From assembly GCA_004431415.1 (NCBI GenBank), contig QPMI01000029.1, forward strand, positions 186,001-250,000: a stretch of DNA of 64,000 nt. The letters run 5' to 3'. The position numbers were made by a program, and so were the translations under genes. This DNA comes from Cyanophora paradoxa CCMP329. Lineage: Eukaryota > Plantae > Glaucophyta. Shown here one piece after another: positions 1-64,000 of this stretch; the stretch's first letter is position 1, and the number at the start of each line of letters is the position of its first letter. The notes beneath the pieces are model-generated. The model did no database searches, was not told the origin of the DNA, and saw only the letters and a list, made by a program, of their open reading frames with translations.

Positions 1-35
1 TTAAGTATTCTTGTCAAATTTTGGTCTTTTCGATC

Positions 36-140
36 GGTGTCACAGGTGTCACAGGTGTACAGGTCTATCCCACCGATTTTCAAAATCATTTTTTATGTTG
101 ACTTTCCTGGGATGGACCTGTGACACCTGTGAACAACACC
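36..140. promoter_or_regulatory. Putative iteron origin of element B (GGTGTCACA / TGTGACACC arms around an AT-rich core)
   Basis: GGTGTCACA repeats face CCTGTGACACC repeats across a T/A-rich core, just downstream of the helicase stop. A second copy lies at 9443-9540. Origin function is inferred. Confidence 0.6.
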
Positions 141-192
141 ATTTCAGTAAGGCTATAAACATTACATATACAAATCAATCATTATCGTTTGT

Positions 193-2487
193 TTAATATT
201 CACATCCTTCCATTGTCTTCTTGAACCCTTGTTATCTTTCGAAGTCCAATGTAGCCCTTGCTCTGGTTCCAGAATTCGTTTAACCTCTGATTTAACATTG
301 AAGATTTCCCTTACTCTTTCATAACAGATACACATTCAACTTTATCATCTACACTTTGTATGATCTGTAAATGATATCATGGAAACAAAGTCGTTAGCAT
401 TATGTGTAACCTCGAAATTATCTCGAAGCCATTCACCAATCTTGTCATTTTCAGCTATAAGTTAATTCCCTGTTCAATAATCGATTGAGGGGGACTTCTT
501 AAGATCTCTTCAACCTCTTTGTTCTTCCACATATCCAGTAATATCTTCATGTGAGCCATCTTATACTCATCATCATTGTGAAGAAGTGTGAACAGAGTTG
601 GATCAGCTTTCTCTGACCAGCTTCAGGCTTCTCTCTGAAATATTGTGATCTCTGGTATGAAAGTCTTCTTTGAATTGCGAAGTCTGGTTTATTAATAGTC
701 AAATTGTCATTAGTTGTAATGTAGACCTGAAACATTGGGTAAGGATAACTGGATCTTTGAACAAGGCTCTCACAGTCATTTCATTTCCACCTGTGACCTC
801 CTTAATCTTGGAGATCTGCAGTTTATCACCATCTTCAGCCTCATTACTGAATACAAGTCGCTTTCAAGGAGTTTGGCAAGTTCAGGAGTAGCCTCTGATG
901 AGTTCTTTTTAGGCTTAGTCCAATAGGATATTTCGAGAGGGCTGTAATAACGACCAGATATCTGTTTGCAGTATTCCTGAACAAGTGATTTACCATTAGC
1001 ACCAGCACCAGTCCACATATAGAACTTCTGGGATTTAGTTGATCCACTAAGGGCAATTGCAATGGATGCCAGAAGATACTTTCGCTCTGCTGGATCATCC
1101 ACAATCTCTTTATAAATCTGATTTAGATGCTCTATTTTCTTGGGGTCTACATTTTCAGTATAGTCATAACCCACAGTCTTGCTCACCATATCTTCCAGTT
1201 TACCCTTTCTGAAAGTCATAGTGGTCAGATCAAATACACCATTTTCGAATCCAATCACATATGGAACAGTGTCAATCTTCTCAAAGAATTCATCATCATT
1301 CAGCAGTGGGACCAAGTCAGTCAGAAGGATTTGCGAAATCCTGATTGTTTAAGGTTTTGGCAATGGTCATCAATGTTTTGGATCTTTCTTCGAAAGTTGC
1401 TTTGTTTCCTCATCCTTTAAAGCTCTTTGACTATAATGCACAGCCCTTCCAAGGTATTGGGGGCAACAAGACGGCTTATATCTAGGTAAATCTTTAGGTT
1501 TGTGTCATCATGCTCCAAATCCCAGATCAGTATTGAGTTTGAACCATGACTTTTTGGAGTATCTCCATGTATGTTTAAGAACCTCTTTCATACTAAACTC
1601 ACATTCATAATGAGCGCCACCAGAACCAGCGGATTTATCTATAAGATTGAAGATATCAGATTGCATTCCAATGCAGATGAATCGTTTTTTGCAATTTCCA
1701 CTGTAGCTTGACACAATGTATTTGTTATCATCTCTTTAGCTTTCATAACATACCAGTTATTCGATTCATGTGAACCATTGCAGCATGGGCAATTGAGTCC
1801 CTTGTTAGCAGCATCAAAGTTAAAGCCAAGTTCAGTTTTAGAGATTATATTGGGATGCATAAATCCATACCACCAGCTCTTTGATAATATTGTTTTCCAG
1901 TTCATCATGTGAGGTAGCATTAGCAGTATACTCACTCTTATAGATGTAGTTATCTATTATCCACTTTTGAAGTCATCAGTAGGCTCATTGAAATCACAGG
2001 TATCATCCCATGGGGAGATCACCAAGCCTTGTTCACACTGGGACACACATTGATCATCCAGAAGTTCCAGTTCCAGTGATTGTTTTCAGGTCAACCTTCT
2101 CAAAGCCTTTAAAGCCTGGAGCCTTATCGGTAATTTTGAGTTTATTGAACTCCTCAGGTCGTTTAAAGTAGACATGATAGCCTTTTTAGTTTTGCCATGG
2201 GCTGATTGCATCAAAAGTCATCAGGAAACATATCCCGAATTTCTCAAAGTCTCTCATCATCAAAGTCAATAACCATCATGTTGTCTGAGAGCAGAATGCC
2301 CCAAGATACATACTGATTAGTTGCCAGCGCTTCCTCATACTTTTCCCAGGACCAGCACCTCCTTATGCTTGAAAACAGGGTCTTTGCTGTCAGGTTTCAC
2401 TGGGATAATCATGTTTTTGGACAGTTCCTCATCAGATCTGAGCCAGTTAGCGAGCGATTTGAGCGATTAAGTCTGTTTGGCGTTCAT
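193..2487 (-). CDS. AEP Prim-Pol / Zn-finger / D5-like SF3 helicase (frameshifted in this assembly)
   Basis: Fragments read MVIDFDD and KKGYHVYFKRP (Prim-Pol motifs), CPCCNGSH, IGFENGVFDL (D5_N), WTGAGANGKS (Walker A) and TTNDNL...AIQRRL (SF3 motif C). Confidence 0.8.
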
Positions 2488-2980
2488 TTTCAGCGATCGG
2501 GGTCCTTTTATATATATAGAAGATTTTTCTTTAAGTAGTTTTGGGTCCCCCAATCATTTTTTGTTGGAAATCGAGAAAGTATTCCTACGAAATATTCCAC
2601 ACGATTATCGAGTGGTTTAGATACAAAAAGATGAATGGGTATTTCAGCGAATAAACAGCATATCCCCAGCCTAGTTATATGCTGGAAAAATAATTTAGAC
2701 ATGTTTCATTTTCTCCCTCTATTTGAGTAAGGACATCATACAAATACTTGACAAAGCAGACTGCATTGGCTGCATACTTTCGCTGACATGAACTTGCATT
2801 TTCATTGCTCTGTAGGTATCATCGGTTTGATATAGATCTCTTAGCTGTGTGGCTATTTTTTCGTTAAACTTTTTGATTTGAGCCTTACCTTTTTCAGTTT
2901 GCTGTATCTTTCATAGCTCTCTTCTGGCTTCACTGAGTGGCATTTTTCCTCTGTCTCTCTTAATATATATAGAGAATTCT

Positions 2981-3808
2981 TTAAATCATTTTTTGTTCTC
3001 TAACCTCTTTGTCCAAATGCTCAATATACATAAGTTTGAAATGCTTACCTAGCAATGCTACAAATGGTTCGATTTCCAAGGTCTCCATGTTTCTTGTCCT
3101 TATTCCATCTGCAATCTAATCCTTTTGCGATATCTTTTTTAAGATAAGGCACCTGAAACCCAGCAACCAATGTATTTGTTGTACTGAGTTCTGCATACAT
3201 TTCAATCAATGCAGATCTGCCCTCTCTGAACCTCTCTATATCATCTCTGCGAAGATTATCCATTTTCGGAATAAATTGGTTGCACCAAATCAGGAAAAGA
3301 TTAACTGCATGTTTATTCCTTGCTCTTTCTTGTTCTAATTCTCTCTCTCTTCGCTCTCTTTCTTCTAATTCAAGCTGCCTCTTTCGAGCTTCCTCTTGTT
3401 TTTCAAGTTCTCTTTTTCTTTCCAGTTCTTCTTGCTTTAAAGCGATTCTGCACTTATTACAGAAATTATCCTTTCGGTTTTTATGCGATCTCCACATCTT
3501 TCACATATATCTTGACCTCTGGCACCCTTCGGAATAAATCGTAAAATGCAGCAATTCCCAACAATGACCACAATCTTTTTATTAACATGCAGAATATAGC
3601 ATTGCTCTTTAATTGGATGATCACAGGCGCAATGCTCAGACTCTGGAGGCAGGTCATAGTCACTTAATCCATATTTTGCAAGCTTTGCCCAAAGAGGGAG
3701 CGGTTTCTGTTACTTCCAAGAGCAACATAATCATTGAAGTTATCAGATCCACAAAGCAACATTAAAGCGCTTTGAGCTTTTCCAGCAATACGATTTCTTC
3801 TCTGCCAT
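2981..3808 (-). CDS. Hypothetical protein with Cys motifs, coiled coil and C-terminal DUF5710-like motif (frameshifted)
   Basis: ORF fragments 3045-3497 and 3481-3663. VPYLKKDIAKGLDCRWNKDKK resembles the DUF5710 consensus. Ends are approximate. Confidence 0.5.
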
Positions 3809-3913
3809 TGTCCTTTTATATATAGAAGATATTTCTTTAAGTAGTTTCATCAAATTTTGTGTTCAGAATTCCCCATTTAAACCTCCCCTTTTAGTAGGAA
3901 CAAGTTAGGAACA

Positions 3914-6900
3914 ATGCCCGAATTAGCAACAGACTCATTAGAGAGAAGAAATGGGAACTTATGGGATTACTGGGAACACTGTATGCAGCCCATGAAATCA
4001 CAGAGGCTGAATATGACCGGGAAATCGGATTTATTTCAAGGGCAGACCCACTTTAGCAAAATTAACCAGAAAAGCCAATAACCTCTATGACAAAGTTGAG
4101 ACTCTTGATGAACTCGATCGCCTGAGGCAAATAGAACCAGAGCAGAAGATGGCACAGCCATGAATGAATTATATCGCTGGCTCACATACAGAGCCAGAAG
4201 GAAGTTGTTGTTGATGTGATTGAATATTTAGATAGAATTGCAACCTCTCTACCAAAACGTTTAAGGATAGTCTAGATCAATTCAGGGCAATCAAGGTTCG
4301 CTTATCGTTTATCTGCAGTTCGTAAAAGTCAGCAATCCACAGGTTTGGATATCGAAATACATTTACAGCGATTATTTTGTATTAACCAAATCGAGAAATA
4401 TTCGAACTGAGCTGAATAAAGCAGCCCAAATGTGTCAGGAACAGATGAATGTTGTTGATAGCTATCGATTGGAGAGAATCGAAATGCTAAGAGTTGCTAT
4501 TATGAGTTATGCCCCAACTGGTGGCTGCTATGTTAAAACACCAGAATCAATTGCAGCCAAGAGAGCCACAGTGAATATTCGAAATATTGATGATTCTTGC
4601 TTTGAAAATGCCATTTTGGCATGGATCCATAGGAAAGATGTAAATTCCCACAAGAAAGTGAGCTTACACAATATCGCAAATGGAAATACTCACCAACCAC
4701 ATACAATCCTTTGGCTCTCAATTTCGACAATATCCCATTCCCTGTTCCTTGTGATGCTGAAATCATTGATAAATTCGAATCTCAAAATGCAGGCATCAGC
4801 ATAAACATATTTGGAATGGATGGAGATGTTATATATCCCCACATCAATCCAGCAACCCAGGCAGAAAGCAAAAGATTAATCTAATGCTCATTCATGATGA
4901 TGAAGGGAATGGTCACTATATTACAATCATGTCCCTTTCAAGACTTCTCAGAGTTGCCTTGATAAAACCAAGGATCAAAAGTTACACTACTGTGATACAT
5001 GCTTGTCTCGATTCAGGTCTGAGGCTAAGCTAACTGCTCATGTGGATTCAAACAGATGCATTGATTGGAGACTCTCAAAGGGAATCACACCTAAACCTGA
5101 AACCACCATAGAGTTTGGACTGAAAAACCTTAGGAAACTGTCTGGCTTCCTGTTGTGGTTTACTGCAAGATTGAACATAGAAGCATCCCCATTGATGCAT
5201 CGAAATCTAAGAGGGAAGTTTCAGCAGTCAACCTTAGAATAGTCACTGGGGCAGATGTTCAAGATTTTCGATTTGAGGGGCATGATCCAATGGAGGTCTG
5301 TTTGAATGCTTGGAATCCAAAGCAAGAGAGCTAATCGATTTCCTGTTCACCAATATTCCATGAATGAACTCACAGATGAGCAAAAGGCTTTTACAGGCTA
5401 CAAACACTGTTACCTTTGCAGTGAGAGGTTCACAAGGAAAACTTCAAATGCAGGGATCATGATCACCACACAGGTAATTACATTGCACCTGCATGCAGAA
5501 ACTGTAATCTCATAGGAGAATCTCAAAGCAAACAAAGTAGCAGTGTTGTTGACCAAATGGATGATGTGGGACATTCATTTTCAGAAAAATAGCAGGCATG
5601 GGTGATAAAAAGCGAATCGAAATCCTTTCGAAAACTTTGATCAATACCTTTCATTGCAATGGGGTCTTTACAAGTTCATTGATGCAAGTAATTTATGGAC
5701 TTTGGGGCTGCTGATGTAGATGAGTTAATGAGCAAATTCCAGCTTTCAGAAGGCTTTCACACTCAGTATATGGATTGACCCAGTTCATTATGTATCTGCA
5801 CCTGGGTTATCTTGGGATGCTATGTTAGGACCACCAAGGCAAAAATAGAGCTTATAAGTGATGTAGAGCAATACGAATTTGTTGAGAGGGGAATCAGGGT
5901 GGCTTTGCAACAATGCCTGTAGGTATGCTGAGGCTGATGGTGAAACTCCACATTATGCTGTTTGATGCTAACAACTTGTATGGCTACTGTTTGAGTCAGC
6001 CAATCCAGTTGGTGATTTTAGATGGGAGACCGAATTCAACCCACAAGATAACAGATCCAGTTTCCTGGAAGTTGATCTGGATTACCCAATTAGGCTATAT
6101 CTAGACCACAGTGATTTCCCCTAATTATTAACAAGAAAATAGTAGAATATGCGAATTATCACAATATCAAAAGAGCCTATTAGATCTCTCAGGAAAGAGC
6201 TTGATAAGACCCTAAGCTAACTGCAACCTTTGTTCTGTGACCAACTATGTGATTTCTGAGCTCTTCTACAGTATCTGTTGGACAAAGGGTGAAACTAAAG
6301 AAGGTTCACAGGTCCTATCATTTACTGTGGCTCCTGTAATGAAACCCTACATTGAGCTGAATACTGAGATGAGAAGGAAAGCAGTGAATAAATTCGAGGC
6401 TGATTTCTATAAACTCATGAATAACTCAATCTATGGAAAATGCATTGAATCTGCAGAGGTAGATCTGTGGTTAAGATTGCAAACAGTGAGAAACTGTTTA
6501 TGAAATATGCAGCCTCTCCATTGTGAAATCAACAAGTCCCATAAACGAAAAAGCAGTGCTTTGAGTTTTACACAAAGCATGTGAAGCTAGATAAGCCAGT
6601 TGCTATTGGGCTTATGTTCTGGATGCAGCCAAACTGCATAACTACAAGTTCTTCTATGATACTGTAAGGTCCCAATGGACAAAAGCAAAGTTACTATTCC
6701 ATGATACTGACTCCTTCTGTCTATATATTGAATCTAAGACCTCAAAAGACTGGGAATATCTCTATGCATTGGACCTAGGGGGTTAACAGAATGACCCCAG
6801 GTAAATACAAAAATGAAATGCCAGGCTCTGCTATATTGAGTATGTGGGTCTGAGAGCTAAAGTTTACAGTTTCAGAACTGCTGAGATTGAGAGAAGTAAG

Positions 6901-7103
6901 CTCTCTGGGACTTCAACTGAGGAACTCCAATTTAATGATTTTAACAGTGTTTATTTGCAGTATCAGCAAGACTGTGACTGCAAAGCAGAAGAGAAGGCAG
7001 ATCACACAATAATAGATACTGTGAGTAGAAGGTTGCCCTAAACTGCTTTGATGCAAAGAGATACATCTTACCAGATGGTATTAATTCTGTTCCTTTTAAT
7101 TAA
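3914..7103 (+). CDS. Protein-primed family B DNA polymerase of element B (many frameshifts)
   Basis: Collinear with element A pPolB: SCFENAILAWIH, GHYITIMS, LFDANNLYG, YKLMNNSIYGKC, FHDTDSF, GLRAKVYSF. Confidence 0.92.
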
Positions 7104-7106
7104 GAG

Positions 7107-8460
7107 ATGCCAGCAACTGGAAGAATAGTTAGAAGAACCACTGAGCAACTGCAAGGTAACCTTGCCTATCACAATTCCAAAGGAGGAAAAAGGGAATCTC
7201 GAATTGTTAAAAAGTCAGAGATGAAAGCTTGTCCAGTAGAGATCCCAGTTGCTATTGCAGTGAAAGAAACCAGCAAGATTGCCAAGAGATTCTATGATGT
7301 GAAACTGGTTACAAAGGGCTTCAAGCTATGAGGCTGAGTTACCTGATGAATCCTATAAGCATTGCAAGAGTTCTATAAAAAACAAGAAGTTGTTCAGATC
7401 AATGCACCTGCTATATCTAGAAGAGAGATCCCATGTCCCAATAGGCAACCCTTGATACCTATGTGATGATTTACTCTTTTCCCAGCTTATAAGAAACAAA
7501 CAATGGTATGATACTTTATGACTGCAATGGAATCCACACTAAGAACTGGGTATATTATACCTATAAGGGATAAATCAGCTCTCACTACATTGGCTGCATT
7601 TAACAGCTTGAGATGAGATGGCAAGACCCATAGTAAAAGTTCAATCAGATGCTGAAGTGAATTCCAAAATCGAATATTCCAGGAGTATTTATCTAGTAAA
7701 TACATAGAACACCAAGTGAGTGGAACTGCAGACCACAGAAGCCAAGGTCGAATTGAAGCCTTTAACAAGCAGATTAAGAGACTGATACAAAACTACTGCA
7801 TAGCTAATACACAGCTAGATTCTTTGATGTGTTAGGTGATATTGAGTATAATTACAATAATACAGTCCACTCAGCTACTAAGATGAAGCAGGCGAAACTA
7901 CAGAGGAGCATTATAGGTATATAGTGGGATTAGAGATAAAGATTCAAGAAATCAATAGCTTATCTTGATACCATGCAGCCTGGCATGTTGTTAGAGTGAA
8001 AGTTGAGAAAAATCCCTTTGCTAAAACAGGTAACAATTGGTTAGGATGGTTTACACTGTTGATAGTAGGGAAGCTTTAAGTTTAAGCTAAGGAGTCCCAC
8101 TGGTGAAGATCATAGAAACAGGTTTGCTTTCCATGAGCTGTTGCCTGTGAATGCAGTTGAATATCTAGAAACCCCTACAGTGGATGCCTTAGAGCAAGCC
8201 AAGAGGAAGCAGGGTTGATGCTGCTATAAGGAGAGAAGGCATAGAAGCTGCTAATGAAGTCCCAGATAAGCCTTTGATAGAGGCTAGAAAGGAGAAGGCT
8301 GGCAAAGTTAATAGGGAACTCAAAAAGCTCACTATAGCAGGAACACAGAAACTTTCAGAAGTGAAATAGCCAGAGATGGTATAATGACTTTCAGACTACT
8401 AAGAGTCATATACAGCCCTAAACTCAAAGAACACTAAGAGAAAGGACCAAAACTAGCTAG
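7107..8460 (+). CDS. rve (DDE) integrase of element B (frameshifted)
   Basis: Collinear with 32825-34225: SKIAKRFYD, FMTAMESTLRTGYIIP, HRSQGRIEAFNKQIKRLI, YNYNNTVHSAT. Confidence 0.9.
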
Positions 8461-8933
8461 TTTGCTAGCGAAAACTCGTTTTTTCAAATATATGTATGAC
8501 TGATATACATATATGCAATGCTATACACATAGTCTTGTAGATCTTTCAAGCGCTTCACAGCGATATGCAGAACGTTGCGATTTGATATCTGGTGATGAGA
8601 TACAAGCGTTTGAAGATGCCGATTATCGATTTTTCGAGATTTCGGAATGATGCATCATAATGATGTAATAATGATGTATCATAAACATATAACATTATAT
8701 ATCGCCGTGATCGTCATGATCTCCCGAGTTCGATGGTGTGTCATATATATCATATACATTTGCATCGTCATTATGACATCATTTCGTAAAATTACACGTC
8801 GTCATCGTCTTTTCCGCAGCGAACAGATAAGTGAACAGTTAAGGAGACAACTATTGTAATAGTGGACTGCAACAACAATTGAAAACAAGATCTGTGGAAG
8901 CTATTGAAAGACAATGAAGCAAACTGTGAACAA

Positions 8934-9021
8934 TTAAGTGAACAGTTAAGTGGACACCTGTTGGAGTAGGCAGTGTCTACTCGTTTATCGTGAAACGGTG
9001 TCCACTTAACTGTTCATTTAA
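8934..9021. repeat. 25-bp inverted repeat (1 mismatch) in the terminal non-coding region of B
   Basis: TTAAGTGAACAGTTAAGTGGACACC (8934-8958) pairs with GGTGTCCACTTAACTGTTCATTTAA (8997-9021). Confidence 0.85.
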
Positions 9022-9442
9022 CTGTTGACGAAAACCATGCATTATGACATCATATCATTAAACCCATACAAAACACTAAAAGCATGTATCTCTTCACCAA
9101 CTCATCATCTTACAAGATAAAAACAGATTCGGATCTCTTAACGAGACCAGCGTGACTATGTAAGTATCATAGGCTCAATAATTCATATGTTAATAAGCAT
9201 CTCCCTCATTCCCCTATTATTATATTTATTTAAGTGGACTCATGGTTGACTCATATTAATCGTAAGTAGTAATAGTATATGATTTTGTTACGAATTCAAT
9301 GCAAGGGTTGACTAAGTGGGTTGAGTTGACTCAAATTTCACAGAATAACAATGAATCTATATTACAATGCATTTTTTGAATCAACTACACAACTAACACT
9401 GAGATTTTCACAATATATTGAGGTCCTTACTGAATATGGTTT

Positions 9443-9540
9443 GTGTCACAGTGTCAAGGTCTATCCCGTGATTTTAAAAATCAATTTCTCACTAGGACTT
9501 TCCTGGGATTGACTGTGACACTGTGACACCTGTGACACCA
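9443..9540. promoter_or_regulatory. Terminal copy of the element B iteron block
   Basis: TGTCACAGTGTCAAGGTCTATCCC...GACTTTCCTGGGA...TGTGACACTGTGACACCTGTGACACC, a direct homolog of 36-140. Confidence 0.6.
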
Positions 9541-9767
9541 ATTTTCTAAGGGTCCCCTTAGATCATAAACATGATAAAAACATATCAATTTCATGTATAA
9601 TTACGATGAATTCAATAAGAGATCGATTTGTTTTATTAACAATGAATCATTTATGGATCTTAATCGAGTTTAGCGATATATTTCCGATTAATGAATTAAA
9701 TTTAATTAAATTAATCGAGAAATACATGAATATAATATCGATTAAATCAATTAACTTTAGACCAATC

Positions 9768-10039
9768 ACACATAGTAAAATGCGGAGTTTTAACCAGAGG
9801 CAAGATCTATTGAGATTCAGTTATATTATCGAAATATATACAGATTATCGATAGACTCAGTAAGACTAATCGGAAAAAAGAAAATTTACGATAAAATATC
9901 GAAAAGATACAAATAATCGAATAAATGAATATTCGATAAGATATACACAGATTATCGATTGATTGAAATAGAATATACGAGATATATCAACAAAATCAAT
10001 TAGATAAGCGAGGGTTAAAACTCGCATTTTACTATGTGT
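9768..10039. repeat. Terminal inverted repeat stem of element B (28/27 bp arms, about 217 bp spacer)
   Basis: ACACATAGTAAAATGCGGAGTTTTAACC (9768-9795) pairs with GGTTAAAACTCGCATTTTACTATGTGT (10013-10039, one C missing). Confidence 0.85.
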
Positions 10040-10293
10040 AGTGTTGACCTGCTATATACGTGGTTCATAATGCAACGTTTCAGCTTTCGACTTTCGAGCA
10101 TGAAAGGCGAGGGAAAAAGTGGTTTCGAGGGAAAACGTAAGGAGGTCGGTGAACAGTTCCGCTTCGAATTTAAATTTAAATATTGAGTCTGTTGAAATCA
10201 TTGAATTGCATTCACTCCTAGAGATCTCCTCCCTCTAGATCTCTCTCGCTGCACGGCGCGCATGCGCAGCTTCAGCTGCAGGCGCCCCCGAAT

Positions 10294-11917
10294 ATGGTGC
10301 GCCGTCTATCTGCATCACCGATGCGGACGCTGATGCCTGCATGCGAAAATCGATTTTCGCAGCCGGAACACGATCGAGGGCCAAGCGCCGCGGCTTCATG
10401 GCCCCAACGCCGCGGCGTCAGTGGCCCAACGCCGAAGCGGAAATGCGGGTCGAGGCAAAGCAGAAGGTGCGCGTCGTCGCCTCGAGCTTCTGCAATCGCA
10501 GATATCGATATCGATCGCGAGCGCTTTTTTGCAGCGAGTTCGCTCTCGCTGGAACGCTGCCGGACGACTTCTCTGGCAAGTGCTCGAGCACTCGGAGCAG
10601 CGGACGCCTTCGACTCGCTGCGGGCGCGCGCGAGCCGCCGCCTGCGGGACCTCGTCCGTGCCACGGCACTTGGAGCTCGCTTTCGCTGCGTGGCCCTACT
10701 TCCGCAAGCACCTGGGCAATTGCGGCACGAGGAGAAAAGAAGTGGCCGATCGTCAGCGCGGCGAATTCTGGAGCCTGGGCGGCGCGGGTGGAGAAGGCCT
10801 CGTGAAGTGCGCTCGAGCTCGCACGTGCGTCGGCGCGAAAAGCTTCGGCGTTCCATGCCATGACTTCATGAGGCGCGGTCCTTTCAGGTGGACACGACGA
10901 TCGATGGGAAGACGTGGACCGGACCTCTACGGAGACGACTTATACATTGACATGAGGAGAAGTACGGACGGATCTGACGTGATGTGCGACGTCGACTCGC
11001 CACACCCGAACAAGTACAACAATTACGGCAGCTCCGAGTTCTGGGGCCGGCTGTCCCTTCCTCCGCTTCTTCGCACATGGGCCCGAGCTGCGAGCATCTC
11101 CATCACCACGGCGGCGTTGCGCCCATTGATTACGACTGTCTGCGCGAATTTTTGAATCGATCGCGATTTCGTTAAGCCTGTTCGTGAATCAGATCTCGCC
11201 TCCGTACGGTCTCTCTCGGTCCTGAATGCAGCTGGGGCCGACTACGACTACAGGATGCTCTGGAGGCGAGGAAAAGGCAAGCTGCGAGCTCCTTAAAATT
11301 AGCCTTTCTTGACGAAAACGGTACCGGTGCAGGCTCTGATGGGCAGGCTACGCTGTACGTGGCCGCGCTCCTGGCGCAGCTCGCGCCTCTCGGCTCCACC
11401 CTTCAGAGCTTCTCGATCCGCCTCTGCGGGAGCCGCCTCGCGCCGGTGCGGATGCGCATGCGATACCGTAGAAGTTCTCGAGACCTTTCGCTGTTTTCCC
11501 TGGCTGAGCTGGGCGGGGCGCGACGCATGCAGTCAAAAGCTATCCCATTCGAGGGAGTTCGTGTGCTTTGTTCGCAAAATTGCGCACTCGAGCTCGTTGT
11601 CACATTTCGCGCAGTCTAGTCCTGCAGGGTCACTGGCGCGAGCTGAAGCCGCCCTCGCCCTTTCTCCGCCCTCCGCGCCTCCACATCTACGCCGTACACC
11701 TCTCGAAGCCGAGGAGCTGCGCACCGTCGGCGCCGCGCTGCGGCCCTCCGGAGCTCGGCACCTGTGCAAAGGACGAGAAGAGGGCGCAGTCGACCCCGCG
11801 GCGCGCCTCTCCCCCTTCAGGAGCTCATCCCGAGCTTGAACGGTGCCTGAGCTTTTCGAATTACGACTAGATTATCATCTCCATCAGCGAGATCAAAGAA
11901 TACGGGACATATACTAG
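10294..11917 (+). CDS. F-box/LRR-like host gene, copy 1 (frameshifted here)
   Basis: Duplicate of 58476-60167. Confidence 0.55.
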
Positions 11918-13240
11918 CTCGCGCCCAGTGATATCGATACGCCCCGGCCCCTTAGTTTTACAGACTGTGACCCCGTCGACGTCGTGTCGCGATCATGAGC
12001 GCTGCACGGCCTCCAATTGCCAAATTACAATTGCAAGCTGCCTCGTGCATTCGCCCCCTGTGGCGAGCCGCCCTAGGCTTTCGCCGCGCTTTGCGCCTCC
12101 CTAGCTATATATAGGCCTCGCCTGCCCTTCTCCGGATCCCTCCTCCCGTTTCCCCCATTAATCACAGCAAGTCGTTAATTCTTGTCCCCTCTCTCGCATA
12201 TGATTGCGGGCGGGCGGCCGCGGGCGGGTGGGGGGCGGGGCGGGTAATGTATGGCGGGCGGGCGGGCGGGCGGGGGCGGGGCCGAGGCCGGCGGCCGCGG
12301 CCGCGGCCCCCGACTAATTCGATCTAACTGAGTCGTCGACCTAATTGCAATTAGATCGCAATCAGGTCCTTGCAATTGGATCGCAATTAGGTCCTTATGC
12401 CCATTTTATTGTCGGAATTAGTCGGGGCGATCCAATATTTAAGTCTCAGTTAGGTCGTAATTAGATCAGTTGACGTTCGGACCCCTTTACTAGTGATCAT
12501 GAGAAGGAGCCGTCGGGGCGGGGAGCAGCGCCGAGACGGTTTCCGCGTCCTGCTTCGAATTCTATGTCAAATTTTGTCAATTTGTCAAATGCGCCCAGCA
12601 GCAGCGTAGAACAATTAGAACCTTTCCTTGGCCCGCAACCCTGCGGCCAGCTTTCAGAGGAGTCCGCTCTTTCTCTCTTTTATTTTCTTTCCACGGACCG
12701 CTGCCTTTCTTTCACTTTCTTAGCAAACGTCTCATACCTTTTTTCGGCCTGGCCCTAGCCCGGTGCACCAGATGTTTAGCACAGTCGGCTGCTAGCGGGC
12801 TGCGCCCCCTCCTTGAACAACTACAGCTAGTTCTCTTGTATGGCCCAGCCCCACTGCTTTCACGAAGGCTTTTTTGAGATTTTTGCCTTCGGCCCTGCAA
12901 CTTAGACTAGAGATTAGATAGGCCTAAGCCTGGATGTGGGGGAGGGGGGGGGGGGAGGGCGGGGAGGGGGGCGCGGGGCTAGGAAGAGGTGCCCGCATAG
13001 GTAAGGACGCGCCCGCTCAGGACCCCTCGGCGGCGACGGAGCGGGAGAGGTAAAAACAAATTTAAATCACAGGCATTCACGTTCAGCTACAGACTGCAAG
13101 CGCATGCGCAGCTGCACTGTCTCCTGCACAGTGCCTGCACTGCGGCAGCTACAAATTTCCTACAATTACTACTAGTATATATATAGGCTACTTGGCTTAG
13201 TAGGCTGCACATATCGTTGCAGGATTACTACGTATACGTA

Positions 13241-13648
13241 CGTGTAACACTTAAGTAATTAATGCGGGCACTTTAGTATTTTTTTTGAGAGACTACGAAG
13301 GGCAAACCCCCGTATAGGTACTACGGTAGTAAAATTAAAAATCGACAAAGCAATCACAAATCAAAGATAGTCGTAGGCAATCGCGATCGCAAGACGTATA
13401 TACGCATAAGAACTAGGATCACGACGAGGGACAATGCGGTCCCAAATTAATGCGTTTTTCGCTGTCAAAACGCATTAATTTGGGACCGCATTAATATCGA
13501 AACGCTAAGAAAGTGCTGTATGTACCCCCTTACAGCAGCCAAAAGGCTTAAGCTTCAAAACGCATTAATTCGGTGCCACATTATTATCAATACCAGGGTC
13601 CGGGTCCAAAAACGCATTATTACTGGCGCATTAATTAAGTGTTACACG
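13241..13648. mobile_element. MITE-like element with internal 26-bp palindrome (copy 1)
   Basis: Ends CGTGTAACACTTAA / TTAAGTGTTACACG flanked by TA. Internal stem AATGCGGTCCCAAATTAATGCGTTTT...AAAACGCATTAATTTGGGACCGCATT. Confidence 0.6.
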
Positions 13649-13852
13649 TAGTATACTAGTAGCCTAGTAGCTAGTATTGGTAGTATGGTACTAGCGCAGA
13701 AAACAAAATCCGACCGTCGGACCGATGATATCGATCGTGTCTTTTGGCACTTCCGGATCACGGCGGGATCGGATATCGAATCATATTAACGATACCGTAA
13801 TACACAATATATTATGTCATGCAAATTATGTCGTTTTAAAACCCGAGCCTTC

Positions 13853-15338
13853 AGACTCTTTCTACATGCATCATTGAAGTTGTCCTTCTAACCCAGGGCA
13901 TGCGCAGAGCGGCTCTGCCTTCGCGTACGCGTGCGCCCTCGGGCGCGTCGCCGTGACGCGACGACGGTAATGGTGGCCACTCCGCCCCGGACGCCCCGTG
14001 CGCACGCCGCGCTCGCGCCATCCCTTCCCCGCGCCGGCCCCGCGGCGCTCCTCTGAGCGGCGGGACAGGCCGCGGGCGCTGTGGTGAGCGGCGGCTGTGG
14101 TGAGCAGGCAGGCCCTCGCGGCCTCCGCCAGCAGCTCATCGCCGCCTCCGCCTCGGGCGTCGGCGTGTGCGCGCCGGCCCCCGCCCCGGCCTCCCGCCCC
14201 CGGCGCTTGCTGAGAAACAAGCCGCAGGCCGGCGGGGCGCGGGGCGCTGCGGCTCATGGAGGTGGCGGCGCTCGTCCTCGCCGCCGCCCTCAAGGCCGGC
14301 AACGAGCGCCTGTGCGCCGGCCGCCCCGCCCCCGCCCCCGCCCCCGCCCCCGCCGCCTCGCCCTGAGGGCGCGGGTGCCCAGCAGCCTGACGATGGCGGC
14401 GGACAAGTACGCGAGCTCTTCGCGCACGCCGACGCCCCCGCGGCCCTCGCCCTGCAGCTCCTCCACCGCCACCGCGTCGACTCCCCGCTCCTCGCCGCCC
14501 CCACCGCCCACCCGCCCGCTTCTCCCTCGTCGCCCTCCTCGGCCTGCCCCGCCCGCCCGCTCGTCCCTCGCGGGCCTGACGGGGCGGGCGGGGACAGATC
14601 CCGGGCGGCCTCCTTCACGTCCCTCTTCCGGGCGCACGCGGCCGGCGCCTGAGACCGCGCCATCGCCATGCAGGCGCCCGGACCCTCCCGCCCCGCCCCC
14701 GCCCCGCCCCGCCCGCGCCCTCTGACGGAGCCGCAGGGCGCGCCCCCGCCGCCCCTCCCTGCCCTCGTACACATCCCGAACTCCTCTCTTCCCTCGTCTC
14801 CAGTGCGCCGTACCCCTCCCGAACCCGGCGCGGCGCCTCGTACCCCGCCCCGACGCCGGCGCCGCTCCGGCAGACGCGCCTCTGGTGGCCGGCTCGGCGA
14901 CCTCTTCCACGAGCTCCCCAGCCGCGCCAGCGAGCTCCCCAGCCACGCCAGCAGGCCCGTACCCCCCCCCAACTGGACTCGGCGTACCCCCCTCAACCCC
15001 GGCGCGCAGGGCGATGTACAGGGCGCTGCTGGAGGTGCTGGGGGCCCGGTACCCCCCAGGACGTCGGTCAGGCCTGCCTGGCCGCCGCCGTCGTCCTCCC
15101 CGAGCCCCCATGGGCGCCCCGCCGGCGCGCCGCTGGCGCGCTGCAGCGCCGCCGGCTGGCGCCGCCGGCTGGCGCCGCCGGGCTGCACGGGCGCCGCCAC
15201 GGGCCGAGGGCGCATCCCAGCGAACACGCTGCTCAACTGTCCGTGCGAGCTTTCTTCGCCCCGCCCCTCCCCCCCTCCCCCCCTAGCTTGCTTCGTCCGC
15301 CGTTTTTTGGAGCGGATCCAACGCTGCCGTTTTTTCGC

Positions 15339-15369
<31 letters not shown>

Positions 15370-18013
15370 TGCCGTTTTTTGGAGCGGAACCAACGCTGAC
15401 GCTGGCCGTGCAGCACGCATCCGCCGGCAAAGAGCTCTACTGTGCGTCGCCCCGGCCCTCCACTGAATGAAATGACTGACTGAATTCGACTGGCGGTGCA
15501 GTGGGTTAGACGTTGCTCTAGCTGCAGCAACGGCGGCCGGGAGGCTGATCGCGGTGCCGTCCCTGCCCCGCCCACCCGAGCATGCGCAGCGGCTTCTGAC
15601 GGTGCCGCGCCTCTTGGGCCAGGAAGCTGGCGGAAGCCCGGAGCCAGTGACCATCGCTGTTCCAGCCTGGCTAGCGGATCACACGTACGCCCGTACCCCT
15701 TCCGCGGCATCAATATATAACCCCTCCCCGCTCATTCTCTCCGCACTACAGGCAGGAAGCAGCGAAGCAGAGAGCAGCGCGCGCCCGAGTTCTTCAGCAG
15801 CGACGTCGACCGGCCGAGAGGAAGTCAATTTGATCCGTCATATAGGGCAGGAAGCATGTAGAAAGCGTTTCAGGAAGCATTTTTAGATCAGTGTAGATGC
15901 GCTATAATGTCTGAGCAGCGTTTGGTAGTCGGCAACCCGAGAAATTCGGTCTGCCAGCTGCCATACAAACCCAACCACAGGTGTTGGGAATGTATGGCAG
16001 TTGGCAAGCGAGGGGTACGGGGAAATCCGTGCAAATCGGGCGAGAATTGTGTTAATTTACGACAAAATTAAAACATAAAATAGACCGAATTACCTAATTT
16101 TGGGGGGGAGAAACACGAAAATTGCGCTATTTTATCGAAATTTCGGCTCCCACCCCCCGATCAAAATCCCCACCGTGTGGCACCAAATTAAAATATTGAG
16201 CACGAAATTGGCCACTTCCTAGCGCGAGCTCTAGGTCGCCGGGCCGGCGCTCCTCGCCCAGGGCGCGTACAGACTCCGCGCATGTTCCAACGCCTTCATA
16301 GACATATATATAAGATAGAGCACCCCTGTGAAACTTCAGAATCCGGGTTCTCAATAGTAGGCGGGCCTTAGCGCGAAATTGCCTAGGGCGGCATCGAACC
16401 CGGTTGTTCCATTCCAACAGAATTCTTGAAGTTCGGGTACCTTAGCGGGACTTAACAATAGGTAGCTAGCGACTCCGTGACGGGCCGGAGGTTCCTAGCG
16501 ATCTTAGCTGGGTTTATGAGAAGGCTCTATTTCTACATGCATCATTGAAGTTGTCCTTCTAACCCAGGGCATGCGCAGAGCCGGCTCTGCCTTCGCGTAC
16601 GCGTGCGCCCTCGGGCGCGTCGCCGTGACGCGACGACGGTAATGGTGGCCACTCCGCCCGGACGCCCCGTGCGCCACGCCGCGCTCGCGCCATCCCTTCC
16701 CCCGCGCCGGCCCGCGGCGCTCCTCTGAGGCGGCGGGACAGGCCGCGGGCGGCTGTGGTGAGCGGGCGGCTGTGGTGAGCAGGCAGGCCCTCGCGGCCTC
16801 CGCCCAGCAGCTCATCGCCGCCTCCGCCTCGGGCGTCGGCGTGTGCGCGCCGGCCCCGCCCCGGCCTCCCGCCCCCCGGCGCTTGCTGAGAAACAAGCCG
16901 CAGGCCGGCGGGGCGCGGGGCGCTGCGGCTCATGGAGGTGGCGGCGCTCGTCCTCGCCGCCGCCCTCAAGGCCGGCAACGAGCGCCTGTGCGCCGGCCGC
17001 CCCGCCCCCGCCCCGCCCCGCCCCCGCCGCCTCGCCCTGAGGGCGCGGGGTGCCAGCAGCCTGACGATGGCGGCGGACAAGTACGCGAGGCTCTTCGCGC
17101 ACGCCGACGCCCCCGCGGCCCTCGCCCTGCAGCTCCTCCACCGCCACCGCGTCGACTCCCCGCTCCTCGCCGCCCCACCGCCCACCCCGCCCGCTTCTCC
17201 CTCGTCGCCCTCCTCGGCCTGCCCCGCCCCGCCCGCTCGTCCCTCGCGGGCCTGACGGGCGGGCGGGGACAGATCCCGGGCGGCCTCCTTCACGTCCCTC
17301 TTCCGGGCGCACGCGGCCGGCGCCTGAGACCGCGCCATCGCCATGCAGGCGCCCGGACCCCTCCCGCCCGCCCCCGCCCCGCCCCGCCCCGCGCCTCTGA
17401 CGGAGCCGCAGGGCGCGCCCCCGCCGCCCTCCCTGCCCTCGTACACATCCCCGAACTCCTCTCTTCCCTCGTCTCCAGTGCGCCGTACCCCTCCCGAACC
17501 CGGCGCGGCGCCTCGTACCCCGCCCCGACGCCGGCGCCGCTCCGGCAGACGCGCCGCTGGTGGCCGGCTCGGCGACCTCTTCCACGAGCTCCCCAGCCGC
17601 GCCAGCGAGCTCCCCAGCCACGCCAGCAGGCCCGTACCCCCCCCCCCAACTGGACTCGGCGTACCCCCCTCAACCCCGGGCGCGCAGGGCGATGTACAGG
17701 GCGCTGCTGGAGGTGCTGGGGGCCGGTACCCCCCAGGACGTCGGTCAGGCCTGCCTGGCCGCCGCCGTCGTCCTCCCCGAGCCCCCATGGGCGCCCCCGC
17801 CGGCGCGCCGCTGGCGCGCTGCAGCGCCGCCGGCTGCGCCGCCGGCTGGCGCCGCCGGCTGCACGGGCGCCGCCACGGGCCCGAGGGCGCATCCAGCGAA
17901 CACGCTGCTCAACTGTCCGTGCGAGCTTTCTTCGCCCCGCCCCTCCCCCCTCCCCCCCCTAGCTTGCTTCGTCCGCCGTTTTTTGGAGCGGATCCAACGC
18001 TGCCGTTTTTTCG

Positions 18014-18047
<34 letters not shown>

Positions 18048-21000
18048 TGCCGTTTTTTGGAGCGGAACCAACGCTGACGCTGGCCGTGCAGCACGCATCC
18101 GCCGGCAAAGAGCTCTACTGTGCGTCGCCCCGGCCCTCCACTGAATGAAATGACTGACTGAATTCGACTGGCGGTGCAGTGGTTAGACGTTGCTCTAGCT
18201 GCAGCAACGGCGGCCGGGAGGCTGATCGCGGTGCCGTCCCTGCCCCGCCCACCCGAGCATGCGCAGCGGCTTCTGACGGTGCGCGCCTCTTGGGCCAGGA
18301 AGCTGGCGGAAGCCCGGAGCCAGTGACCATCGCTGTTCCAGCCTGGCTAGCGGATCACACGTACGCCCGTACCCCTTCCGCGGCATCAATATATAACCCC
18401 TCCCCGCTCATTCTCTCCGCACTACAGGCAGGAAGCAGCGAAGCAGAGAGCAGCGCGCGCCCGAGTTCTTCAGCAGCGACGTCGACCGGCCGAGAGGAAG
18501 TCAATTTGATCCGTCATATAGGGCAGGAAAGCATGTAGAAAGCGTTTCAGGAAGCATTTTTAGATCAGTGTAGATGCGCTATAATGTCTGAGCAGCGTTT
18601 GGTAGTCGGCAACCCGAGAAATTCGGTCTGCCAGCTGCCATACAAACCCAACCACAGGTGGTTGGAATGTATGGCAGTTGGCAAGCGAGGGTACGGGGAA
18701 ATCCGTGCAAATCGGGCGAGAATTGTGTTAATTTACGACAAAATTAAAACATAAAATAGACCGAATTACCTAATTTTGGGGGGGAGAAACACGAAAATTG
18801 CGCTATTTTATCGAAATTTCGGCTCCCACCCCCCGATCAAAATCCCCACCGTGTGGCACCAAATTAAAATATTGAGCACGAAATTGGCCACTTCCTAGCG
18901 CGAGCTCTAGGTCGCCGGGCCGGCGCTCCTCGCCCAGGGCGCGTACAGACTCCGCGCATGTTCCAACGCCTTCATAGACATATATATAAGATAGAGCACC
19001 CTGTGAAACTTCAGAATCCGGGTTCTCAATAGTAGGCGGGCCTTAGCGCGAAATTGCCTAGGGCGGCATCGAACCCGGGTTGTTCCATTCCAACAGAATT
19101 CTTGAAGTTCGGGTACCTTAGCGGGACTTAACAATAGGTAGCTAGCGACTCCGTGACGGGCCGGAGGTTCCTAGCGATCTTAGCTGGGTTTATGAGAAGG
19201 CTCTATTTCTACATGCATCATTGAAGTTGTCCTTCTAACCCAGGGCATGCGCAGAGCCGGCTCTGCCTTCGCGTACGCGTGCGCCCTCGGGCGCGTCGCC
19301 GTGACGCGACGACGGTAATGGTGGCCACTCCGCCCCGGACGCCCCGTGCGCCACGCCGCGCTCGCGCCATCCCTTCCCCGCGCCGGGCCCCGCGGCGCTC
19401 CTCTGAGGCGGCGGGACAGGCCGCGGGCGGCTGTGGTGAGCGGGCGGCTGTGGTGAGCAGGCAGGCCCTCGCGGCCTCCGCCCAGCAGCTCATCGCCGCC
19501 TCCGCCTCGGGCGTCGGCGTGTGCGCGCCGGCCCCCGCCCGGCCTCCCGCCCCCCGGCGCTTGCTGAGAAACAAGCCGCAGGCCGGCGGGGCGCGGGGCG
19601 CTGCGGCTCATGGAGGTGGCGGCGCTCGTCCTCGCCGCCGCCCTCAAGGCCGGCAACGAGCGCCTGTGCGCCGGCCGCCCCGCCCCCGCCCCCGCCCCCG
19701 CCCCCGCCGCCTCGCCCTGAGGGGCGCGGGGTGCCCAGCAGCCTGACGATGGCGGCGGACAAGTACGCGAGGCTCTTCGCGCACGCCGACGCCCCCGCGG
19801 CCCTCGCCCTGCAGCTCCTCCACCGCCACCGCGTCGACTCCCCGCTCCTCGCCGCCCCCACCGCCCACCCCGCCCGCTTCTCCCTCGTCGCCCTCCTCGG
19901 CCTGCCCCGCCCCGCCCGCTCGTCCCTCGCGGGGCCTGACGGGGCGGGGCGGGGACAGATCCCGGGGCGGCCTCCTTCACGTCCCTCTTCCGGGCGCACG
20001 CGGCCGGCGCCTGAGACCGCGCCATCGCCATGCAGGCGCCCGGACCCCTCCCGCCCCGCCCCCGCCCCGCCCCGCCCCGCGCCCTCTGACGGAGCCGCAG
20101 GGCGCGCCCCGCCGCCCTCCCTGCCCTCGTACACATCCCCGAACTCCTCTCTTCCCTCGTCTCCAGTGCGCCGTACCCCTCCCGAACCCGGCGCGGCGCC
20201 TCGTACCCCGCCCCGACGCCGGCGCCGCTCCGGCAGACGCGCCGCTGGTGGCCGGCTCGGCGACCTCTTCCACGAGCTCCCCAGCCGCGCCAGCGAGCTC
20301 CCCAGCCACGCCAGCAGGCCCGTACCCCCCCCCAACTGGACTCGGCGTACCCCCTCAACCCCGGGCGCGCAGGGCGATGTACAGGGCGCTGCTGGAGGTG
20401 CTGGGGGGCCCGGTACCCCCCAGGACGTCGGTCAGGCCTGCCTGGCCGCCGCCGTCGTCCTCCCCGAGCCCCCCATGGGCGCCCCCGCCGGCGCGCCGCT
20501 GGCGCGCTGCAGCGCCGCCGGCTGGCGCCGCCGGCTGGCGCCGCCGGGCTGCACGGGCGCCGCCACGGGCCCGAGGGCGCATCCCAGCGAACACGCTGCT
20601 CAACTGTCCGTGCGAGCTTTCTTCGCCCCGCCCCTCCCCCCTCCCCCCCTAGCTTGCTTCGTCCGCCGTTTTTTGGAGCGGATCCAACGCTGCCGTTTTT
20701 TCGCCCCCCCCCCCCCCCCCCCCTCTGCCGTTTTTTGGAGCGGAACCAACGCTGACGCTGGCCGTGCAGCACGCATCCGCCGGCAAAGAGCTCTACTGTG
20801 CGTCGCCCCGGCCCTCCACTGAATGAAATGACTGACTGAATTCGACTGGCGGTGCAGTGGGTTAGACGTTGCTCTAGCTGCAGCAACGGCGGCCGGGGAG
20901 GCTGATCGCGGTGCCGTCCCTGCCCGCCCACCCGAGCATGCGCAGCGGCTTCTGACGGTGCCGCGCCTCTTGGGCCAGGAAGCTGGCGGAAGCCCGGAGC

Positions 21001-21280
21001 CAGTGACCATCGCTGTTCCAGCCTGGCTAGCGGATCACACGTACGCCCGTACCCCTTCCGCGGCATCAATATATAACCCCTCCCCGCTCATTCTCTCCGC
21101 ACTACAGGCAGGAAGCAGCGAAGCAGAGAGCAGCGCGCGCCCGAGTTCTTCAGCAGCGACGTCGACCGGCCGAGAGGAAGTCAATTTGATCCGTCATATA
21201 GGGGCAGGAAAGCATGTAGAAAGCGTTTCAGGAAGCATTTTTAGATCAGTGTAGATGCGCTATAATGTCTGAGCAGCGTT
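13853..21280 (+). repeat. Host tandem array, about 2.67-kb unit (left of element A)
   Basis: Marker TTCTACATGCATCATTGAAG recurs at 13860, 16531 and 19207. The unit contains exon-like GC-rich segments, a poly-C tract and a palindrome. Confidence 0.95.
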
Positions 21281-21890
21281 GAAAATAATTCACTCGTTAC
21301 TGCATTATGTCCAATTAAACAATCGATGAAATATCGGATGAAAATAATTCACTCGTTACTGCATTATGTCCAATTAAACAATCGATGAGATTGCGGCGTA
21401 TTTTGTTGGATTAGATGGTTACTGCATTATGTCCAATTAAACAATCGATGAGATATCGGATGAAAATAATTCACTCGTTACTGCATTATGTCCAATTAAA
21501 CAATCGATGAAATATCGGATGAAAATAATTCACTCGTTACTGCATTATGTCCAATTAAACAATCGATGAGATATCGGATGAAAATAATTCACTCGTTACT
21601 GCATTATGTCCAATTAAACAATCGTTGAGATTGCGGCGTATTTTGTTGGAAGAGATGGTTACTGCATTATGTCAAATTAAACAATCGATGAGATTCGGGT
21701 AAGATTTTTACTGTATCAAAATTGACCCCAGAGTTGCATTATGTCCAATTAAACAATTGATAAGATTGGATTCTGTTTTTTACTGTAAAAACATTGTATC
21801 TTAGGTGTATCAATCTCAATTGAATTAATCGATGTAATTTTGTTGGAAGAGATGGTTACAGCATTATGTCCAATTAAACAATCGATGAGA
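21281..21890. repeat. Sub-terminal array: about 9 copies of TGCATTATGTCCAATTAAACAATCGATGA with recurring linkers
   Basis: Core starts near 21301, 21360, 21423, 21482, 21541, 21600, 21663, 21735 and 21860. Mirrored at 47820-48407. Confidence 0.9.
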
Positions 21891-21911
21891 TTTCGCTGAG
21901 ATGAAAACGGT

Positions 21912-22281
21912 TAGGCACTTTTTTATCGTGATCGGCGGATATCATTTAGATATAAAACGGGCTACTGAAATGGAGCGGGTTAATCGAAGTAGGCACTTTT
22001 TTTAATCGCGGTAGGCGGCGTAGGCGCGTTAGGCACTTCCTAATCGAGAATTAAAAAGAAGTCCCAAATACATCAACTTGTGTTTTTCAAAACGTTGATT
22101 TTATTTTTTATAGAGAGTTTCCAGAAAAGGTGCCTAAGTGCCTAACGTCAATTGAAAGTGCCTAACTTCAATTAAAAAGTGCCTAACTTCAATTAAAAAG
22201 TGCCTACCAAACGATATTCAGTGAGAGAAATAGAGATATGATATATTCACTTTCATTATCTGAGAAATATAAAGTGCCTAC
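21912..22281. promoter_or_regulatory. Putative iteron origin of element A in the left TIR (TAGGCACT / AGTGCCTA arms)
   Basis: TAGGCACT copies face multiple AGTGCCTA copies (several at about 21-bp spacing) across an AT-rich core. Origin function is inferred. Confidence 0.6.
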
Positions 22282-22300
22282 CAAACCATTAACAGTGTGA

Positions 22301-22699
22301 TTAACTCGGAAATCGCGCTGCTATCTGCTTCTCCGCTTTCTCCAACCCTGAAAAGATCTCTGTTATTCTCTCATCTATCAATTGTGATATTACTGAGGTC
22401 TTACTTTGCGCTTCCAATCCACAAGTGAATACATCAATTGCTAACATTCCTTGATCAGAGTAACAATGAGCGGTTAAATGGCTCTCATCGAGAAGTAATA
22501 CCATCGCAAAACCGGGTGGCGAAACTCCACCATCGAAAATCTCGCAATGCTTGTGAACAACTCGGATACCTTGTTCTTGAATAATAGATTGAAAAAATTG
22601 CATTAACCACTTCGTTGTGGTGTCTATGTTGTCCAATCCCACCATCAATGGATGATTGAACTTGTAATCCAACATTACATGGAAACCGCGATGATTCAT
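22301..22699 (-). CDS. Pyruvoyl-dependent S-adenosylmethionine decarboxylase proenzyme (prokaryotic SpeD/SpeH-like)
   Basis: GFHVMLDY...HCEIF...PPGFAMVLLLDESHLTAHCYSDQGMLAIDVFTCG: ESH self-cleavage motif and DxFTCG motif, 132 aa. Confidence 0.88.
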   Translation of the reverse strand: MNHRGFHVMLDYKFNHPLMVGLDNIDTTTKWLMQFFQSIIQEQGIRVVHKHCEIFDGGVSPPGFAMVLLLDESHLTAHCYSDQGMLAIDVFTCGLEAQSKTSVISQLIDERITEIFSGLEKAEKQIAARFPS

Positions 22700-22739
22700 T
22701 TATGAATTATATAGAAAAATTAAAAACGAAATTAGTAGG

Positions 22740-22889
22740 ATGCGAACCATCTTAGCGAAAGTGTTTCCGTATGAGTTGGTCGATATCATAATGCTCCATT
22801 ATCATAAGACATGTCCGAATTGCTTCGATACTTGCATAATCATCAAAGGTAAATGCGGAAAGATGCTCATTTCTCTTTCGAAACTCTAA
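22740..22889 (+). CDS. Possible 49-aa Cys-rich micro-protein
   Basis: Manual translation MRTILAKVFPYELVDIIMLHYHKTCPNCFDTCIIIKGKCGKMLISLSKL fills the gap between two genes. Confidence 0.3.
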   Translation: MRTILAKVFPYELVDIIMLHYHKTCPNCFDTCIIIKGKCGKMLISLSKL

Positions 22890-23158
22890 TCAAAATACAA
22901 CATAACCGGTTTCTCTTCTATGACTATTCCCCATGTTGTTCTTTTTCTGTATGCATGAGAGTGTTTCTTAGAACACTGTCGGCAACCTGACCCCTTAATG
23001 TGATTAAATCCGTAAGTTAGGAACGTCTTATTACATTGTAGGCATCTAACAGTTACCTTTTCTTGCGCTTTCTTATAAACAGTGTCGCTATAATCAAATT
23101 TATCCTTACCATGGACTGACATAGCGGTATCTATAAACTTTCTTGTTTTTTCATCCAT
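22886..23158 (-). CDS. Zn-ribbon (DUF723-like) putative DNA-binding protein
   Basis: FIDTAMSVHGKDKFDYSDTVY...VRCLQC..F....NHIKGSGCRQC matches the repeat seen in NCLDV and phage endonuclease-associated proteins. Confidence 0.7.
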   Translation of the reverse strand: MDEKTRKFIDTAMSVHGKDKFDYSDTVYKKAQEKVTVRCLQCNKTFLTYGFNHIKGSGCRQCSKKHSHAYRKRTTWGIVIEEKPVMLYFD

Positions 23159-23178
23159 TCCCTATATATACCTTAGAT

Positions 23179-24024
23179 TTATGGTTGTGGATCGCTACCG
23201 CCGATGGGATTGTATAGATTGGTATTTAGATATTGACCAAATCGGTTAGCTGTTGCGATTGCGTCGTTTCTTTCGGCATACATAATTACTCTATAATTTC
23301 CGAGTTGTGTAGCTCTTATTATAAATTGGTTATCTTGTGTATCTAAAAGAGGTATTGAATGAAACGCTTGACCGAAATTATCTATGGGGATAATGTGTAT
23401 CGTTAGGCGCGGTCTTGCTCCGTCGGTTCTTCTACATAATGCATAGATGTCCTCAGGTATCGTGTCTCTATATCTATAATGATTTCCTAACGGTTCTAAA
23501 ACATCGGCTACCGCTGTTTGTAAACTAATAACGATTGTATAAATCTTAATAATATACGGCTCATTCATACCTGGGCAATACGTCCTAATACGTGTGTTTT
23601 CATCATCGGGGTTTGGTTGGTCATTTACGATTAGAGGCGCTCCGATGATACCACCGACCCTTAGTCCGTCCCCAATGTAAGCGCCTCCGGATCTACATTT
23701 AATCGCTCCGTTTCTCGATTCATAAGCAAAGTTTGTTACCTTGTTATCATCATTATAACTGTCAGGATCTCCATAAAAAGCGTTAAAGTTTGCATTTGTA
23801 ACAAGAAGTTTCGTAGTTTTCACAATTCCGTTATTTTTGTCACATCGTAACTCTTTCAGTCGCAATTTATGCGTATCACCAAAAGTATTAAGAGTAGGTG
23901 CAAGTTCGGTAGATTCGAGACCATCGACATTATCGATAACAGCATGTTGTAATACGTGATTTGCCGGCGCGGCTAATGAAAGTTGCGCTGTTAAAATACG
24001 CTCAGGAGGTGCGGGTGCCGCCAT
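23179..24024 (-). CDS. Fibre-like protein 1 (shared N-terminal module)
   Basis: KELRCDKNNGIVKTT...RSGGAYIGDG shared with three neighbours. The C-terminus ends in a fibre-type MYAERND motif. Confidence 0.6.
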   Translation of the reverse strand: MAAPAPPERILTAQLSLAAPANHVLQHAVIDNVDGLESTELAPTLNTFGDTHKLRLKELRCDKNNGIVKTTKLLVTNANFNAFYGDPDSYNDDNKVTNFAYESRNGAIKCRSGGAYIGDGLRVGGIIGAPLIVNDQPNPDDENTRIRTYCPGMNEPYIIKIYTIVISLQTAVADVLEPLGNHYRYRDTIPEDIYALCRRTDGARPRLTIHIIPIDNFGQAFHSIPLLDTQDNQFIIRATQLGNYRVIMYAERNDAIATANRFGQYLNTNLYNPIGGSDPQP

Positions 24025-24043
24025 TTAATATATTAAAACATAA

Positions 24044-24886
24044 TTATGGTGTGGGATCACCTGGGAACGGATCATCGTAGAAGTTATTTAGGTTGTTATC
24101 GGGATTGAGACCACGTGTAGCCGCCACAGCGGCTGGATCTGTTCGCATTCCGAAAATGAGAATATCGTAACCTCCTACTTCTGTTGTCCAAACATTAAAC
24201 GTAGCGGGGTTTTGATTATCAAACTCCACCCAACCTCTACCGCGTCCGATTCCCTGAACAAAGAAAGTATAAGCTGGACCGATAATACCATTTTGTGAAC
24301 GACATATAGACTCAATAGATTTAGGAATAGCAATATTTGGTAATAACCAATTTCCCAAAATTCCATCGGGTTGTGTTGCATTTACGTTATCTACCCCAAC
24401 TCTGACCATTCCAAACACATATGGATAGTCTCCACATGGAGTATACATACGGATACGTTGCGGATTGTCCGCATGCTCAGGTAGAGTATCGGGAATATCG
24501 GTAACAGCAACGGAAGATGCAAGCATACCCGACACACGACAACCGCCGCCAATAACAGCGCCTCCTGATCGGACAACAGCGGCGGCACGTTCTCCGTCAA
24601 AATCTAACGTTCTAATATCCACACCCCATGCGTCAGGTTGCCCGATTCCCGCGTTAAAATTCGCATTTGTTACAAGAAGTTGAGTCGTTTTAACCACTCC
24701 CGAATTCTTGTCGGCGCGTAGTTCTTTCACACGTATCATGCTGTTTTTATCAAATGCATTCGCGGAGTTAGCGCGCTCCGTAGATTCCACACCGCGAATT
24801 TCGTCGGCTACCTCGTGTTGTCGAAAGTGAACGGCGGGCGATCCCAAAGCGTAAACTGGTAATTGCACACGATTATATTCGCCCAT
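24044..24886 (-). CDS. Fibre-like protein 2 (shared N-terminal module)
   Basis: KELRADKNSGVVKTT...RSGGAVIGGG; full-length paralog of protein 1. Likely start MGEYNRV at 24886. Confidence 0.6.
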   Translation of the reverse strand: MGEYNRVQLPVYALGSPAVHFRQHEVADEIRGVESTERANSANAFDKNSMIRVKELRADKNSGVVKTTQLLVTNANFNAGIGQPDAWGVDIRTLDFDGERAAAVVRSGGAVIGGGCRVSGMLASSVAVTDIPDTLPEHADNPQRIRMYTPCGDYPYVFGMVRVGVDNVNATQPDGILGNWLLPNIAIPKSIESICRSQNGIIGPAYTFFVQGIGRGRGWVEFDNQNPATFNVWTTEVGGYDILIFGMRTDPAAVAATRGLNPDNNLNNFYDDPFPGDPTP

Positions 24887-24921
24887 TGCTTCTTTTACTA
24901 AGAAGGAAAGAAAAATAATGT

Positions 24922-25188
24922 TCACAGCTCTTCTGTGACATTGTTATACTCAATTGCTTTCTTCACAGTTCCCCTTTGGAATGCCTGTAATACAATCGCT
25001 TCCTTTGAGGTTGGTATTTGAACTCCACCTGAGATGCAAGAATGGATTTCTTTCTGAACAATTTCTTCAATTGCAATCCTTGCTCTGTTGTGGGCAGCAT
25101 TATCGATCCAATCCTGAACAGAGGCGGCGCAATATTCCATTCCCAACATTTCGATATCAGTAAGAACCACTTGGTAAATATTCGACAT
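24922..25188 (-). CDS. 88-aa phage-like protein, possible fibre companion
   Basis: QDWIDNAAHNRARIAIEEIV...IPTSKEAIVLQAF resembles, from memory, a small protein found beside C1q fibre genes in aquatic tailed phages. Confidence 0.5.
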   Translation of the reverse strand: MSNIYQVVLTDIEMLGMEYCAASVQDWIDNAAHNRARIAIEEIVQKEIHSCISGGVQIPTSKEAIVLQAFQRGTVKKAIEYNNVTEEL

Positions 25189-25210
25189 TTCCTAAATTAC
25201 CATAAGAAAA

Positions 25211-26230
25211 TTATACGATGCTTATTAATTCACCTGAAAATCCTGTTTGACTTGCATAGGAAGCGCCTGAATTTGTAACAAGTGTCACATATTCGTTTTG
25301 GGCAAGATTGAGAATGCAAGAGAAACAAAGTGCTTTATTTGTTGCTGACACACTGTTAACTTGGGATATGCTCCATCCCCCAGGATCAGCATCATTCACC
25401 CTTACAAATAATCCAATTGCAGAGGTTGTGGTTGAAAAAGTGAATACTGAAAATCGATAGTGTCCTGCAACAGGTGCTGTGAACCTTCCAGTTGATGTGC
25501 TGAATGAATTGGTATTGTTTACTCGAACTGTTGCCCAGTTTATTAGATCAGCAGAAGTTGTAGCAGTGTGGTTGTAGCCAAGTTGAACTGAAAATCGTGG
25601 ATGTGATGTTTTGAGATAACACCCTGTATTAACTGTCAAACTATTCGCTTCCAGAGTAACAACAGTGTTACTATTTCGTTTCAGGAGAAGGTCTACATTG
25701 GCTCCTGTATCGATTTCTGGTGTAACAACCTTGTTTGTTGCTGTGATTGTAGCCTGTGAGGAAATTGGTAGTGAAATACCAGCATTTGCTGTTACCAATC
25801 CTGTAAAGGTGCTTGTTCCTGTAATACTTACCTGATTTGCTGTAAGGGTTCCATCAATTCTCGCCCCATCTCCAATGTAGGCACCTCCACTTCTCACAAC
25901 AAGAGCAGAGTTATTAATTGTATTGTCAAAGGTTACTATTTTGGGTGTGGTGACCCCTCCTACATCATCATATATTGTGGAATCTGAGACTATCTGACCT
26001 GATTGAACTTGGTTTTTGTTTGAAACTATTAAACCTGTGGTTCTCACCTTGCCCCCATTGCGATCACATCGAATTTCTTTGCATCTGATCACAGAGTTTT
26101 GAGAAAACGAATCGGCTCCTGTCGTTTCAGTGCAAATAAAACCAGGGGTTGCATCTGTTACTGTGTGATTGAGTTGATGTAATTTTGGGGCGGCATAACA
26201 GAAAACAGGGACAGCTATTTGAGTGGTCAT
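25211..26230 (-). CDS. Fibre-like protein 3 with C-terminal C1q-like domain
   Basis: Shared N module (KEIRCDRNGGKVRTT, RSGGAYIGDG), plus NNTNSFSTSTGRFTAPVAGHYRFS and a terminal FSGELI (C1q signature). Confidence 0.75.
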   Translation of the reverse strand: MTTQIAVPVFCYAAPKLHQLNHTVTDATPGFICTETTGADSFSQNSVIRCKEIRCDRNGGKVRTTGLIVSNKNQVQSGQIVSDSTIYDDVGGVTTPKIVTFDNTINNSALVVRSGGAYIGDGARIDGTLTANQVSITGTSTFTGLVTANAGISLPISSQATITATNKVVTPEIDTGANVDLLLKRNSNTVVTLEANSLTVNTGCYLKTSHPRFSVQLGYNHTATTSADLINWATVRVNNTNSFSTSTGRFTAPVAGHYRFSVFTFSTTTSAIGLFVRVNDADPGGWSISQVNSVSATNKALCFSCILNLAQNEYVTLVTNSGASYASQTGFSGELISIV

Positions 26231-26252
26231 ACTTTACATTATGTGGATAATA

Positions 26253-27329
26253 TTATGAAGAGCTGAGAAGCATACATCCGAAGAAAAATCTGACATTATA
26301 TTCTATATTACCAGCATCATTAGAAGCAATAGTTAAAGAGAGACCATCATTAGCTTCAAGGCTTACAATAATCTCAAACCCATTATGAGCATACACAGTT
26401 GATTTATTTAAAGTTGTAACCTCAACTCCAAATGAGCTTCCATTCTTCCGTAAGAAGGTAGTGATTATTCCATTTCTTCGAGTATCAGGAATAAAAAAGA
26501 ATCCACTGAATGAGACTAAATAGTTACCGGAAACAGGTGCGGTAAAAAGCCCTGTTGTGGTATTGAAATGATTTCCATTGTTGACTATCGCATAAAAGGA
26601 TTCGGTTAGAATGTAACGAAATGTTTCAGTTATTGACCCATTTGGTTGCTGTTTTGTTGCAAAGAAACGAGGATGGCTACTTAATTTGAGATATTTGCTT
26701 GTCGGAAGTGTGAGATGTTGAACAGTTGTGTTATCTGTCTGAATAGTTTTTTGAAGAGAAAGAATGGTATCCCCATTCCTCTTGTAATTCATGACTGTGT
26801 CACTCATGTTGTCAATCTCAGGTGTATTTATTCTTGTTGTAAGTGTGAGAGTTCCATACTGAATACTCCCTGAAAGCCCACCATTAAAGGTCATCAATCC
26901 TGCAAATGAACATGTCCCACTCACAGTCAATTGATTTGCTGTCAGAGTTCCTGCTACATTTGCTCCATCACCAATGTAGGCTCCTCCACTCTTGACTACA
27001 AGAGCGGAAGTATTGCTTGTATTACCAAAAGTAACTATCTGTGCTGTGGTGACTCCACCCACATTATCATATATTGCTGAATTCGGGACTACCTGACCTG
27101 CTTGAACTTGGTTTTTATTCGAGATTATAATGCCTGTGGTTCTAATCTTGCCTCCATTTCGATCACATCGAATTTCTTTCGCTCTGAGTATATTGTCCTG
27201 TGTGAAAGAAGTATTGCTTGATGTTTCAGTGCATATATTCCCGGGTGTAGAGTCGACTACTTCATGAGAAGTGCTATGAAGTGATTTGGCTGCAAGTTCA
27301 TAGTTTGGGATTTCTAAAAGGGAGGTCAT
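26253..27329 (-). CDS. Fibre-like protein 4 with C-terminal C1q-like domain
   Basis: Shared N module, plus NNGNHFNTTTGLFTAPVSGNYLVSF...LEANDGL...FFGCML. Likely start MTSLLEIP at 27329. Confidence 0.75.
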   Translation of the reverse strand: MTSLLEIPNYELAAKSLHSTSHEVVDSTPGNICTETSSNTSFTQDNILRAKEIRCDRNGGKIRTTGIIISNKNQVQAGQVVPNSAIYDNVGGVTTAQIVTFGNTSNTSALVVKSGGAYIGDGANVAGTLTANQLTVSGTCSFAGLMTFNGGLSGSIQYGTLTLTTRINTPEIDNMSDTVMNYKRNGDTILSLQKTIQTDNTTVQHLTLPTSKYLKLSSHPRFFATKQQPNGSITETFRYILTESFYAIVNNGNHFNTTTGLFTAPVSGNYLVSFSGFFFIPDTRRNGIITTFLRKNGSSFGVEVTTLNKSTVYAHNGFEIIVSLEANDGLSLTIASNDAGNIEYNVRFFFGCMLLSSS

Positions 27330-27348
27330 CTTTATAATTACGAAATAG

Positions 27349-30300
27349 TTAAATTGCGACAGCAATGTAATGAATTGTAACTGGAAATCCTGGTCTGTCA
27401 AAAGAACTTAATGGAACTATGTCAAGCTCACAAGTGAAATAGCTACTGTAAACTTGTTTAAGCCTAACATACATTCGATAGTAGTAGGCTGTCTCATTGT
27501 GTTGTATACCAGTTGTTACAATAGGAGGGTTAGCAAAGCTGCTGTTGAAATTAATAGTGAGGTTAAACCTATGGTCAGGATTTGCCCAAAGATAAGGAGT
27601 AGTGTAAACATACGTTCCTGCTTGGATTTTCCCATTAAAATATGCATTGAGTTGACTGGAAAGATCTGCCTCTGTAATACATCGACTGATGGTCGCATTA
27701 TTTGAGGGTTCATAGCATAGAAATTTCTTGCATAGGCATTTCCACGAACAAGTAAGGTTTTATCAAAGTAATTCTGCGAATTGTGGAAGAACCATGTTTC
27801 TTCAAACATAGGTCCTGCTGGTTCTACAATCTGACCTGATCCTACATACATTGTGTTGTTGGCTCTGATTGTGGTGGCTGTGAAAGGATCAAGAGTTGGT
27901 CTATTGGTCAAATCATTGTAGTTTCCTGAGAAAATTGCAGGTTTGTTATAGATATCTGTATTCCAATCATGAGTATGTGCAAAATCTGTAATCTCTGCCT
28001 TAGTGTGGGTGTGACCTACATATGCAACATTTCCAAGATCTGTAATCTCTGCCTTGGTATGGGTGTGACCAACATATGCAACATTTCCGAGATCTAATAT
28101 CTCTGATTTAACATGAGTGTGAGCGAAATTAGTAATATCTGCTCGGGTATGGGTGTGTGCAAAATCTGTGATTTGGGATTTGGTGTGAGTGTGTGCAAAA
28201 TCTGTGATTTCTGCCTTTGTATGGGTGTGTGATCTATTATTAAGATCGAGGAAGCTACCCGAAAATGCAACAGGGTGTAGATTTGCTGCGGTGGGTTTGT
28301 TTATGAGATCATTATAATCTCCTGTGAATGAAATAGTTTTTAGTTCACCCCTTCCTACATAGTCAGACGGGAGATCAATCTTAATGGGCATAATAGCTGG
28401 ATCATTAGGTATCTCATACTCACTTCCTGGGTGGACAACAGGAAACGTTTGATTACATTCAGTATGGACAAAAAAGTTGCATGCTGTTACTGTTCCATCA
28501 ATAATCCCACCTGTTAGAGGAAGGTAATCACCTGTCACACCAATATTGATGCCTGCAATAATCGTATTTAATTCGGTTTCATCTATGTAGTTTTGGGCTT
28601 GTAGGTAATCTTCTGTTACCACTCTCGAAATAGTTTCATTATGAATGTTTTTCGCTGAGGCTCTCTGATTGATTTCTAAAACTCCCTCACCAACTCCACC
28701 ATTATAATTTGTTTTGATCCATGCAATCTCACATTGTTTGTAGTCATCTCGGTTTCCTAAAAGTGTTTCTGCTGCGAGTTGTTCGCGACTGAATATTAAT
28801 TTTGGTCTTGATCCGTCTAAATCGCTTACATTAGTCACATTAATTTGGATTGCTGCGTTTTTATCATCGTAGTTTGCTGGATCAGATGGTAGAGAAATTA
28901 AACCTCCTGTCATTGGGATGTCATCGGCATAGTAATTGGTAAGATAGATTCCCGGTTTTGTGTCTTTGATTGCAATACCACCACCAAGTGGTAATATTAC
29001 ATTTCTTGTGGGTGGTCGAATGTATAATTCGCCTTCCATTGTGGTGCCTGCATCTATTCCCCTGCGATTTACGTAGTAATCGTTTAATTGTAATCTTTCT
29101 GGTGTGTCTATGTTTTGGTAGAGACTCACACCATTGTTAATATCTCCTAATAATACATTTCCTGCTGATGCAAAAGAAGGCTGTTGTCTTACTTCACTCC
29201 AAATATGTAAATGGTCTTCTGGTGGAAACTCTCCTGGTATTCCATCAATTTCGTCCCAATGATGGCGATGCTCTGTGGGCGGAAATCTTTCCGGTTTGTT
29301 TAAAATGTCTTCCCATTCGTGTTCGTGTGGATCTGGTGGAAATGTTTCGGGTTTGTTAATAATATCCCTCCAATCTACGGTAAAATCGAAAAAACCCGGC
29401 TGTAATCCGTCTGGTAATAACTCTTCATCTGGTATATGTGGTTGTTCGTAATCTATGTTAGGTGGATTTAATCCATCTGGTAAAAGTTGTTCATCGAAAG
29501 GTTCGTAACGATCATATAACATATGGTTAGGATCAAATCCATCCGGCAATTCTTCCACGTCTTCACATTCTTTATGTTCGAGAGGGATTACATTAATATC
29601 TGGTGCTAAGAGTTCCTCAGCGGGCGGTTTGTAATCTTTAAAAACTGGTTTATTATAAACTTTTTCCCAACTTACTAAATGCTGCCCAAACGCCACCGTT
29701 TCATCCGCTGTGTATTCTCTTCCTGGTTGTTTCTTTGGTGTGAGATCTGGTGGATCCCATGGTAACGGAAATGGAACGGGAACAGGTCCGTAATGTTCAA
29801 ATATTTCTCTTATCGTTTTCTCACTAACAAGTTTCTCGCCATTTGCATACACGTTGCTACCGTGAATATTTCGCCACTGTCGGGTTCTAATACCAAGATC
29901 TTTTGTGTTTGAAAACAAAGGTAGTAAATGTCGATCCATTTCGACAAGATCGGGATGTAAATGTATCGCTACTGGTTGAGTGGGACTACTATTTACGGTT
30001 ATTGATGGTTTTTTTTCATGAACGTCTTTCGGAGTAAAGAATCCAAAAGGTTCATTTCTCGCAAAATCATAAGTAATGTCTTTTGGATAAACATTATTTG
30101 TGATACATACTTGATTTGCATTAGGAAAAGAACCTATTTGTAAGATTTCTGATGACTCGACAATTGGTGTGCTGCCTTCATTATAAATTCTGAGACCTGT
30201 ATTTTGTTTACCTTTCTCATCCTGAACATTAAATACTAATCGCCCGCTATCGAAACGTGTCGGAATATCGGGATGGGTTTTACTTGTTTTAAGTTTTCGT

Positions 30301-30566
30301 TGTCTTCTTGTTGCTTTAATTTCGGCAACTTCATTTTTTTTAACATTACCCAAACTGAAAGCAATGCTAACATCTTCTTTATCGGGATCCGTTTGATTCA
30401 GTGATAAAGCATGAATTCTGGAATGCGTCTTACTGGGTTTATCGGCGCTCTGATCGATAGAAGCCGATCCTTTGATGGTGATATTATCGAAATTCACATG
30501 TTTAGGGTTTGTTTTACCACCACTTCCTGATATTGTTTGTAAATTTGCTGGATAATTGAAACTCAT
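27349..30566 (-). CDS. Large fibre protein (about 1070 aa) with HxH repeats and a C-terminal H-type-lectin-like domain; 1 frameshift near 27700
   Basis: HTHTKAEITDF repeats, HEHEWEDILNKP, YLPLTGG, FSGNYNDLTNRP. An alternate frame from about 27700 reads ...TINFNSSFANPPIVTT...TIHYIAVAI* and stops at 27349. Confidence 0.75.
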
Positions 30567-30615
30567 CCCTGGTTACTCTACATATAGAGATTTATTAAAT
30601 TCCGATAAAGTAAAG

Positions 30616-32172
30616 ATGCCTCAGAAATTCGTTTTAGCGTTGTCGGGCGGCGGTGCGCGTGGTATTATCATAACAAGGTTACTAACAGAAATTGAAAATA
30701 GAACTCGAAGACGTATAATAAATCTTGTCGATCTTGTAAGCGGAACATCCACAGGTGGTATAATTGCGATTGGGTTAAATATCAGACATCCTGAGATGCC
30801 CAATGAACCAAAACTAACAGCTAACGATTTGCATAATATTTATCTTACACAGTTACCGTTAATTTTTGCGAATCCGCGAAATATCATTGAAAATGCCCTT
30901 TTCAATACAAAATACGATGCTACACCACTGGAAAGTGCGATTTATTCAGTAACTGGTGAATCACTCATAAGAGATTCTCTAAAAGACATTGTGATTACAT
31001 CTTTTGATACTCAATATATGAAACCAATATTTATCACAAACGATAACAAATACAATTTTTTGCCGAATAAAATAGTAGCGCGTGCTACATCTGCTGCTCC
31101 AACATACTTTTCACCTGTTAGCATTGTAGATTTCAATAATGGCGTAATTGCTTCTCTGATTGATGGCGCAATTTCAGGAAACAATAACCCAAGTGTATGC
31201 GGTTATAGTCATGCAAAAAAGATTTATAATGAAGATGATGAAATTATAGTTATAAGTATATCTTGTGGTGAGGTTGATGCAAATTTAGAATCTGAATATT
31301 TCGGATATGCTTATGAGACTGTGAATAGCTGGGGTATTCTTTCATGGATTGCTTCAACAGAAGGAAGCCCATTAATTAATATGCTAATGGCTGCAAGCGA
31401 ACTATCCGCTCTTGATAAAATGGAAGAATTACTACCTCCAAATCTTGACCAAGGATATAATAGATATTTCCGTCTTTCTGTTCCGCTTCCAAATGATATA
31501 GTTCGATCACTTGATGATACATCTAAGATACCTGAAATGCTCGCATTCACTGAAACGTATATTGCTGCAAATGACGCTATGATAAATAGACTCTGTGATT
31601 TACTTGTAACAAATTATGAGATTAATAACCCTGTCAGATCGTATATATCTTCCACTCTTAATAACATACCTCCCATTGACGCTAATTGGTATCTTCTGTC
31701 AGATAATGCGTTTACCGCTTCGTCTGCGAAATTTGGAAAGGAGGCATTTAAAGCCCGCCCATCATTAACTGGATGGGAAGCGAATGCATCCGCAATTAAC
31801 GGAGTATGGGAAACGCCAACAGAATATCTGCAAATAGCATTCCCATATACATATGAGATCGCTTCGATAATTGCTTATGGTTCAGGTATAACGGCTGCGT
31901 TTATTAAGACTTTCAATGTTGCGACGTCGCAAGATGGGGTTTCATGGTCATATATCAAGTATGAAGGTGTGAATAGAATGTTTGTATGTGAGAATATAAA
32001 TAATGCTAATAACTCTGGGGATGTATCATATAACGGGGGCTTTCCGCTTGCAATAAACGATGTTTTCTATATAGGTTTCCCACTGAGAACAAGATATATA
32101 CGAATATATCCGCTGGTATATATAAATGCTCCGACTATGAGAGTCGATGTGACGGGCGCATTTATACGGTAG
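30616..32172 (+). CDS. Patatin-like phospholipase fused to a discoidin (F5/8 type C) domain
   Basis: SGGGARG, GTSTG, ATSAAPTYF, DGA motifs. C-terminal EYLQIAF...SQDGVSW...TRYIRIYP...MRVDV. Likely start MPQKF. Confidence 0.88.
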   Translation: MPQKFVLALSGGGARGIIITRLLTEIENRTRRRIINLVDLVSGTSTGGIIAIGLNIRHPEMPNEPKLTANDLHNIYLTQLPLIFANPRNIIENALFNTKYDATPLESAIYSVTGESLIRDSLKDIVITSFDTQYMKPIFITNDNKYNFLPNKIVARATSAAPTYFSPVSIVDFNNGVIASLIDGAISGNNNPSVCGYSHAKKIYNEDDEIIVISISCGEVDANLESEYFGYAYETVNSWGILSWIASTEGSPLINMLMAASELSALDKMEELLPPNLDQGYNRYFRLSVPLPNDIVRSLDDTSKIPEMLAFTETYIAANDAMINRLCDLLVTNYEINNPVRSYISSTLNNIPPIDANWYLLSDNAFTASSAKFGKEAFKARPSLTGWEANASAINGVWETPTEYLQIAFPYTYEIASIIAYGSGITAAFIKTFNVATSQDGVSWSYIKYEGVNRMFVCENINNANNSGDVSYNGGFPLAINDVFYIGFPLRTRYIRIYPLVYINAPTMRVDVTGAFIR

Positions 32173-32385
32173 AAAAAAGAGGGAATTTTTTCCGATTTTT
32201 TGATTATATATATGTATATGTATATATAATAATATTATTTATTATGTTTTCCAAACATTTTTTTCTTGGTCACACGGCATTACGGAGGTTTGGTATATAT
32301 TGTGTATATATGTCGTGACGCCACGTGTTCGAAAACGTCGACGTCACGTGTTCACAAACGTCACGTGTTCGGGTCGCTGTGACTC

Positions 32386-32642
32386 GCTGATCGAATCAGT
32401 TCGATTGCTGATCCAATCAGCTCGATTGCTGATCCAATCAGTTCGATTGCTGATCGAATCAGCTCGATTGGTGATCCAATCAGCTCGATTGCTGATCGAA
32501 TCAGTTCGATTGCTGATCCAATCAGCTCGATTGCTGATCCAATCAGCTCGATTGCTGATCCAATCAGTTCGATTGCTGATCGAATCAGCTGATCCAATCA
32601 GCTCGATTGCTGATCGAATCAGCTCGATTGCTGATCCATTGC
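32386..32642. repeat. 21-bp tandem array TGATC(C/G)AATCAG(C/T)TCGATTGC, about 12 copies
   Basis: Directly visible between the convergent patatin and integrase genes, preceded by three CACGTGTTC. Confidence 0.92.
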
Positions 32643-32824
32643 GTGTTCGCGGCATGCCCCACAGTAGGGACTTTTTAATTTTCCACCAAATTATTTAATT
32701 GTGGGTTCCGGAACCCAAAAATCCCCCCAAAATCATACAAACTGTTATAACTCTTCACCAACTCATCGCCTATCAAAACCGCGACCATCGCCGGAATCCT
32801 CTTTGCATGCTCTACACAGCTTCG

Positions 32825-34225
32825 TTACTTTCGCGAACCGGATCTTAGATTTACCCGGGTTTGAGGTGCTGAATATGTCTCTTTTGAGGTCTGGAAGTCT
32901 GTATACCATCTCTGGCTGTTGACTTCTGATAGTTTCTGGGTTCCTGCTATGGTTAACTTCTTTAATTCGCGTTCCGCCTTCCCTTTCTTCTTGGTTCTGG
33001 CTTGTGTTAACGGTTCTTCTGGGACGTCATCCGCTTTTTCGATGCCTTCCTTGCGAATCGCCGAATCGACCCGGGCTTCTTCTTTCGCTTGTTCCAGTGC
33101 ATCCACTGTGGGCGCTTCGTGGTATTCAACACCTTTGATAGGTAACAGTTCGTGGAAAGCGAATCTCCCTTCGACCATTTCGCCGTTCGGGTTTCGCAAC
33201 CGAAACTTGAAACCCTCCCGACCTTCAACAGTATAGACAATTCGCGACCAATTGACACCTTGTTTAGCGAATGGGTTCTTTTCTATTCTCACTCTCACAA
33301 ACATTCCCTGTTTCACACCATCCAAGTAAGCGATCGACTTCTTGAACCTCTCATCTTCTAAACCTATAATCTCTCTATAATGATCTTCCGTGGTCTCTGC
33401 TGGTTTTCTCTTAGTTGCTGAGTGGATGGTATTGTTATAGTTATACTCTATGTCTCCCAATACATCGAAGAATCGCGCTGTGTTGTTTGCTATGCAATAG
33501 TTCGTGATCAATCGTTTGATCTGCTTGTTAAACGCTTCGATTCTACCTTGGCTTCGATGATCTGCGACATCGCTAATCTGGTGGTCTATGAACTTCTTAG
33601 CAAGGTAATTTGTGAACATCGTATTAGTGAATTCGCTTCCGCTGTCACTCTGAACGCGAGCGATAGGTCGTGGAACTCTTCGTTGTAACTGTTCAAACGC
33701 CGCAAGTGCCGTAAGAGCGCTCTTATCTCTCATCGGAATGATGTAACCGGTGCGTAAGGTCGATTCCATCGCGGACATGAACGTATCGTAACCGTCGTTT
33801 TGGTTCTTGTATGCAGGGAAAAAGAGAAGATCGATTACGTAAGTATCGAGAGGTTGCCGAATCGGAATCATCGGGTCTCTCTTTCTTGAAAGAGTCGGTG
33901 CGTTTATCTGAACGACTTCCTGTTTATCATACCATTCTCTCATCTTCTTGTAATCCTCCTCTGGTAGTTCCTTTCTCATTGCTCCGAATCCCTTGTAACC
34001 TGTGCGCGGATCGTAAAACTTCTTCGCGATCTTCGATTCTTTTGTTACAGTCTCAGTAGGCAATGCCTTCGGGATCAGTTGTTTAACCATCTCAGACTTC
34101 TTTAAGATTCGTGTGTTCTTCTCTTCGACCGGAATAGTGATTGGTAGCATGTTCCCTTGGTCTTCTTTCATGCTCTTCTTTACGATTTTAGGAACAGGTC
34201 GCAATCCTATCTGTGCTGAGGGCAT
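32825..34225 (-). CDS. Retroviral-like (rve, DDE) integrase
   Basis: IDLLF, QSDSGSEF, GRIEAFNK catalytic triad and YNNTIHSAT; intact, 466 aa. Confidence 0.93.
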   Translation of the reverse strand: MPSAQIGLRPVPKIVKKSMKEDQGNMLPITIPVEEKNTRILKKSEMVKQLIPKALPTETVTKESKIAKKFYDPRTGYKGFGAMRKELPEEDYKKMREWYDKQEVVQINAPTLSRKRDPMIPIRQPLDTYVIDLLFFPAYKNQNDGYDTFMSAMESTLRTGYIIPMRDKSALTALAAFEQLQRRVPRPIARVQSDSGSEFTNTMFTNYLAKKFIDHQISDVADHRSQGRIEAFNKQIKRLITNYCIANNTARFFDVLGDIEYNYNNTIHSATKRKPAETTEDHYREIIGLEDERFKKSIAYLDGVKQGMFVRVRIEKNPFAKQGVNWSRIVYTVEGREGFKFRLRNPNGEMVEGRFAFHELLPIKGVEYHEAPTVDALEQAKEEARVDSAIRKEGIEKADDVPEEPLTQARTKKKGKAERELKKLTIAGTQKLSEVNSQRWYTDFQTSKETYSAPQTRVNLRSGSRK

Positions 34226-34410
34226 CTTTACTTTATTTTCAATATATTAATAATGGACGAGCCGGTTTGGACAGAACACCCGAAACCAAACTACTTTGCG
34301 ATCGATCCAAATGATCCTGGTTTAAGGTGCATATGGTTGTTACATCTGATCCGAGGTTTGCTGCTTCTTGGGGATCGAAAAAATAAAAAGAGAAGTATTG
34401 AACAAGTATA

Positions 34411-37400
34411 TTAAAGACCAAATGGAATGCTGTGAATGCCGTCGGCTGATATCTTCCGTTTGCTATCGAGTTGGTTTAGAGCGACCCTTCTGCTCTCCAA
34501 GTCATATAAGTTGTGGTCTTGCCTTCGCTTGTTTGTTACTGATACTGTTTTTATGATGCCTTCAAACAGACATCTCTTAAAGTCGTCAAAATGAACCTCC
34601 TTCGAGGAAGTCCCCGACATCTTTACTCTTTCGTTGGTCTCAGTTCTGAAAGCATAGAGTTTCGATCTCAGACCCACATACTCCATGATCTTTGCATTTG
34701 GAAACTCATTCTTATATTTACCAGGAACCATGCGGTTTTTGATACTCACGAGAGGATGGGATTTATCGTAATTGCTCCTATCGAGATACTCACCTATCTC
34801 TTTCATATCTTCATTGAGATTATTTGTTTTCAAGAACAAACAGAACGAATCGGTATCGTGGAACAGTAGTTTGGCGGTTTCCCACTTCTTCCTTACCACA
34901 TCATAGAAGAATCGATAATTATGGAGTTTCGCGAAATCCAAAACGAAAGCGCCAATTGCTACGGGTTTATCTAAATTAACATGCTTCGAATACATCTCGA
35001 AGGCAACTGCGTTTTCGTTTAATACATTGGTCGCCTTGATAAGCGGACTTGCTGCGTATTTCTTACAGAGTTTCTCACTGTTAGCGATCTTGACAGTTGA
35101 GCGACCCCTGCAAGATTCCAAGCATTTACCATAAATCGCATTGTTCATTAGTTTAAAGAAGTCGCTTTCGAAATGGTTGGTAGATTCGTGCCTGAGTAGA
35201 GTATTCAGACCAATGTAAGATCTCATGAATGGGGAGGTAGCGAATGAGAGAACTTTATGTATCTTTTTTAGAATGACACCCTTTTTAACGATGTAGTTAA
35301 GAAGAGGTCGAGCAATCACGTATTTATTCTTGGGCGTAAATGTCGCCGTAAGTTTGGGGTCTTTGCTGATCTTTTCGCCCGTCAGATCTAATAGTTTATT
35401 TTGATAATCACCAAGCATCTCATTGGTTATCACTTCTTTATTCACAATCAGTGGGAAATCGTAATGATCTTCAAGAGTTGTGGGGTATTCAAGATCAACT
35501 TCAATAAATGCGCTTCGTCCCTCTACCTCTTTAAGTGCCTCTGTGATGTCTTCCCATCGATAATCTCCGATGGGTAGTGGTTGACTGAGAGCATAACCAT
35601 AAAGATTATTCGCATCCAACAATACTATATGATCGTCGGCATTCTCTACCTTTGCGTATCGTGTGGGCATGGTAGCAAATCCACCTCTAATGGCTCTCTC
35701 AACAAATTCGTATTTCTCTACATCATCGATTAGTTCAATCTTAACTTTCGTATGTTTGAGCATAGCGTCCCAAGAGAGACCCGGTGCGCTAACGTAATGT
35801 GCGGGATCCAATCCGTATTGAGAAAACGCCAATTTGCGGAATGCTTCAAACTTTCTCATTAAATCACCCACATCCACAGATTGGAAATCCATGAAATGGG
35901 AAGCATCAATGAACTTCCACATGCCCCATTGAAGCGACAGGTATTGATCGAAATTCTTGCTTAGAATCTCAACACGTAGTTTATCGTCTTGTTGGGCGAT
36001 TTTGCGGAATATTCCATGCCCGCATTCATCCATGTGATCGACCACGATAGCTACCTTTGTTTGTTTAGAGATTCGCCGGTGGAGGTTACAGTTTCGGCAT
36101 GCCTTTCCGATGAAATCGCCGGATTGGTGACAATGATCGCGAACCGGGAAGTTTTCGTGGGTGAATCTCTGAGAGCAAATATAACAGTGTTTTGTTATCT
36201 TGTATTCCGCCTTCTGATCGTCTGTGAGTGGATGCATCGGAATATTTCTAAACAGCGTTTCAACGATTTCGGGTCTGATATCTTGGAGAGTAGCAAAGAG
36301 AGAACCAAGTGGATCGGTTCCCTCGAAATGGTATGCTCTCACTTCGAGTCCCATTACCACTCTCAGTGAAACCGCTTTAATCTCACGTTTACTCCTCTGA
36401 GCATCGATAGCAACTGAATGATCTTCAACTTTAACATAACAGATCACAGGAAGCCACACGGTTTTACGTAGATGTTGCAGACCGAATTCAATTACGCTTC
36501 CCGCTTTCGGGCATTTGCCTTTGCTCTCCCTCCAATCAATGCAGCGATTCGCTTCAATATGCAGGTCTAATTTCTCCTGAGTTCTAAAACGAGACAGACA
36601 GGTTTCACAGTAATAAATGCGACCATCACATGCTTTATCAAACGTAGTTTTCAGAAGACGACTAAAAGACATGATAGTGATGTAGTGTCCCCGATCATCT
36701 TCGGTGTTTTCGATAAGTAAAAGGTTTATCTTGGTCTTTCTCCTTGGGTTACTTGATTGATGGAGAGGAAAGAAACACTCTTTGGCGTTATCGGCTCCGT
36801 AAATGTTAATAGATAGATCGGGGTTCAGTTCTTCGAATCGATCGATTACCTCAGCATCACATGCAACGGGAAACTGAATACCATCGAAATTGAGTTCATT
36901 TAACCATCGGCGGTATTGGTTCGGTTCGTTGCTCTTGTGTTTGTTAATGTCCTTTCGATGCAGGTAAGCCAAAATCGCATACTTGAAGCAATCTTGACCG
37001 TCGATATTCTTAACGTTCACCGTTGCCTTCTTGGATGCGATCCATTCGGGAGTTGCGAAAAAACAACCACCCACAGGTGCGTATGACATGATTACACCTC
37101 TTAAAATTTCGATCTTCTCTAAACGGTAACTATCCACTTGCGTCATCTCCTCTTGCATTTTCTGTAACGCTTTGCGAACTTCTGTGTCTATGTTGCGGGA
37201 TCGGGTAATTACGAAATAATCGCTGTAAATGAATTTGGTGATATAGATGCGCGGATTACCTACTTTGGTAAATTTGCAAACGAAAGTCAGACGGACTTTA
37301 ACGGCTCTCAGTTGATCTAAGCGGGTTCTAATGCGTTGCGGTAGACTTGGTGCGATTCTTTCGAGAAATTCGATAGCATCCACGACAACTTCGTTTCGGG

Positions 37401-37692
37401 CGCGATAGGTTAACCACGAATACGCTTGATTCATTGCTTGACCATCTTCAATATCCGGTTCAATTGCTCCTAATCTCTGTCCTTCATCCATAAACTCCTC
37501 CATTCTCTGCATGCGATCGTAGAGGTCATTTGCAATCTCAGTGAGTTGACCTAATCGCGGTCGTCTATCTAAGATGGCGGCTTCTCTATCATATTCCGCT
37601 TCGGTGATCTCACCTGTAACTAAGAGAGTTCCTAACAATCCAAGTATTTCATTTTTCTTTTCTTTGATCAGTCTGTTCGTTTGGCGGGGCAT
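34411..37692 (-). CDS. Protein-primed family B DNA polymerase (terminal protein region, vOTU-like domain, Zn finger, EndoVII-like insert)
   Basis: LLDANNLYG, KLMNNAIYGK, HDTDS, KLYAF; DCFKYAIL...GHY; CETC...H; VRDHCHQSG...CRNCN. Intact, 1093 aa. Confidence 0.95.
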   Translation of the reverse strand: MPRQTNRLIKEKKNEILGLLGTLLVTGEITEAEYDREAAILDRRPRLGQLTEIANDLYDRMQRMEEFMDEGQRLGAIEPDIEDGQAMNQAYSWLTYRARNEVVVDAIEFLERIAPSLPQRIRTRLDQLRAVKVRLTFVCKFTKVGNPRIYITKFIYSDYFVITRSRNIDTEVRKALQKMQEEMTQVDSYRLEKIEILRGVIMSYAPVGGCFFATPEWIASKKATVNVKNIDGQDCFKYAILAYLHRKDINKHKSNEPNQYRRWLNELNFDGIQFPVACDAEVIDRFEELNPDLSINIYGADNAKECFFPLHQSSNPRRKTKINLLLIENTEDDRGHYITIMSFSRLLKTTFDKACDGRIYYCETCLSRFRTQEKLDLHIEANRCIDWRESKGKCPKAGSVIEFGLQHLRKTVWLPVICYVKVEDHSVAIDAQRSKREIKAVSLRVVMGLEVRAYHFEGTDPLGSLFATLQDIRPEIVETLFRNIPMHPLTDDQKAEYKITKHCYICSQRFTHENFPVRDHCHQSGDFIGKACRNCNLHRRISKQTKVAIVVDHMDECGHGIFRKIAQQDDKLRVEILSKNFDQYLSLQWGMWKFIDASHFMDFQSVDVGDLMRKFEAFRKLAFSQYGLDPAHYVSAPGLSWDAMLKHTKVKIELIDDVEKYEFVERAIRGGFATMPTRYAKVENADDHIVLLDANNLYGYALSQPLPIGDYRWEDITEALKEVEGRSAFIEVDLEYPTTLEDHYDFPLIVNKEVITNEMLGDYQNKLLDLTGEKISKDPKLTATFTPKNKYVIARPLLNYIVKKGVILKKIHKVLSFATSPFMRSYIGLNTLLRHESTNHFESDFFKLMNNAIYGKCLESCRGRSTVKIANSEKLCKKYAASPLIKATNVLNENAVAFEMYSKHVNLDKPVAIGAFVLDFAKLHNYRFFYDVVRKKWETAKLLFHDTDSFCLFLKTNNLNEDMKEIGEYLDRSNYDKSHPLVSIKNRMVPGKYKNEFPNAKIMEYVGLRSKLYAFRTETNERVKMSGTSSKEVHFDDFKRCLFEGIIKTVSVTNKRRQDHNLYDLESRRVALNQLDSKRKISADGIHSIPFGL

Positions 37693-37713
37693 CTTTGCTA
37701 TAAAGGAACATTT

Positions 37714-38022
37714 TTATTTTGGATTTTGAACGCGTTTTGAAAGTTTATCTTGAAGTCGCTTTCGTGCATGGTTCACATCATGGCGACCCTGTCCCGCTCT
37801 CATTTCCTCGAAATCATTTGCGCACTGGTGGCCTCTTCCATTTTCGCAGTATCTATCTAATTTCTTTCTGAAATGCCTGGGCATCTGATCATATTTACAT
37901 CCTCCTTTCTCCAAGATCAACCGAAGCACTTTTTTTCTTTGCTCTGCATCTGTCAGAACTGGATCAGATCCAAAGCATTCATGATTGAGTCGGGCGAAAT
38001 CTTCTTTTGAGAATGTGGTCAT
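37714..38022 (-). CDS. Hypothetical protein (102 aa)
   Basis: Clean ORF in the gene-dense run, with AAAAAATGAC upstream. Confidence 0.6.
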   Translation of the reverse strand: MTTFSKEDFARLNHECFGSDPVLTDAEQRKKVLRLILEKGGCKYDQMPRHFRKKLDRYCENGRGHQCANDFEEMRAGQGRHDVNHARKRLQDKLSKRVQNPK

Positions 38023-38066
38023 TGTGGTGCTCTTGGATCACATCTCTGAAATCGCGTCATTTTTTG

Positions 38067-38262
38067 TAGGCGCTTGTAGGCAGTTAGGCACTTCTTAATC
38101 GAGAATTAAAAAGAAGTCCCAAATACATCAACTTGTGTTTTTCAAAACGTTGATTTTATTTTTTATAGAGAGTTTCCAGGAAAGGTGCCTAAGTGCCTAA
38201 CGTCAATTAAAAGTGCCTAACCTCAATTGAAAAGTGCCTACTTCAATTATTCAAGTGCCTAC
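38067..38262. promoter_or_regulatory. Internal copy of the element A iteron block directly downstream of the helicase gene
   Basis: About 180 bp near-identical to 22028-22208, about 65 bp after the helicase stop at 38327. Confidence 0.65.
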
Positions 38263-38326
38263 TGTCCATTTCCAGTAAGGTATAAAAAAGAATGTATATA
38301 GAAATCAGAATCATAACAGAAGTATT

Positions 38327-40721
38327 TTACTCATCATCATCATCAAACTCAACAACAGTAGGTGTCTTATCAATCTTCTTCACACCCTTGTAGCCACGAT
38401 CATAACCAGTTCCAACCTTCTTGCGAACTGCATTCTTGTCATATTTCGCTCCAAGCAAACCCATCACAGTTTTAATGCGATTTGCAGACATATTCAGTCT
38501 CAGTTGCTTGATCTCTTGCTCAACCATCTTGGAAGTTACAGAGTCGGATGAATTTCGAGTGAATTCGAACACTGATCTGATCAGAGACATTTCATCACCT
38601 GCATCTTCCCGGAATTCATTAATATCCTCAGCAACCTTCCCAGACACCACGAATTTCTGAGATTTGTAGGCTTCAAACACCATCCATTCGAATGCTCTAA
38701 TTATCTCAGGACTTTTTAGCAGAACACTCTTGATATCTTCCGAAGCCAATCTCACACAAGGAGAGTTCATTTCCTCAACAGTCTTTTGATCAACGAATTT
38801 GTGGGGTGCTTGAACAATACCATGGTTTGAAGGGTATCAGATGGGGAAATGGGTGGAACATCATTCATGATCATCCACAAACGACTTTGGAGGCGAATAT
38901 TGACCTCATTTTCATAAAGAACACGCATGCATTGAACATCACCACCAGATTCCTTCTTTTTGATCATTGCACCATTCACCTTAATATTTGTGTTTGAGAC
39001 ATCGAATTTCATCTCTTGGGTGAATGTCAGACGACGAAATTCACAAGGTTTCATCCACTTTAACTTGGAGGTATCGTTGTCATCTGAGTTCTTATTCAGC
39101 AAGAATGCCTCCCCACTGATGGTGTGCACATATCCACTTCCCCAGGTATTTTCATTGAGATTCACATAAACCCCCTTACCACAATTGCGTTCACCAATTG
39201 ATAATCCCCACTGTTTATCTTCGTATTTCCCAGCCATTGCACGAGCTGTGAATTCCAGAGCAGAAGAAATCGAATCATTTCCGAAAACGGGTTCCAGAAT
39301 CTTGTCGAAAAGGGTTTGAATATCCGAATCAGATGGCTTGATCACATATCCATCTTTGTCAACATGAAGATCCCTCTCAATTCGAGTGGTAGAATAGATC
39401 TTGTCACATTTGTCCCATGGTGTGAGCTTCTTTGTCTCGAAATCATACACACCATTTCGGTAGCACAATTTCCCAATGGTCGATGACCACATAATATCAT
39501 TGTAGAACACACGATTATTGGGCAGAAATGCTTTGGCTGTCTTGATAATTCGATCTGCCCCAGTAAGATTGGTAGAATATGGCTTCAAGTTACCTTTGTC
39601 ATCTTCCTTGAACATGAAGCACTGCATGCACAATTTCAACATTATATTGTAGACCATTGTGGAATCATCAGTCCACAGAAAATCGTCTGTCTGAGCGAAT
39701 ATACGACCATCAGACATGACCACTCGCCCCTCAATCGATTTAACAAATGTGAGAGCAGCTTCACGATCATCCCGAACAATATTAAGAGGAGAGGATACAC
39801 TTTTTGAATTTGTTGGAATCGTAAATCCTTGATCCATTGGTTTAATCATCAACTCAATCTTGTAGCCAGTGACATTCTCAATATACTTGGTAGCATCACA
39901 GAGAATATCGTGGAGACGAGTTTCGGGTAATTCAGGGGCTTTTCAACCATGCAACCATCATAAACGAGAACGCCAACTTTTACAGCAAGTGAGGTTAAAT
40001 ACTGACAAAGCGCAATCAGACATTCATTCTCCAATTTGCAGAGAACCATATTAATGGTTGAACCAAAGATGTTATACTCCTTCTTTCGCTTGCAAATCAA
40101 GAAGAAGTTGTGGTTTTCGGGCATGCTTGCAATTTGAGCGTGAATTCCTGTGATTTCGTTCTTAACTGCTTTGAACTTGGGGTGGTTCAGCAGCTCCTTG
40201 TTATCAATTGAGCCCCCACCCCCGTTTACAACAGAAAGAAACGCTTTCTTGATATCTTCGCGAGAAAGTCCCGATTTCTTGCTTATATCAGCAATGATAC
40301 TATCACGATTGTCGACATAATCAGCGAGACCCTCACAAACGATTTCATTTTTTTCACAATACTGAATGAGAAGTGTGGGATGCGCATTTTTCATATCGAT
40401 ATCGTAGTAGAAATCGCGAGCAAGAGTGTGGCGGAATTCTCTGGGCATTCCTTGCATTGATGCTTGCTTCTTCTTGATGTGTTCAAGATTCACGAAATAA
40501 CGACCAGTATTATGTTTGCATTGATGATATTTAACTTCAATGCGCCCATCTCGCTTCAAATCCTTGAAATAACGTTGGAGAAGGGTGAGAGTAGCTGTTG
40601 CATCAATATCAGGTCGATACTCCAAAGTCTCGAAATTATCAATCAGGTATTTGAGAGTGGAGCGATCCACCTTCTCAAAGAGAGCGATTTTAAGTCCGTT
40701 CGGTTGCTGAGAGTTGAACAT
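38327..40721 (-). CDS. TVpol (PolA-related primase) fused to a D5-like SF3 helicase; split by two 1-nt frameshifts
   Basis: DIDMKNAHP and LVYDGCMV (TVpol); CYRNGVYDF, GERNCGKG, TFTQE, MNDVP (SF3). Adding one base at the G4 runs 39935-39938 and 38803-38806 joins three ORFs into about 800 aa. Confidence 0.85.
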
Positions 40722-40920
40722 CTTGGGGTCTTCTTATACTTAATGGAGAAAAGAGTTTCTCCGGATTCCTGTCATTTTTTGGCGGCTAACCTTTAAGTGG
40801 TTGATATCTCTTCAATTACCAAAAACGGCAATCGGGAGATGGTATGGGATCTATCGAAGCATATCGATAGACCGCTCGAAAAATGAGTAATTGGGTTCAG
40901 CGGTCAAATGGGTATTTCCC

Positions 40921-41157
40921 TTAATACTTTCGTGGACGTCCCCGCGACTTGTTTTCGATTCCCTCCCGCTCCTTACGACGATAATATGAAGCGAGCGATT
41001 GCGCCTTCTTATACTCCCGATAAACCGGGTCTTCGTTGTAGAGCGTTCGCTTCCTGAGAGCATCTCTCATCTTGTAATTGGCGCGGGTCTCATCTTCTTC
41101 ATCAACAAATTCTATTACACTCACCGTATCTTCGGTAATATGAATTACTGTCTCCAT
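40921..41157 (-). CDS. Small basic protein with a C-terminal AT-hook
   Basis: Ends KSRGRPRKY. Confidence 0.6.
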   Translation of the reverse strand: METVIHITEDTVSVIEFVDEEDETRANYKMRDALRKRTLYNEDPVYREYKKAQSLASYYRRKEREGIENKSRGRPRKY

Positions 41158-41365
41158 GTTCCACTTTATATATAGTTGAGAAAATCTTTTACCACTCTGT
41201 ATTATGCGTTACGTCTTTAAGTATTTTATGGCGTCATTTTTTGGTGACCAAAGCCAGTTGGTGTCTACGTTCTTCAATTGCAGATTTAACAGCGTAAATC
41301 CTTCGTTTCGATAGTATGATGGAGTAGATCTCTTCGAGTGACATTTGATACCATAACCAAAGATA

Positions 41366-41587
41366 TTATTTATGATCGTTTTGCGCAAACGATCGGCGAC
41401 GGACAGTCTCAGTTTCCGTAACGGTGACTGTCTCAGTTGTTATCGAATCTTGTGATTGCCTTCGCCCTCCATCGCTTTCACCATCTGAGAAATCCATTTC
41501 GAATTTCGTATCGCAGCAGTCATTATGACAATCGGTTACGCAATGCATCTCAAACATCTCAATGATCTTTTTCAGAAACTCCATCAA
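41366..41587 (-). CDS. Hypothetical protein (73 aa)
   Basis: Compact ORF in the co-oriented run. Confidence 0.5.
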   Translation of the reverse strand: MMEFLKKIIEMFEMHCVTDCHNDCCDTKFEMDFSDGESDGGRRQSQDSITTETVTVTETETVRRRSFAQNDHK

Positions 41588-41610
41588 TTTCCTCTAATAA
41601 ACAGAGAAAT

Positions 41611-42342
41611 TTATAACCAAACTCTCCGCTTGTATGCTGTGGGTGCAACACCTTTATCAACTTCCGCTTTGGTAGCGCCAGGTTCAACTGTTCCCTTTTG
41701 GGTCTTTGTCTTCAACTCATCTACCGCTTGTTCGTCAATTTGAGTTTCCTTCTTACCAATGAATTGTTTATCGGGAACACCAGTAATACCCATTCGGAAT
41801 ACTTCTTTGCGCAGCATTTCCTTGATTTTAGCGCGTTCTTTCTTCTCAGTTACATACTGTTCAAGAGCGCTTGATTTCGCTTCCAGATCCTTTAATTTAG
41901 CGGTCATCTCATCCCATTGCGCTCTCTGGATTCGGTGGATGTTTTGAGTTGGCGCAACCTTGTAAGTAACTTCACCAGCCATCGATTGAATTACCTTATC
42001 GGATTCTTTGGAAACACCTTCACCCTTGCGAGCGAGTGAAAGATCTTTTAGACCAAGTTCACGATCGTCGGCAGCACCGATAATTCGACGCGCACCTTCA
42101 CCGACCGCCTTCATCTTCGAGACTTCCGGCGAAATGTTCAGTTGCTCACTTTGGGAGGTCTGCGGCGCTTTATCACCGGGCGCTTCTTCATACGCCGCAT
42201 TTAAGGGGTCTTCTTCCTGTTGCGATGGTTTCACTTCGCTCATTCCGTTGAATTTCATCGGTGTAGTGTTGAGAGATCCATTACTTTCACCGCCGGAATA
42301 TGACATAGCACCAGCGGGAACACCTCTACGTTTCGGCGGCAT
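41611..42342 (-). CDS. Hypothetical protein (243 aa, coiled coil, basic N-terminus)
   Basis: Clean ORF starting MPPKRRG, next to the ATPase; possibly a virion core protein. Confidence 0.7.
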   Translation of the reverse strand: MPPKRRGVPAGAMSYSGGESNGSLNTTPMKFNGMSEVKPSQQEEDPLNAAYEEAPGDKAPQTSQSEQLNISPEVSKMKAVGEGARRIIGAADDRELGLKDLSLARKGEGVSKESDKVIQSMAGEVTYKVAPTQNIHRIQRAQWDEMTAKLKDLEAKSSALEQYVTEKKERAKIKEMLRKEVFRMGITGVPDKQFIGKKETQIDEQAVDELKTKTQKGTVEPGATKAEVDKGVAPTAYKRRVWL

Positions 42343-42370
42343 TGTATATTTATAACATACAGAGATAATT

Positions 42371-43153
42371 TTACAATCCCCTCTTATATCGCATCAACTT
42401 ATTCGTGTGAACAGCGCTTTTAATCTCTTTTGGCGCTTCCTCCTTCTCAGGCGGTTTTAATTCATCTTCTTTCTTTTTTGGTTTGCGATGGAACCGAGGA
42501 AACTTAAAGTCTTTAACGAGTTCCGCTTTATCAACATAGTATTCCACCGAATAATTCGCAGAACTCCAAATGAGAAACTGATAGGAGTGAACGTATTCCT
42601 CAAACATCTTATAGAAAGCGTCTTTATCCCGCATGATATTGTATTCTTCTTCAATGGCTTCCAGTTCTTTGCGATTGGCGGCACTTAGGAACATTGCATA
42701 ATCTGAATTGACGCGAATGGTTGAAGAAACCTTACGCAGTTTCTGAGTTATGCAGAAAATTGTAATCGCCGAGTGGCGGCCGCGCGAATACAGAGATCCA
42801 ATAATTTTATCACGGGTAAGGTCTACAATCTCATTGTCTATAAGATCATCGAGAACAACACATAATTGATTAACGGGTTCTCCTTTCTCAATTTTCTCTT
42901 GTCTTTCATCGAGAAGTTTAGCGATGTAAGGCGCATCCCATTTACCGAGCTGTAATGTTGCGACATCATCCCAAAAATGATTGAATGATGTCCCACTTAT
43001 AACAAGAACAACATCTAACTTTTTCGCATCGTGAAGTTGTTTTAGCCAATACTTTACCGCTTCTGACTTGCCCGTCGCGCTTTTTCCGATTGCTAATACG
43101 CGAAAAGGGGGTTTAATCATCTCACCAGCATTAAATTCGGGAACGTCAGACAT
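42371..43153 (-). CDS. A32-like (FtsK/HerA) genome packaging ATPase
   Basis: GKSATGKS, VVLDDL, SRGRH...ITQ. Likely start MSDVPEF. Confidence 0.92.
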   Translation of the reverse strand: MSDVPEFNAGEMIKPPFRVLAIGKSATGKSEAVKYWLKQLHDAKKLDVVLVISGTSFNHFWDDVATLQLGKWDAPYIAKLLDERQEKIEKGEPVNQLCVVLDDLIDNEIVDLTRDKIIGSLYSRGRHSAITIFCITQKLRKVSSTIRVNSDYAMFLSAANRKELEAIEEEYNIMRDKDAFYKMFEEYVHSYQFLIWSSANYSVEYYVDKAELVKDFKFPRFHRKPKKKEDELKPPEKEEAPKEIKSAVHTNKLMRYKRGL

Positions 43154-43214
43154 GGCGTAGTAGATCTTTCTTAATAAAGATAGATAAAAATAACGAAATC
43201 TTACTGATAATGGT

Positions 43215-44612
43215 TTAGAGATTAATGCGGCGAATTCCGTCCTTATCGACAATAATGAACGAATGCATGAGAGCGCGAACGTTAACAGTAATTGTGCGAT
43301 CAGCAGGAAGATACAGAGTGAGGAACGATGACGACGAGTTCGTAAGGTCAACATATCCAGATTGGGCAATGTTGCGAATCGCCTTCTCACCATCAACACA
43401 GAATGGAAGACCGGTAAGGACGTAACGGTTTGCTTCCTTGTCCATATTCGAGCATTTGAAGGCATCGGCGATGAGTTCCGCACCTTTGAGTAGTGGGATT
43501 GGCTCCGTCGAATAAAGACGCTGTCCATTAATCTCACAGGTCATCGTGATATCCTTCGCATTCGCAAGCGTTTTAAGGACACTGTGAGAACCATTGGAAG
43601 TATCGACACCATCGGCATCGCGAACAGAGACAAGAAGAGCATAAACCAGACCAGAGATTTGGCTAAGATTGATTCGGTTGGGTTGAGTGTTACCTTTCGC
43701 AGCAACACCAATAGCATCGACGAAACCGATATCGAGAGCAGGAATAGCCATCCCTGTGGTCTTAACCTTCTCAATAACAGTTGCGAACAGTTCATCAGAA
43801 ACGTTGATAGCATGCATGTAGAGACGAGGAGACTTAATGGAGATGTAATGGGTCATTGGAGGAACAGTTCCAGCAACTTCGAACCCAGTAATACCGCCTG
43901 TGGTGATGTTTTGACCAACATTAGCAAGTGTAACATTGGTAGCGCTTCCCAGTCCATCATCGGTGGATTTATCGGCAGCATCAGTAACAACTGGAAGAGA
44001 GCGACCACCATAAGAAGTTTCAAGGTAACCCTTGTTAGTTTCCTTAAACCACACAGTGATAACGGCTTCGCCCGAGAGAGCGCCAAGTGGTAGGTAGTGG
44101 TTCAACCACGGCACCGGGATTTCAACGAAGAAAGCACCACCTTTACGGTTGGTTCCGTGAGCGGGAATACCATGAAGCATTCCCATTGAACGCTTCTTTT
44201 TCGCCAGTTGATCCTCGCTGTAATAAACCAGTGGGAAAATCGCAAGAAAATCGCTTGGGACGTGGTAGGTGTAAGAACCATACGAGAATTCAAGACGCTC
44301 TACAAGCGCACCTACGGGGCGGGTGTAACCATTGCGCACCAGGTCGGTATCGCCTTCGAAAGCGGTTAGTTCGGGAAGATCGAAAGCGAGTTCGATTTTA
44401 CCAACAAAGTTGTAGCGGGGAAGTTTGAAAGAAACGCGTTGACCTACATTGTTTTCATAGGTTGTCGATGGACTAACAGTTACGAGAACGGGTTTCGTCT
44501 TCGATTCCAGACCAAGCATAAGCGAGTTATCGAGGAAGAACGCTTTGGCTTCCTCGGGCGTTGTTAGCGCCTCTTTCAGAGAAAGACGTTGAAGGGTCGA
44601 GGTAACATCCAT
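43215..44612 (-). CDS. Double-jelly-roll major capsid protein
   Basis: 465 aa, beta-rich. N-terminal pattern VSFKLPR..FVGKIELAFDLP...LVERLEFSYG is typical of DJR MCPs. Lies between the ATPase and the penton genes. Confidence 0.8.
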   Translation of the reverse strand: MDVTSTLQRLSLKEALTTPEEAKAFFLDNSLMLGLESKTKPVLVTVSPSTTYENNVGQRVSFKLPRYNFVGKIELAFDLPELTAFEGDTDLVRNGYTRPVGALVERLEFSYGSYTYHVPSDFLAIFPLVYYSEDQLAKKKRSMGMLHGIPAHGTNRKGGAFFVEIPVPWLNHYLPLGALSGEAVITVWFKETNKGYLETSYGGRSLPVVTDAADKSTDDGLGSATNVTLANVGQNITTGGITGFEVAGTVPPMTHYISIKSPRLYMHAINVSDELFATVIEKVKTTGMAIPALDIGFVDAIGVAAKGNTQPNRINLSQISGLVYALLVSVRDADGVDTSNGSHSVLKTLANAKDITMTCEINGQRLYSTEPIPLLKGAELIADAFKCSNMDKEANRYVLTGLPFCVDGEKAIRNIAQSGYVDLTNSSSSFLTLYLPADRTITVNVRALMHSFIIVDKDGIRRINL

Positions 44613-44666
44613 TCTGTTTTGCTTTTACTATACAAAAATATAAAAATTCTGTGAATGATCCTTAAT

Positions 44667-45671
44667 TTACGCGAATCCAGCAATATTTGGATAGAAGGGG
44701 TGGGTCTCTCTCATTCTCATTTTGAAATACTCATAGATCGGATCACCGGCAGGTTCATCACCATAGCGGATTTCGAAAGTCAGATGCACAGGTTGCCCCT
44801 CGAAATCAATTAATTCATTTTGAGCATTCACTACATCTACCGAGAGTTGCGATAGTGATAGTTTCTTATTATAGTATTTATACAGCGGATTTGCTTCCGT
44901 CGAATTGTAAACAACGTGTTCCGCAAAGTCTTTATCTTGAACCGTGAGTTTATGGAAGTATCCAGTAAGTAGACCATCGGCACATTGGACGAGGTCACCC
45001 AGTTCTTTTACTCTCACGAAAAAGACGTTATCTTTACAGGTCTCAGTTGGGAATGTCGAGATTATACCGTTTACATTTGCACCTGTAAAAACGGAACTTG
45101 TATCTGTTCCATAGACTTGTGATTTAATAAACTTGTTTCCCCAGCGTCCAGCATCCAGACCCAAGATTCGAGCGTGTCGTAGCGCTTTTTCGACTGCGGA
45201 AACAGAAGGATCTTTTGCATATGAGAAGCAAATATAGAATTCCACAGGAGCATAAAAGATAACTCTTTTTGCGGTTACATCCCAACCACAGCGAATTGCA
45301 GAAGGAGGCGAGAGATTCTCAAAACGGTTATTGATTCGGGCAACGAGTTGCTGATGAGTATTGATTGGGGTTTTTAGACCTGCACCAGGTCTAATAGAAC
45401 GCCAACTATCATATAGAATCTCAGGAGCATTTGCACCAGTGGATGTGGATTTTTGGCTGAAATTGATAATAAAAGCATCTTCCACTGTTGCATCCCCAGG
45501 TTCTGTTTCACCGCTAATGAGCGGGATGGAGTTATAGAATTCCGCCGAGACAAGGCGAACCGCTCTTACATTCTCATATGTCTTTGGGAGATCCGCAACA
45601 AACCGAGATGTTGGAGCATCCAGATTAGGTAGCGTTTTGAAGGAAGACACTTCAACGTATTCCACAGGCAT
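44667..45671 (-). CDS. Minor capsid/penton-like protein 1
   Basis: LPKTYENVRAVRLVSAEF...LSQLSVDVVNAQNELIDFEGQPVHLTFEI matches the single-jelly-roll penton pattern. Confidence 0.72.
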   Translation of the reverse strand: MPVEYVEVSSFKTLPNLDAPTSRFVADLPKTYENVRAVRLVSAEFYNSIPLISGETEPGDATVEDAFIINFSQKSTSTGANAPEILYDSWRSIRPGAGLKTPINTHQQLVARINNRFENLSPPSAIRCGWDVTAKRVIFYAPVEFYICFSYAKDPSVSAVEKALRHARILGLDAGRWGNKFIKSQVYGTDTSSVFTGANVNGIISTFPTETCKDNVFFVRVKELGDLVQCADGLLTGYFHKLTVQDKDFAEHVVYNSTEANPLYKYYNKKLSLSQLSVDVVNAQNELIDFEGQPVHLTFEIRYGDEPAGDPIYEYFKMRMRETHPFYPNIAGFA

Positions 45672-45699
45672 CTTCTTTTATCTATAACCATATAATAAA

Positions 45700-46602
45700 A
45701 TGATTCGGCTTGTCAATGTCGATAGTAGAGATCGATTAGATGGACAAAGAGAGAACGCTTACAAGGTCTCACTAACCACACCAATAACAAGACCGCGACA
45801 GTGTCGTATCTTGTATGCAGAGATTCCCAACAGCATTTATAATTCGATCGGAACCGATTATATTATGATTCGTTATAACATTGGTGGTTTCATCCTTAAC
45901 CAGCAGATATTTCCGTTACCGAGTGGTTACATAAACCAAGGACACTTTGGAGTTACTCAACCATATAATTACGGTTTAAACTACGAAGTTCTTGAAAATA
46001 CATTCTTTAAGATATACTACAACTCGACAACATACAAGTTAGAATTTTATAGCAGCGTTCCATTCGAAATAGCAGCGTCAAACAATAGAATCGCCAAACT
46101 ACTTGGTCTTGCTTCAACATTATTGGTAAGCCAGCAACATAATTTAGAAGATAACAGGTCTGTATTCGCTCCTGAGAATTTCTTATCGTATGCAGGAAGA
46201 CCAATAACACCTGATCACCCACAATGGGGAATTACGTTTGAAGGTGTAGATCCCGTGCCGTTGCAACACAAAGCAACAAGTCCAAAGATGGCGGATATGA
46301 AGGCTGAGCAATACTTGTATATGCACATCAAAGAACTCTCTTCTTTTGCATCGAACCACAATATAGTCCCGAAATCGCAACCGCAGAATCAAGGCGCGAT
46401 CTTGCGATTACAATTGAGTCAGGACATCGGGAAGTATGTTTACCATAGCGGAGAGCATGGTGAATACATAAAAATAACAGACAAAAACCTTGTTATTCGT
46501 GAATTAACAGTTGAGTTTCGTGATTATTTTGGTGATCTTGTAGATATGAATGGTATCGATAATTCGTTTCAGTTGGAGTTTGTAGCTATTGGATACGATT
46601 AA
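45700..46602 (+). CDS. Minor capsid/penton-like protein 2
   Basis: VNVDSRDR...ILYAEIPNSIYN...IRELTVEFRDYFGDLVDMNGIDNSFQLEF. Confidence 0.78.
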   Translation: MIRLVNVDSRDRLDGQRENAYKVSLTTPITRPRQCRILYAEIPNSIYNSIGTDYIMIRYNIGGFILNQQIFPLPSGYINQGHFGVTQPYNYGLNYEVLENTFFKIYYNSTTYKLEFYSSVPFEIAASNNRIAKLLGLASTLLVSQQHNLEDNRSVFAPENFLSYAGRPITPDHPQWGITFEGVDPVPLQHKATSPKMADMKAEQYLYMHIKELSSFASNHNIVPKSQPQNQGAILRLQLSQDIGKYVYHSGEHGEYIKITDKNLVIRELTVEFRDYFGDLVDMNGIDNSFQLEFVAIGYD

Positions 46603-47203
46603 CTATTGGGATATATGGTTTGAAGATATCAGCAACAACACCTTTCTGATCCTCTGTATACCATCTGTTGTTTTCACGAACCCAACGAGCGCCATTCTGT
46701 TTAAGGTATTTACGTAGAGTCGCTCGGGTCGCAATCTTCCATCCATGCTCTTCAAACTTAGCATGATAAGCACTAAGATCTCTGGGAATGTGGAAATAGT
46801 AACGCTCACGATGTTCTTCTTGTCCATAGCATATCCCAATTGTATCAATTACGTCTTCGTGAGTCTTTGTAGTGTTGAAAAGAAGATCATGAAAATTAAC
46901 AACAACGATGAAATCAAGTTCAGCATTACGCACTTGATTAAGATGGCTAAACACACCATCATGATTATAATTAATATGAGCATAGAAGAACCGATCATCG
47001 CGAGTTCTCGCACAAATCCGATCCGAATTTCTCCGAAAATAACCAAAACAAACCATTTGATCCATTCCAGGATAAGAGTATGTTCCAATCTTTCGATGCA
47101 AAACCTCAATAGTTTCAGCAAGATCAAGAATATCCTTCACACCAAATCGCATTTCAGCAATCGGAACCGAGAAGATCGGCTCACCTTCGAAGAGATACGC
47201 CAT
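46586..47203 (-). CDS. Hypothetical protein with a C-terminal DUF5710-like motif
   Basis: 205 aa; LKQNGARWVRENNRWY. Confidence 0.6.
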   Translation of the reverse strand: MAYLFEGEPIFSVPIAEMRFGVKDILDLAETIEVLHRKIGTYSYPGMDQMVCFGYFRRNSDRICARTRDDRFFYAHINYNHDGVFSHLNQVRNAELDFIVVVNFHDLLFNTTKTHEDVIDTIGICYGQEEHRERYYFHIPRDLSAYHAKFEEHGWKIATRATLRKYLKQNGARWVRENNRWYTEDQKGVVADIFKPYIPIVNRIQ

Positions 47204-47302
47204 GACACTGAATTACGTCTGAGAAAATCTTTTACCCGGTTTACTCTATACTATCGCTTCTTCCTTAAATCATTTTGGGTTGCCCACGAGCATCATTTTT
47301 TG

Positions 47303-48789
47303 AAAGTAAGACCTCAGTAATATCACAATTGATAGATGAGAGAATAACAGAGATCTTTTCAGGGTTGGAGAAAGCGGAGAAGCAGATAGCAGCGCGATTT
47401 CCGAGTTAATCACACTGTTAATGGTTTGGTAGGCACTTTATATTTCTCAGATAATGAAAGTGAATATATCATATCTCTATTTCTCTCACTGAATATCGTT
47501 TGGTAGGCACTTTTTAATTGAAGTTAGGCACTTTTTAATTGAAGTTAGGCACTTTCAATTGACGTTAGGCACTTAGGCACCTTTTCTGGAAACTCTCTAT
47601 AAAAATAAAATCAACGTTTTGAAAAACACAAGTTGATGTATTTGGGACTTCTTTTTAATTCTCGATTAGGAAGTGCCTAACGCGCCTACGCCGCCTACCG
47701 CGATTAAAAAAGTGCCTACTTCGATTAACCCGCTCCATTTCAGTAGCCCGTTTTATATCTAAATGATATCCGCCGATCACGATAAAAAAGTGCCTAACCG
47801 TTTTCATCTCAGCGAAATCTCATCGATTGTTTAATTGGACATAATGCTGTAACCATCTCTTCCAACAAAATTACATCGATTAATTCAATTGAGATTGATA
47901 CACCTAAGATACAATGTTTTTACAGTAAAAAACAGAATCCAATCTTATCAATTGTTTAATTGGACATAATGCAACTCTGGGGTCAATTTTGATACAGTAA
48001 AAATCTTACCCGAATCTCATCGATTGTTTAATTGGACATAATGCAGTAACCATCTCTTCCAACAAAATACGCCGCAATCTCAACGATTGTTTAATTGGAC
48101 ATAATGCAGTAACGAGTGAATTATTTTCATCCGATATCTCATCGATTGTTTAATTGGACATAATGCAGTAACGAGTGAATTATTTTCATCCGATATTTCA
48201 TCGATTGTTTAATTGGACATAATGCAGTAACGAGTGAATTATTTTCATCCGATATCTCATCGATTGTTTAATTGGACATAATGCAGTAACCATCTAATCC
48301 AACAAAATACGCCGCAATCTCATCGATTGTTTAATTGGACATAATGCAGTAACGAGTGAATTATTTTCATCCGATATTTCATCGATTGTTTAATTGGACA
48401 TAATGCAACTCTGTGTGAATTTTTGCGATTTCCGATAGAATGGGCGGTGGACTACTTCAATCGTGATTATATCAATCGTGATTATATCATAAATTTATGT
48501 TCCTTCAATCGAGATTATATCAAATTTGCATAAAATACATATTAATCGCGTTTATATCAATAAATTAATCGATATTATATCAATTGTTTAATCGAGATTA
48601 TTGAAATTTAATATAAAAATGCATATTTATCGATTAATTTATACATATTTATTAACATAAAAATACATATTTATCGATTAAATATACAAATTTATTTAAG
48701 AAAAACACATAAAGAAATACAAATTTAAATCCAGGAGCGAAGCGCGAAGCGCGTAGCGGAGGGATTTAAATTTGTATTTCTTTATGTGT
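47303..48789. repeat. Right TIR of element A (complete, about 1.49 kb)
   Basis: Reverse complement of the left TIR plus an AT-rich distal 380 bp, ending at ...TATGTGT before host GCCGGG. Confidence 0.93.
48705..48789. other. Terminal hairpin: perfect 28-bp stem with a 29-nt loop containing three GCGNAGC
   Basis: ACACATAAAGAAATACAAATTTAAATCC (48705-48732), loop AGGA-GCGAAGC-GCGAAGC-GCGTAGC-GGAG, then the reverse complement at 48762-48789. Confidence 0.93.
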
Positions 48790-50850
48790 GCCGGGCTGCA
48801 CGGGCGCCGCCACGGGCCCGAGGGCGCATCCCAGCGAACACGCTGCTCAACTGTCCGTGCGAGCTTTCTTCGCCCCGCCCCTCCCCCCCTCCCCCCTAGC
48901 TTGCTTCGTCCGCCGTTTTTTGGAGCGGATCCAACGCTGCCGTTTTTTCGCCCCCCCCCCCCCCCCCCCTCTGCCGTTTTTTGGAGCGGAACCAACGCTG
49001 ACGCTGGCCGTGCAGCACGCATCCGCCGGCAAAGAGCTCTACTGTGCGTCGCCCCGGCCCTCCACTGAATGAAATGACTGACTGAATTCGACTGGCGGTG
49101 CAGTGGGTTAGACGTTGCTCTAGCTGCAGCAACGGCGGCCGGGGAGGCTGATCGCGGTGCCGTCCCTGCCCGCCCACCCGAGCATGCGCAGCGGCTTCTG
49201 ACGGTGCCGCGCCTCTTGGGCCAGGAAGCTGGCGGAAGCCCGGAGCCAGTGACCATCGCTGTTCCAGCCTGGCTAGCGGATCACACGTACGCCCGTACCC
49301 CTTCCGCGGCATCAATATATAACCCCTCCCCGCTCATTCTCTCCGCACTACAGGCAGGAAGCAGCGAAGCAGAGAGCAGCGCGCGCCCGAGTTCTTCAGC
49401 AGCGACGTCGACCGGCCGAGAGGAAGTCAATTTGATCCGTCATATAGGGGCAGGAAAGCATGTAGAAAGCGTTTCAGGAAGCATTTTTAGATCAGTGTAG
49501 ATGCGCTATAATGTCTGAGCAGCGTTTGGTAGTCGGCAACCCGAGAAATTCGGTCTGCCAGCTGCCATACAAACCCAACCACAGGTGGTTGGGAATGTAT
49601 GGCAGTTGGCAAGCGAGGGGTACGGGGAAATCCGTGCAAATCGGGCGAGAATTGTGTTAATTTACGACAAAATTAAAACATAAAATAGACCGAATTACCT
49701 AATTTTGGGGGGGAGAAACACGAAAATTGCGCTATTTTATCGAAATTTCGGCTCCCACCCCCCGATCAAAATCCCACCGTGTGGCACCAAATTAAAATAT
49801 TGAGCACGAAATTGGCCACTTCCTAGCGCGAGCTCTAGGTCGCCGGGCCGGCGCTCCTCGCCCAGGGCGCGTACAGACTCCGCGCATGTTCCAACGCCTT
49901 CATAGACATATATATAAGATAGAGCACCCCTGTGAAACTTCAGAATCCGGGTTCTCAATAGTAGGCGGCCTTAGCGCGAAATTGCCTAGGGGCGGCATCG
50001 AACCCGGGTTGTTCCATTCCAACAGAATTCTTGAAGTTCGGGTACCTTAGCGGGACTTAACAATAGGTAGCTAGCGACTCCGTGACGGGCCGGAGGTTCC
50101 TAGCGATCTTAGCTGGGTTTATGAGAAGGCTCTATTTCTACATGCATCATTGAAGTTGTCCTTCTAACCCAGGGCATGCGCAGAGCCGGCTCTGCCTTCG
50201 CGTACGCGTGCGCCCTCGGGCGCGTCGCCGTGACGCGACGACGGTAATGGTGGCCACTCCGCCCCGGACGCCCCGTGCGCCACGCCGCGCTCGCGCCATC
50301 CCTTCCCCCGCGCCGGGCCCCGCGGCGCTCCTCTGAGGCGGCGGGACAGGCCGCGGGCGGCTGTGGTGAGCGGGCGGCTGTGGTGAGCAGGCAGGCCCTC
50401 GCGGCCTCCGCCCAGCAGCTCATCGCCGCCTCCGCCTCGGGCGTCGGCGTGTGCGCGCCGGCCCCCGCCCCGGCCTCCCGCCCCCCGGCGCTTGCTGAGA
50501 AACAAGCCGCAGGCCGGCGGGGCGCGGGGCGCTGCGGCTCATGGAGGTGGCGGCGCTCGTCCTCGCCGCCGCCTCAAGGCCGGCAACGAGCGCCTGTGCG
50601 CCGGCCGCCCCGCCCCGCCCCGCCCCGCCCCGCCGCCTCGCCCTGAGGGGCGCGGGGTGCCCAGCAGCCTGACGATGGCGGCGGACAAGTACGCGAGGCT
50701 CTTCGCGCACGCCGACGCCCCGCGGCCCTCGCCCTGCAGCTCCTCCACCGCCACCGCGTCGACTCCCCGCTCCTCGCCGCCCCACCGCCCACCCCGCCCG
50801 CTTCTCCCTCGTCGCCCTCCTCGGCCTGCCCGCCCCGCCGCTCGTCCCTT
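48790..50850 (+). repeat. Host 2.67-kb tandem array resumed right of element A
   Basis: Starts at the position equivalent to 20543; next unit marker at 50136. Confidence 0.93.
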
Positions 50851-51368
50851 GTGGAGGGTGCGGCGGCACTTGTCGAGGTTCTCCGCGTCCGCCGCGTCCA
50901 CCACGAAGATGCAGCAGAAGAGCTGGGGGGGTCAGGGGGGGGGTAGAGGCCGGCTGGGAGCGAGGGGCGCGGGGGGGGGGGGGGGCGGCGGCCCGCGGCC
51001 GGGCCGTCGGGAAGAAAAGAGCTGGCGCGGGCTAGGGATTGGGTGGGGGCGAGGGGAGCGGTGGCCCTCGGCCAGGTCGTCGGGGGGAGGGGGGTACGCG
51101 GCGCACGTCGATGAGATACCTGCGGGCGGGGGTAAGCGGGGCGGGGCGGGGCGGGACAGGGCGGGAGAGGCGGCGGGGGCCGCTATGCTCGGCTGGGCGG
51201 GGCGGGTCGGCGGCGGCGGCGGCGCGGCGGCGCGCCGCTAGGAGGCCGCGCTGCTCTGCTCTGCTCTGCTCTGCTTGGCGGGGCGCGGGGCGCTGCTCAC
51301 TTGGACCAGACCTCTGGGTCGATACGGTACGAGTGGCCCAGCTCGAACTTGCCCGTCGTGAAGCTCAC
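50850..51368 (-). pseudogene. Possible Arf/Sar-like small GTPase exons truncated by the tandem array
   Basis: Exon-like CIFVVDAADAENLDKCRRTLHK and upstream VSFTTGKFELG...W between GT-AG boundaries. No P-loop seen. Confidence 0.3.
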
Positions 51369-52619
51369 CTGCCGCCGCGCCGGGCCGGGCCACAGTCAGC
51401 GACGTTTTAGGTGGCGCCTAAGCGGCGGCGTCCTTCGTCTATCCGCTGCGCTCGCGCCCGCGCGGCGCTGAGCTCTCCCTCCGGCGCCCCAGCGGCCTGC
51501 CCCGCCGACTCCGGCCGTCCTCTAGCCGCGAGCGGGGCGCGCGCTGACCTTCTCGCCCCCGCACTCGACGAGCTCCGGGCGCGCTGCGGCGTGACGCGAC
51601 GCGCCTCAGCGCGCCGGGCACGCGGGTGGGCGGGCGCTGCGATGGGGCGGCGGCGGCGGCGCGCCTTTGAGGATCTCGCCAACGGCTCGCCGCAGCGGGT
51701 CCATCAGCGTCTTCTTACCCGCGCCGATGTGCCCGTGAGGCCGATCTGCGCGCGGAGGTTCGCCGCGGCCGATGCGGGTCCGAGCTACCGCGAACGTGCA
51801 AGCTTCAGGGCGCACCGGCATCATGGCGCCGCTTGGGCCTTGGGCTTCGACGACGGTGCAGCGGGAGCCGCCATCGTTCGAGCGCGGTCCGGAGGGCTGC
51901 CTGCGTGTCGATCTTCGCCTAGTCTACGTCAGAGACGATTGCGCTACTCGTGCTGAGCCCGGCTGGGCGCTACGAGGCGCGCGCCGAAACCCAGACCAGG
52001 CTCGGGCGCAAGCTCGGACGACGCACGCCTGCCACTCTCCGAGTCGTCCGCAACACGCCTCGCTGGCCTACCTCGCCGGGCGCGCTGAGCCCGATTCGGC
52101 CGTGACGAAGCACAGCGTACCCCGTACACAAGCCAAACTTCGGTCCCAGCCGAGCGCGGCCATTACAGAAGCGCCGATAGGTGCGTGCGAGAGTTCTATG
52201 CGCTTCTTGCGCACAAGCCGCTCACTGCCGGTTGTTGCAGCCGCAATTCTCTCCGCAGCCCGACGCCGCAACGGTCGCCGCAACGATCGCTGACTGCTTC
52301 TAAGGCTTGTCTTGTATTCCCTCCATTGCGAGCGATCCGCCGCCGCCGCCGCGAACGAGCTCTTGCAATTGTTTCGCGAGGCGCGCGCCGGCGCGCGGAA
52401 AATGCGTCATCATCGCCGACGGCGAGGTAAAGCAGCTCAAGCCGAAGGAGGCGCCCAATCAGCACACGTAGCGTCGTTGCGCGGCTTGTGGTCGTACGGC
52501 ATACCGAGCTCGCTGGTACGTGAAGTTAAAGCCGCGCGCCTGCAGCTGCGGCGCTAGTCGTGCAGCTCGCGCAGCTTTAGCAAGCCCGTCCGCGACTGAT
52601 CGCACCTTGCGCATGTGCA

Positions 52620-55600
52620 GGGCGTCTGGCTCCTGAGGAACCGCCTCAAGTGCAAGCTCTCCGCGGCCAATACCGGTCGCGGTCTGCGGCGCGGAACCCG
52701 CCGAAGCGCGACCGCGGCCGCGGCCACGGCCGGCGCCGGCCCTGCAGCATCCCCTTTCCCGTGTCGGTCGCAGCTCCGGCCGCGGCGCCGGCCACGGCGC
52801 CCGTCGCGGCAGCCAACGCTGTGTCCGTCAAGACTCCGCCCCATATCGGGATCGGCTCCTTTTCGTGCACGTGCACGCCCGCTAGCGTGTGCAGCGCGTG
52901 CACGGATCTCGTCTCTACCTTGCACGAGTACCTCGGCCGCCTGCCCTCCAAGCTGCGCGACTACGCTGCAGACATGCAGGTTCGGCGCCCTCGCCCTCTC
53001 GCATCTTCCCGCTCCTCACTGCCCGGCGCAGGAGTACCTAAACACGCTCGAGCAGACCGTCGGGCCGAAGCACGCCCTGACCGCCGCCTGCTCGCTCCGC
53101 CTCGCCCTCGCCCGCGTCGATCTCCGGAAATGGACGAGGCTGCCAGGCTCTACGAGGTACTTGTACGTGCCCTGGCCTGGATCGCTCGATCTTACGATCG
53201 CGGCGCCCCGCAGCGGGCGCGGGCGCTCTACGCCGAGGACGGGAGGCTGCGGGCGGCGAGCAGCCCCGGCGCCCTCGCCGAGCACGGCGAAGTCCTGGGC
53301 GGCGTCCACCACGCCAGGGGCGACCTTCCCTCCGCCAAGAGGGCCTACCTCGTTCGCCCTTTGAAATCGGCTAGCCCAAGTTGGCATGGCCTCTTCTCTC
53401 TCACACACACACGTGCAGTGGGCCCTTTCGTGCCGCGAGGAGCGCCTGCGGCCGCCGCTCGTGCCGACGCCCGAGAGCTTGATCTACATGGCCAAGACGG
53501 AGTACCACCTCGGCGTCTGCGTTTTCCTCATGGGCGACAACGACGCCTCGGAGTCTTACTTCAAGATACTCCATAAATATTGATCATGACAAGCTTCCGC
53601 TGACTGCCCCCGCAGTCCGGCTACGCGCACGAGCGGGAGGCGGGGGCGGGCGGGGATCGCGCGGCGCTGCTGCGACCTGCCGGTCCACGCCTACCTCACC
53701 CTACTCGGGAGGGGCACTCCGCCGCCGGCCGCCTGGACCGCCTCCACGACGTCATGCGGGTCCGTTATCGTACGACGCGGCCCGGCCCTGCCCTGGAGCT
53801 TAGCTTAAGCCCAGCCTAGATTAGAATCTTAGCTTAAGCTAAGCTTAGCTAAAGATAAAGCCTCGGCCGGTGCGGGCGTACGACGCGGCCGGGCCGGGGG
53901 CGGCGCCCGTGCTTAAGCTAAGCTTAAGCTTGCGCCGCCTCGGCCGACCCGGCCGGCCTGGCTTCGGCTGGGCGGCGCCCGCGCTTCAGCCTTAGCTTCA
54001 GCCGCCTCGGCCGACCCGGCCGGCCTGGCTAAGCTTAAGCTCGAGTCGCCTCGCAGATGGCTGCGGCGATCGCGGAGCGCGGGCTGTGCCGCGCCTGCGT
54101 CGCGCGCGGCGACCTCGCCGGAGTCGCCAAGGCGTTCTCAAGCATCTGCTGCAAGCGCGGCGACTTCGCCAGCGCAGAGGCGTTCTTAGAGGTGGGCGGG
54201 CGATCCCGGCCCTCGCCTTGTGCTTGATAAGGACACCGAACGCGTGCCAGGCACGCGTGCCGGGGTTGCCCGGCAGGGCAGAGTCCTCCTCCTTAGACTA
54301 TCTGCCCGCCGTCCTAGGCATAGCTATATAGCCTTCTGCCTGCGCGGCCTTAGACGTCGACGTCGCTGACGCCCTCTGCTCTACAGCGCCTCGTGGCGGA
54401 GACCGAACGGCTCCTGGGCGCCGAGCACCGCCGCCTCGGCTCGGCCCTCGTGCTCCTCGCCCGCTGCAAGCTGGACGCCGGCGAGCCGCCGGAGACCATC
54501 TACCCCTCGCCCGCGTGCGCCCGGACCCGTCCCGTCCGGCCGACGCGCGCTGTACCCCTGCCGCTCGCTCACCTGAGCCGTACCGCAGCGCGGGTGGGGG
54601 TTCTCAGGGCGACCCTGGGCGCAACCAGCCCTAGCCCCGAGGTCGAGGGGCGATCATCCTGCTAGGGGAGCTGCTGAGCAGGGCGCCGCACTTGGACGCC
54701 GACAAGAGCGTCGATATCGTCCAGGTGCGTCCCGTTTTCGAATCCGCCCGGCCCGAACTGATGCATTAGTCTTAAGGCGTACGTGCCCGCAGCGCGTTCT
54801 GGACTGGGCATCGGCGAACGACCGCATGCCGGCGGTGAACATTGTGCTTCGGATACCACGGCACATCGCGGTCTCTCACTCAGGCCCGCCTTGCACCTCC
54901 CCGGCTGTGCATTTACCACGTAAAACCGGCAGGAGCGGGCACTCCCCAAGGAAACCCTCAGGGCGCGAATGGACAGCAGACTGGAGACGCGCAGGCGGGA
55001 GAAGGAAGAGCGGCAGCGGGCGGAGGAGGAGCGCGAGCGGGCGCGGCGGGAGGCCGAGCGCGCCGAGCGCGCCGCCCGCGACGCCGCCGACCGCGTGCGC
55101 CGTCTGAGCCGTCTGAGCCGTCTGAGCCGTCTGAGCTCGCCTTCGAATTCTGAGCTGCGCGGGGGGCAGGAGGCGGCAAAGAGGCGTATGGGGGGCTCGC
55201 AGTGGGCCCCCGCTAAGAAGCTCCTTACGCGCCTTGACGCGCTTCTCAAGGTTAGTAAGCCTCTTTCCCCCCTCCCGCCTCCTCCCCTCCTCCCCTACCC
55301 CCTCCCCCCCTCCCTTCGAATTCCGTCACACACACACACACACACGCCCTCCCCGCCTCGAAATTAGAAAGCGCACCCCTCCCCGGCCCTTACCCCAGCC
55401 GTCCACCCTCCCCCCCCCTCTCTCCCCCCTGCCTCCAAGAGTGCTGCCCCCCCCCCTCCTCCCCCCCCTCCCCCCAATGCCTCTAAGAGGGGCGCGCAGC
55501 GATCGCCGGGCGACTTCGAGGGTCGCCTGCTCCGCATCCGTGCGCGAGCGAGCGAGCCGAGCCGAGCCGGTCCTCGGCTCTGATTTGATCTCGCTGACGG

Positions 55601-56763
55601 GCGGGCGGGCGGACCCGGGGGGCGCAGAGTGCATGGCAGGGGCGGGCCAGCTCGAGGAGGCGGGGCGGGAGGCGGAGCGGGCCGAGCGGGCGCTCGCCGG
55701 CGCCGGCGCCAGCGCGGACGCCCTCCAGAGGTGCGCATGCGCGGTCCGGTCGCCCTCCCTCCAAGGCTCGACGGGCGCGCCCTGAGCCGCAGCGGCAGGG
55801 TTCAGGATCAGCGGCGCGTCATCGCGGGCGAGCTGCTGCAGCGCGAGGAGGCGAAGAAGCGGGAGGAGGCGCAGAGGCGGGAGGAAATGGCGGCGAAGAG
55901 GAAGGAGGAGGAAGAGGAGGCGCTGCGCGCGAAGGAACAGCGGCGCGCGCAGGAGCGGCGGCAGCTGCAGCGGAAGGAGCAGAAGCGAGAAGAGGCGCGC
56001 CCGCAGGCGGAGGGAGCCGAGCGGCAGCGTGCGGCGGAGCAGCTGCAGCAGCGGAGGCGCGAGGAAGAGCGGCGGGCCGCGCAGGCAGCTGCAGCCGCGG
56101 CAGCGCCAGCGGAGACCTCAAGCCCGCCGCCTTCCGAGGCCGGCCCCAGCTCGGGCCGTTGGTCGGAGGCTGCGGCTGCGGCTGCCGCCTGCCGCTTCTT
56201 CGCGAGGGGCCTCTGCCGCAACGGCGACCGCTGCCGGTGCGGGAGGTTGGGCGGGCCGGGGCTTCGAATTCCCCGCGCGCCCCTAGCCTCTCGCGCGGTC
56301 GTCCCGCCCCTCTGTCGACTGTTTGTTTGGCAGGTACCGGCACGAGGCGAGGGCGGACGCCGGGGCGGGGGCGGGCGACCTCGAGCCTGGGCCCGCGCCG
56401 GCGCCTTTCGCGGCCCCGAGGGGGCAGATCCAGGGCCCGCGGGCGAGCCCGGGCCCGAGTGCGCCATCTGCCTCGGGCCCCTGTCTGCCGGCCCGCCCGC
56501 CGCCGCCCTCCCCTGCCGCCGTGCGCCCCGCACCCAAAGCGTCTCTTGCTTCTCTAATTATAATGCCTAAGATTTACCTTGCGCTTGCATCTCCGCAGAC
56601 CGCTTCCACGGCCCCTGCATCGAGGCGTGGAGAAGGGCGATCGCGAGCTCGGGCGGGGCCGCCGCCGGCCGCCGCCCTGCCCCTTCCGCTGCCCCCTCCC
56701 GGCGCGCCCCACTCGGCCCTACCTGCCCCCGGCCTCTTCTCCACTCGAGCCTCTTCCCAGTAA
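52620..56763 (+). CDS. Multi-exon host gene: TPR-like repeats, coiled coil, CCCH zinc finger, RING-H2 finger
   Basis: Removing intron 56237-56333 gives C-x7-C-x5-C-x3-H. Removing 56521-56598 gives CAICL...PCRHRFHGPCIEAW...CPFRC (needs one base fix). TPR-like LGGVHHARGDLPSAKRAY. The 5' end is uncertain. Confidence 0.65.
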
Positions 56764-57557
56764 TTTATTCGCCTTTCAGGCGTTTAGCTTGCAATTGCTG
56801 CACGACAGCCGATTAGCTGACGTCTTATCGTCTGCTCTGACCTATAGCTATATATATCAAGGGGGGGTCGACTGCTTTTCCCCGCAGCGCTGGCAAACGC
56901 ACAAGCACACTGCGACCGCATGTAAAGCGCAGGCTGCGCAGCCCGCCGAGCGATCGACTCGGCGACCTGCTGCCGGCGCCGCTACGGCATGCGCAGCCGC
57001 GCGCTAGATATGCAGCTGCGGGCCTAGGCGCGAACGGTACCGACAGCTTGCATGTGATCATGACCAGGACAGTCGGATATCTAGATCTTATAAATCAACC
57101 GCGCGACCCTGAGAAGAGGGCGCCGCGCGGGGGAGGGGGCGCGGCCCAGCGCGGCTCTAGCTTGCTAGCTTGGTCCTAAGAAACCTGGTCTTGCAGCCCC
57201 AGAACGACCCTAAGAAGAGGGCGCCGGGCGGGGGCGAGGCGCGATGCTCTAGCTTGGCCGGCCCGGGCGGGGGTGGGGTGGGGCGGGGGGCGCCGCGCAG
57301 GCCGTGAACAGTTCGCATTTGGACACGTACTCAAAACGCAGGTCCGGGCTACAAGTGTGGGAATGTACACTGCGGCCGCCGCGGCCGCGGGCCCAGCCCA
57401 CCAGCGAACTGGCCGGCCGGGCCCTGCGTGGCCCCCTAAGGAGAGTAATGCGCCTCCCCGCGGACACTCTGGCTAGCTAAATAGCTACATGTGCCCGCAT
57501 GCGCGGCGTGGTGCTGCATCGCGTCTTGTGGCGGCGGGGGGTCGTCTAGGGGCGGTG

Positions 57558-57945
57558 GCGGGAGCCCCTACAGGCCCATGGAGGGAACCCGACATGAGGT
57601 CAGCCTGCGGTGGGCGCGAAGAGGGGTCAGATCGTAATCCAAAATCAAAACAAACGGGGCCGCACTCGATCGACGAGCCTCCCACCCAGAGGAGCGCCTG
57701 CGCGGGCGGAGGACGATCAGCCGCCGAGCAGGCCGACGCTCCAGGGCACCTGCGCGCGCGGTGCGCACCTGGGGCGCGTCTTGGACGGGAGCCCCTACAG
57801 GCCCTGTGGGGGGCCCGACATGGAGTCAGCCTGCGCCGGAGGGCGAAAAAGGGGGTCAGATCGATATATCGAAAAAGCCTTTGTTTTCAAAGGGAACGGG
57901 GGCGCACTCGATCGACGTGCCTCCCGCCAAAGGCGAACGCCTGCG
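57558..57945 (+). repeat. Degenerate direct repeat, about 230-bp period
   Basis: GGGAGCCCCTACAGGCCC...CCCGACATG...GGGGTCAGATCG...CGCACTCGATCGACG occurs twice. Confidence 0.7.
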
Positions 57946-58475
57946 CGCCGAAGGGCGCAACGATGCATCAGAGGACCATCGCGGCAGGACTTCATGAAGG
58001 ACCAGGGCGCAGAACGAACTGGGCATTTGCTCGAGCACGATGGATGTGCCCGAAGCCTCGCCAGGCCGCGCGGAGGCGGCCCGCCGCTGATTCTGGTGAC
58101 CTGTAACGCGTGCATTCGCTGAGCATGCGGACCACGATGAGGGGAAGACGACGGGAAGACGCCAACGCACCTTGCAATGCTGCACGGAATGGAATGTGAC
58201 CGCGAAACCAGTGTTGACCTGCTATATACGTGGTTCATAATGCAACGTTTCAGCTTTCGACTTTCGAGCATGAAAGGCGAGGGGAAAAAGTGGTTTTCGA
58301 GGGGAAAACGTAAGGAGGTCGGGTGAACAGTTCCGCTTCGAATTTAAATTTAAATCATTGAGTCTTGTTGAAATCATTGAATTGCATTCCACTCCTAGAG
58401 ATCTCCTCTCCTCTAGATCTCCTCTCGCTGCACGCGCGCGCATGCGCAGCTTCAGCTGCAGGCGCCCCCGCGAAT

Positions 58476-60167
58476 ATGGTGCGCCGTCTATCTGCATCAC
58501 CGATGCGGACCGCTGATGCCTGCATGCGAAAATCCGATTTTCGCAGCCGGAGACACGATCGAGGGCCAAGCGCCGCGGCTTCAGTGGCCCCAACGCCGCG
58601 GCGTCAGTGGCCCCAACGCCGAAGCGGAAATGCGGGCGTCGAGGCAAAGCAGAAGGTGCGCGTCGATCGCCTCGAGCTTCTGCAATCGCAGATATCGATA
58701 TCGATCGCGAGCGCTTTTTTGCAGCGAGTTCGCTCTCGCTGGAAACGCTGCCGGACGACGTTCTCTGGCAAGTGCTCGAGCACCTCGGAGCAGCGGACGC
58801 CTTCGACTCGCTGGCGGGCGCGCGCGAGCCGCCGCCTGCGGGACCTCGTCCGTGGCCACGGCACTTGGAGCTCGCTTTCGCTGCCGTGGCCCTACTTCCG
58901 CAAGCACCTCGGGCAATTGCGGCACGAGGAGGAAAAGAAGTGGCCGATCGTCAGCCCGCGGCGAATTCTGGAGGCCTGGGCGGCGCGGGTGGAGAAGGGC
59001 CTCGTGAAGGTGCGCTCGAGCTCGCACGTGCGTCGGACGCGAAAAGCTTCGGCGTTCCATGGCCATGACTTCACTGCAGGCGCGGTCCTTTCAGGTGGAC
59101 ACGACGATCGATGGGGAAGACGTGGACCCGGACCTCTACGGAGACGACTTATACATTGACATTGAGGAGAAGTACGGGACGGATCTGGACGTGATGTGCG
59201 ACGTCGACTCGCCACACCCGAACAAGTACAACAATTACGGCAGCTCCGAGTTCTGGGGCCGGGCTGTCCCCTTCCTCCGCTTCCTTCGCCACATGGGCCC
59301 CGAGCTGCAGAGCATCTCCATCACCCACGGCGGCGTGCGCCCATTGATTACGACTGTCTGCGCGAATTTTTGAATCGATCGCGATTTCGCTTAAGCCTGT
59401 TTCGTGAATCAGATCTCGCCTCCGTACGGTCTCTCTCCGGTCCTGAATGCCAGCTGGGGGCCCGACTACGACTACAGGATGCTCTGGGAGGCGGAGGAAA
59501 AGGCAAGCTGCGAGCTCCTTAAAATTAGGCCTTTTCTTGACCGAAAACGGTACCGGTGCAGGCTCTGATGGGCAGGCTAGCGCTGTACGTGGCCGCGCTC
59601 CTGGCGCAGCTCGCGCCTCTCGGCTCCACCCTTCAGAGCTTCTCGATCCGCCTCTGCGGGGAGCCGCCTCGCGCCGGTGCGGATGCGCATGCGATACCGT
59701 AGAAGTTCTCGAGACCTTTCGCTGTTTTCCCTGGCTGAGCTGGGCCGGGGGCGCGACGCATGCAGTCAAAAGCTATCCATTCGAGGGAGTTCGTGTGCTT
59801 TGTTCGCGAAATTGCGCACTCGAGCTCGTTGTCACATTTCGCGCAGTCTAGTCCTGCAGGGGTCACTGGCGCGAGCTGAAGCCGGCCCTCGCCCCTTTCT
59901 CCGCCCTCCGCCGCCTCCACATCTACGCCGTACACCTCCTCGAAGCCGAGGAGCTGCGCACCGTCGGCGCCGCGCTGCCGGCCCTCCGCGAGCTCGGCAC
60001 CTGGTGCAAAGGGGACGAGAAGAGGGGCGCAGTCGACCCCGCGGCGCGCCTCTCCCCCCTTCAGGAGCTCATCCCGAGCCTTGAAGCGGTGCCTTGAGCT
60101 TTTCGAATTACGGACTAGATTATCATCTCCCATCAGCGAGATCAAAGAATACGGGGACATATACTAG
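58476..60167 (+). CDS. F-box protein with LRR-like C-terminus (intron-containing; boundaries approximate)
   Basis: LETLPDDVLWQVLEHL...ASRRLRDLV F-box motif; LRR-like ELQSISIT and LPALREL. Confidence 0.65.
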
Positions 60168-61543
60168 ACTCGCGCCCAGTGATATCGATACGCCCCGGCC
60201 CCTTTAGTTTTACAGACTGTGACCCCGTCGACGTCGTGTCGCGATCATGAGCCGCTGCACGGCCTCCAATTGCCCAAATTACAATTGCAAGCTGCCTCGT
60301 GCATTCGCCCCCTGTGGCGAGCCGCCCTAGGCCTTTCGCCGCGCTTTGCGGCCTCCCTAGCTATATATAGGCCTCGGCCTGCCCCTTCTCCGGATCCCTC
60401 CTCCCGTTTCCCCCATTAATCACAGCAAGGTCGTTAATTCCTTGCTCCCCCTCTCTCCGCATATGATTGCGGGGCGGGCGGCCGCGGGGGCGGGTGGGGA
60501 GGGCGGGGCGGGGTAATGTATGGCGGGGGCGGGCGGGCGGGCGGGGGGCGGGGCCCGAGGCCGGCGGCCGGCGGCCGCGGCCCCCGACCTAATTGCGATC
60601 TAACTGAGTCGTCGACCTAATTGCAATTAGATCGCAATCAGGTCCTTGCAATTGGATCGCAATTAGGTCCTTATGCCCATTTTATTGTCGGAATTTAGTC
60701 GGGGCGATCCAATATATTAAGTCTCAGTTAGGTCGTAATTAGATCAGTTGACGTTCGGACCCCTTTTTACTAGTGATCATGAGAAGGAGCCGTCGGGGCG
60801 GGGGAGCAGCGCCGAGACGGTTTCCGCGTCCTGCTTCGAATTCTATGTCAAATTTTGTCAAATTTGTCAAATGCGCCCAGCAGCAGGCGTAGAACAATTA
60901 GAACCTTTCCTTGGCCCGCAGACCCTGCGGCCAGCTTTCAGAGGAGTCCGCTCTTTCTCTCTTTTATTTTCTTTCCACGGACCGCTGCCTTTCTTTCACT
61001 TTCTTAGCAAACGTCTCATACCTTTTTTCGGGCCTGGCCCCTAGCCCGGTGCACCAGATTGTTTAGCACAGTCGGCTGCTAGCGGGGCTGCGCCCCTCCC
61101 TTGAACAACTACAGCTAGTTCTCTTGTATGGGCCCAGCCCCACTGCTTTCACGAAGGCTTTTTTGAGATTTTTGCCTTCGGCCCTGCAACTTAGACTAGA
61201 GATTAGATAGGCCTAAGCCTGGATGTGGGGGGGGGGGGGGGGGGGGGGGGGAGGGGCGGGGGAGGGGGGGCGGCGGGGCTAGGAAGAGGGTGCCCGCATA
61301 GGTAAGGACGCGCCCGCTCAGGACCCTCGGCGGCGACGGGAGCGGGAGGAGGTAAAAACAAATTTAAATCACAGGCATTCACGTTCAGCTACAGACTGCA
61401 AGCGCATGCGCAGCTGCACTGTCTCCTGCACAGTGCCTGCACTGCGGCAGCTACAAATTTCCTACAATTACTACTAGTATATATATAGGCTACTTGGCAT
61501 AGTAGGCTGCACATATCGTTGCAGGATTACTACGTATACCGTA

Positions 61544-61955
61544 CGTGTAACACTTAAGTAATTAATGCGGGCACTTTAGTATTTTTTTTGAGAGACTACG
61601 GAAGGGCAAACCCCCCGTATAGGTACTACGGTAGTAAAATTAAAAATCGACAAAGCAATCACAAATCAAAGATAGTCGTAGGCAATCGCGATCGCAAGAC
61701 GTATATACGCATAAGAACTAGGGATCACGACGAGGGACAATGCGGTCCCAAATTAATGCGTTTTTCGCTGTCAAAACGCATTAATTTGGGACCGCATTAA
61801 TATCGAAACGCTAAGAAAGTGCTGTATGTACCCCTTACAGCAGCCAAAAGGCTTAAGCTTCAAAACGCATTAATTCGGTGCCACATTATTATCAATACCA
61901 GGGGTCCGGGTCCAAAAACGCATTTATTACTGGCGCATTAATTAAGTGTTACACG
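61544..61955. mobile_element. MITE-like element (copy 2 of 13241-13648)
   Basis: Same TIRs and internal palindrome. Confidence 0.6.
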
Positions 61956-62103
61956 GTAGTATACTAGTAGCCTAGTAGCTAGTATTGGTAGTATGGTACT
62001 AGCGCAGAAAACAAAATCCGACCGTCGGACCGATGATATCGATCGTGTCTTTTGGCACTTCCGGGATCACGGCGGGATCGGATATCGAATCATATTAACG
62101 ATA

Positions 62104-62366
62104 CCGTAATACACAATATATTATGTCATGCAAATTTATGTCGTTTTAAAACCCGAGCCTTCTCTATGCGAAATATGACGTCCCCAAATTATGTCGGCGT
62201 GCAATTTTCAGGCTTGTATGGGGCGGTAAAATTGGGGGGTACTATATGGGGCGGCTTAGCGAGCCCAAATTATGACGTCTCCAAATTATGTCGTTTTGTC
62301 AAGTTTTAGGCGACATAATTTCGGGACGACATAATAAAGTACAGACCTTAATATTCTGCATTACGG
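62104..62366. mobile_element. Tc1/mariner-type MITE
   Basis: TA-CCGTAATACACAATAT ... ATATTCTGCATTACGG-TA. A truncated left part is also at about 13795-13852. Confidence 0.65.
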
Positions 62367-64000
62367 TATCCGATCATTCCGATGATCGATGCCACAATGC
62401 AGCCACGTGCACATGCCGGCGCCATGATGCATCATGCTGCTGATTCATGCATGATCACGAATCACGATCATCGCCGACTCGACGCCGAGTCGGATGTGGC
62501 GGGATCGATATCCATCAGGAGTCAGGACTCCGGACTCCGGATCGAATCCAGAGCCTACTAGGCTAGCCTAGTAGGAGTCTAGGACACTCAGGCTAGGACT
62601 CTAGCCGAGAAGCCAAGTAGAAGGCTACGTATACTTAGTAGTATAACCTCGAGGCTGTCGCGAATCCAGACTCGCGATCGGAGACTCGGACTCGCCGAGT
62701 CGCGAGTCGCGATCGGAAATCGCGGCCCTGATTCGCGGGATCCCGGCCCGAATTTCCGGAAATGAAATTGGCGCCTCGAGTTTCCGGCCCGAATCCCGGG
62801 ATTCCCGGCCCGGTACGCGTCCGGAGGCTCCGGAGCCTCGATCGGACCGGACTCGGACTCACCGGAGAGTCCAAGCGTGTGGCACGAAATTACCGCGGCA
62901 TAAATTACCGCGTTATAAGCTATAAGCCTATATATAACTTATAAGCCGGCCCTGGTCCGGGCCGAAGGTGGCCAAAATACCGCGGTACCAAATTACCGCG
63001 TTACTAGTATAAATTTTGAGGCTTGTATGGAGCAGTTATTTTGGGGGGTACTGTACCAGTGTTTGGAGCAACTTAGCAGCAGGTTCAACGGTTATTACCG
63101 CGTTATCGAATTACCGCGTTTCGTCAAGATTTTGGCCATGGCGCGGTTATGTCAAGATTTTGGCGTAGTCGGAGGCTTGGAGCCCCGCTGCCGACTCGGG
63201 GTCGAGACTGTCCGACCGTCGCGATCGGACGGTCGAGTCTCGCGAGTCGCGAGACTCGCGACGGACTCTCTCCGGGAGGAGTCCCGGGATCCGGAGGAGC
63301 CCGGAGGACGGAGCCGGCGCCTCAGTGAACTTCGGGCTCTTAAGTTTGTACTAAGTTAGAGGCTCGCCGCCGGGTCGCCGGCTCCGCGGCGCAATTGCGA
63401 GTCGCGACTCGCGAGTCGCGACCGATCATCAGATCATCGGCTATCCGTGCCATGCAGCATGCAGATTCCGTGGTATCGCAGGCTTCGCAGCTTATAAACT
63501 GCTTCTTGCATGCGCAGCCGGCGCTTGCACCGCTGAACTGATCGTACGATCCTGATCATGACCAAACGCATGCGGGAGGCGTTTTCCAGTCGACTTCCAC
63601 GAGCAGAAATTGCGGGCCTCCGGATCCCGATGCATGCGCGTACGGCAATTGCAACGTCTCTGCAGCTGCGTGCGCATGCGCACCAAACCATATGAATATC
63701 ACGCGATGCACGTGTGATGCGCACATGCATATTATGCGCTTGCGGCAGTTCACATGTGCATGGTCTTCGGCGTTGTGGCGATGCTGGGCGGGACTGCAGC
63801 TGGCGCGACGCCTCCTGGCGACCCCGACTCCCTTGTTCAGCCTGGAGCGTACACCTTCTGTGCAGGAGGCAGCGGACCCGCGCAAGCAGGTAAGCACCCA
63901 GTACTGGCAATATAAGCTGCATCACCCCGGGCCCGGGCCCCCGGGCCGGGCCCGGCGGCCGGCGCCTCGGAAGATGTCGCGGTGTGTACACACTCGAGCT

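Follow-up and report, generated by a model that had tools for sequence, protein, structure and literature searches.

The locus and its surroundings

The window, that is the whole 64-kb stretch of DNA analysed, contains a Polinton-like endogenous virus with a gene for a small decarboxylase proenzyme at its left end (Table 1). GC content is about 40% in the element and about 64% in the host flanks. The element carries the features that define Polinton-like or MELD-type elements, namely TIRs, a double-jelly-roll capsid protein, an A32 ATPase, an integrase (by a weak match) and a length within 14-40 kb. A further defining feature, a short target-site duplication with two complete ends, is lacking.

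Table 1. Features of the Polinton-like element (positions in the window)
Feature	Position	Strand	Basis or remark
Polinton-like endogenous virus, ~27.5 kb, ~40% GC	21281..48789		GC, TIRs, gene content
Left TIR with 59/63-bp subrepeats and decarboxylase 3' codons	21301..22407		repeat comparison
SpeD-fold pyruvoyl decarboxylase proenzyme, probable SpeDA clade	22301..22699	-	profile, PDB, model, trees, motifs
Fibre/attachment cluster: two paralogous ~280-aa ORFs, two C1q-domain ORFs, 1016-aa PTR-repeat protein	23179..30566	-	
Patatin-like phospholipase fused to F5/8 (discoidin) domain	30616..32172	+	Pfam
rve-type integrase	32825..34225	-	Pfam E = 4e-4, weaker than gathering cut-off
Protein-primed PolB-like gene with endonuclease VII-like insert	34411..37692	-	motifs by eye; no Pfam match
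Primase/helicase region, three ORFs (147, 360, 290 aa)	38327..40721	-	
A32-type packaging ATPase	42371..43528	-	Pfam
Major capsid protein, double-jelly-roll-like	43215..44612	-	Atlas look-alikes
Two ORFs: 334 aa (-), 300 aa (+)	44667..46602		no profile match
Right TIR with start-less decarboxylase copy	47303..48407		repeat comparison
85-nt near-perfect terminal hairpin abutting host junction	48705..48789		z = -9.5

The two TIRs are 99.7% identical. The left one takes in the final 36 codons of the decarboxylase gene, and the right one holds an identical copy of codons 98-132 that has no start codon. The left end of the element is without the outer 380 bp or so that the right end has. An AT-rich stretch (48408-48704), absent at the left end, precedes the right-end hairpin, and the hairpin itself may be the true terminus of the element or a replication origin. 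A 200-bp TIR segment located 3' of the decarboxylase gene (22011-22207) recurs at 93% identity downstream of the helicase genes (38066-38262). The recurring segment carries a repeated short motif and is possibly a transcription terminator or a regulatory site. A 21-bp tandem array (32344-32687) lies between the patatin and integrase genes.

The capsid protein has a sole sequence homolog, EukProt protein P0158 (57% identity). The label of P0158 has the format used for Cyanophora paradoxa, and in view also of the PTR fibres and discoidin domains known from glaucophyte PLVs, the host is likely a glaucophyte. A minority of the members of its Atlas look-alikes (0.97-0.98) carry Capsid_N or Capsid_NCLDV, and the recognition score is below threshold. 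From their position, and from their sequence as judged by eye, the two ORFs beyond the capsid gene are likely minor capsid proteins. The primase-helicase region may be split or frameshifted.

The element sits in a GC-rich host tandem array and breaks one of its units. Its flanks are a 738-bp direct duplication (20543-21280 and 48790-49526) of the 2.68-kb host unit, which may have arisen when array units recombined or may come from the assembly. This host unit appears to be transcribed. An RNA-type contig matches host sequence at 21000-21280, skipping 21041-21107 in an intron-like manner, and runs on into sequence seen at 15923, 18600, and 49527. The decarboxylase ORF is covered by no contig in three RNA-type runs, a result that says nothing either way about its expression. 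In addition, a 3.9-kb host segment is duplicated at 96% identity on either side of the insertion region (10040-13852 and 58210-62162).

Positions 1-9900 of the window hold a decayed related element with many breaks, in which a pPolB (3919-7077), an integrase (7122-8439) and helicase fragments can be recognised. Between 3919 and 8439 the observed/expected ratio of CpG is 0.21, against 1.20 in the intact genes, and TpG and CpA are in excess. This CpG depletion suggests that old insertions decay through methylation. Repressive CpG methylation of viral genes has been described in the glaucophyte Cyanophora paradoxa (PMC12344493, here and below cited from extracts of the paper).

The decarboxylase and its predicted fold

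The decarboxylase gene is a complete ATG-to-stop reading frame. Its 132-aa product contains two pyruvoyl motifs, ESH at residues 72-74 and DVFTCG at residues 89-94. It scores 46.7 bits against the Pfam AdoMet_dc profile (PF02675), above the cut-off of 25, and 49.4 bits against TIGR03330, the equivalog for bona fide AdoMetDC, below the cut-off of 75.65. Sequence matches in the PDB are the class 1b proenzymes of Aquifex and Thermotoga (E ~1e-5). Ser73, His78, and Cys93 align with S63, H68, and C83 of T. maritima, the processing residues of that enzyme (PMC10407285, here and below cited from extracts). An AlphaFold model built on a 34-sequence alignment has a pLDDT of 92 and a pTM of 0.87, and the top Foldseek matches are again Thermotoga and Aquifex proenzymes (1vr7, 1tlu, and 2iii; TM ~0.65-0.67, E 3e-7 to 1e-6). 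The protein is a class 1b member of the SpeD-fold pyruvoyl decarboxylase superfamily (PF02675). Self-cleavage of the proenzyme is predicted at Glu72-Ser73, which would release beta and alpha chains of 72 and 60 aa. Splicing or fusion of the gene was considered and rejected because the ATG and stop agree with those of single-domain relatives.

A sequence-only reading of this DNA had described an intact SpeD/SpeH-like proenzyme in a small integrating virus that encodes no spermidine synthase, and each part of this description holds. Reading frame, profile match and fold agree on the proenzyme, and the TIRs, pPolB-like gene, rve integrase, A32 ATPase and double-jelly-roll-like capsid protein agree on the viral setting. 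As to partner enzymes, tblastn found no match to spermidine synthase (two queries), agmatinase or DS/SpeY in the 64-kb window, with positive controls found, and a Pfam scan of 24 element ORFs gave none of the three either.

Copies and selection

The stretch is present in 20 of the 24 runs listed, with one organism label common to all. Many variant contigs cover the decarboxylase gene, so the element is a multi-copy family. The ORF and its immediate surroundings have 52 variant sites, of which the best-supported 40 were scored. Taken singly, these 40 comprise 23 synonymous changes, 16 non-synonymous changes and one apparent stop; 30 of the 40 fall at third codon positions, and the variants listed include no indel in the ORF. 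The synonymous share (23/40) compares with 20% expected (p = 2e-7, pN/pS ~0.17), where the p value assumes independent sites and no transition bias and the sites here are non-independent. The host copies of the gene are under purifying selection.

The stop variant was discounted by hand since its depth equals that of a neighbouring change in both runs, so that the two likely sit in the same copies and form a sense codon. A pseudogene was rejected in view of the intact ORF and the purifying selection. Contamination by an archaeal contig was likewise rejected, given an element-like GC content, a gene that straddles the TIR and variation across many contigs of one organism label.

Relatives and their gene neighbourhoods

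With an E threshold of 0.001, a search of the full library returned 360 proteins (150 listed). In a set of 123 homologs, PF02675 is found in every one of the best 120, which show 33-55% identity along most of the length, and those among them with a taxon name are Poseidoniales or marine group II archaea. Relatives reach 44-50% identity to the 132-aa protein, whereas matches to canonical SpeDs are short and weak. Whole-protein BLAST gives the same contrast, with 108-127 bits to six clade members and 33-46 bits to 13 canonical-type SpeDs.

A genome scan gave 203 relatives. Of the best 80, 79 come from MAGs titled as euryarchaeal or Thermoplasmatota and one from a MAG titled as Rhodospirillaceae. 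Around these best 80 of 203 prokaryote loci, DS/SpeY (homospermidine synthase) is encoded at 80/80, speB at 24/80 and speE at 0/80. Metagenome loci are similar (DS 76/80, speE 0/80). Five MAGs, which are incomplete, each have one SpeD homolog (5/5) and no spermidine synthase (0/5). Across 15 viral loci, tblastn found no spermidine synthase, agmatinase or DS/SpeY, and the control loci were found.

Domain fusions were catalogued among 26 representative relatives. DS is fused to the decarboxylase domain in three full cases and one partial case (P0177, P0190, and P0283 among the carriers), and agmatinase in P0195. Five relatives (P0167, P0175, P0180, P0197, and P0277) carry a PQ-loop domain. PQ-loop proteins are known as cationic amino-acid transporters. 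An NNMT-type methyltransferase is fused in four relatives (P0177, P0182, P0205, and P0262) and a SET domain in two (P0191 and P0193). In all, methyltransferase domains that use SAM are fused in 6/26 relatives, which leaves a connection with SAM chemistry open. P0177 and P0182 combine a SpeDA-clade domain, an NNMT-type methyltransferase and DS. No description of PQ-loop, NNMT-type plus DS, or SET fusions of SpeDA-clade domains was found in the cited literature.

Motifs, trees and the likely substrate

SpeD homologs of Poseidoniales, MGII/III, Gimesia, Solirubrobacter, Nannochloropsis, and Tribonema have been placed in one well-supported clade, SpeDA, whose assayed members are all active on arginine and inactive on ornithine and lysine (PMC10407285). 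The same extracts describe the speB/speY arrangement of archaeal SpeDA genes, and report that two archaeal SpeDA proteins and that of Solirubrobacter do not complement E. coli speD. Does the window protein belong to this group? One mark is an Asp two residues before the pyruvoyl Ser, which 119/120 clade proteins have, as do 140/142 proteins with a parsable motif, as against 0/13 canonical ones. We infer that this Asp helps to bind the guanidinium group. Conversely, the Pro of H-x-W-P-E is absent in 120/120 clade proteins and present in 12/13 canonical ones. The canonical exception is the enzyme of phage phiYS40, a tested AdoMetDC, and so this mark is not decisive. The window protein is without the H-x-W-P Pro and keeps the Pro of F-x-P-x-G (as S-P-P-G); which of them is the "gamma" Pro of PMC10407285 is a matter of inference.

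Trees were built over about 140 columns with 140 rows (quick), 46 rows (careful) and 33 rows (LG+G4), the smaller two being subsets picked from the 140 rows, with L191-L193 added to the 33-row tree. The canonical rows include three phage enzymes tested as true AdoMetDCs (PMC9992855, here and below cited from extracts), and the assayed SpeDA proteins (DAC51064, AIF02979, and the algal ones) and identified SpeDC sequences lie outside all rows. In all three trees a long branch with full support has the window protein on its SpeDA-like side; most in-clade rows were chosen by similarity to the window protein, and long branches meet. The clade that contains it is split from the canonical SpeDs with support of 100/99 (46 rows) and 100/98 (33 rows). 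An AU test on the 33 rows does not reject joining the window protein to the canonical SpeDs (p = 0.19).

By its sequence, then, the window protein belongs to the DESH/AHCY clade. That this is also the assayed SpeDA clade is likely on the grounds of taxon, gene order and motif. On this footing, arginine is quite probably the substrate of the 132-aa enzyme.

A true class 1b AdoMetDC would instead pass dcSAM to the host spermidine synthase and so provide more spermidine for the virus, as in Heterosigma akashiwo virus and many phages. Fold and catalytic residues are the same in such enzymes, the AU test leaves room for placement with canonical SpeDs (p = 0.19), and 6/26 relatives are fused to SAM-using domains. 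Moreover, most SpeD-encoding phages are without speE, and two algal viruses have tested class 1b AdoMetDCs (PMC9992855). However, the TIGR03330 score is under the cut-off, the window protein is far closer to the SpeDA clade, its relatives adjoin speY or speB and never speE, and archaeal members of the clade failed to complement speD (PMC10407285). We regard an AdoMetDC at this locus as unlikely.

The sequence-only reading had labelled the protein an AdoMet decarboxylase. It had the family and the pyruvoyl motifs right, but a SAM-specific identity does not fit with the sub-threshold TIGR03330 score or with an arginine-active clade. Since the protein likely lies within a clade whose tested members decarboxylate arginine, the label is probably wrong. 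Ornithine and arginine had been named as alternative substrates; clade position favours arginine, and ornithine becomes unlikely insofar as the tested clade members are inactive on it (PMC10407285).

A related set of alternatives is that the gene encodes an ornithine decarboxylase (SpeDC) or a dual-substrate enzyme, or is an inactive passenger. Substrate switches are frequent in the family, and the phage UCP01 enzyme uses both arginine and ornithine (PMC9992855). Nevertheless, SpeDC, for which the criteria are four diagnostic residues (Gln, Thr, Phe, Tyr) and a single SpeDC clade, forms one separate clade, and tested members of the SpeDA clade have no ornithine activity (PMC10407285). Purifying selection on the host copies speaks against a dead gene. 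All of these alternatives together seem very unlikely.

A possible role in the infected host

The gene product is probably not a SAM decarboxylase but a pyruvoyl-dependent L-arginine decarboxylase (SpeDA) that would make agmatine on reactivation of the provirus. Upon reactivation the PLV would express the proenzyme, self-cleavage at Glu72-Ser73 would yield the pyruvoyl group, and host arginine would be decarboxylated to agmatine, as it is by tested members of the clade. Host agmatine-degrading enzymes might then convert agmatine to putrescine and raise the polyamine supply. The extra polyamines could serve DNA condensation in capsids and eIF5A-dependent translation. A 132-aa PLP-free enzyme would be a cheap entry to the polyamine route for a 27-kb genome. 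For this downstream use of agmatine in polyamine supply we put the chances at about even. Polyamine boosting, as proposed in the sequence-only reading, survives upstream in the step from arginine to agmatine, and not at the level of dcSAM.

That reading had also offered a quite different role, in which decarboxylation of SAM without a partner enzyme lowers the methyl donor, raises inhibitory dcSAM and loosens silencing of the provirus by 5mC. Eukaryote hosts have a spermidine synthase of their own to use up dcSAM, which counts against this. What fits is the lack of a spermidine synthase in the element and the apparent methylation of viral DNA by the host. The latter had been presupposed, and gains some support from CpG depletion in the decayed relative (0.21) and from PMC12344493. 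However, a methylated provirus must express the gene before any effect can occur, and the stand-alone state is typical of SpeDA genes. Draining SAM also requires SAM as substrate, and the clade evidence argues against that. The proposal is unsupported and looks highly improbable; it falls away unless SAM activity appears.

The same gene in other viruses

Scans of viral contigs with single sequences (the window protein, the capsid protein and P0161) gave no relative, whereas alignment-based scans of IMG/VR did, with nine loci and then nine more that partly overlap. At four of these loci (L178, L179, L181, and L183) the gene is closely followed downstream by an A32 ATPase gene and a capsid-like ORF. 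Judged by these genes, the four form a second PLV-like group, and their decarboxylases share 30-35% identity with the window protein. Between the window element and L179, the capsid proteins give no significant alignment. In L179 and L183, single larger proteins correspond to two of the three adjacent primase-helicase ORFs of the window element, and L183 (645-1010) encodes a small SET-domain protein.

The gene is also present on giant-virus contigs, namely L082 (RPB2, TFIIB, RNR), L083 (GVMAG), and L098 (D5, RNase III, Erv1, GH46), and on phage-like ones (L081, L180, and L182). The nearest relatives of the second PLV group are L191-L193 (60-66% identity), with which it forms a clade supported at 100/98 in the 33-row tree. 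L191-L193 look like giant viruses by their A32, MSV199, and topoisomerase II-like genes.

The window protein itself has as its sister an unplaced metagenome protein, P0160 (98/85), and the pair sits within a 14-row group (98/94) that holds giant-virus-like L098 and proteins that are eukaryotic-looking by their extensions and fusions. Going by the trees, the nearest copies are those of protists or giant viruses, with archaeal ones farther off. The gene was likely picked up from such copies rather than straight from archaea. A phylogeny to trace the donor and a survey of PLVs had been suggested; the trees point to no single donor, and the second PLV group was found.

Do the two PLV versions share one origin? 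A single origin is not rejected when the giant-virus sisters are left out (p = 0.073) and is rejected when they are included (p = 0.0003). On these trees the two versions were likely acquired independently, or else exchanged with giant viruses later on. Perhaps PLVs and giant viruses trade a pyruvoyl ADC, with at least two independent gains by PLVs, so that arginine is rerouted at reactivation and the enzyme even serves as a weapon in competition between the two. We offer this as a tentative and somewhat doubtful idea.

A separate proposal is that the enzyme acts against a co-infecting giant virus, where arginine depletion or agmatine build-up would cut giant-virus yield and protect the host population instead of helping PLV packaging. 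DNA viruses need arginine, and agmatine damps ODC, both of which would favour such an effect. The gene is found in two PLV lineages that each have close giant-virus relatives, PLVs have been proposed as antiviral elements (PMC12220804, in extracts), and the gene is kept in 42% of glaucophyte PLVs (PMC12220804 Table S6). However, giant-virus contigs (L082, L083, L098, and L191-L193) carry the same gene, which a pro-replication role fits better, and the SpeDA enzymes tested from the clade work slowly, at a kcat/Km of 20-180 per M per s. On balance an antiviral function seems distinctly unlikely. We also know of no helper virus for the window element.

Comparison with known systems

The usual view of PLVs is of minimal genomes that carry hardly any metabolic genes. 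PF02675 in PLVs is already on record. Table S6 of PMC12220804 counts it in 66/156 glaucophyte, 45/706 Rhodomonas lacustris, 10/177 Cryptomonas borealis, and 17/57 C. pyrenoidifera elements, and in 0/40 virophages. The words "decarboxylase," "AdoMet," and "polyamine" do not occur in the main text of that paper, nor does "decarboxylase" in the main text of PMC10120064, and PMC11633385 deals with a different subject, a phosphatidylserine decarboxylase. In the open-access literature, with bioRxiv supplements outside the scope, no reading of the PLV domain as an arginine decarboxylase was found, and there was no match for polyamine genes of polintons, PLVs or virophages or for the substrate-binding residues of the T. 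maritima enzyme. According to the extracts of PMC9992855, two algal viruses have true AdoMetDCs of class 1b, and the pyruvoyl ADC and ODC occur only in phages. What is new here, then, is likely a SpeDA member, as far as its sequence tells, and its occurrence in a kind of virus for which the domain had been counted in a table without being interpreted.

If the enzyme is an arginine decarboxylase, 138 PLV genes labelled "AdoMet_dc" in one table may need re-annotation. Such an enzyme would also be a small and easily assayed handle on the ways in which PLVs and the giant viruses associated with them alter the polyamine and arginine pools of the host. In the doubtful scenario of gene trading given above, it would be the first polyamine-pathway auxiliary metabolic gene of PLVs and, among eukaryotic viruses, the first pyruvoyl ADC.

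In size, fold and the Ser, His, and Cys residues the window protein resembles the SpeDA enzymes of Poseidoniales, MGII/III, Gimesia maris, Solirubrobacter, Nannochloropsis gaditana, and Tribonema minus (PMC10407285). It is 44-47% identical to Poseidoniales SpeDA homologs that lie in speB/speY clusters, and neither has a speE partner. Unlike cellular SpeDA genes, the window gene resides in a virus that integrates into a eukaryotic genome and encodes neither speB nor speY, and part of the gene lies within a TIR. Unlike archaeal SpeDA, the window protein has P0160 and giant-virus-like and protist-like copies as its nearest relatives.

The AdoMetDCs of Thermotoga maritima and Aquifex, and the viral ones of S-PM2, phiYS40, P2559S, and HaV01, share the fold (TM ~0.65), the ESH motif, the His and the Cys, but identity over whole alignments is about 19-23%. 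Where these enzymes have A/S/G/Q-E-S-H and H-T-W-P-E, the window protein has D-E-S-H and H-C-Y-S-D. Pelagiphage HTVC201P has a virus-encoded pyruvoyl ADC that, compared by description, is like the window protein in fold and chemistry (PMC9992855). It is a phage enzyme, however, and emerged separately, close to SpeDC (PMC10407285). The ADC of PBCV-1 is virus-encoded too, but PLP-dependent and of a different fold.

As for the element, glaucophyte and cryptophyte PLVs have the same morphogenetic module, rve integrase, patatin-discoidin fusion and PTR fibres (PMC12220804). The glaucophyte ones are described as bearing PTR fibres and discoidin domains that are sometimes patatin-fused (PMC12220804). 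In that paper the decarboxylase domain appears under its Pfam name alone, "AdoMet_dc," in one column of a supplementary table, whereas here it is read as a probable SpeDA.

Follow-up and report, generated by a model that had tools for sequence, protein, structure and literature searches.

The closest described systems in which a replicative helicase is encoded next to its origin are those of the staphylococcal pathogenicity islands (SaPIs), phage P4, and pRN1. In SaPIs, the origin lies right after the helicase stop and consists of 6-12 penta- or hexamer iterons opposed around an AT-rich centre; the Rep proteins end in a C-terminal winged helix, unrelated Reps go with different origins, and PriRep5 has a fused primase (PMC9371898). 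In the P4 record (NC_001609), 46 nt separate the alpha stop from the end of crr, and an octamer is common to crr and the distant ori. pRN1 requires a stem-loop behind its helicase gene, for which no specific footprint was obtained (PMC4234260, PMC2777425), and the winged helices of RFX, P4 alpha, and pRN1 ORF904 have been grouped together, with helix 3 and the wing touching DNA (PMC2777425). For Polinton-like viruses (PLVs), inverted repeats were proposed as the origin of the primase-helicase, an idea that is thus already in print as a hypothesis, and mobile helicases were proposed to invade the TIRs of PolB elements (PMC11296320). The same work reports that the TIR and the end-module flank of Gezel-14T share a repeat of >300 bp (Barth et al., PMC11296320), and second replicases have been found bracketed by repeats (preprint 10.64898/2026.10.13.758929). 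In their accessible text, these last two sources mention no 'iteron' and name no winged helix, site, word, or helicase-word pairing, and that of PMC10120064 and of 10.1101/2022.07.28.501842 names no origin. A literature search conducted mostly outside subscription journals returned no iteron origins for Polintons, PLVs, or virophages. Polinton-like viruses and virophages swap their replication genes frequently.

The window (the whole 64-kb stretch of DNA that was analysed) contains two AT-richer insertions, A and B, within GC-rich eukaryotic DNA. Element A (about 21280-48788) encodes a pPolB, an rve integrase, an A32 ATPase, and a capsid-like protein between TIRs, and is a Maverick/Polinton-like virus. 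Its protein-primed-type PolB (pPolB; 34411-37692, minus strand) retains the polymerase motifs, with altered exonuclease motifs and about 100 aa of the exonuclease domain missing; its closest homologue, P0012, shares the loss of the usual motifs of that domain and of about 100 aa, which makes a lineage devoid of proofreading likely. The integrase (32825-34225, minus strand) has a Pfam match of E 4e-4, under the curated cut-off. The likely major capsid protein (43215-44612, minus strand) has a feature score of 0.98 to clusters in which Capsid_N is found on 12-30% of the members, and the A32-like ATPase lies at 42371-43528. The left TIR (21301-22407, plus strand) holds tandem repeats of 59-63 bp, an iteron block, and the 3' end of the AdoMetDC gene, and is 99.7% identical to the right TIR (47303-48407, minus strand), past which A extends to a terminal hairpin at 48705-48788. 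The left end is without the outer portion seen at the right end and has apparently been cut there. Since the TIR includes the last 35 codons of AdoMetDC (22301-22407 and 47303-47406), the right TIR bears a gene fragment. Element B, from the window start to about 10039, is an A-related copy with broken reading frames, whose pPolB segments match A pPolB at 32-58% and whose integrase matches that of A at 50-71%.

The primase-helicase gene of A (38327-40721, minus strand) is split into three ORFs in the window, and directly 3' of it, at 38067-38261, lies a block that we predict to be a helicase-binding origin. In this block, three TAGGC words on the plus strand (starts at 38067, 38077, and 38085) face five reverse-complement words (starts at 38187, 38195, 38215, 38236, and 38257) across a core of 95-97 nt that is 71% AT, with one 25-nt window at 84%; the nearest word is 65 nt past the helicase stop. 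The facing repeats around an AT-rich core that the earlier note had described at this place are therefore confirmed, and so is their recurrence in both TIRs; the repeat words it had given for the two arms fit only in part, the full TAGGCACT occurring in a single copy of the left arm and AGTGCCTA being exact in four copies of the right arm, at a spacing of 20, 21, and 21 nt. The arms are unequally spaced, with 8-10 nt on the left versus 20-21 nt, or two helical turns, on the right. The left-TIR block (21912-22281) has 5+6 TAGGC words in the orientation of the internal block, and the right-TIR block (47430-47798) is an inverted copy, also with 5+6. Identity to the internal block is 93% over 199 nt for the left copy (22011-22207), with sharp edges, and 92% for the inverted right one (47503-47698). 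All 17 exact TAGGCACT sites of the window fall inside these three blocks, whose facing-array score (35-38) was reached in 0/200 dinucleotide shuffles. Neither GC nor AT skew inverts at this internal position.

B repeats this layout with a word of its own, as had been claimed before. Its internal block (36-152) comprises 3+2 GTGTCAC-type words at 36-136, spaced by 8-10 nt around a core of 55-59 nt, and a flank motif at 139-152; its terminal block (9425-9542) has 2+3 such words at 9443-9540. The two are 74-81% identical, and their facing-array scores of 17-26 were reached in 0/200 dinucleotide shuffles. The B core is 61% AT overall, about the element background, with one 25-nt window at 84%. The helicase stop of B more likely lies near 200 than at 162, because the frame ends in a wing-like GYIGLRKI motif, and this places the nearest word about 65 nt away. 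A scan of both elements returned the three blocks of A and the two of B, plus one weak AT-rich match at 48542. The B words GGTGTCACA and TGTGAACA resemble the P4 octamer GGTGAACA and have P4's 9-nt tandem spacing, a likeness that reflects an ancestral preference or chance; TGACA-like words are common among the relatives described below. We also considered the block at 36-152 as a left TIR of B and rejected this, since the identity of 74-81% ends at the block edge.

The primase-helicases of the two elements are themselves distinct. That of A consists of a putative PolA-like (TVpol-like) N-terminal domain, assigned from motifs, a D5-like SF3 helicase, and a predicted C-terminal winged helix. At both frame breaks of the gene, the window disagrees with short-read contigs from three DNA runs, so that the breaks are likely assembly errors. 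The helicase matches a PHROG primase (E 3.5e-11) and, by family profile, poxvirus D5 (E 3e-7). In the N-terminal ORF, D-x-D-x-x-N and DG motifs appear conserved in the alignment by eye, and searches gave no Pfam match and no library or structure match to a PolA domain. The C-terminal tail (38327-38770, minus strand; 147 aa) was modelled from a 52-row alignment at pLDDT 85, versus 37 from the single sequence. Residues about 53-135 of this model match RFX5 (Z 8.6, rmsd 2.6, 77 aligned), RFX1 (Z 7.5), and the P4 origin-binding domain 1ka8 (Z 5.2, rmsd 2.8, 73 aligned), the last Z being within the common range for winged helices. Foldseek with the model found nothing at E<=0.001 (best 0.066), and sequence searches of Pfam and PDB with the alignment of the tail returned nothing beyond weak matches, spurious EF-hand ones among them. 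From the model, the tail is predicted to be a winged helix of the RFX/P4 type. The helicase of B (200-1453, minus strand) has a D5_N domain, is in pieces, and shares 36-40% identity with PriCT-2/D5 proteins of giant-virus type, which share just 21-24% with the helicase of A; tblastn of the A helicase against B gave no match at E<0.01. By sequence comparison, the two helicases belong to different subfamilies carried on a shared pPolB/integrase backbone.

How do these blocks compare with the known origins? The SaPI-like layout claimed for A holds against the description in PMC9371898. First, the position is directly 3' of the helicase in both A and B. Second, every block has two or more iterons per arm, the iteron numbers of A (3+5 internally, 5+6 in the TIRs) are within 6-12, and B has five per block, one short. 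Third, as to an AT-rich centre the two elements differ, with 71% AT in the core of A and 61% overall in that of B, where one 25-nt window reaches 84%. Fourth, an SF3 helicase is combined with a C-terminal winged helix (in A, predicted). In contrast to SaPIs, which are bacterial phage-inducible islands lacking a PolB or double jelly-roll capsid of their own, A is inserted in eukaryotic DNA and brings a capsid-like protein, pPolB, rve integrase, A32 ATPase, and TIRs, it has the block in three places, both TIRs included, and its helicase has a putative PolA-like N-terminal domain. As in P4, the same word is found behind the helicase and at distant sites (three sites in A, two in B), the B word resembles P4 TGTTCACC in sequence and 9-nt tandem spacing, and the modelled A tail matches the P4 winged helix. 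Unlike here, P4 has a DnaG-type primase (PMC4234260), while the A N-terminal ORF is without a Pfam match, and P4 has a doubled crr of 120 bp where A has its second and third sites in the TIRs of a linear element. pRN1 ORF904 resembles the A protein in joining a primase, an SF3 helicase, and an RFX-like winged helix, with a cis element right behind the gene, but this element is a stem-loop devoid of iterons, and specific binding was undetected. The TVpol-D5 replicase has a PolA-like catalytic core fused to a D5-like helicase (PMC2579912); beside its D5-like helicase, the A protein shows by eye two conserved aspartate motifs that may belong to such a core. Most likely, then, the A and B blocks work like origins of the SaPI/P4 type, yet are not members of those families.

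The similarity between the A and B blocks is modest and clearest in the flank. The flank between helicase stop and last iteron (38262-38326 in A) is homologous in A and B and contains a CAGTAAGG-type motif, a variant of which adjoins all five blocks. Local alignment of A with B recovers solely the 50 nt from helicase stop to first iteron (0/1000 shuffles as good) and gives no support for homology of the cores. With global scoring, only 0-3/1000 shuffles do as well in four of the six flank pairings, whereas A-internal against A-TIR (54/1000) and against B-terminal (153/1000) do not reach this level. For the cores, an alignment is obtained only in global mode and with a lenient scoring that was selected post hoc (1/1000 shuffles). 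The terminal core of B fits the A core in forward orientation (14/1000 shuffles) while the flank of that block is reversed, which points to an inverted segment between the arms. The scaffold that the earlier note had seen in both elements thus stands in part, for the flank and, under the lenient scoring only, for the core, and its homologous block with a swapped iteron needs rewording: the words do differ beside a shared flank, but it is the whole helicase that differs with them.

To place A and B among other elements, relatives were collected, duplicates removed at 90% tail identity, loci with <300 nt downstream dropped, and a fixed block detector applied; the family has 8,233 members at E<=1e-10. 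In 9/31 non-redundant non-marine relatives of the A type, the 350 nt that follow the helicase stop contain a block, versus 1/185 control ORFs of the same loci (Fisher 8e-8, uncorrected for kinship); in the other 22 non-marine relatives none was called at this place. In the marine clade, 1/52 has a downstream block and many have one 2-8 kb from the gene. Among B-type D5 proteins, mostly from contigs of giant-virus size, the count is 1/70 (L165). Two blocks each were found in L072 and L201 (marine) and in L227 (non-marine). The expectation that relatives carry such blocks beside their helicases is therefore upheld by the enrichment in non-marine relatives and fails for 51/52 marine and 69/70 B-type D5 loci. 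The words of relatives include TTAGGAGGG, GGTAGTTG, GTTGACAC, GGGACAAA, ATGCTCCAA, and TTGTCAT; they are alike in close helicases (L047 and L066) and unlike in distant ones. The facing TAGGCA pattern of A recurs in one locus among 259, L033, which is narrowly the nearest to A's helicase by tree path (1.54 versus 1.56-1.62). L031, from the same clade, has a different word on one arm only, at a contig end, and L192, with the best identity to the A helicase (39%), has no block, whether judged with the detector or visually. blastn of the blocks against the relatives gave a best E of 0.017.

A Pfam scan of eleven of these loci was informative for type in six, five with an A32 ATPase (L209 among them) and one with an rve-like ORF, and tblastn of A pPolB, integrase, and capsid against the 259 loci gave no match. 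In L033 (2003-5329) and L013 (8579-11260), the A-type helicase is fused to an AEP and not to a PolA-like domain, so that the primase part is exchanged independently of the helicase and winged helix. Scans for close relatives with the A helicase alone, and with A pPolB and its nearest homologue, found nothing, so that they offer no outside relative of the backbone with another helicase. A word-first scan of 125 loci returned no helicase of A's or B's family. Seven of these are phage loci with facing TAGGCAC arrays, two of them (L276, 3296-3530; L314, 5000-5460) with the array placed at the stop of a protein that by eye resembles a primase-helicase and by profile is unrelated to that of A. L311 has repeated one-sided arrays and no helicase among its ORFs of at least 150 aa.

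The marine clade offers a comparison of words with the predicted DNA-binding domain. Across 26 marine loci with hand-called words, and a tree built from the proteins without the winged-helix tail, the residue at one wing position goes with the word as follows: N or A for GTCCTC (17 rows), P for GTCCAC (5), Y for GTCTAC (2), H for GTTCCA (1), and D for CATTAC (1). Each of the four word changes in the clade coincides with a change at this position, and one wing change (N/A) leaves the word as it was. All three independent pairs agree, which at this number puts significance out of reach (sign test p 0.25, with the position picked after inspection). The predicted co-variation of the word with the helicase C-terminal domain is thus in keeping with these pairs and with the place of L033 next to A, and stays below significance.

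Taken together, these comparisons lead us to regard the block as probably a helicase-cognate origin of SaPI/P4 likeness, exchanged jointly with the helicase and duplicated into the termini. The cassette of helicase and cognate origin proposed in the earlier note is favoured in every computable prediction examined, by the layout, the predicted winged helix, the enrichment, and words that track kinship; the right-arm spacing of two helical turns and the two phage loci with arrays at the stops of putative primase-helicases speak for it as well. It is weakened by the many relatives that have no downstream block, by the single full-length word in the left arm of A, by a B core that as a whole is no richer in AT than the background, and by GC skew that does not switch at the block. 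The process would involve 1) reading of the block words by the C-terminal winged helix of the helicase; 2) binding of one hexamer to each arm; 3) melting of the core and priming by the fused N-terminal domain; 4) extension of the primer by pPolB or a helper polymerase, these last three steps being modelled on SaPI and P4; 5) loading of the helicase near each end by the copies about 0.6-1 kb inside the TIRs, where it might open the ends for pPolB or start copying the integrated element from within; and 6) homogenisation of the words, by which internal and terminal copies come to agree again whenever a helicase has been swapped, which is likely given that the A and B flanks are homologous while the words differ at all copies. 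As A already has a pPolB, an internal origin is not obviously needed. What this locus adds to the published hypothesis is a copy of the block in both TIRs of a pPolB element, and the exchange of helicase and word as a pair while the backbone stays the same.

A further step is more tentative, and we would sooner doubt it than assert it: the wing of the winged helix might set a word of 5-9 nt, one pPolB virus family of this host might be in the midst of turnover, with unrelated primase-helicases replacing each other on a shared backbone and each rewriting the TIR words, and the resulting private origins could act as incompatibility groups among endogenous viruses, beside a pPolB likely to lack proofreading. 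If the cassette is real, a design of bacterial satellites is at work in eukaryotic endogenous viruses, a swapped helicase must bring its sites along into the termini, and replication of pPolB elements is not primed purely at the ends. A and B provide a candidate origin of 200 bp with a named predicted binding domain, and natural cognate and non-cognate pairs exist in A versus B and in relatives with GTCCTC, GTCTAC, or GTCCAC.

Other functions of the block were weighed. We think it unlikely that the helicase binds the words for regulation or end-unwinding only, with no priming at the block, whether by autorepression, by control of the small downstream ORF and pPolB, or as a loading pad for strand displacement by pPolB, the forms being judged jointly. 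The internal block does end 45 nt upstream of the start of a 102-aa ORF located ahead of pPolB, 3/25 non-marine relatives have a block just upstream of the helicase start, and the fold-backs at the element ends suit end-primed replication. However, facing arms around an AT-rich core exceed the requirements of an operator, the TIR copies are not directed at any gene start, and L013, L047, L208, and L231 have a block yet no tblastn match to A pPolB.

Distinctly unlikely, in our judgement, is a role that depends on structure, the block forming a hairpin or cruciform, or one as a hot spot of recombination at which modules are exchanged; any inverted arms would then suffice. Such a role is suggested by blocks that fold better than shuffles (z -3.3 to -6.4), by the B core that is apparently inverted between its two copies, by the stem-loop of pRN1, needed though no specific footprint was seen there (PMC4234260, PMC2777425), and by the repeats around second replicases (10.64898/2026.10.13.758929). 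The unequally spaced arms of A pair poorly, however, and the words follow helicase kinship and wing residues. Moreover, the A block flanks the helicase on one side only, TAGGC being absent from either strand at 38668-47429.

A promoter, terminator, or polyadenylation signal for factors of the host or of a helper giant virus is very improbable: the internal and left-TIR copies of A each trail a same-strand stop codon (helicase and AdoMetDC), and the flank motif is common to A and B regardless of the helicase, but the word is absent from the other 70-nt gene flanks of A, differs between two viruses of one host, and comes with a block at just one of the 185 control ORFs. We give hardly any credence to the internal block as a neutral duplicate of the TIR, for which its 93% identity and sharp edges would speak, or to the words as sites of the integrase or the pPolB terminal protein, because the enrichment beside helicases has already largely refuted this, the words differ between A and B while pPolB and integrase are conserved, the blocks lie well inside the ends, and relatives with no match to pPolB or integrase have helicase-side blocks.

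For the reading of the block as an origin that moves with its helicase, the other copies in the host are informative, as far as they are visible through contig depth and loose ends of 30 nt only. Summed contig depth is about 1,900-10,600 for pPolB versus 320-750 for the helicase. The depth of the left-TIR core is close to that of TIR flank plus helicase in all three runs, at 698 versus 385+312 in X1, 800 versus 456+320 in X16, and 1508 versus 904+718 in X3, contig depth not being copy number and the ratio of TIR flank to helicase being 1.2-1.4, not 2. The block core lies far under the backbone in depth, and the AdoMetDC gene next to the block is several times deeper. Most members of the family thus appear to be without both the A-type helicase and the A-type TIR block, and their joint absence fits co-segregation of the two. 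At these TIR positions, different words appear in the loose ends, with the B-like word GTGTAACAGG right after A-type tandem repeats in one contig, and GTGTCAAC beside the AdoMetDC stop in two runs.

Several other features of A and B were observed. The outer TIRs of A contain about ten tandem repeats of 59-63 bp (21280-21900 and 47806-48424), which are very deep in the contigs, and variants of these repeats in other copies finish with a GTGTCA-type word. The right end of A (48705-48788) folds into a perfect 28-bp stem whose 29-nt loop contains two GCGAAGC words (z -12) and abuts the host junction exactly, and at the end of B, 9768-9795 pairs with 10013-10039 (z -8.9); these fold-backs are possible self-priming or end-resolution structures. 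A host tandem repeat of 2.68 kb is present on both sides of A, with about 740 bp on each (20543-21280 and 48790-49526). Within A, two genes with C1q domains lie at 25211-27329, a gene with patatin and F5/8 lies on the opposite strand at 30616-32172, and a tandem array of 21 bp occupies 32344-32655, between the patatin and integrase genes.

Follow-up and report, generated by a model that had tools for sequence, protein, structure and literature searches.

A perfect 28-bp terminal stem at the end of an integrated polinton-like element and its possible role as a fold-back telomere

The question of how integrated polinton-like viruses (PLVs) start replication, and how they rebuild their ends once excised, is posed in concrete form by a 27.5-kb AT-rich element (element A, 21280–48789) embedded in GC-rich host DNA within the 64-kb stretch analysed here (the window). 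Element A carries the polinton-like hallmarks of a protein-primed family B polymerase (pPolB), an rve integrase, an A32 ATPase and long TIRs, is best classed as an endogenous polinton-like virus integrated in a eukaryote genome, and ends at its right side in an inverted repeat enclosing three GCGNAGC units. A second element, B, is a decayed relative of A that occupies 1–10039, its other end lying beyond the window. We have used the two ends to ask what the terminal repeat might do.

Boundaries and terminal inverted repeats of element A

The features at the ends of element A are as follows.

21280–22407: left TIR of A, truncated, with no counterpart of 48408–48789 including the hairpin
47303–48789: right TIR of A
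48440–48704: subterminal AT-rich region with many ATCG/CGAT words (about 42 per kb versus 14 per kb in coding DNA)
48705–48732, plus strand: inner arm, an exact inverted copy of the terminal 28 bp of A, beginning at the terminal base
48733–48761, plus strand: purine-rich 29-nt loop (4-nt linker, three GCGNAGC units, 4-nt linker)
48737, 48744 and 48751 (starts), plus strand: GCGNAGC units in the loop
48762–48789, plus strand: outer arm, the 3' end of the element A plus strand; the host repeat restarts at 48790

The stem-loop closes on the last base of A, as the right junction is exact (48789/48790) by comparison with the further copies of a host unit of 2.68 kb that is repeated in tandem. The DNA from 48790 onwards matches the host unit at 20543 and at 15177, where the preceding bases differ from the last bases of A, and 48705–48789 is therefore the true element end. 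The TIRs are closely matched (47303–48407 against 22407–21301, 99.7% over 1107 nt) and the left end is cut within 59-bp TIR repeats. The same 738 bp of host unit flank A on both sides (20543–21280 and 48790–49526), and the left end was probably lost through deletion between tandem host units.

The TIRs also contain a 59/63-bp repeat array (21280–21900 and 47800–48424) with many variants in contigs from public sequencing runs. One TIR block (47503–47698) has an internal copy (92%) at 38066–38262, directly downstream of the helicase gene, and there is a parallel in element B, where a block at 46–132 matches subterminal DNA at 9443–9526; these internal copies of subterminal blocks may reflect module exchange or a reused promoter.

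The terminal stem-loop

The segments 48705–48732 and 48762–48789 form a perfect 28-bp inverted repeat that allows no outward extension, and the 29-nt loop reads AGGA-GCGAAGC-GCGAAGC-GCGTAGC-GGAG with GCGC-GAA-GCGC centred on its symmetry axis. The original prediction of a perfect stem on the last 85 nt with a (GCGNAGC)x3 loop was thus reproduced at 48705–48789, and the GC island that it described in AT-rich DNA is evident from the GC content of the loop (0.69) against those of the stem (0.21) and of 48425–48704 (0.22). When the 85-nt end is shuffled with dinucleotides preserved, none of 200 sequences folds as well (z -12), and when the right TIR (1487 nt) is shuffled 200 times, perfect inverted repeats reach 14 bp at most. 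Of the five GCGNAGC sites across the 27.5-kb element, three fall in the loop, and three units are found in none of 200,000 loop shuffles; because the units are tandem copies, a fairer null is that for one unit (about 1–4%), and the triplet taken alone is suggestive rather than overwhelming against chance.

The 3' end of the plus strand is the terminus of A, and folding pairs its last base with 48705. ViennaRNA gives a rod at -32.1, an open loop at -24.3 and three mini-hairpins at -22.7 kcal/mol, the rod having a central GCGC-GAA-GCGC hairpin with purine-purine mismatches beneath. It cannot rank the rod against the three-finger fold because its parameters give GNA loops no extra stability (+1.2 for GCGAAGC and for its complement alike), and a published study reports that current parameters fail to explain GNA mini-hairpins (PMC13037366). 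In the same source, GNA is reported as the only kind among 64 triloops to form the mini-hairpin (Tm 76 C for GAA and 70 C for GTA), and these structures are said to withstand 3' exonuclease and to be found at some primase and polymerase start sites. The GCGNAGC units of A lie on the strand with the terminal 3' end, and from the triloop results (PMC13037366) it follows that no orientation other than that of A would give a working cap. With GCGC-GAA-GCGC at the centre of the rod, the same rule gives either fold at least one GNA cap, and on the plus strand only.

A homologous stem at the end of element B

Element B ends next to a host repeat that begins at 10040 (10040–13852 matches 58210–62162 at 96%), and its last 272 nt have the same general organization.

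9768–9795, plus strand: inner arm of the homologous stem
9796–10012, plus strand: 217-nt AT-rich spacer without GCGNAGC, with AG at both edges as in the loop of A
10013–10039, plus strand: outer arm and terminus, 27 nt, one base fewer than the inner arm

The polymerases and integrases of A and B share about 30–70% amino-acid identity by segment. The two stems are identical at 18 of 28 positions (chance about 4e-4), and nine of the ten differences are altered on both arms, the tenth being the one-base gap in B; compensatory changes, proposed at the outset as a check on a second copy, are thus present. In both elements the inverted duplication begins at the terminal base, as judged by empty-site comparison, and the AG...AG edges of the loop lie on the 3'-terminal strand in both of the two ends. 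Enrichment of ATCG/CGAT words likewise extends around the end of B. From these alignments (two ends, one window) the terminal stem appears to be conserved with its arms evolving together, and the mini-hairpin triplet appears not to be. Where the original prediction had expected other copies to keep both the stem and the GNA units, the single other end, B, keeps the former and lacks GCGNAGC, and the triplet is most readily understood as a cap particular to one lineage, stabilising or protein-binding, rather than the core of the system. Neither A nor B has a recognisable separate element end preceding its inner arm, and no solo copy of the stem was found in the 64-kb window.

Several other features of element B and its surroundings were observed. 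B is heavily frameshifted, and its D5-like helicase gene is opposite in direction to the polymerase gene, unlike the arrangement in A. An imperfect palindrome (20-bp perfect core, 38-nt gap) lies at 8926–9029 between the integrase gene and the end, and the 3.8-kb host repeat flanking B contains, at 13433–13492 and again at 61739–61798, a perfect stem of 26 bp closed by an 8-nt loop.

A perfect terminal repeat could also be produced by a fold-back of the assembly or of a read, and the window does show homopolymer indels and frameshifts of the long-read type. We compared the window with contigs from four of 22 listed public runs, which hold diverged copies and may share the source of the window. 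The bin over the loop of A has contig depth in all four runs, and depth over this hairpin bin is high in three of them, as summed contig depth and not copy number; an X17 contig matches from 48705 over 37 nt or more, and one X1 contig aligns from 48790 and continues unlike the element. None of the 14 joints listed in the public-run contigs is a strand change. The depth over the loop and the X17 contig count against an artefact to the extent that the runs are independent of the window's source, and the homologous stem with matched arm changes in B and the clean host junction do so as well. An artefactual origin of the stem in A is largely refuted, and we regard it as very improbable.

The polymerase and other genes of element A

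The genes of A that bear on replication, integration and virion formation are all leftwards-transcribed.

32825–34225, minus strand: rve-type integrase (Pfam rve, E 3.8e-4, below the curated cutoff; PHROG transposase, E 7.5e-12)
34411–37692, minus strand: pPolB with predicted terminal protein (TP) and vOTU domains and an endonuclease VII-like insert
38327–40721, minus strand: three abutting ORFs, the middle one a D5-like primase/helicase
42371–43528, minus strand: A32-type packaging ATPase (Pfam Pox_A32, E 2.3e-8)
43215–44612, minus strand: likely double jelly-roll major capsid protein (Atlas feature score)

Comparison of the polymerase with ten homologues shows that motifs A, B and C are kept and that the exonuclease motifs are lost, as are about 98 residues of their domain. 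The vOTU-like residues Cys235 and His336 are retained in the same comparison, and the protein appears to retain both its terminal-protein and its vOTU domains. The TP linking loop is 4–5 residues shorter than in relatives, with VDSY replacing a GSGW-type motif and a nearby Gly gone. A structural model built on an alignment of 11 sequences (mean pLDDT 72) has a phi29-like fold (E 2.6e-17), and within it Ser188 and Tyr189 fall between a helix (165–184) followed by a loop and the last strand (189–203), with moderate local pLDDT. TP linking residues are reported to sit between a helix and a strand, with a nearby Gly or Pro noted (10.1101/2024.03.18.585575); on the model Ser188 or Tyr189 is a candidate linking residue, the Gly/Pro of that report being missing here. 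Protein priming by this polymerase is predicted and likely from the model, its competence being less than certain given the shortened TP loop.

Residues 497–537 of the polymerase form an endonuclease VII-like stretch (PHROG, E 1e-4); an endonuclease VII insert (PF02945) is found on many rows among its relatives, and its closest sequences are polinton pPolBs that bear one. The closest homologue, P0002 (47%), shares the exonuclease deletion and the shortened TP loop, and on sequence comparison the two seem to define an exonuclease-less clade among the endonuclease VII-bearing pPolBs.

The integrase residues D132, D194 and E230 are invariant in all four aligned sequences. The capsid candidate has no Pfam or PHROG match, and its assignment derives from an Atlas score of 0.98 to clusters in which 12–30% of members carry Capsid_N/Capsid_NCLDV (recognition 1778, which is low); its sole homologue is the EukProt protein P0001 (57%). 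No capsid maturation protease, a mark of classical Polinton/Maverick elements or virophages, was detected among 19 ORFs with Pfam or ten ORFs with PHROGs, and a divergent one could escape such searches. Pfam likewise detected no Rep/HUH nickase or telomere resolvase family among the 19 ORFs. The proposal that a displaced strand folds into a structured, parvovirus-like end is thus sustained in its structural part, given the stem with matched changes in B and the GNA units on the 3'-terminal strand in A, and weakened in its likeness to parvoviruses by the lack of a detected Rep/HUH.

The three ORFs at 38327–40721 are joined through overlapping stop and start codons and are possibly one split polymerase/primase-helicase gene. 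The first carries what we take, by eye, to be PolA-like motifs. The ORF at 39849–40721 has no match in Pfam or the PDB; its Atlas matches are unnamed clusters, with PolA at 0.82 only, and its single-sequence model (pLDDT 41) is too poor for use.

Comparison with known terminal structures

Palindromes at TIR extremities have been described in Halocafeteria seosinensis virophages (subtypes 1, 2, 5 and 6) as well as PLV subtype 4, with hairpin priming proposed, by a preprint (bioRxiv 10.64898/2026.07.28.741278) whose screen was limited to 10-nt gaps and whose palindromes occur mostly with non-pPolB replication genes. A and B resemble these in having a palindrome of at least 20 bp at the extreme TIR or element end of an integrated Polisuviricotina element. 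They differ in their gaps of 29 nt (A) and 217 nt (B), which exceed the limit of that screen and would be missed by it. Both encode a pPolB together with a D5-like helicase. The terms GNA, mini-hairpin, loop, flip and Streptomyces do not occur in the main text of the preprint, the supplements of which may hold similar loops; relative to that main text, the matched arm changes between divergent elements, the long spacers and the GNA cap appear to be new. In the literature searched, which included PMC11296320 and PMC12220804 and few subscription papers, we found terminal stems with a GNA cap or a long spacer reported for none of these viruses.

Streptomyces telomeres offer a closer parallel. Their terminal palindrome is reported to pair with an internal one around hairpins that sheared G:A pairs close, and truncated ends to be repaired by fold-back extension (PMC4513846, PMC5449611). 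As in the archetypal Tpg/Tap telomere with its end patching, the 3'-terminal sequence of A can pair with an internal complement, TP priming and fold-back repair being proposed here; the pattern of a terminal stem around G:A-closed hairpins on the 3' strand has a sequence match in A and is absent from the loop of B. The Streptomyces system is bacterial, with a 13-nt terminal palindrome, an internal origin and separate Tpg and Tap proteins, whereas A has a 28-bp stem and a fused TP-vOTU-pPolB, and we use it as a working analogue with no claim of homology.

The terminal hairpins of parvoviruses (PMC3087758) would share with A a folded 3' end able to self-prime and a branched GC-rich loop, although parvoviruses have an ssDNA genome and a Rep/NS1 nickase, and A is a TIR-flanked dsDNA-type element with an integrase, a pPolB and no detected Rep. 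In its replication genes A is like the Mavirus-type set of an exonuclease-less pPolB, a separate SF3 helicase and an rve integrase (10.1101/2024.03.18.585575), having lost its exonuclease motifs and encoding an adjoining D5-like helicase and an rve integrase. Unlike Mavirus, it has a likely capsid protein similar to PLV/NCLDV-type clusters and no detected maturation protease, and its polymerase is nearest to endonuclease VII-bearing polinton pPolBs. A possible likeness of the ACACAT end to the end of a yeast linear plasmid had no occurrence in the literature searched and is set aside.

Possible roles of the terminal stem

We tentatively propose, at a little under an even chance, that the terminal 85 nt of A act as a Streptomyces-like fold-back telomere, that is, as a local, protected and self-templating origin for protein-primed replication. 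Strand displacement would free a strand whose 3' end could pair with the inner arm, rebuilding a short and protected duplex of 28 bp with the sequence of the normal genome end; copying would be restarted by the predicted terminal-protein polymerase from this duplex, which would stand in for the 27-kb panhandle as the origin on displaced strands. Eroded ends could be re-templated on the folded duplex, and copying from the inner arm would keep both arms identical. We infer each of these functional steps: folding in vivo, TP priming, use of the local duplex as an origin and arm upkeep by copying.

The fold-back telomere is favoured because the arms of A and B have changed together in elements with such divergent polymerases and integrases, and because in each the terminal base is where the duplication begins. 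It is further favoured by the phi29-like polymerase model with S188/Y189 at the linking site and C235/H336 kept, by the lack of a Rep/HUH or telomere resolvase family among the 19 ORFs, by the orientation of the GNA cap and the AG...AG edges on the 3'-terminal strand (two of two), and by the Streptomyces telomeres, which share this topology and undergo repair by fold-back extension (PMC4513846, PMC5449611). Against it, there are two ends only, from one window, and B has no GNA units; the shortened TP loop without its Gly leaves priming competence uncertain; any polymerase could extend a 3' end that is flush and paired and has template ahead of it, and nothing was seen to prevent this. PMC5449611 notes that no such repair is reported for replicons with TP-primed whole-genome replication (adenovirus, phi29), and none of 38 distant loci, few of which hold true ends, has a comparable terminal stem. 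A stronger form of the proposal, in which a eukaryotic PLV lineage independently evolved a Streptomyces-style telomere whose TP-primed, GNA-capped 28-bp 3' fold is both local origin and self-repair template, perhaps offsetting the lost proofreading domain, seems to us doubtful, at about one chance in four.

That the folded end might itself be extended leads to the main rival, parvovirus-like self-priming with hairpin transfer as proposed for the Halocafeteria elements, which we consider rather unlikely although a serious contender. The folded 3' end would be extended as a primer, a nick at 48704/48705, for which the polymerase's endonuclease VII-like insert may be responsible, would reopen the end, and the outer arm would always be copied from the inner. 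Such obligatory copying accounts best for perfect and concerted arms, and in the fold the 3' end is paired throughout, with template lying further on; the TP loop of the polymerase is atypical, and the D5-like helicase genes of A and B fit the link between palindromes and non-pPolB genes reported in the preprint (10.64898/2026.07.28.741278). A nickase is needed, however, and the stretch at 497–537 that might supply one belongs to an insert common in relatives, and so is not specific to hairpin ends. Simple hairpin transfer would also invert the loop, with loss of the GNA cap at half of the ends, and the single orientation seen in two of two ends argues weakly against this, as does the lack of strand changes among the 14 listed joints, which is not a proper test. 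Self-priming is placed as a rival and not as the lead reading because no Rep/HUH was found and the polymerase appears to keep its TP domain.

The stem may instead serve integration or excision and not replication, either as an extra integrase site or as an extrudable cruciform marking a dsDNA end. It adjoins the host junction in A and in B, the pPolB-integrase module is common to both, and the preprint (10.64898/2026.07.28.741278) ties palindromes to particular RVE integrases; nevertheless, we find this improbable, since it leaves the strand-specific GNA cap unexplained and the 217-nt spacer of B would presumably be unfavourable for cruciform extrusion. We give slightly less credence still to a functionless by-product of template switching, or a MITE-like miniature end-to-end derivative at the terminus. 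The 272-nt stem-spacer-stem of B, filled with subterminal ATCG-rich DNA, does resemble an internally deleted mini-element, and neither the length nor the sequence of the loop is conserved, but two divergent elements share an identical 28-bp stem length, a start at the terminal base and AG edges, and the window contains neither a solo copy nor an element end before the inner arm.

The fold-back telomere and hairpin transfer make different predictions. A count of loop orientations across genomic copies would separate them computationally, and the end of A, short enough at 85 nt to be synthesized and accompanied by its own polymerase gene, would allow protein priming and self-priming to be distinguished in vitro. 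A and B extend terminal palindromes beyond the single host reported so far to elements with a pPolB. On the stronger form of the telomere proposal, spaced terminal stems may be common and have gone unnoticed, since published screens admit short gaps only.

Relatives and accessory genes

Searches of IMG/VR viral contigs with the GNA triplet pattern and with a degenerate A/B stem pattern gave no matches, and no close relatives were found by protein for the major capsid protein (IMG/VR and JGI metagenomes) or for the pPolB pair (IMG/VR). All 38 distant loci (31 + 2 + 5; 23–39% protein identity) were scanned and none has tandem GCGNAGC or a comparable terminal stem, most of them being without true termini. 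Some, such as L016 and L035, have internal inverted repeats that are not at recognisable ends.

Accessory genes lie in the region 22301–32172 of element A. Their products are an AdoMet decarboxylase, two fibre-like proteins with C1q domains, a protein with phage-tail repeats and a fusion of a patatin with an F5/8 domain. The patatin and integrase genes converge, and the DNA between them (32386–32640) holds a 21-bp unit in about 12 copies, with a short self-complementary core in each.
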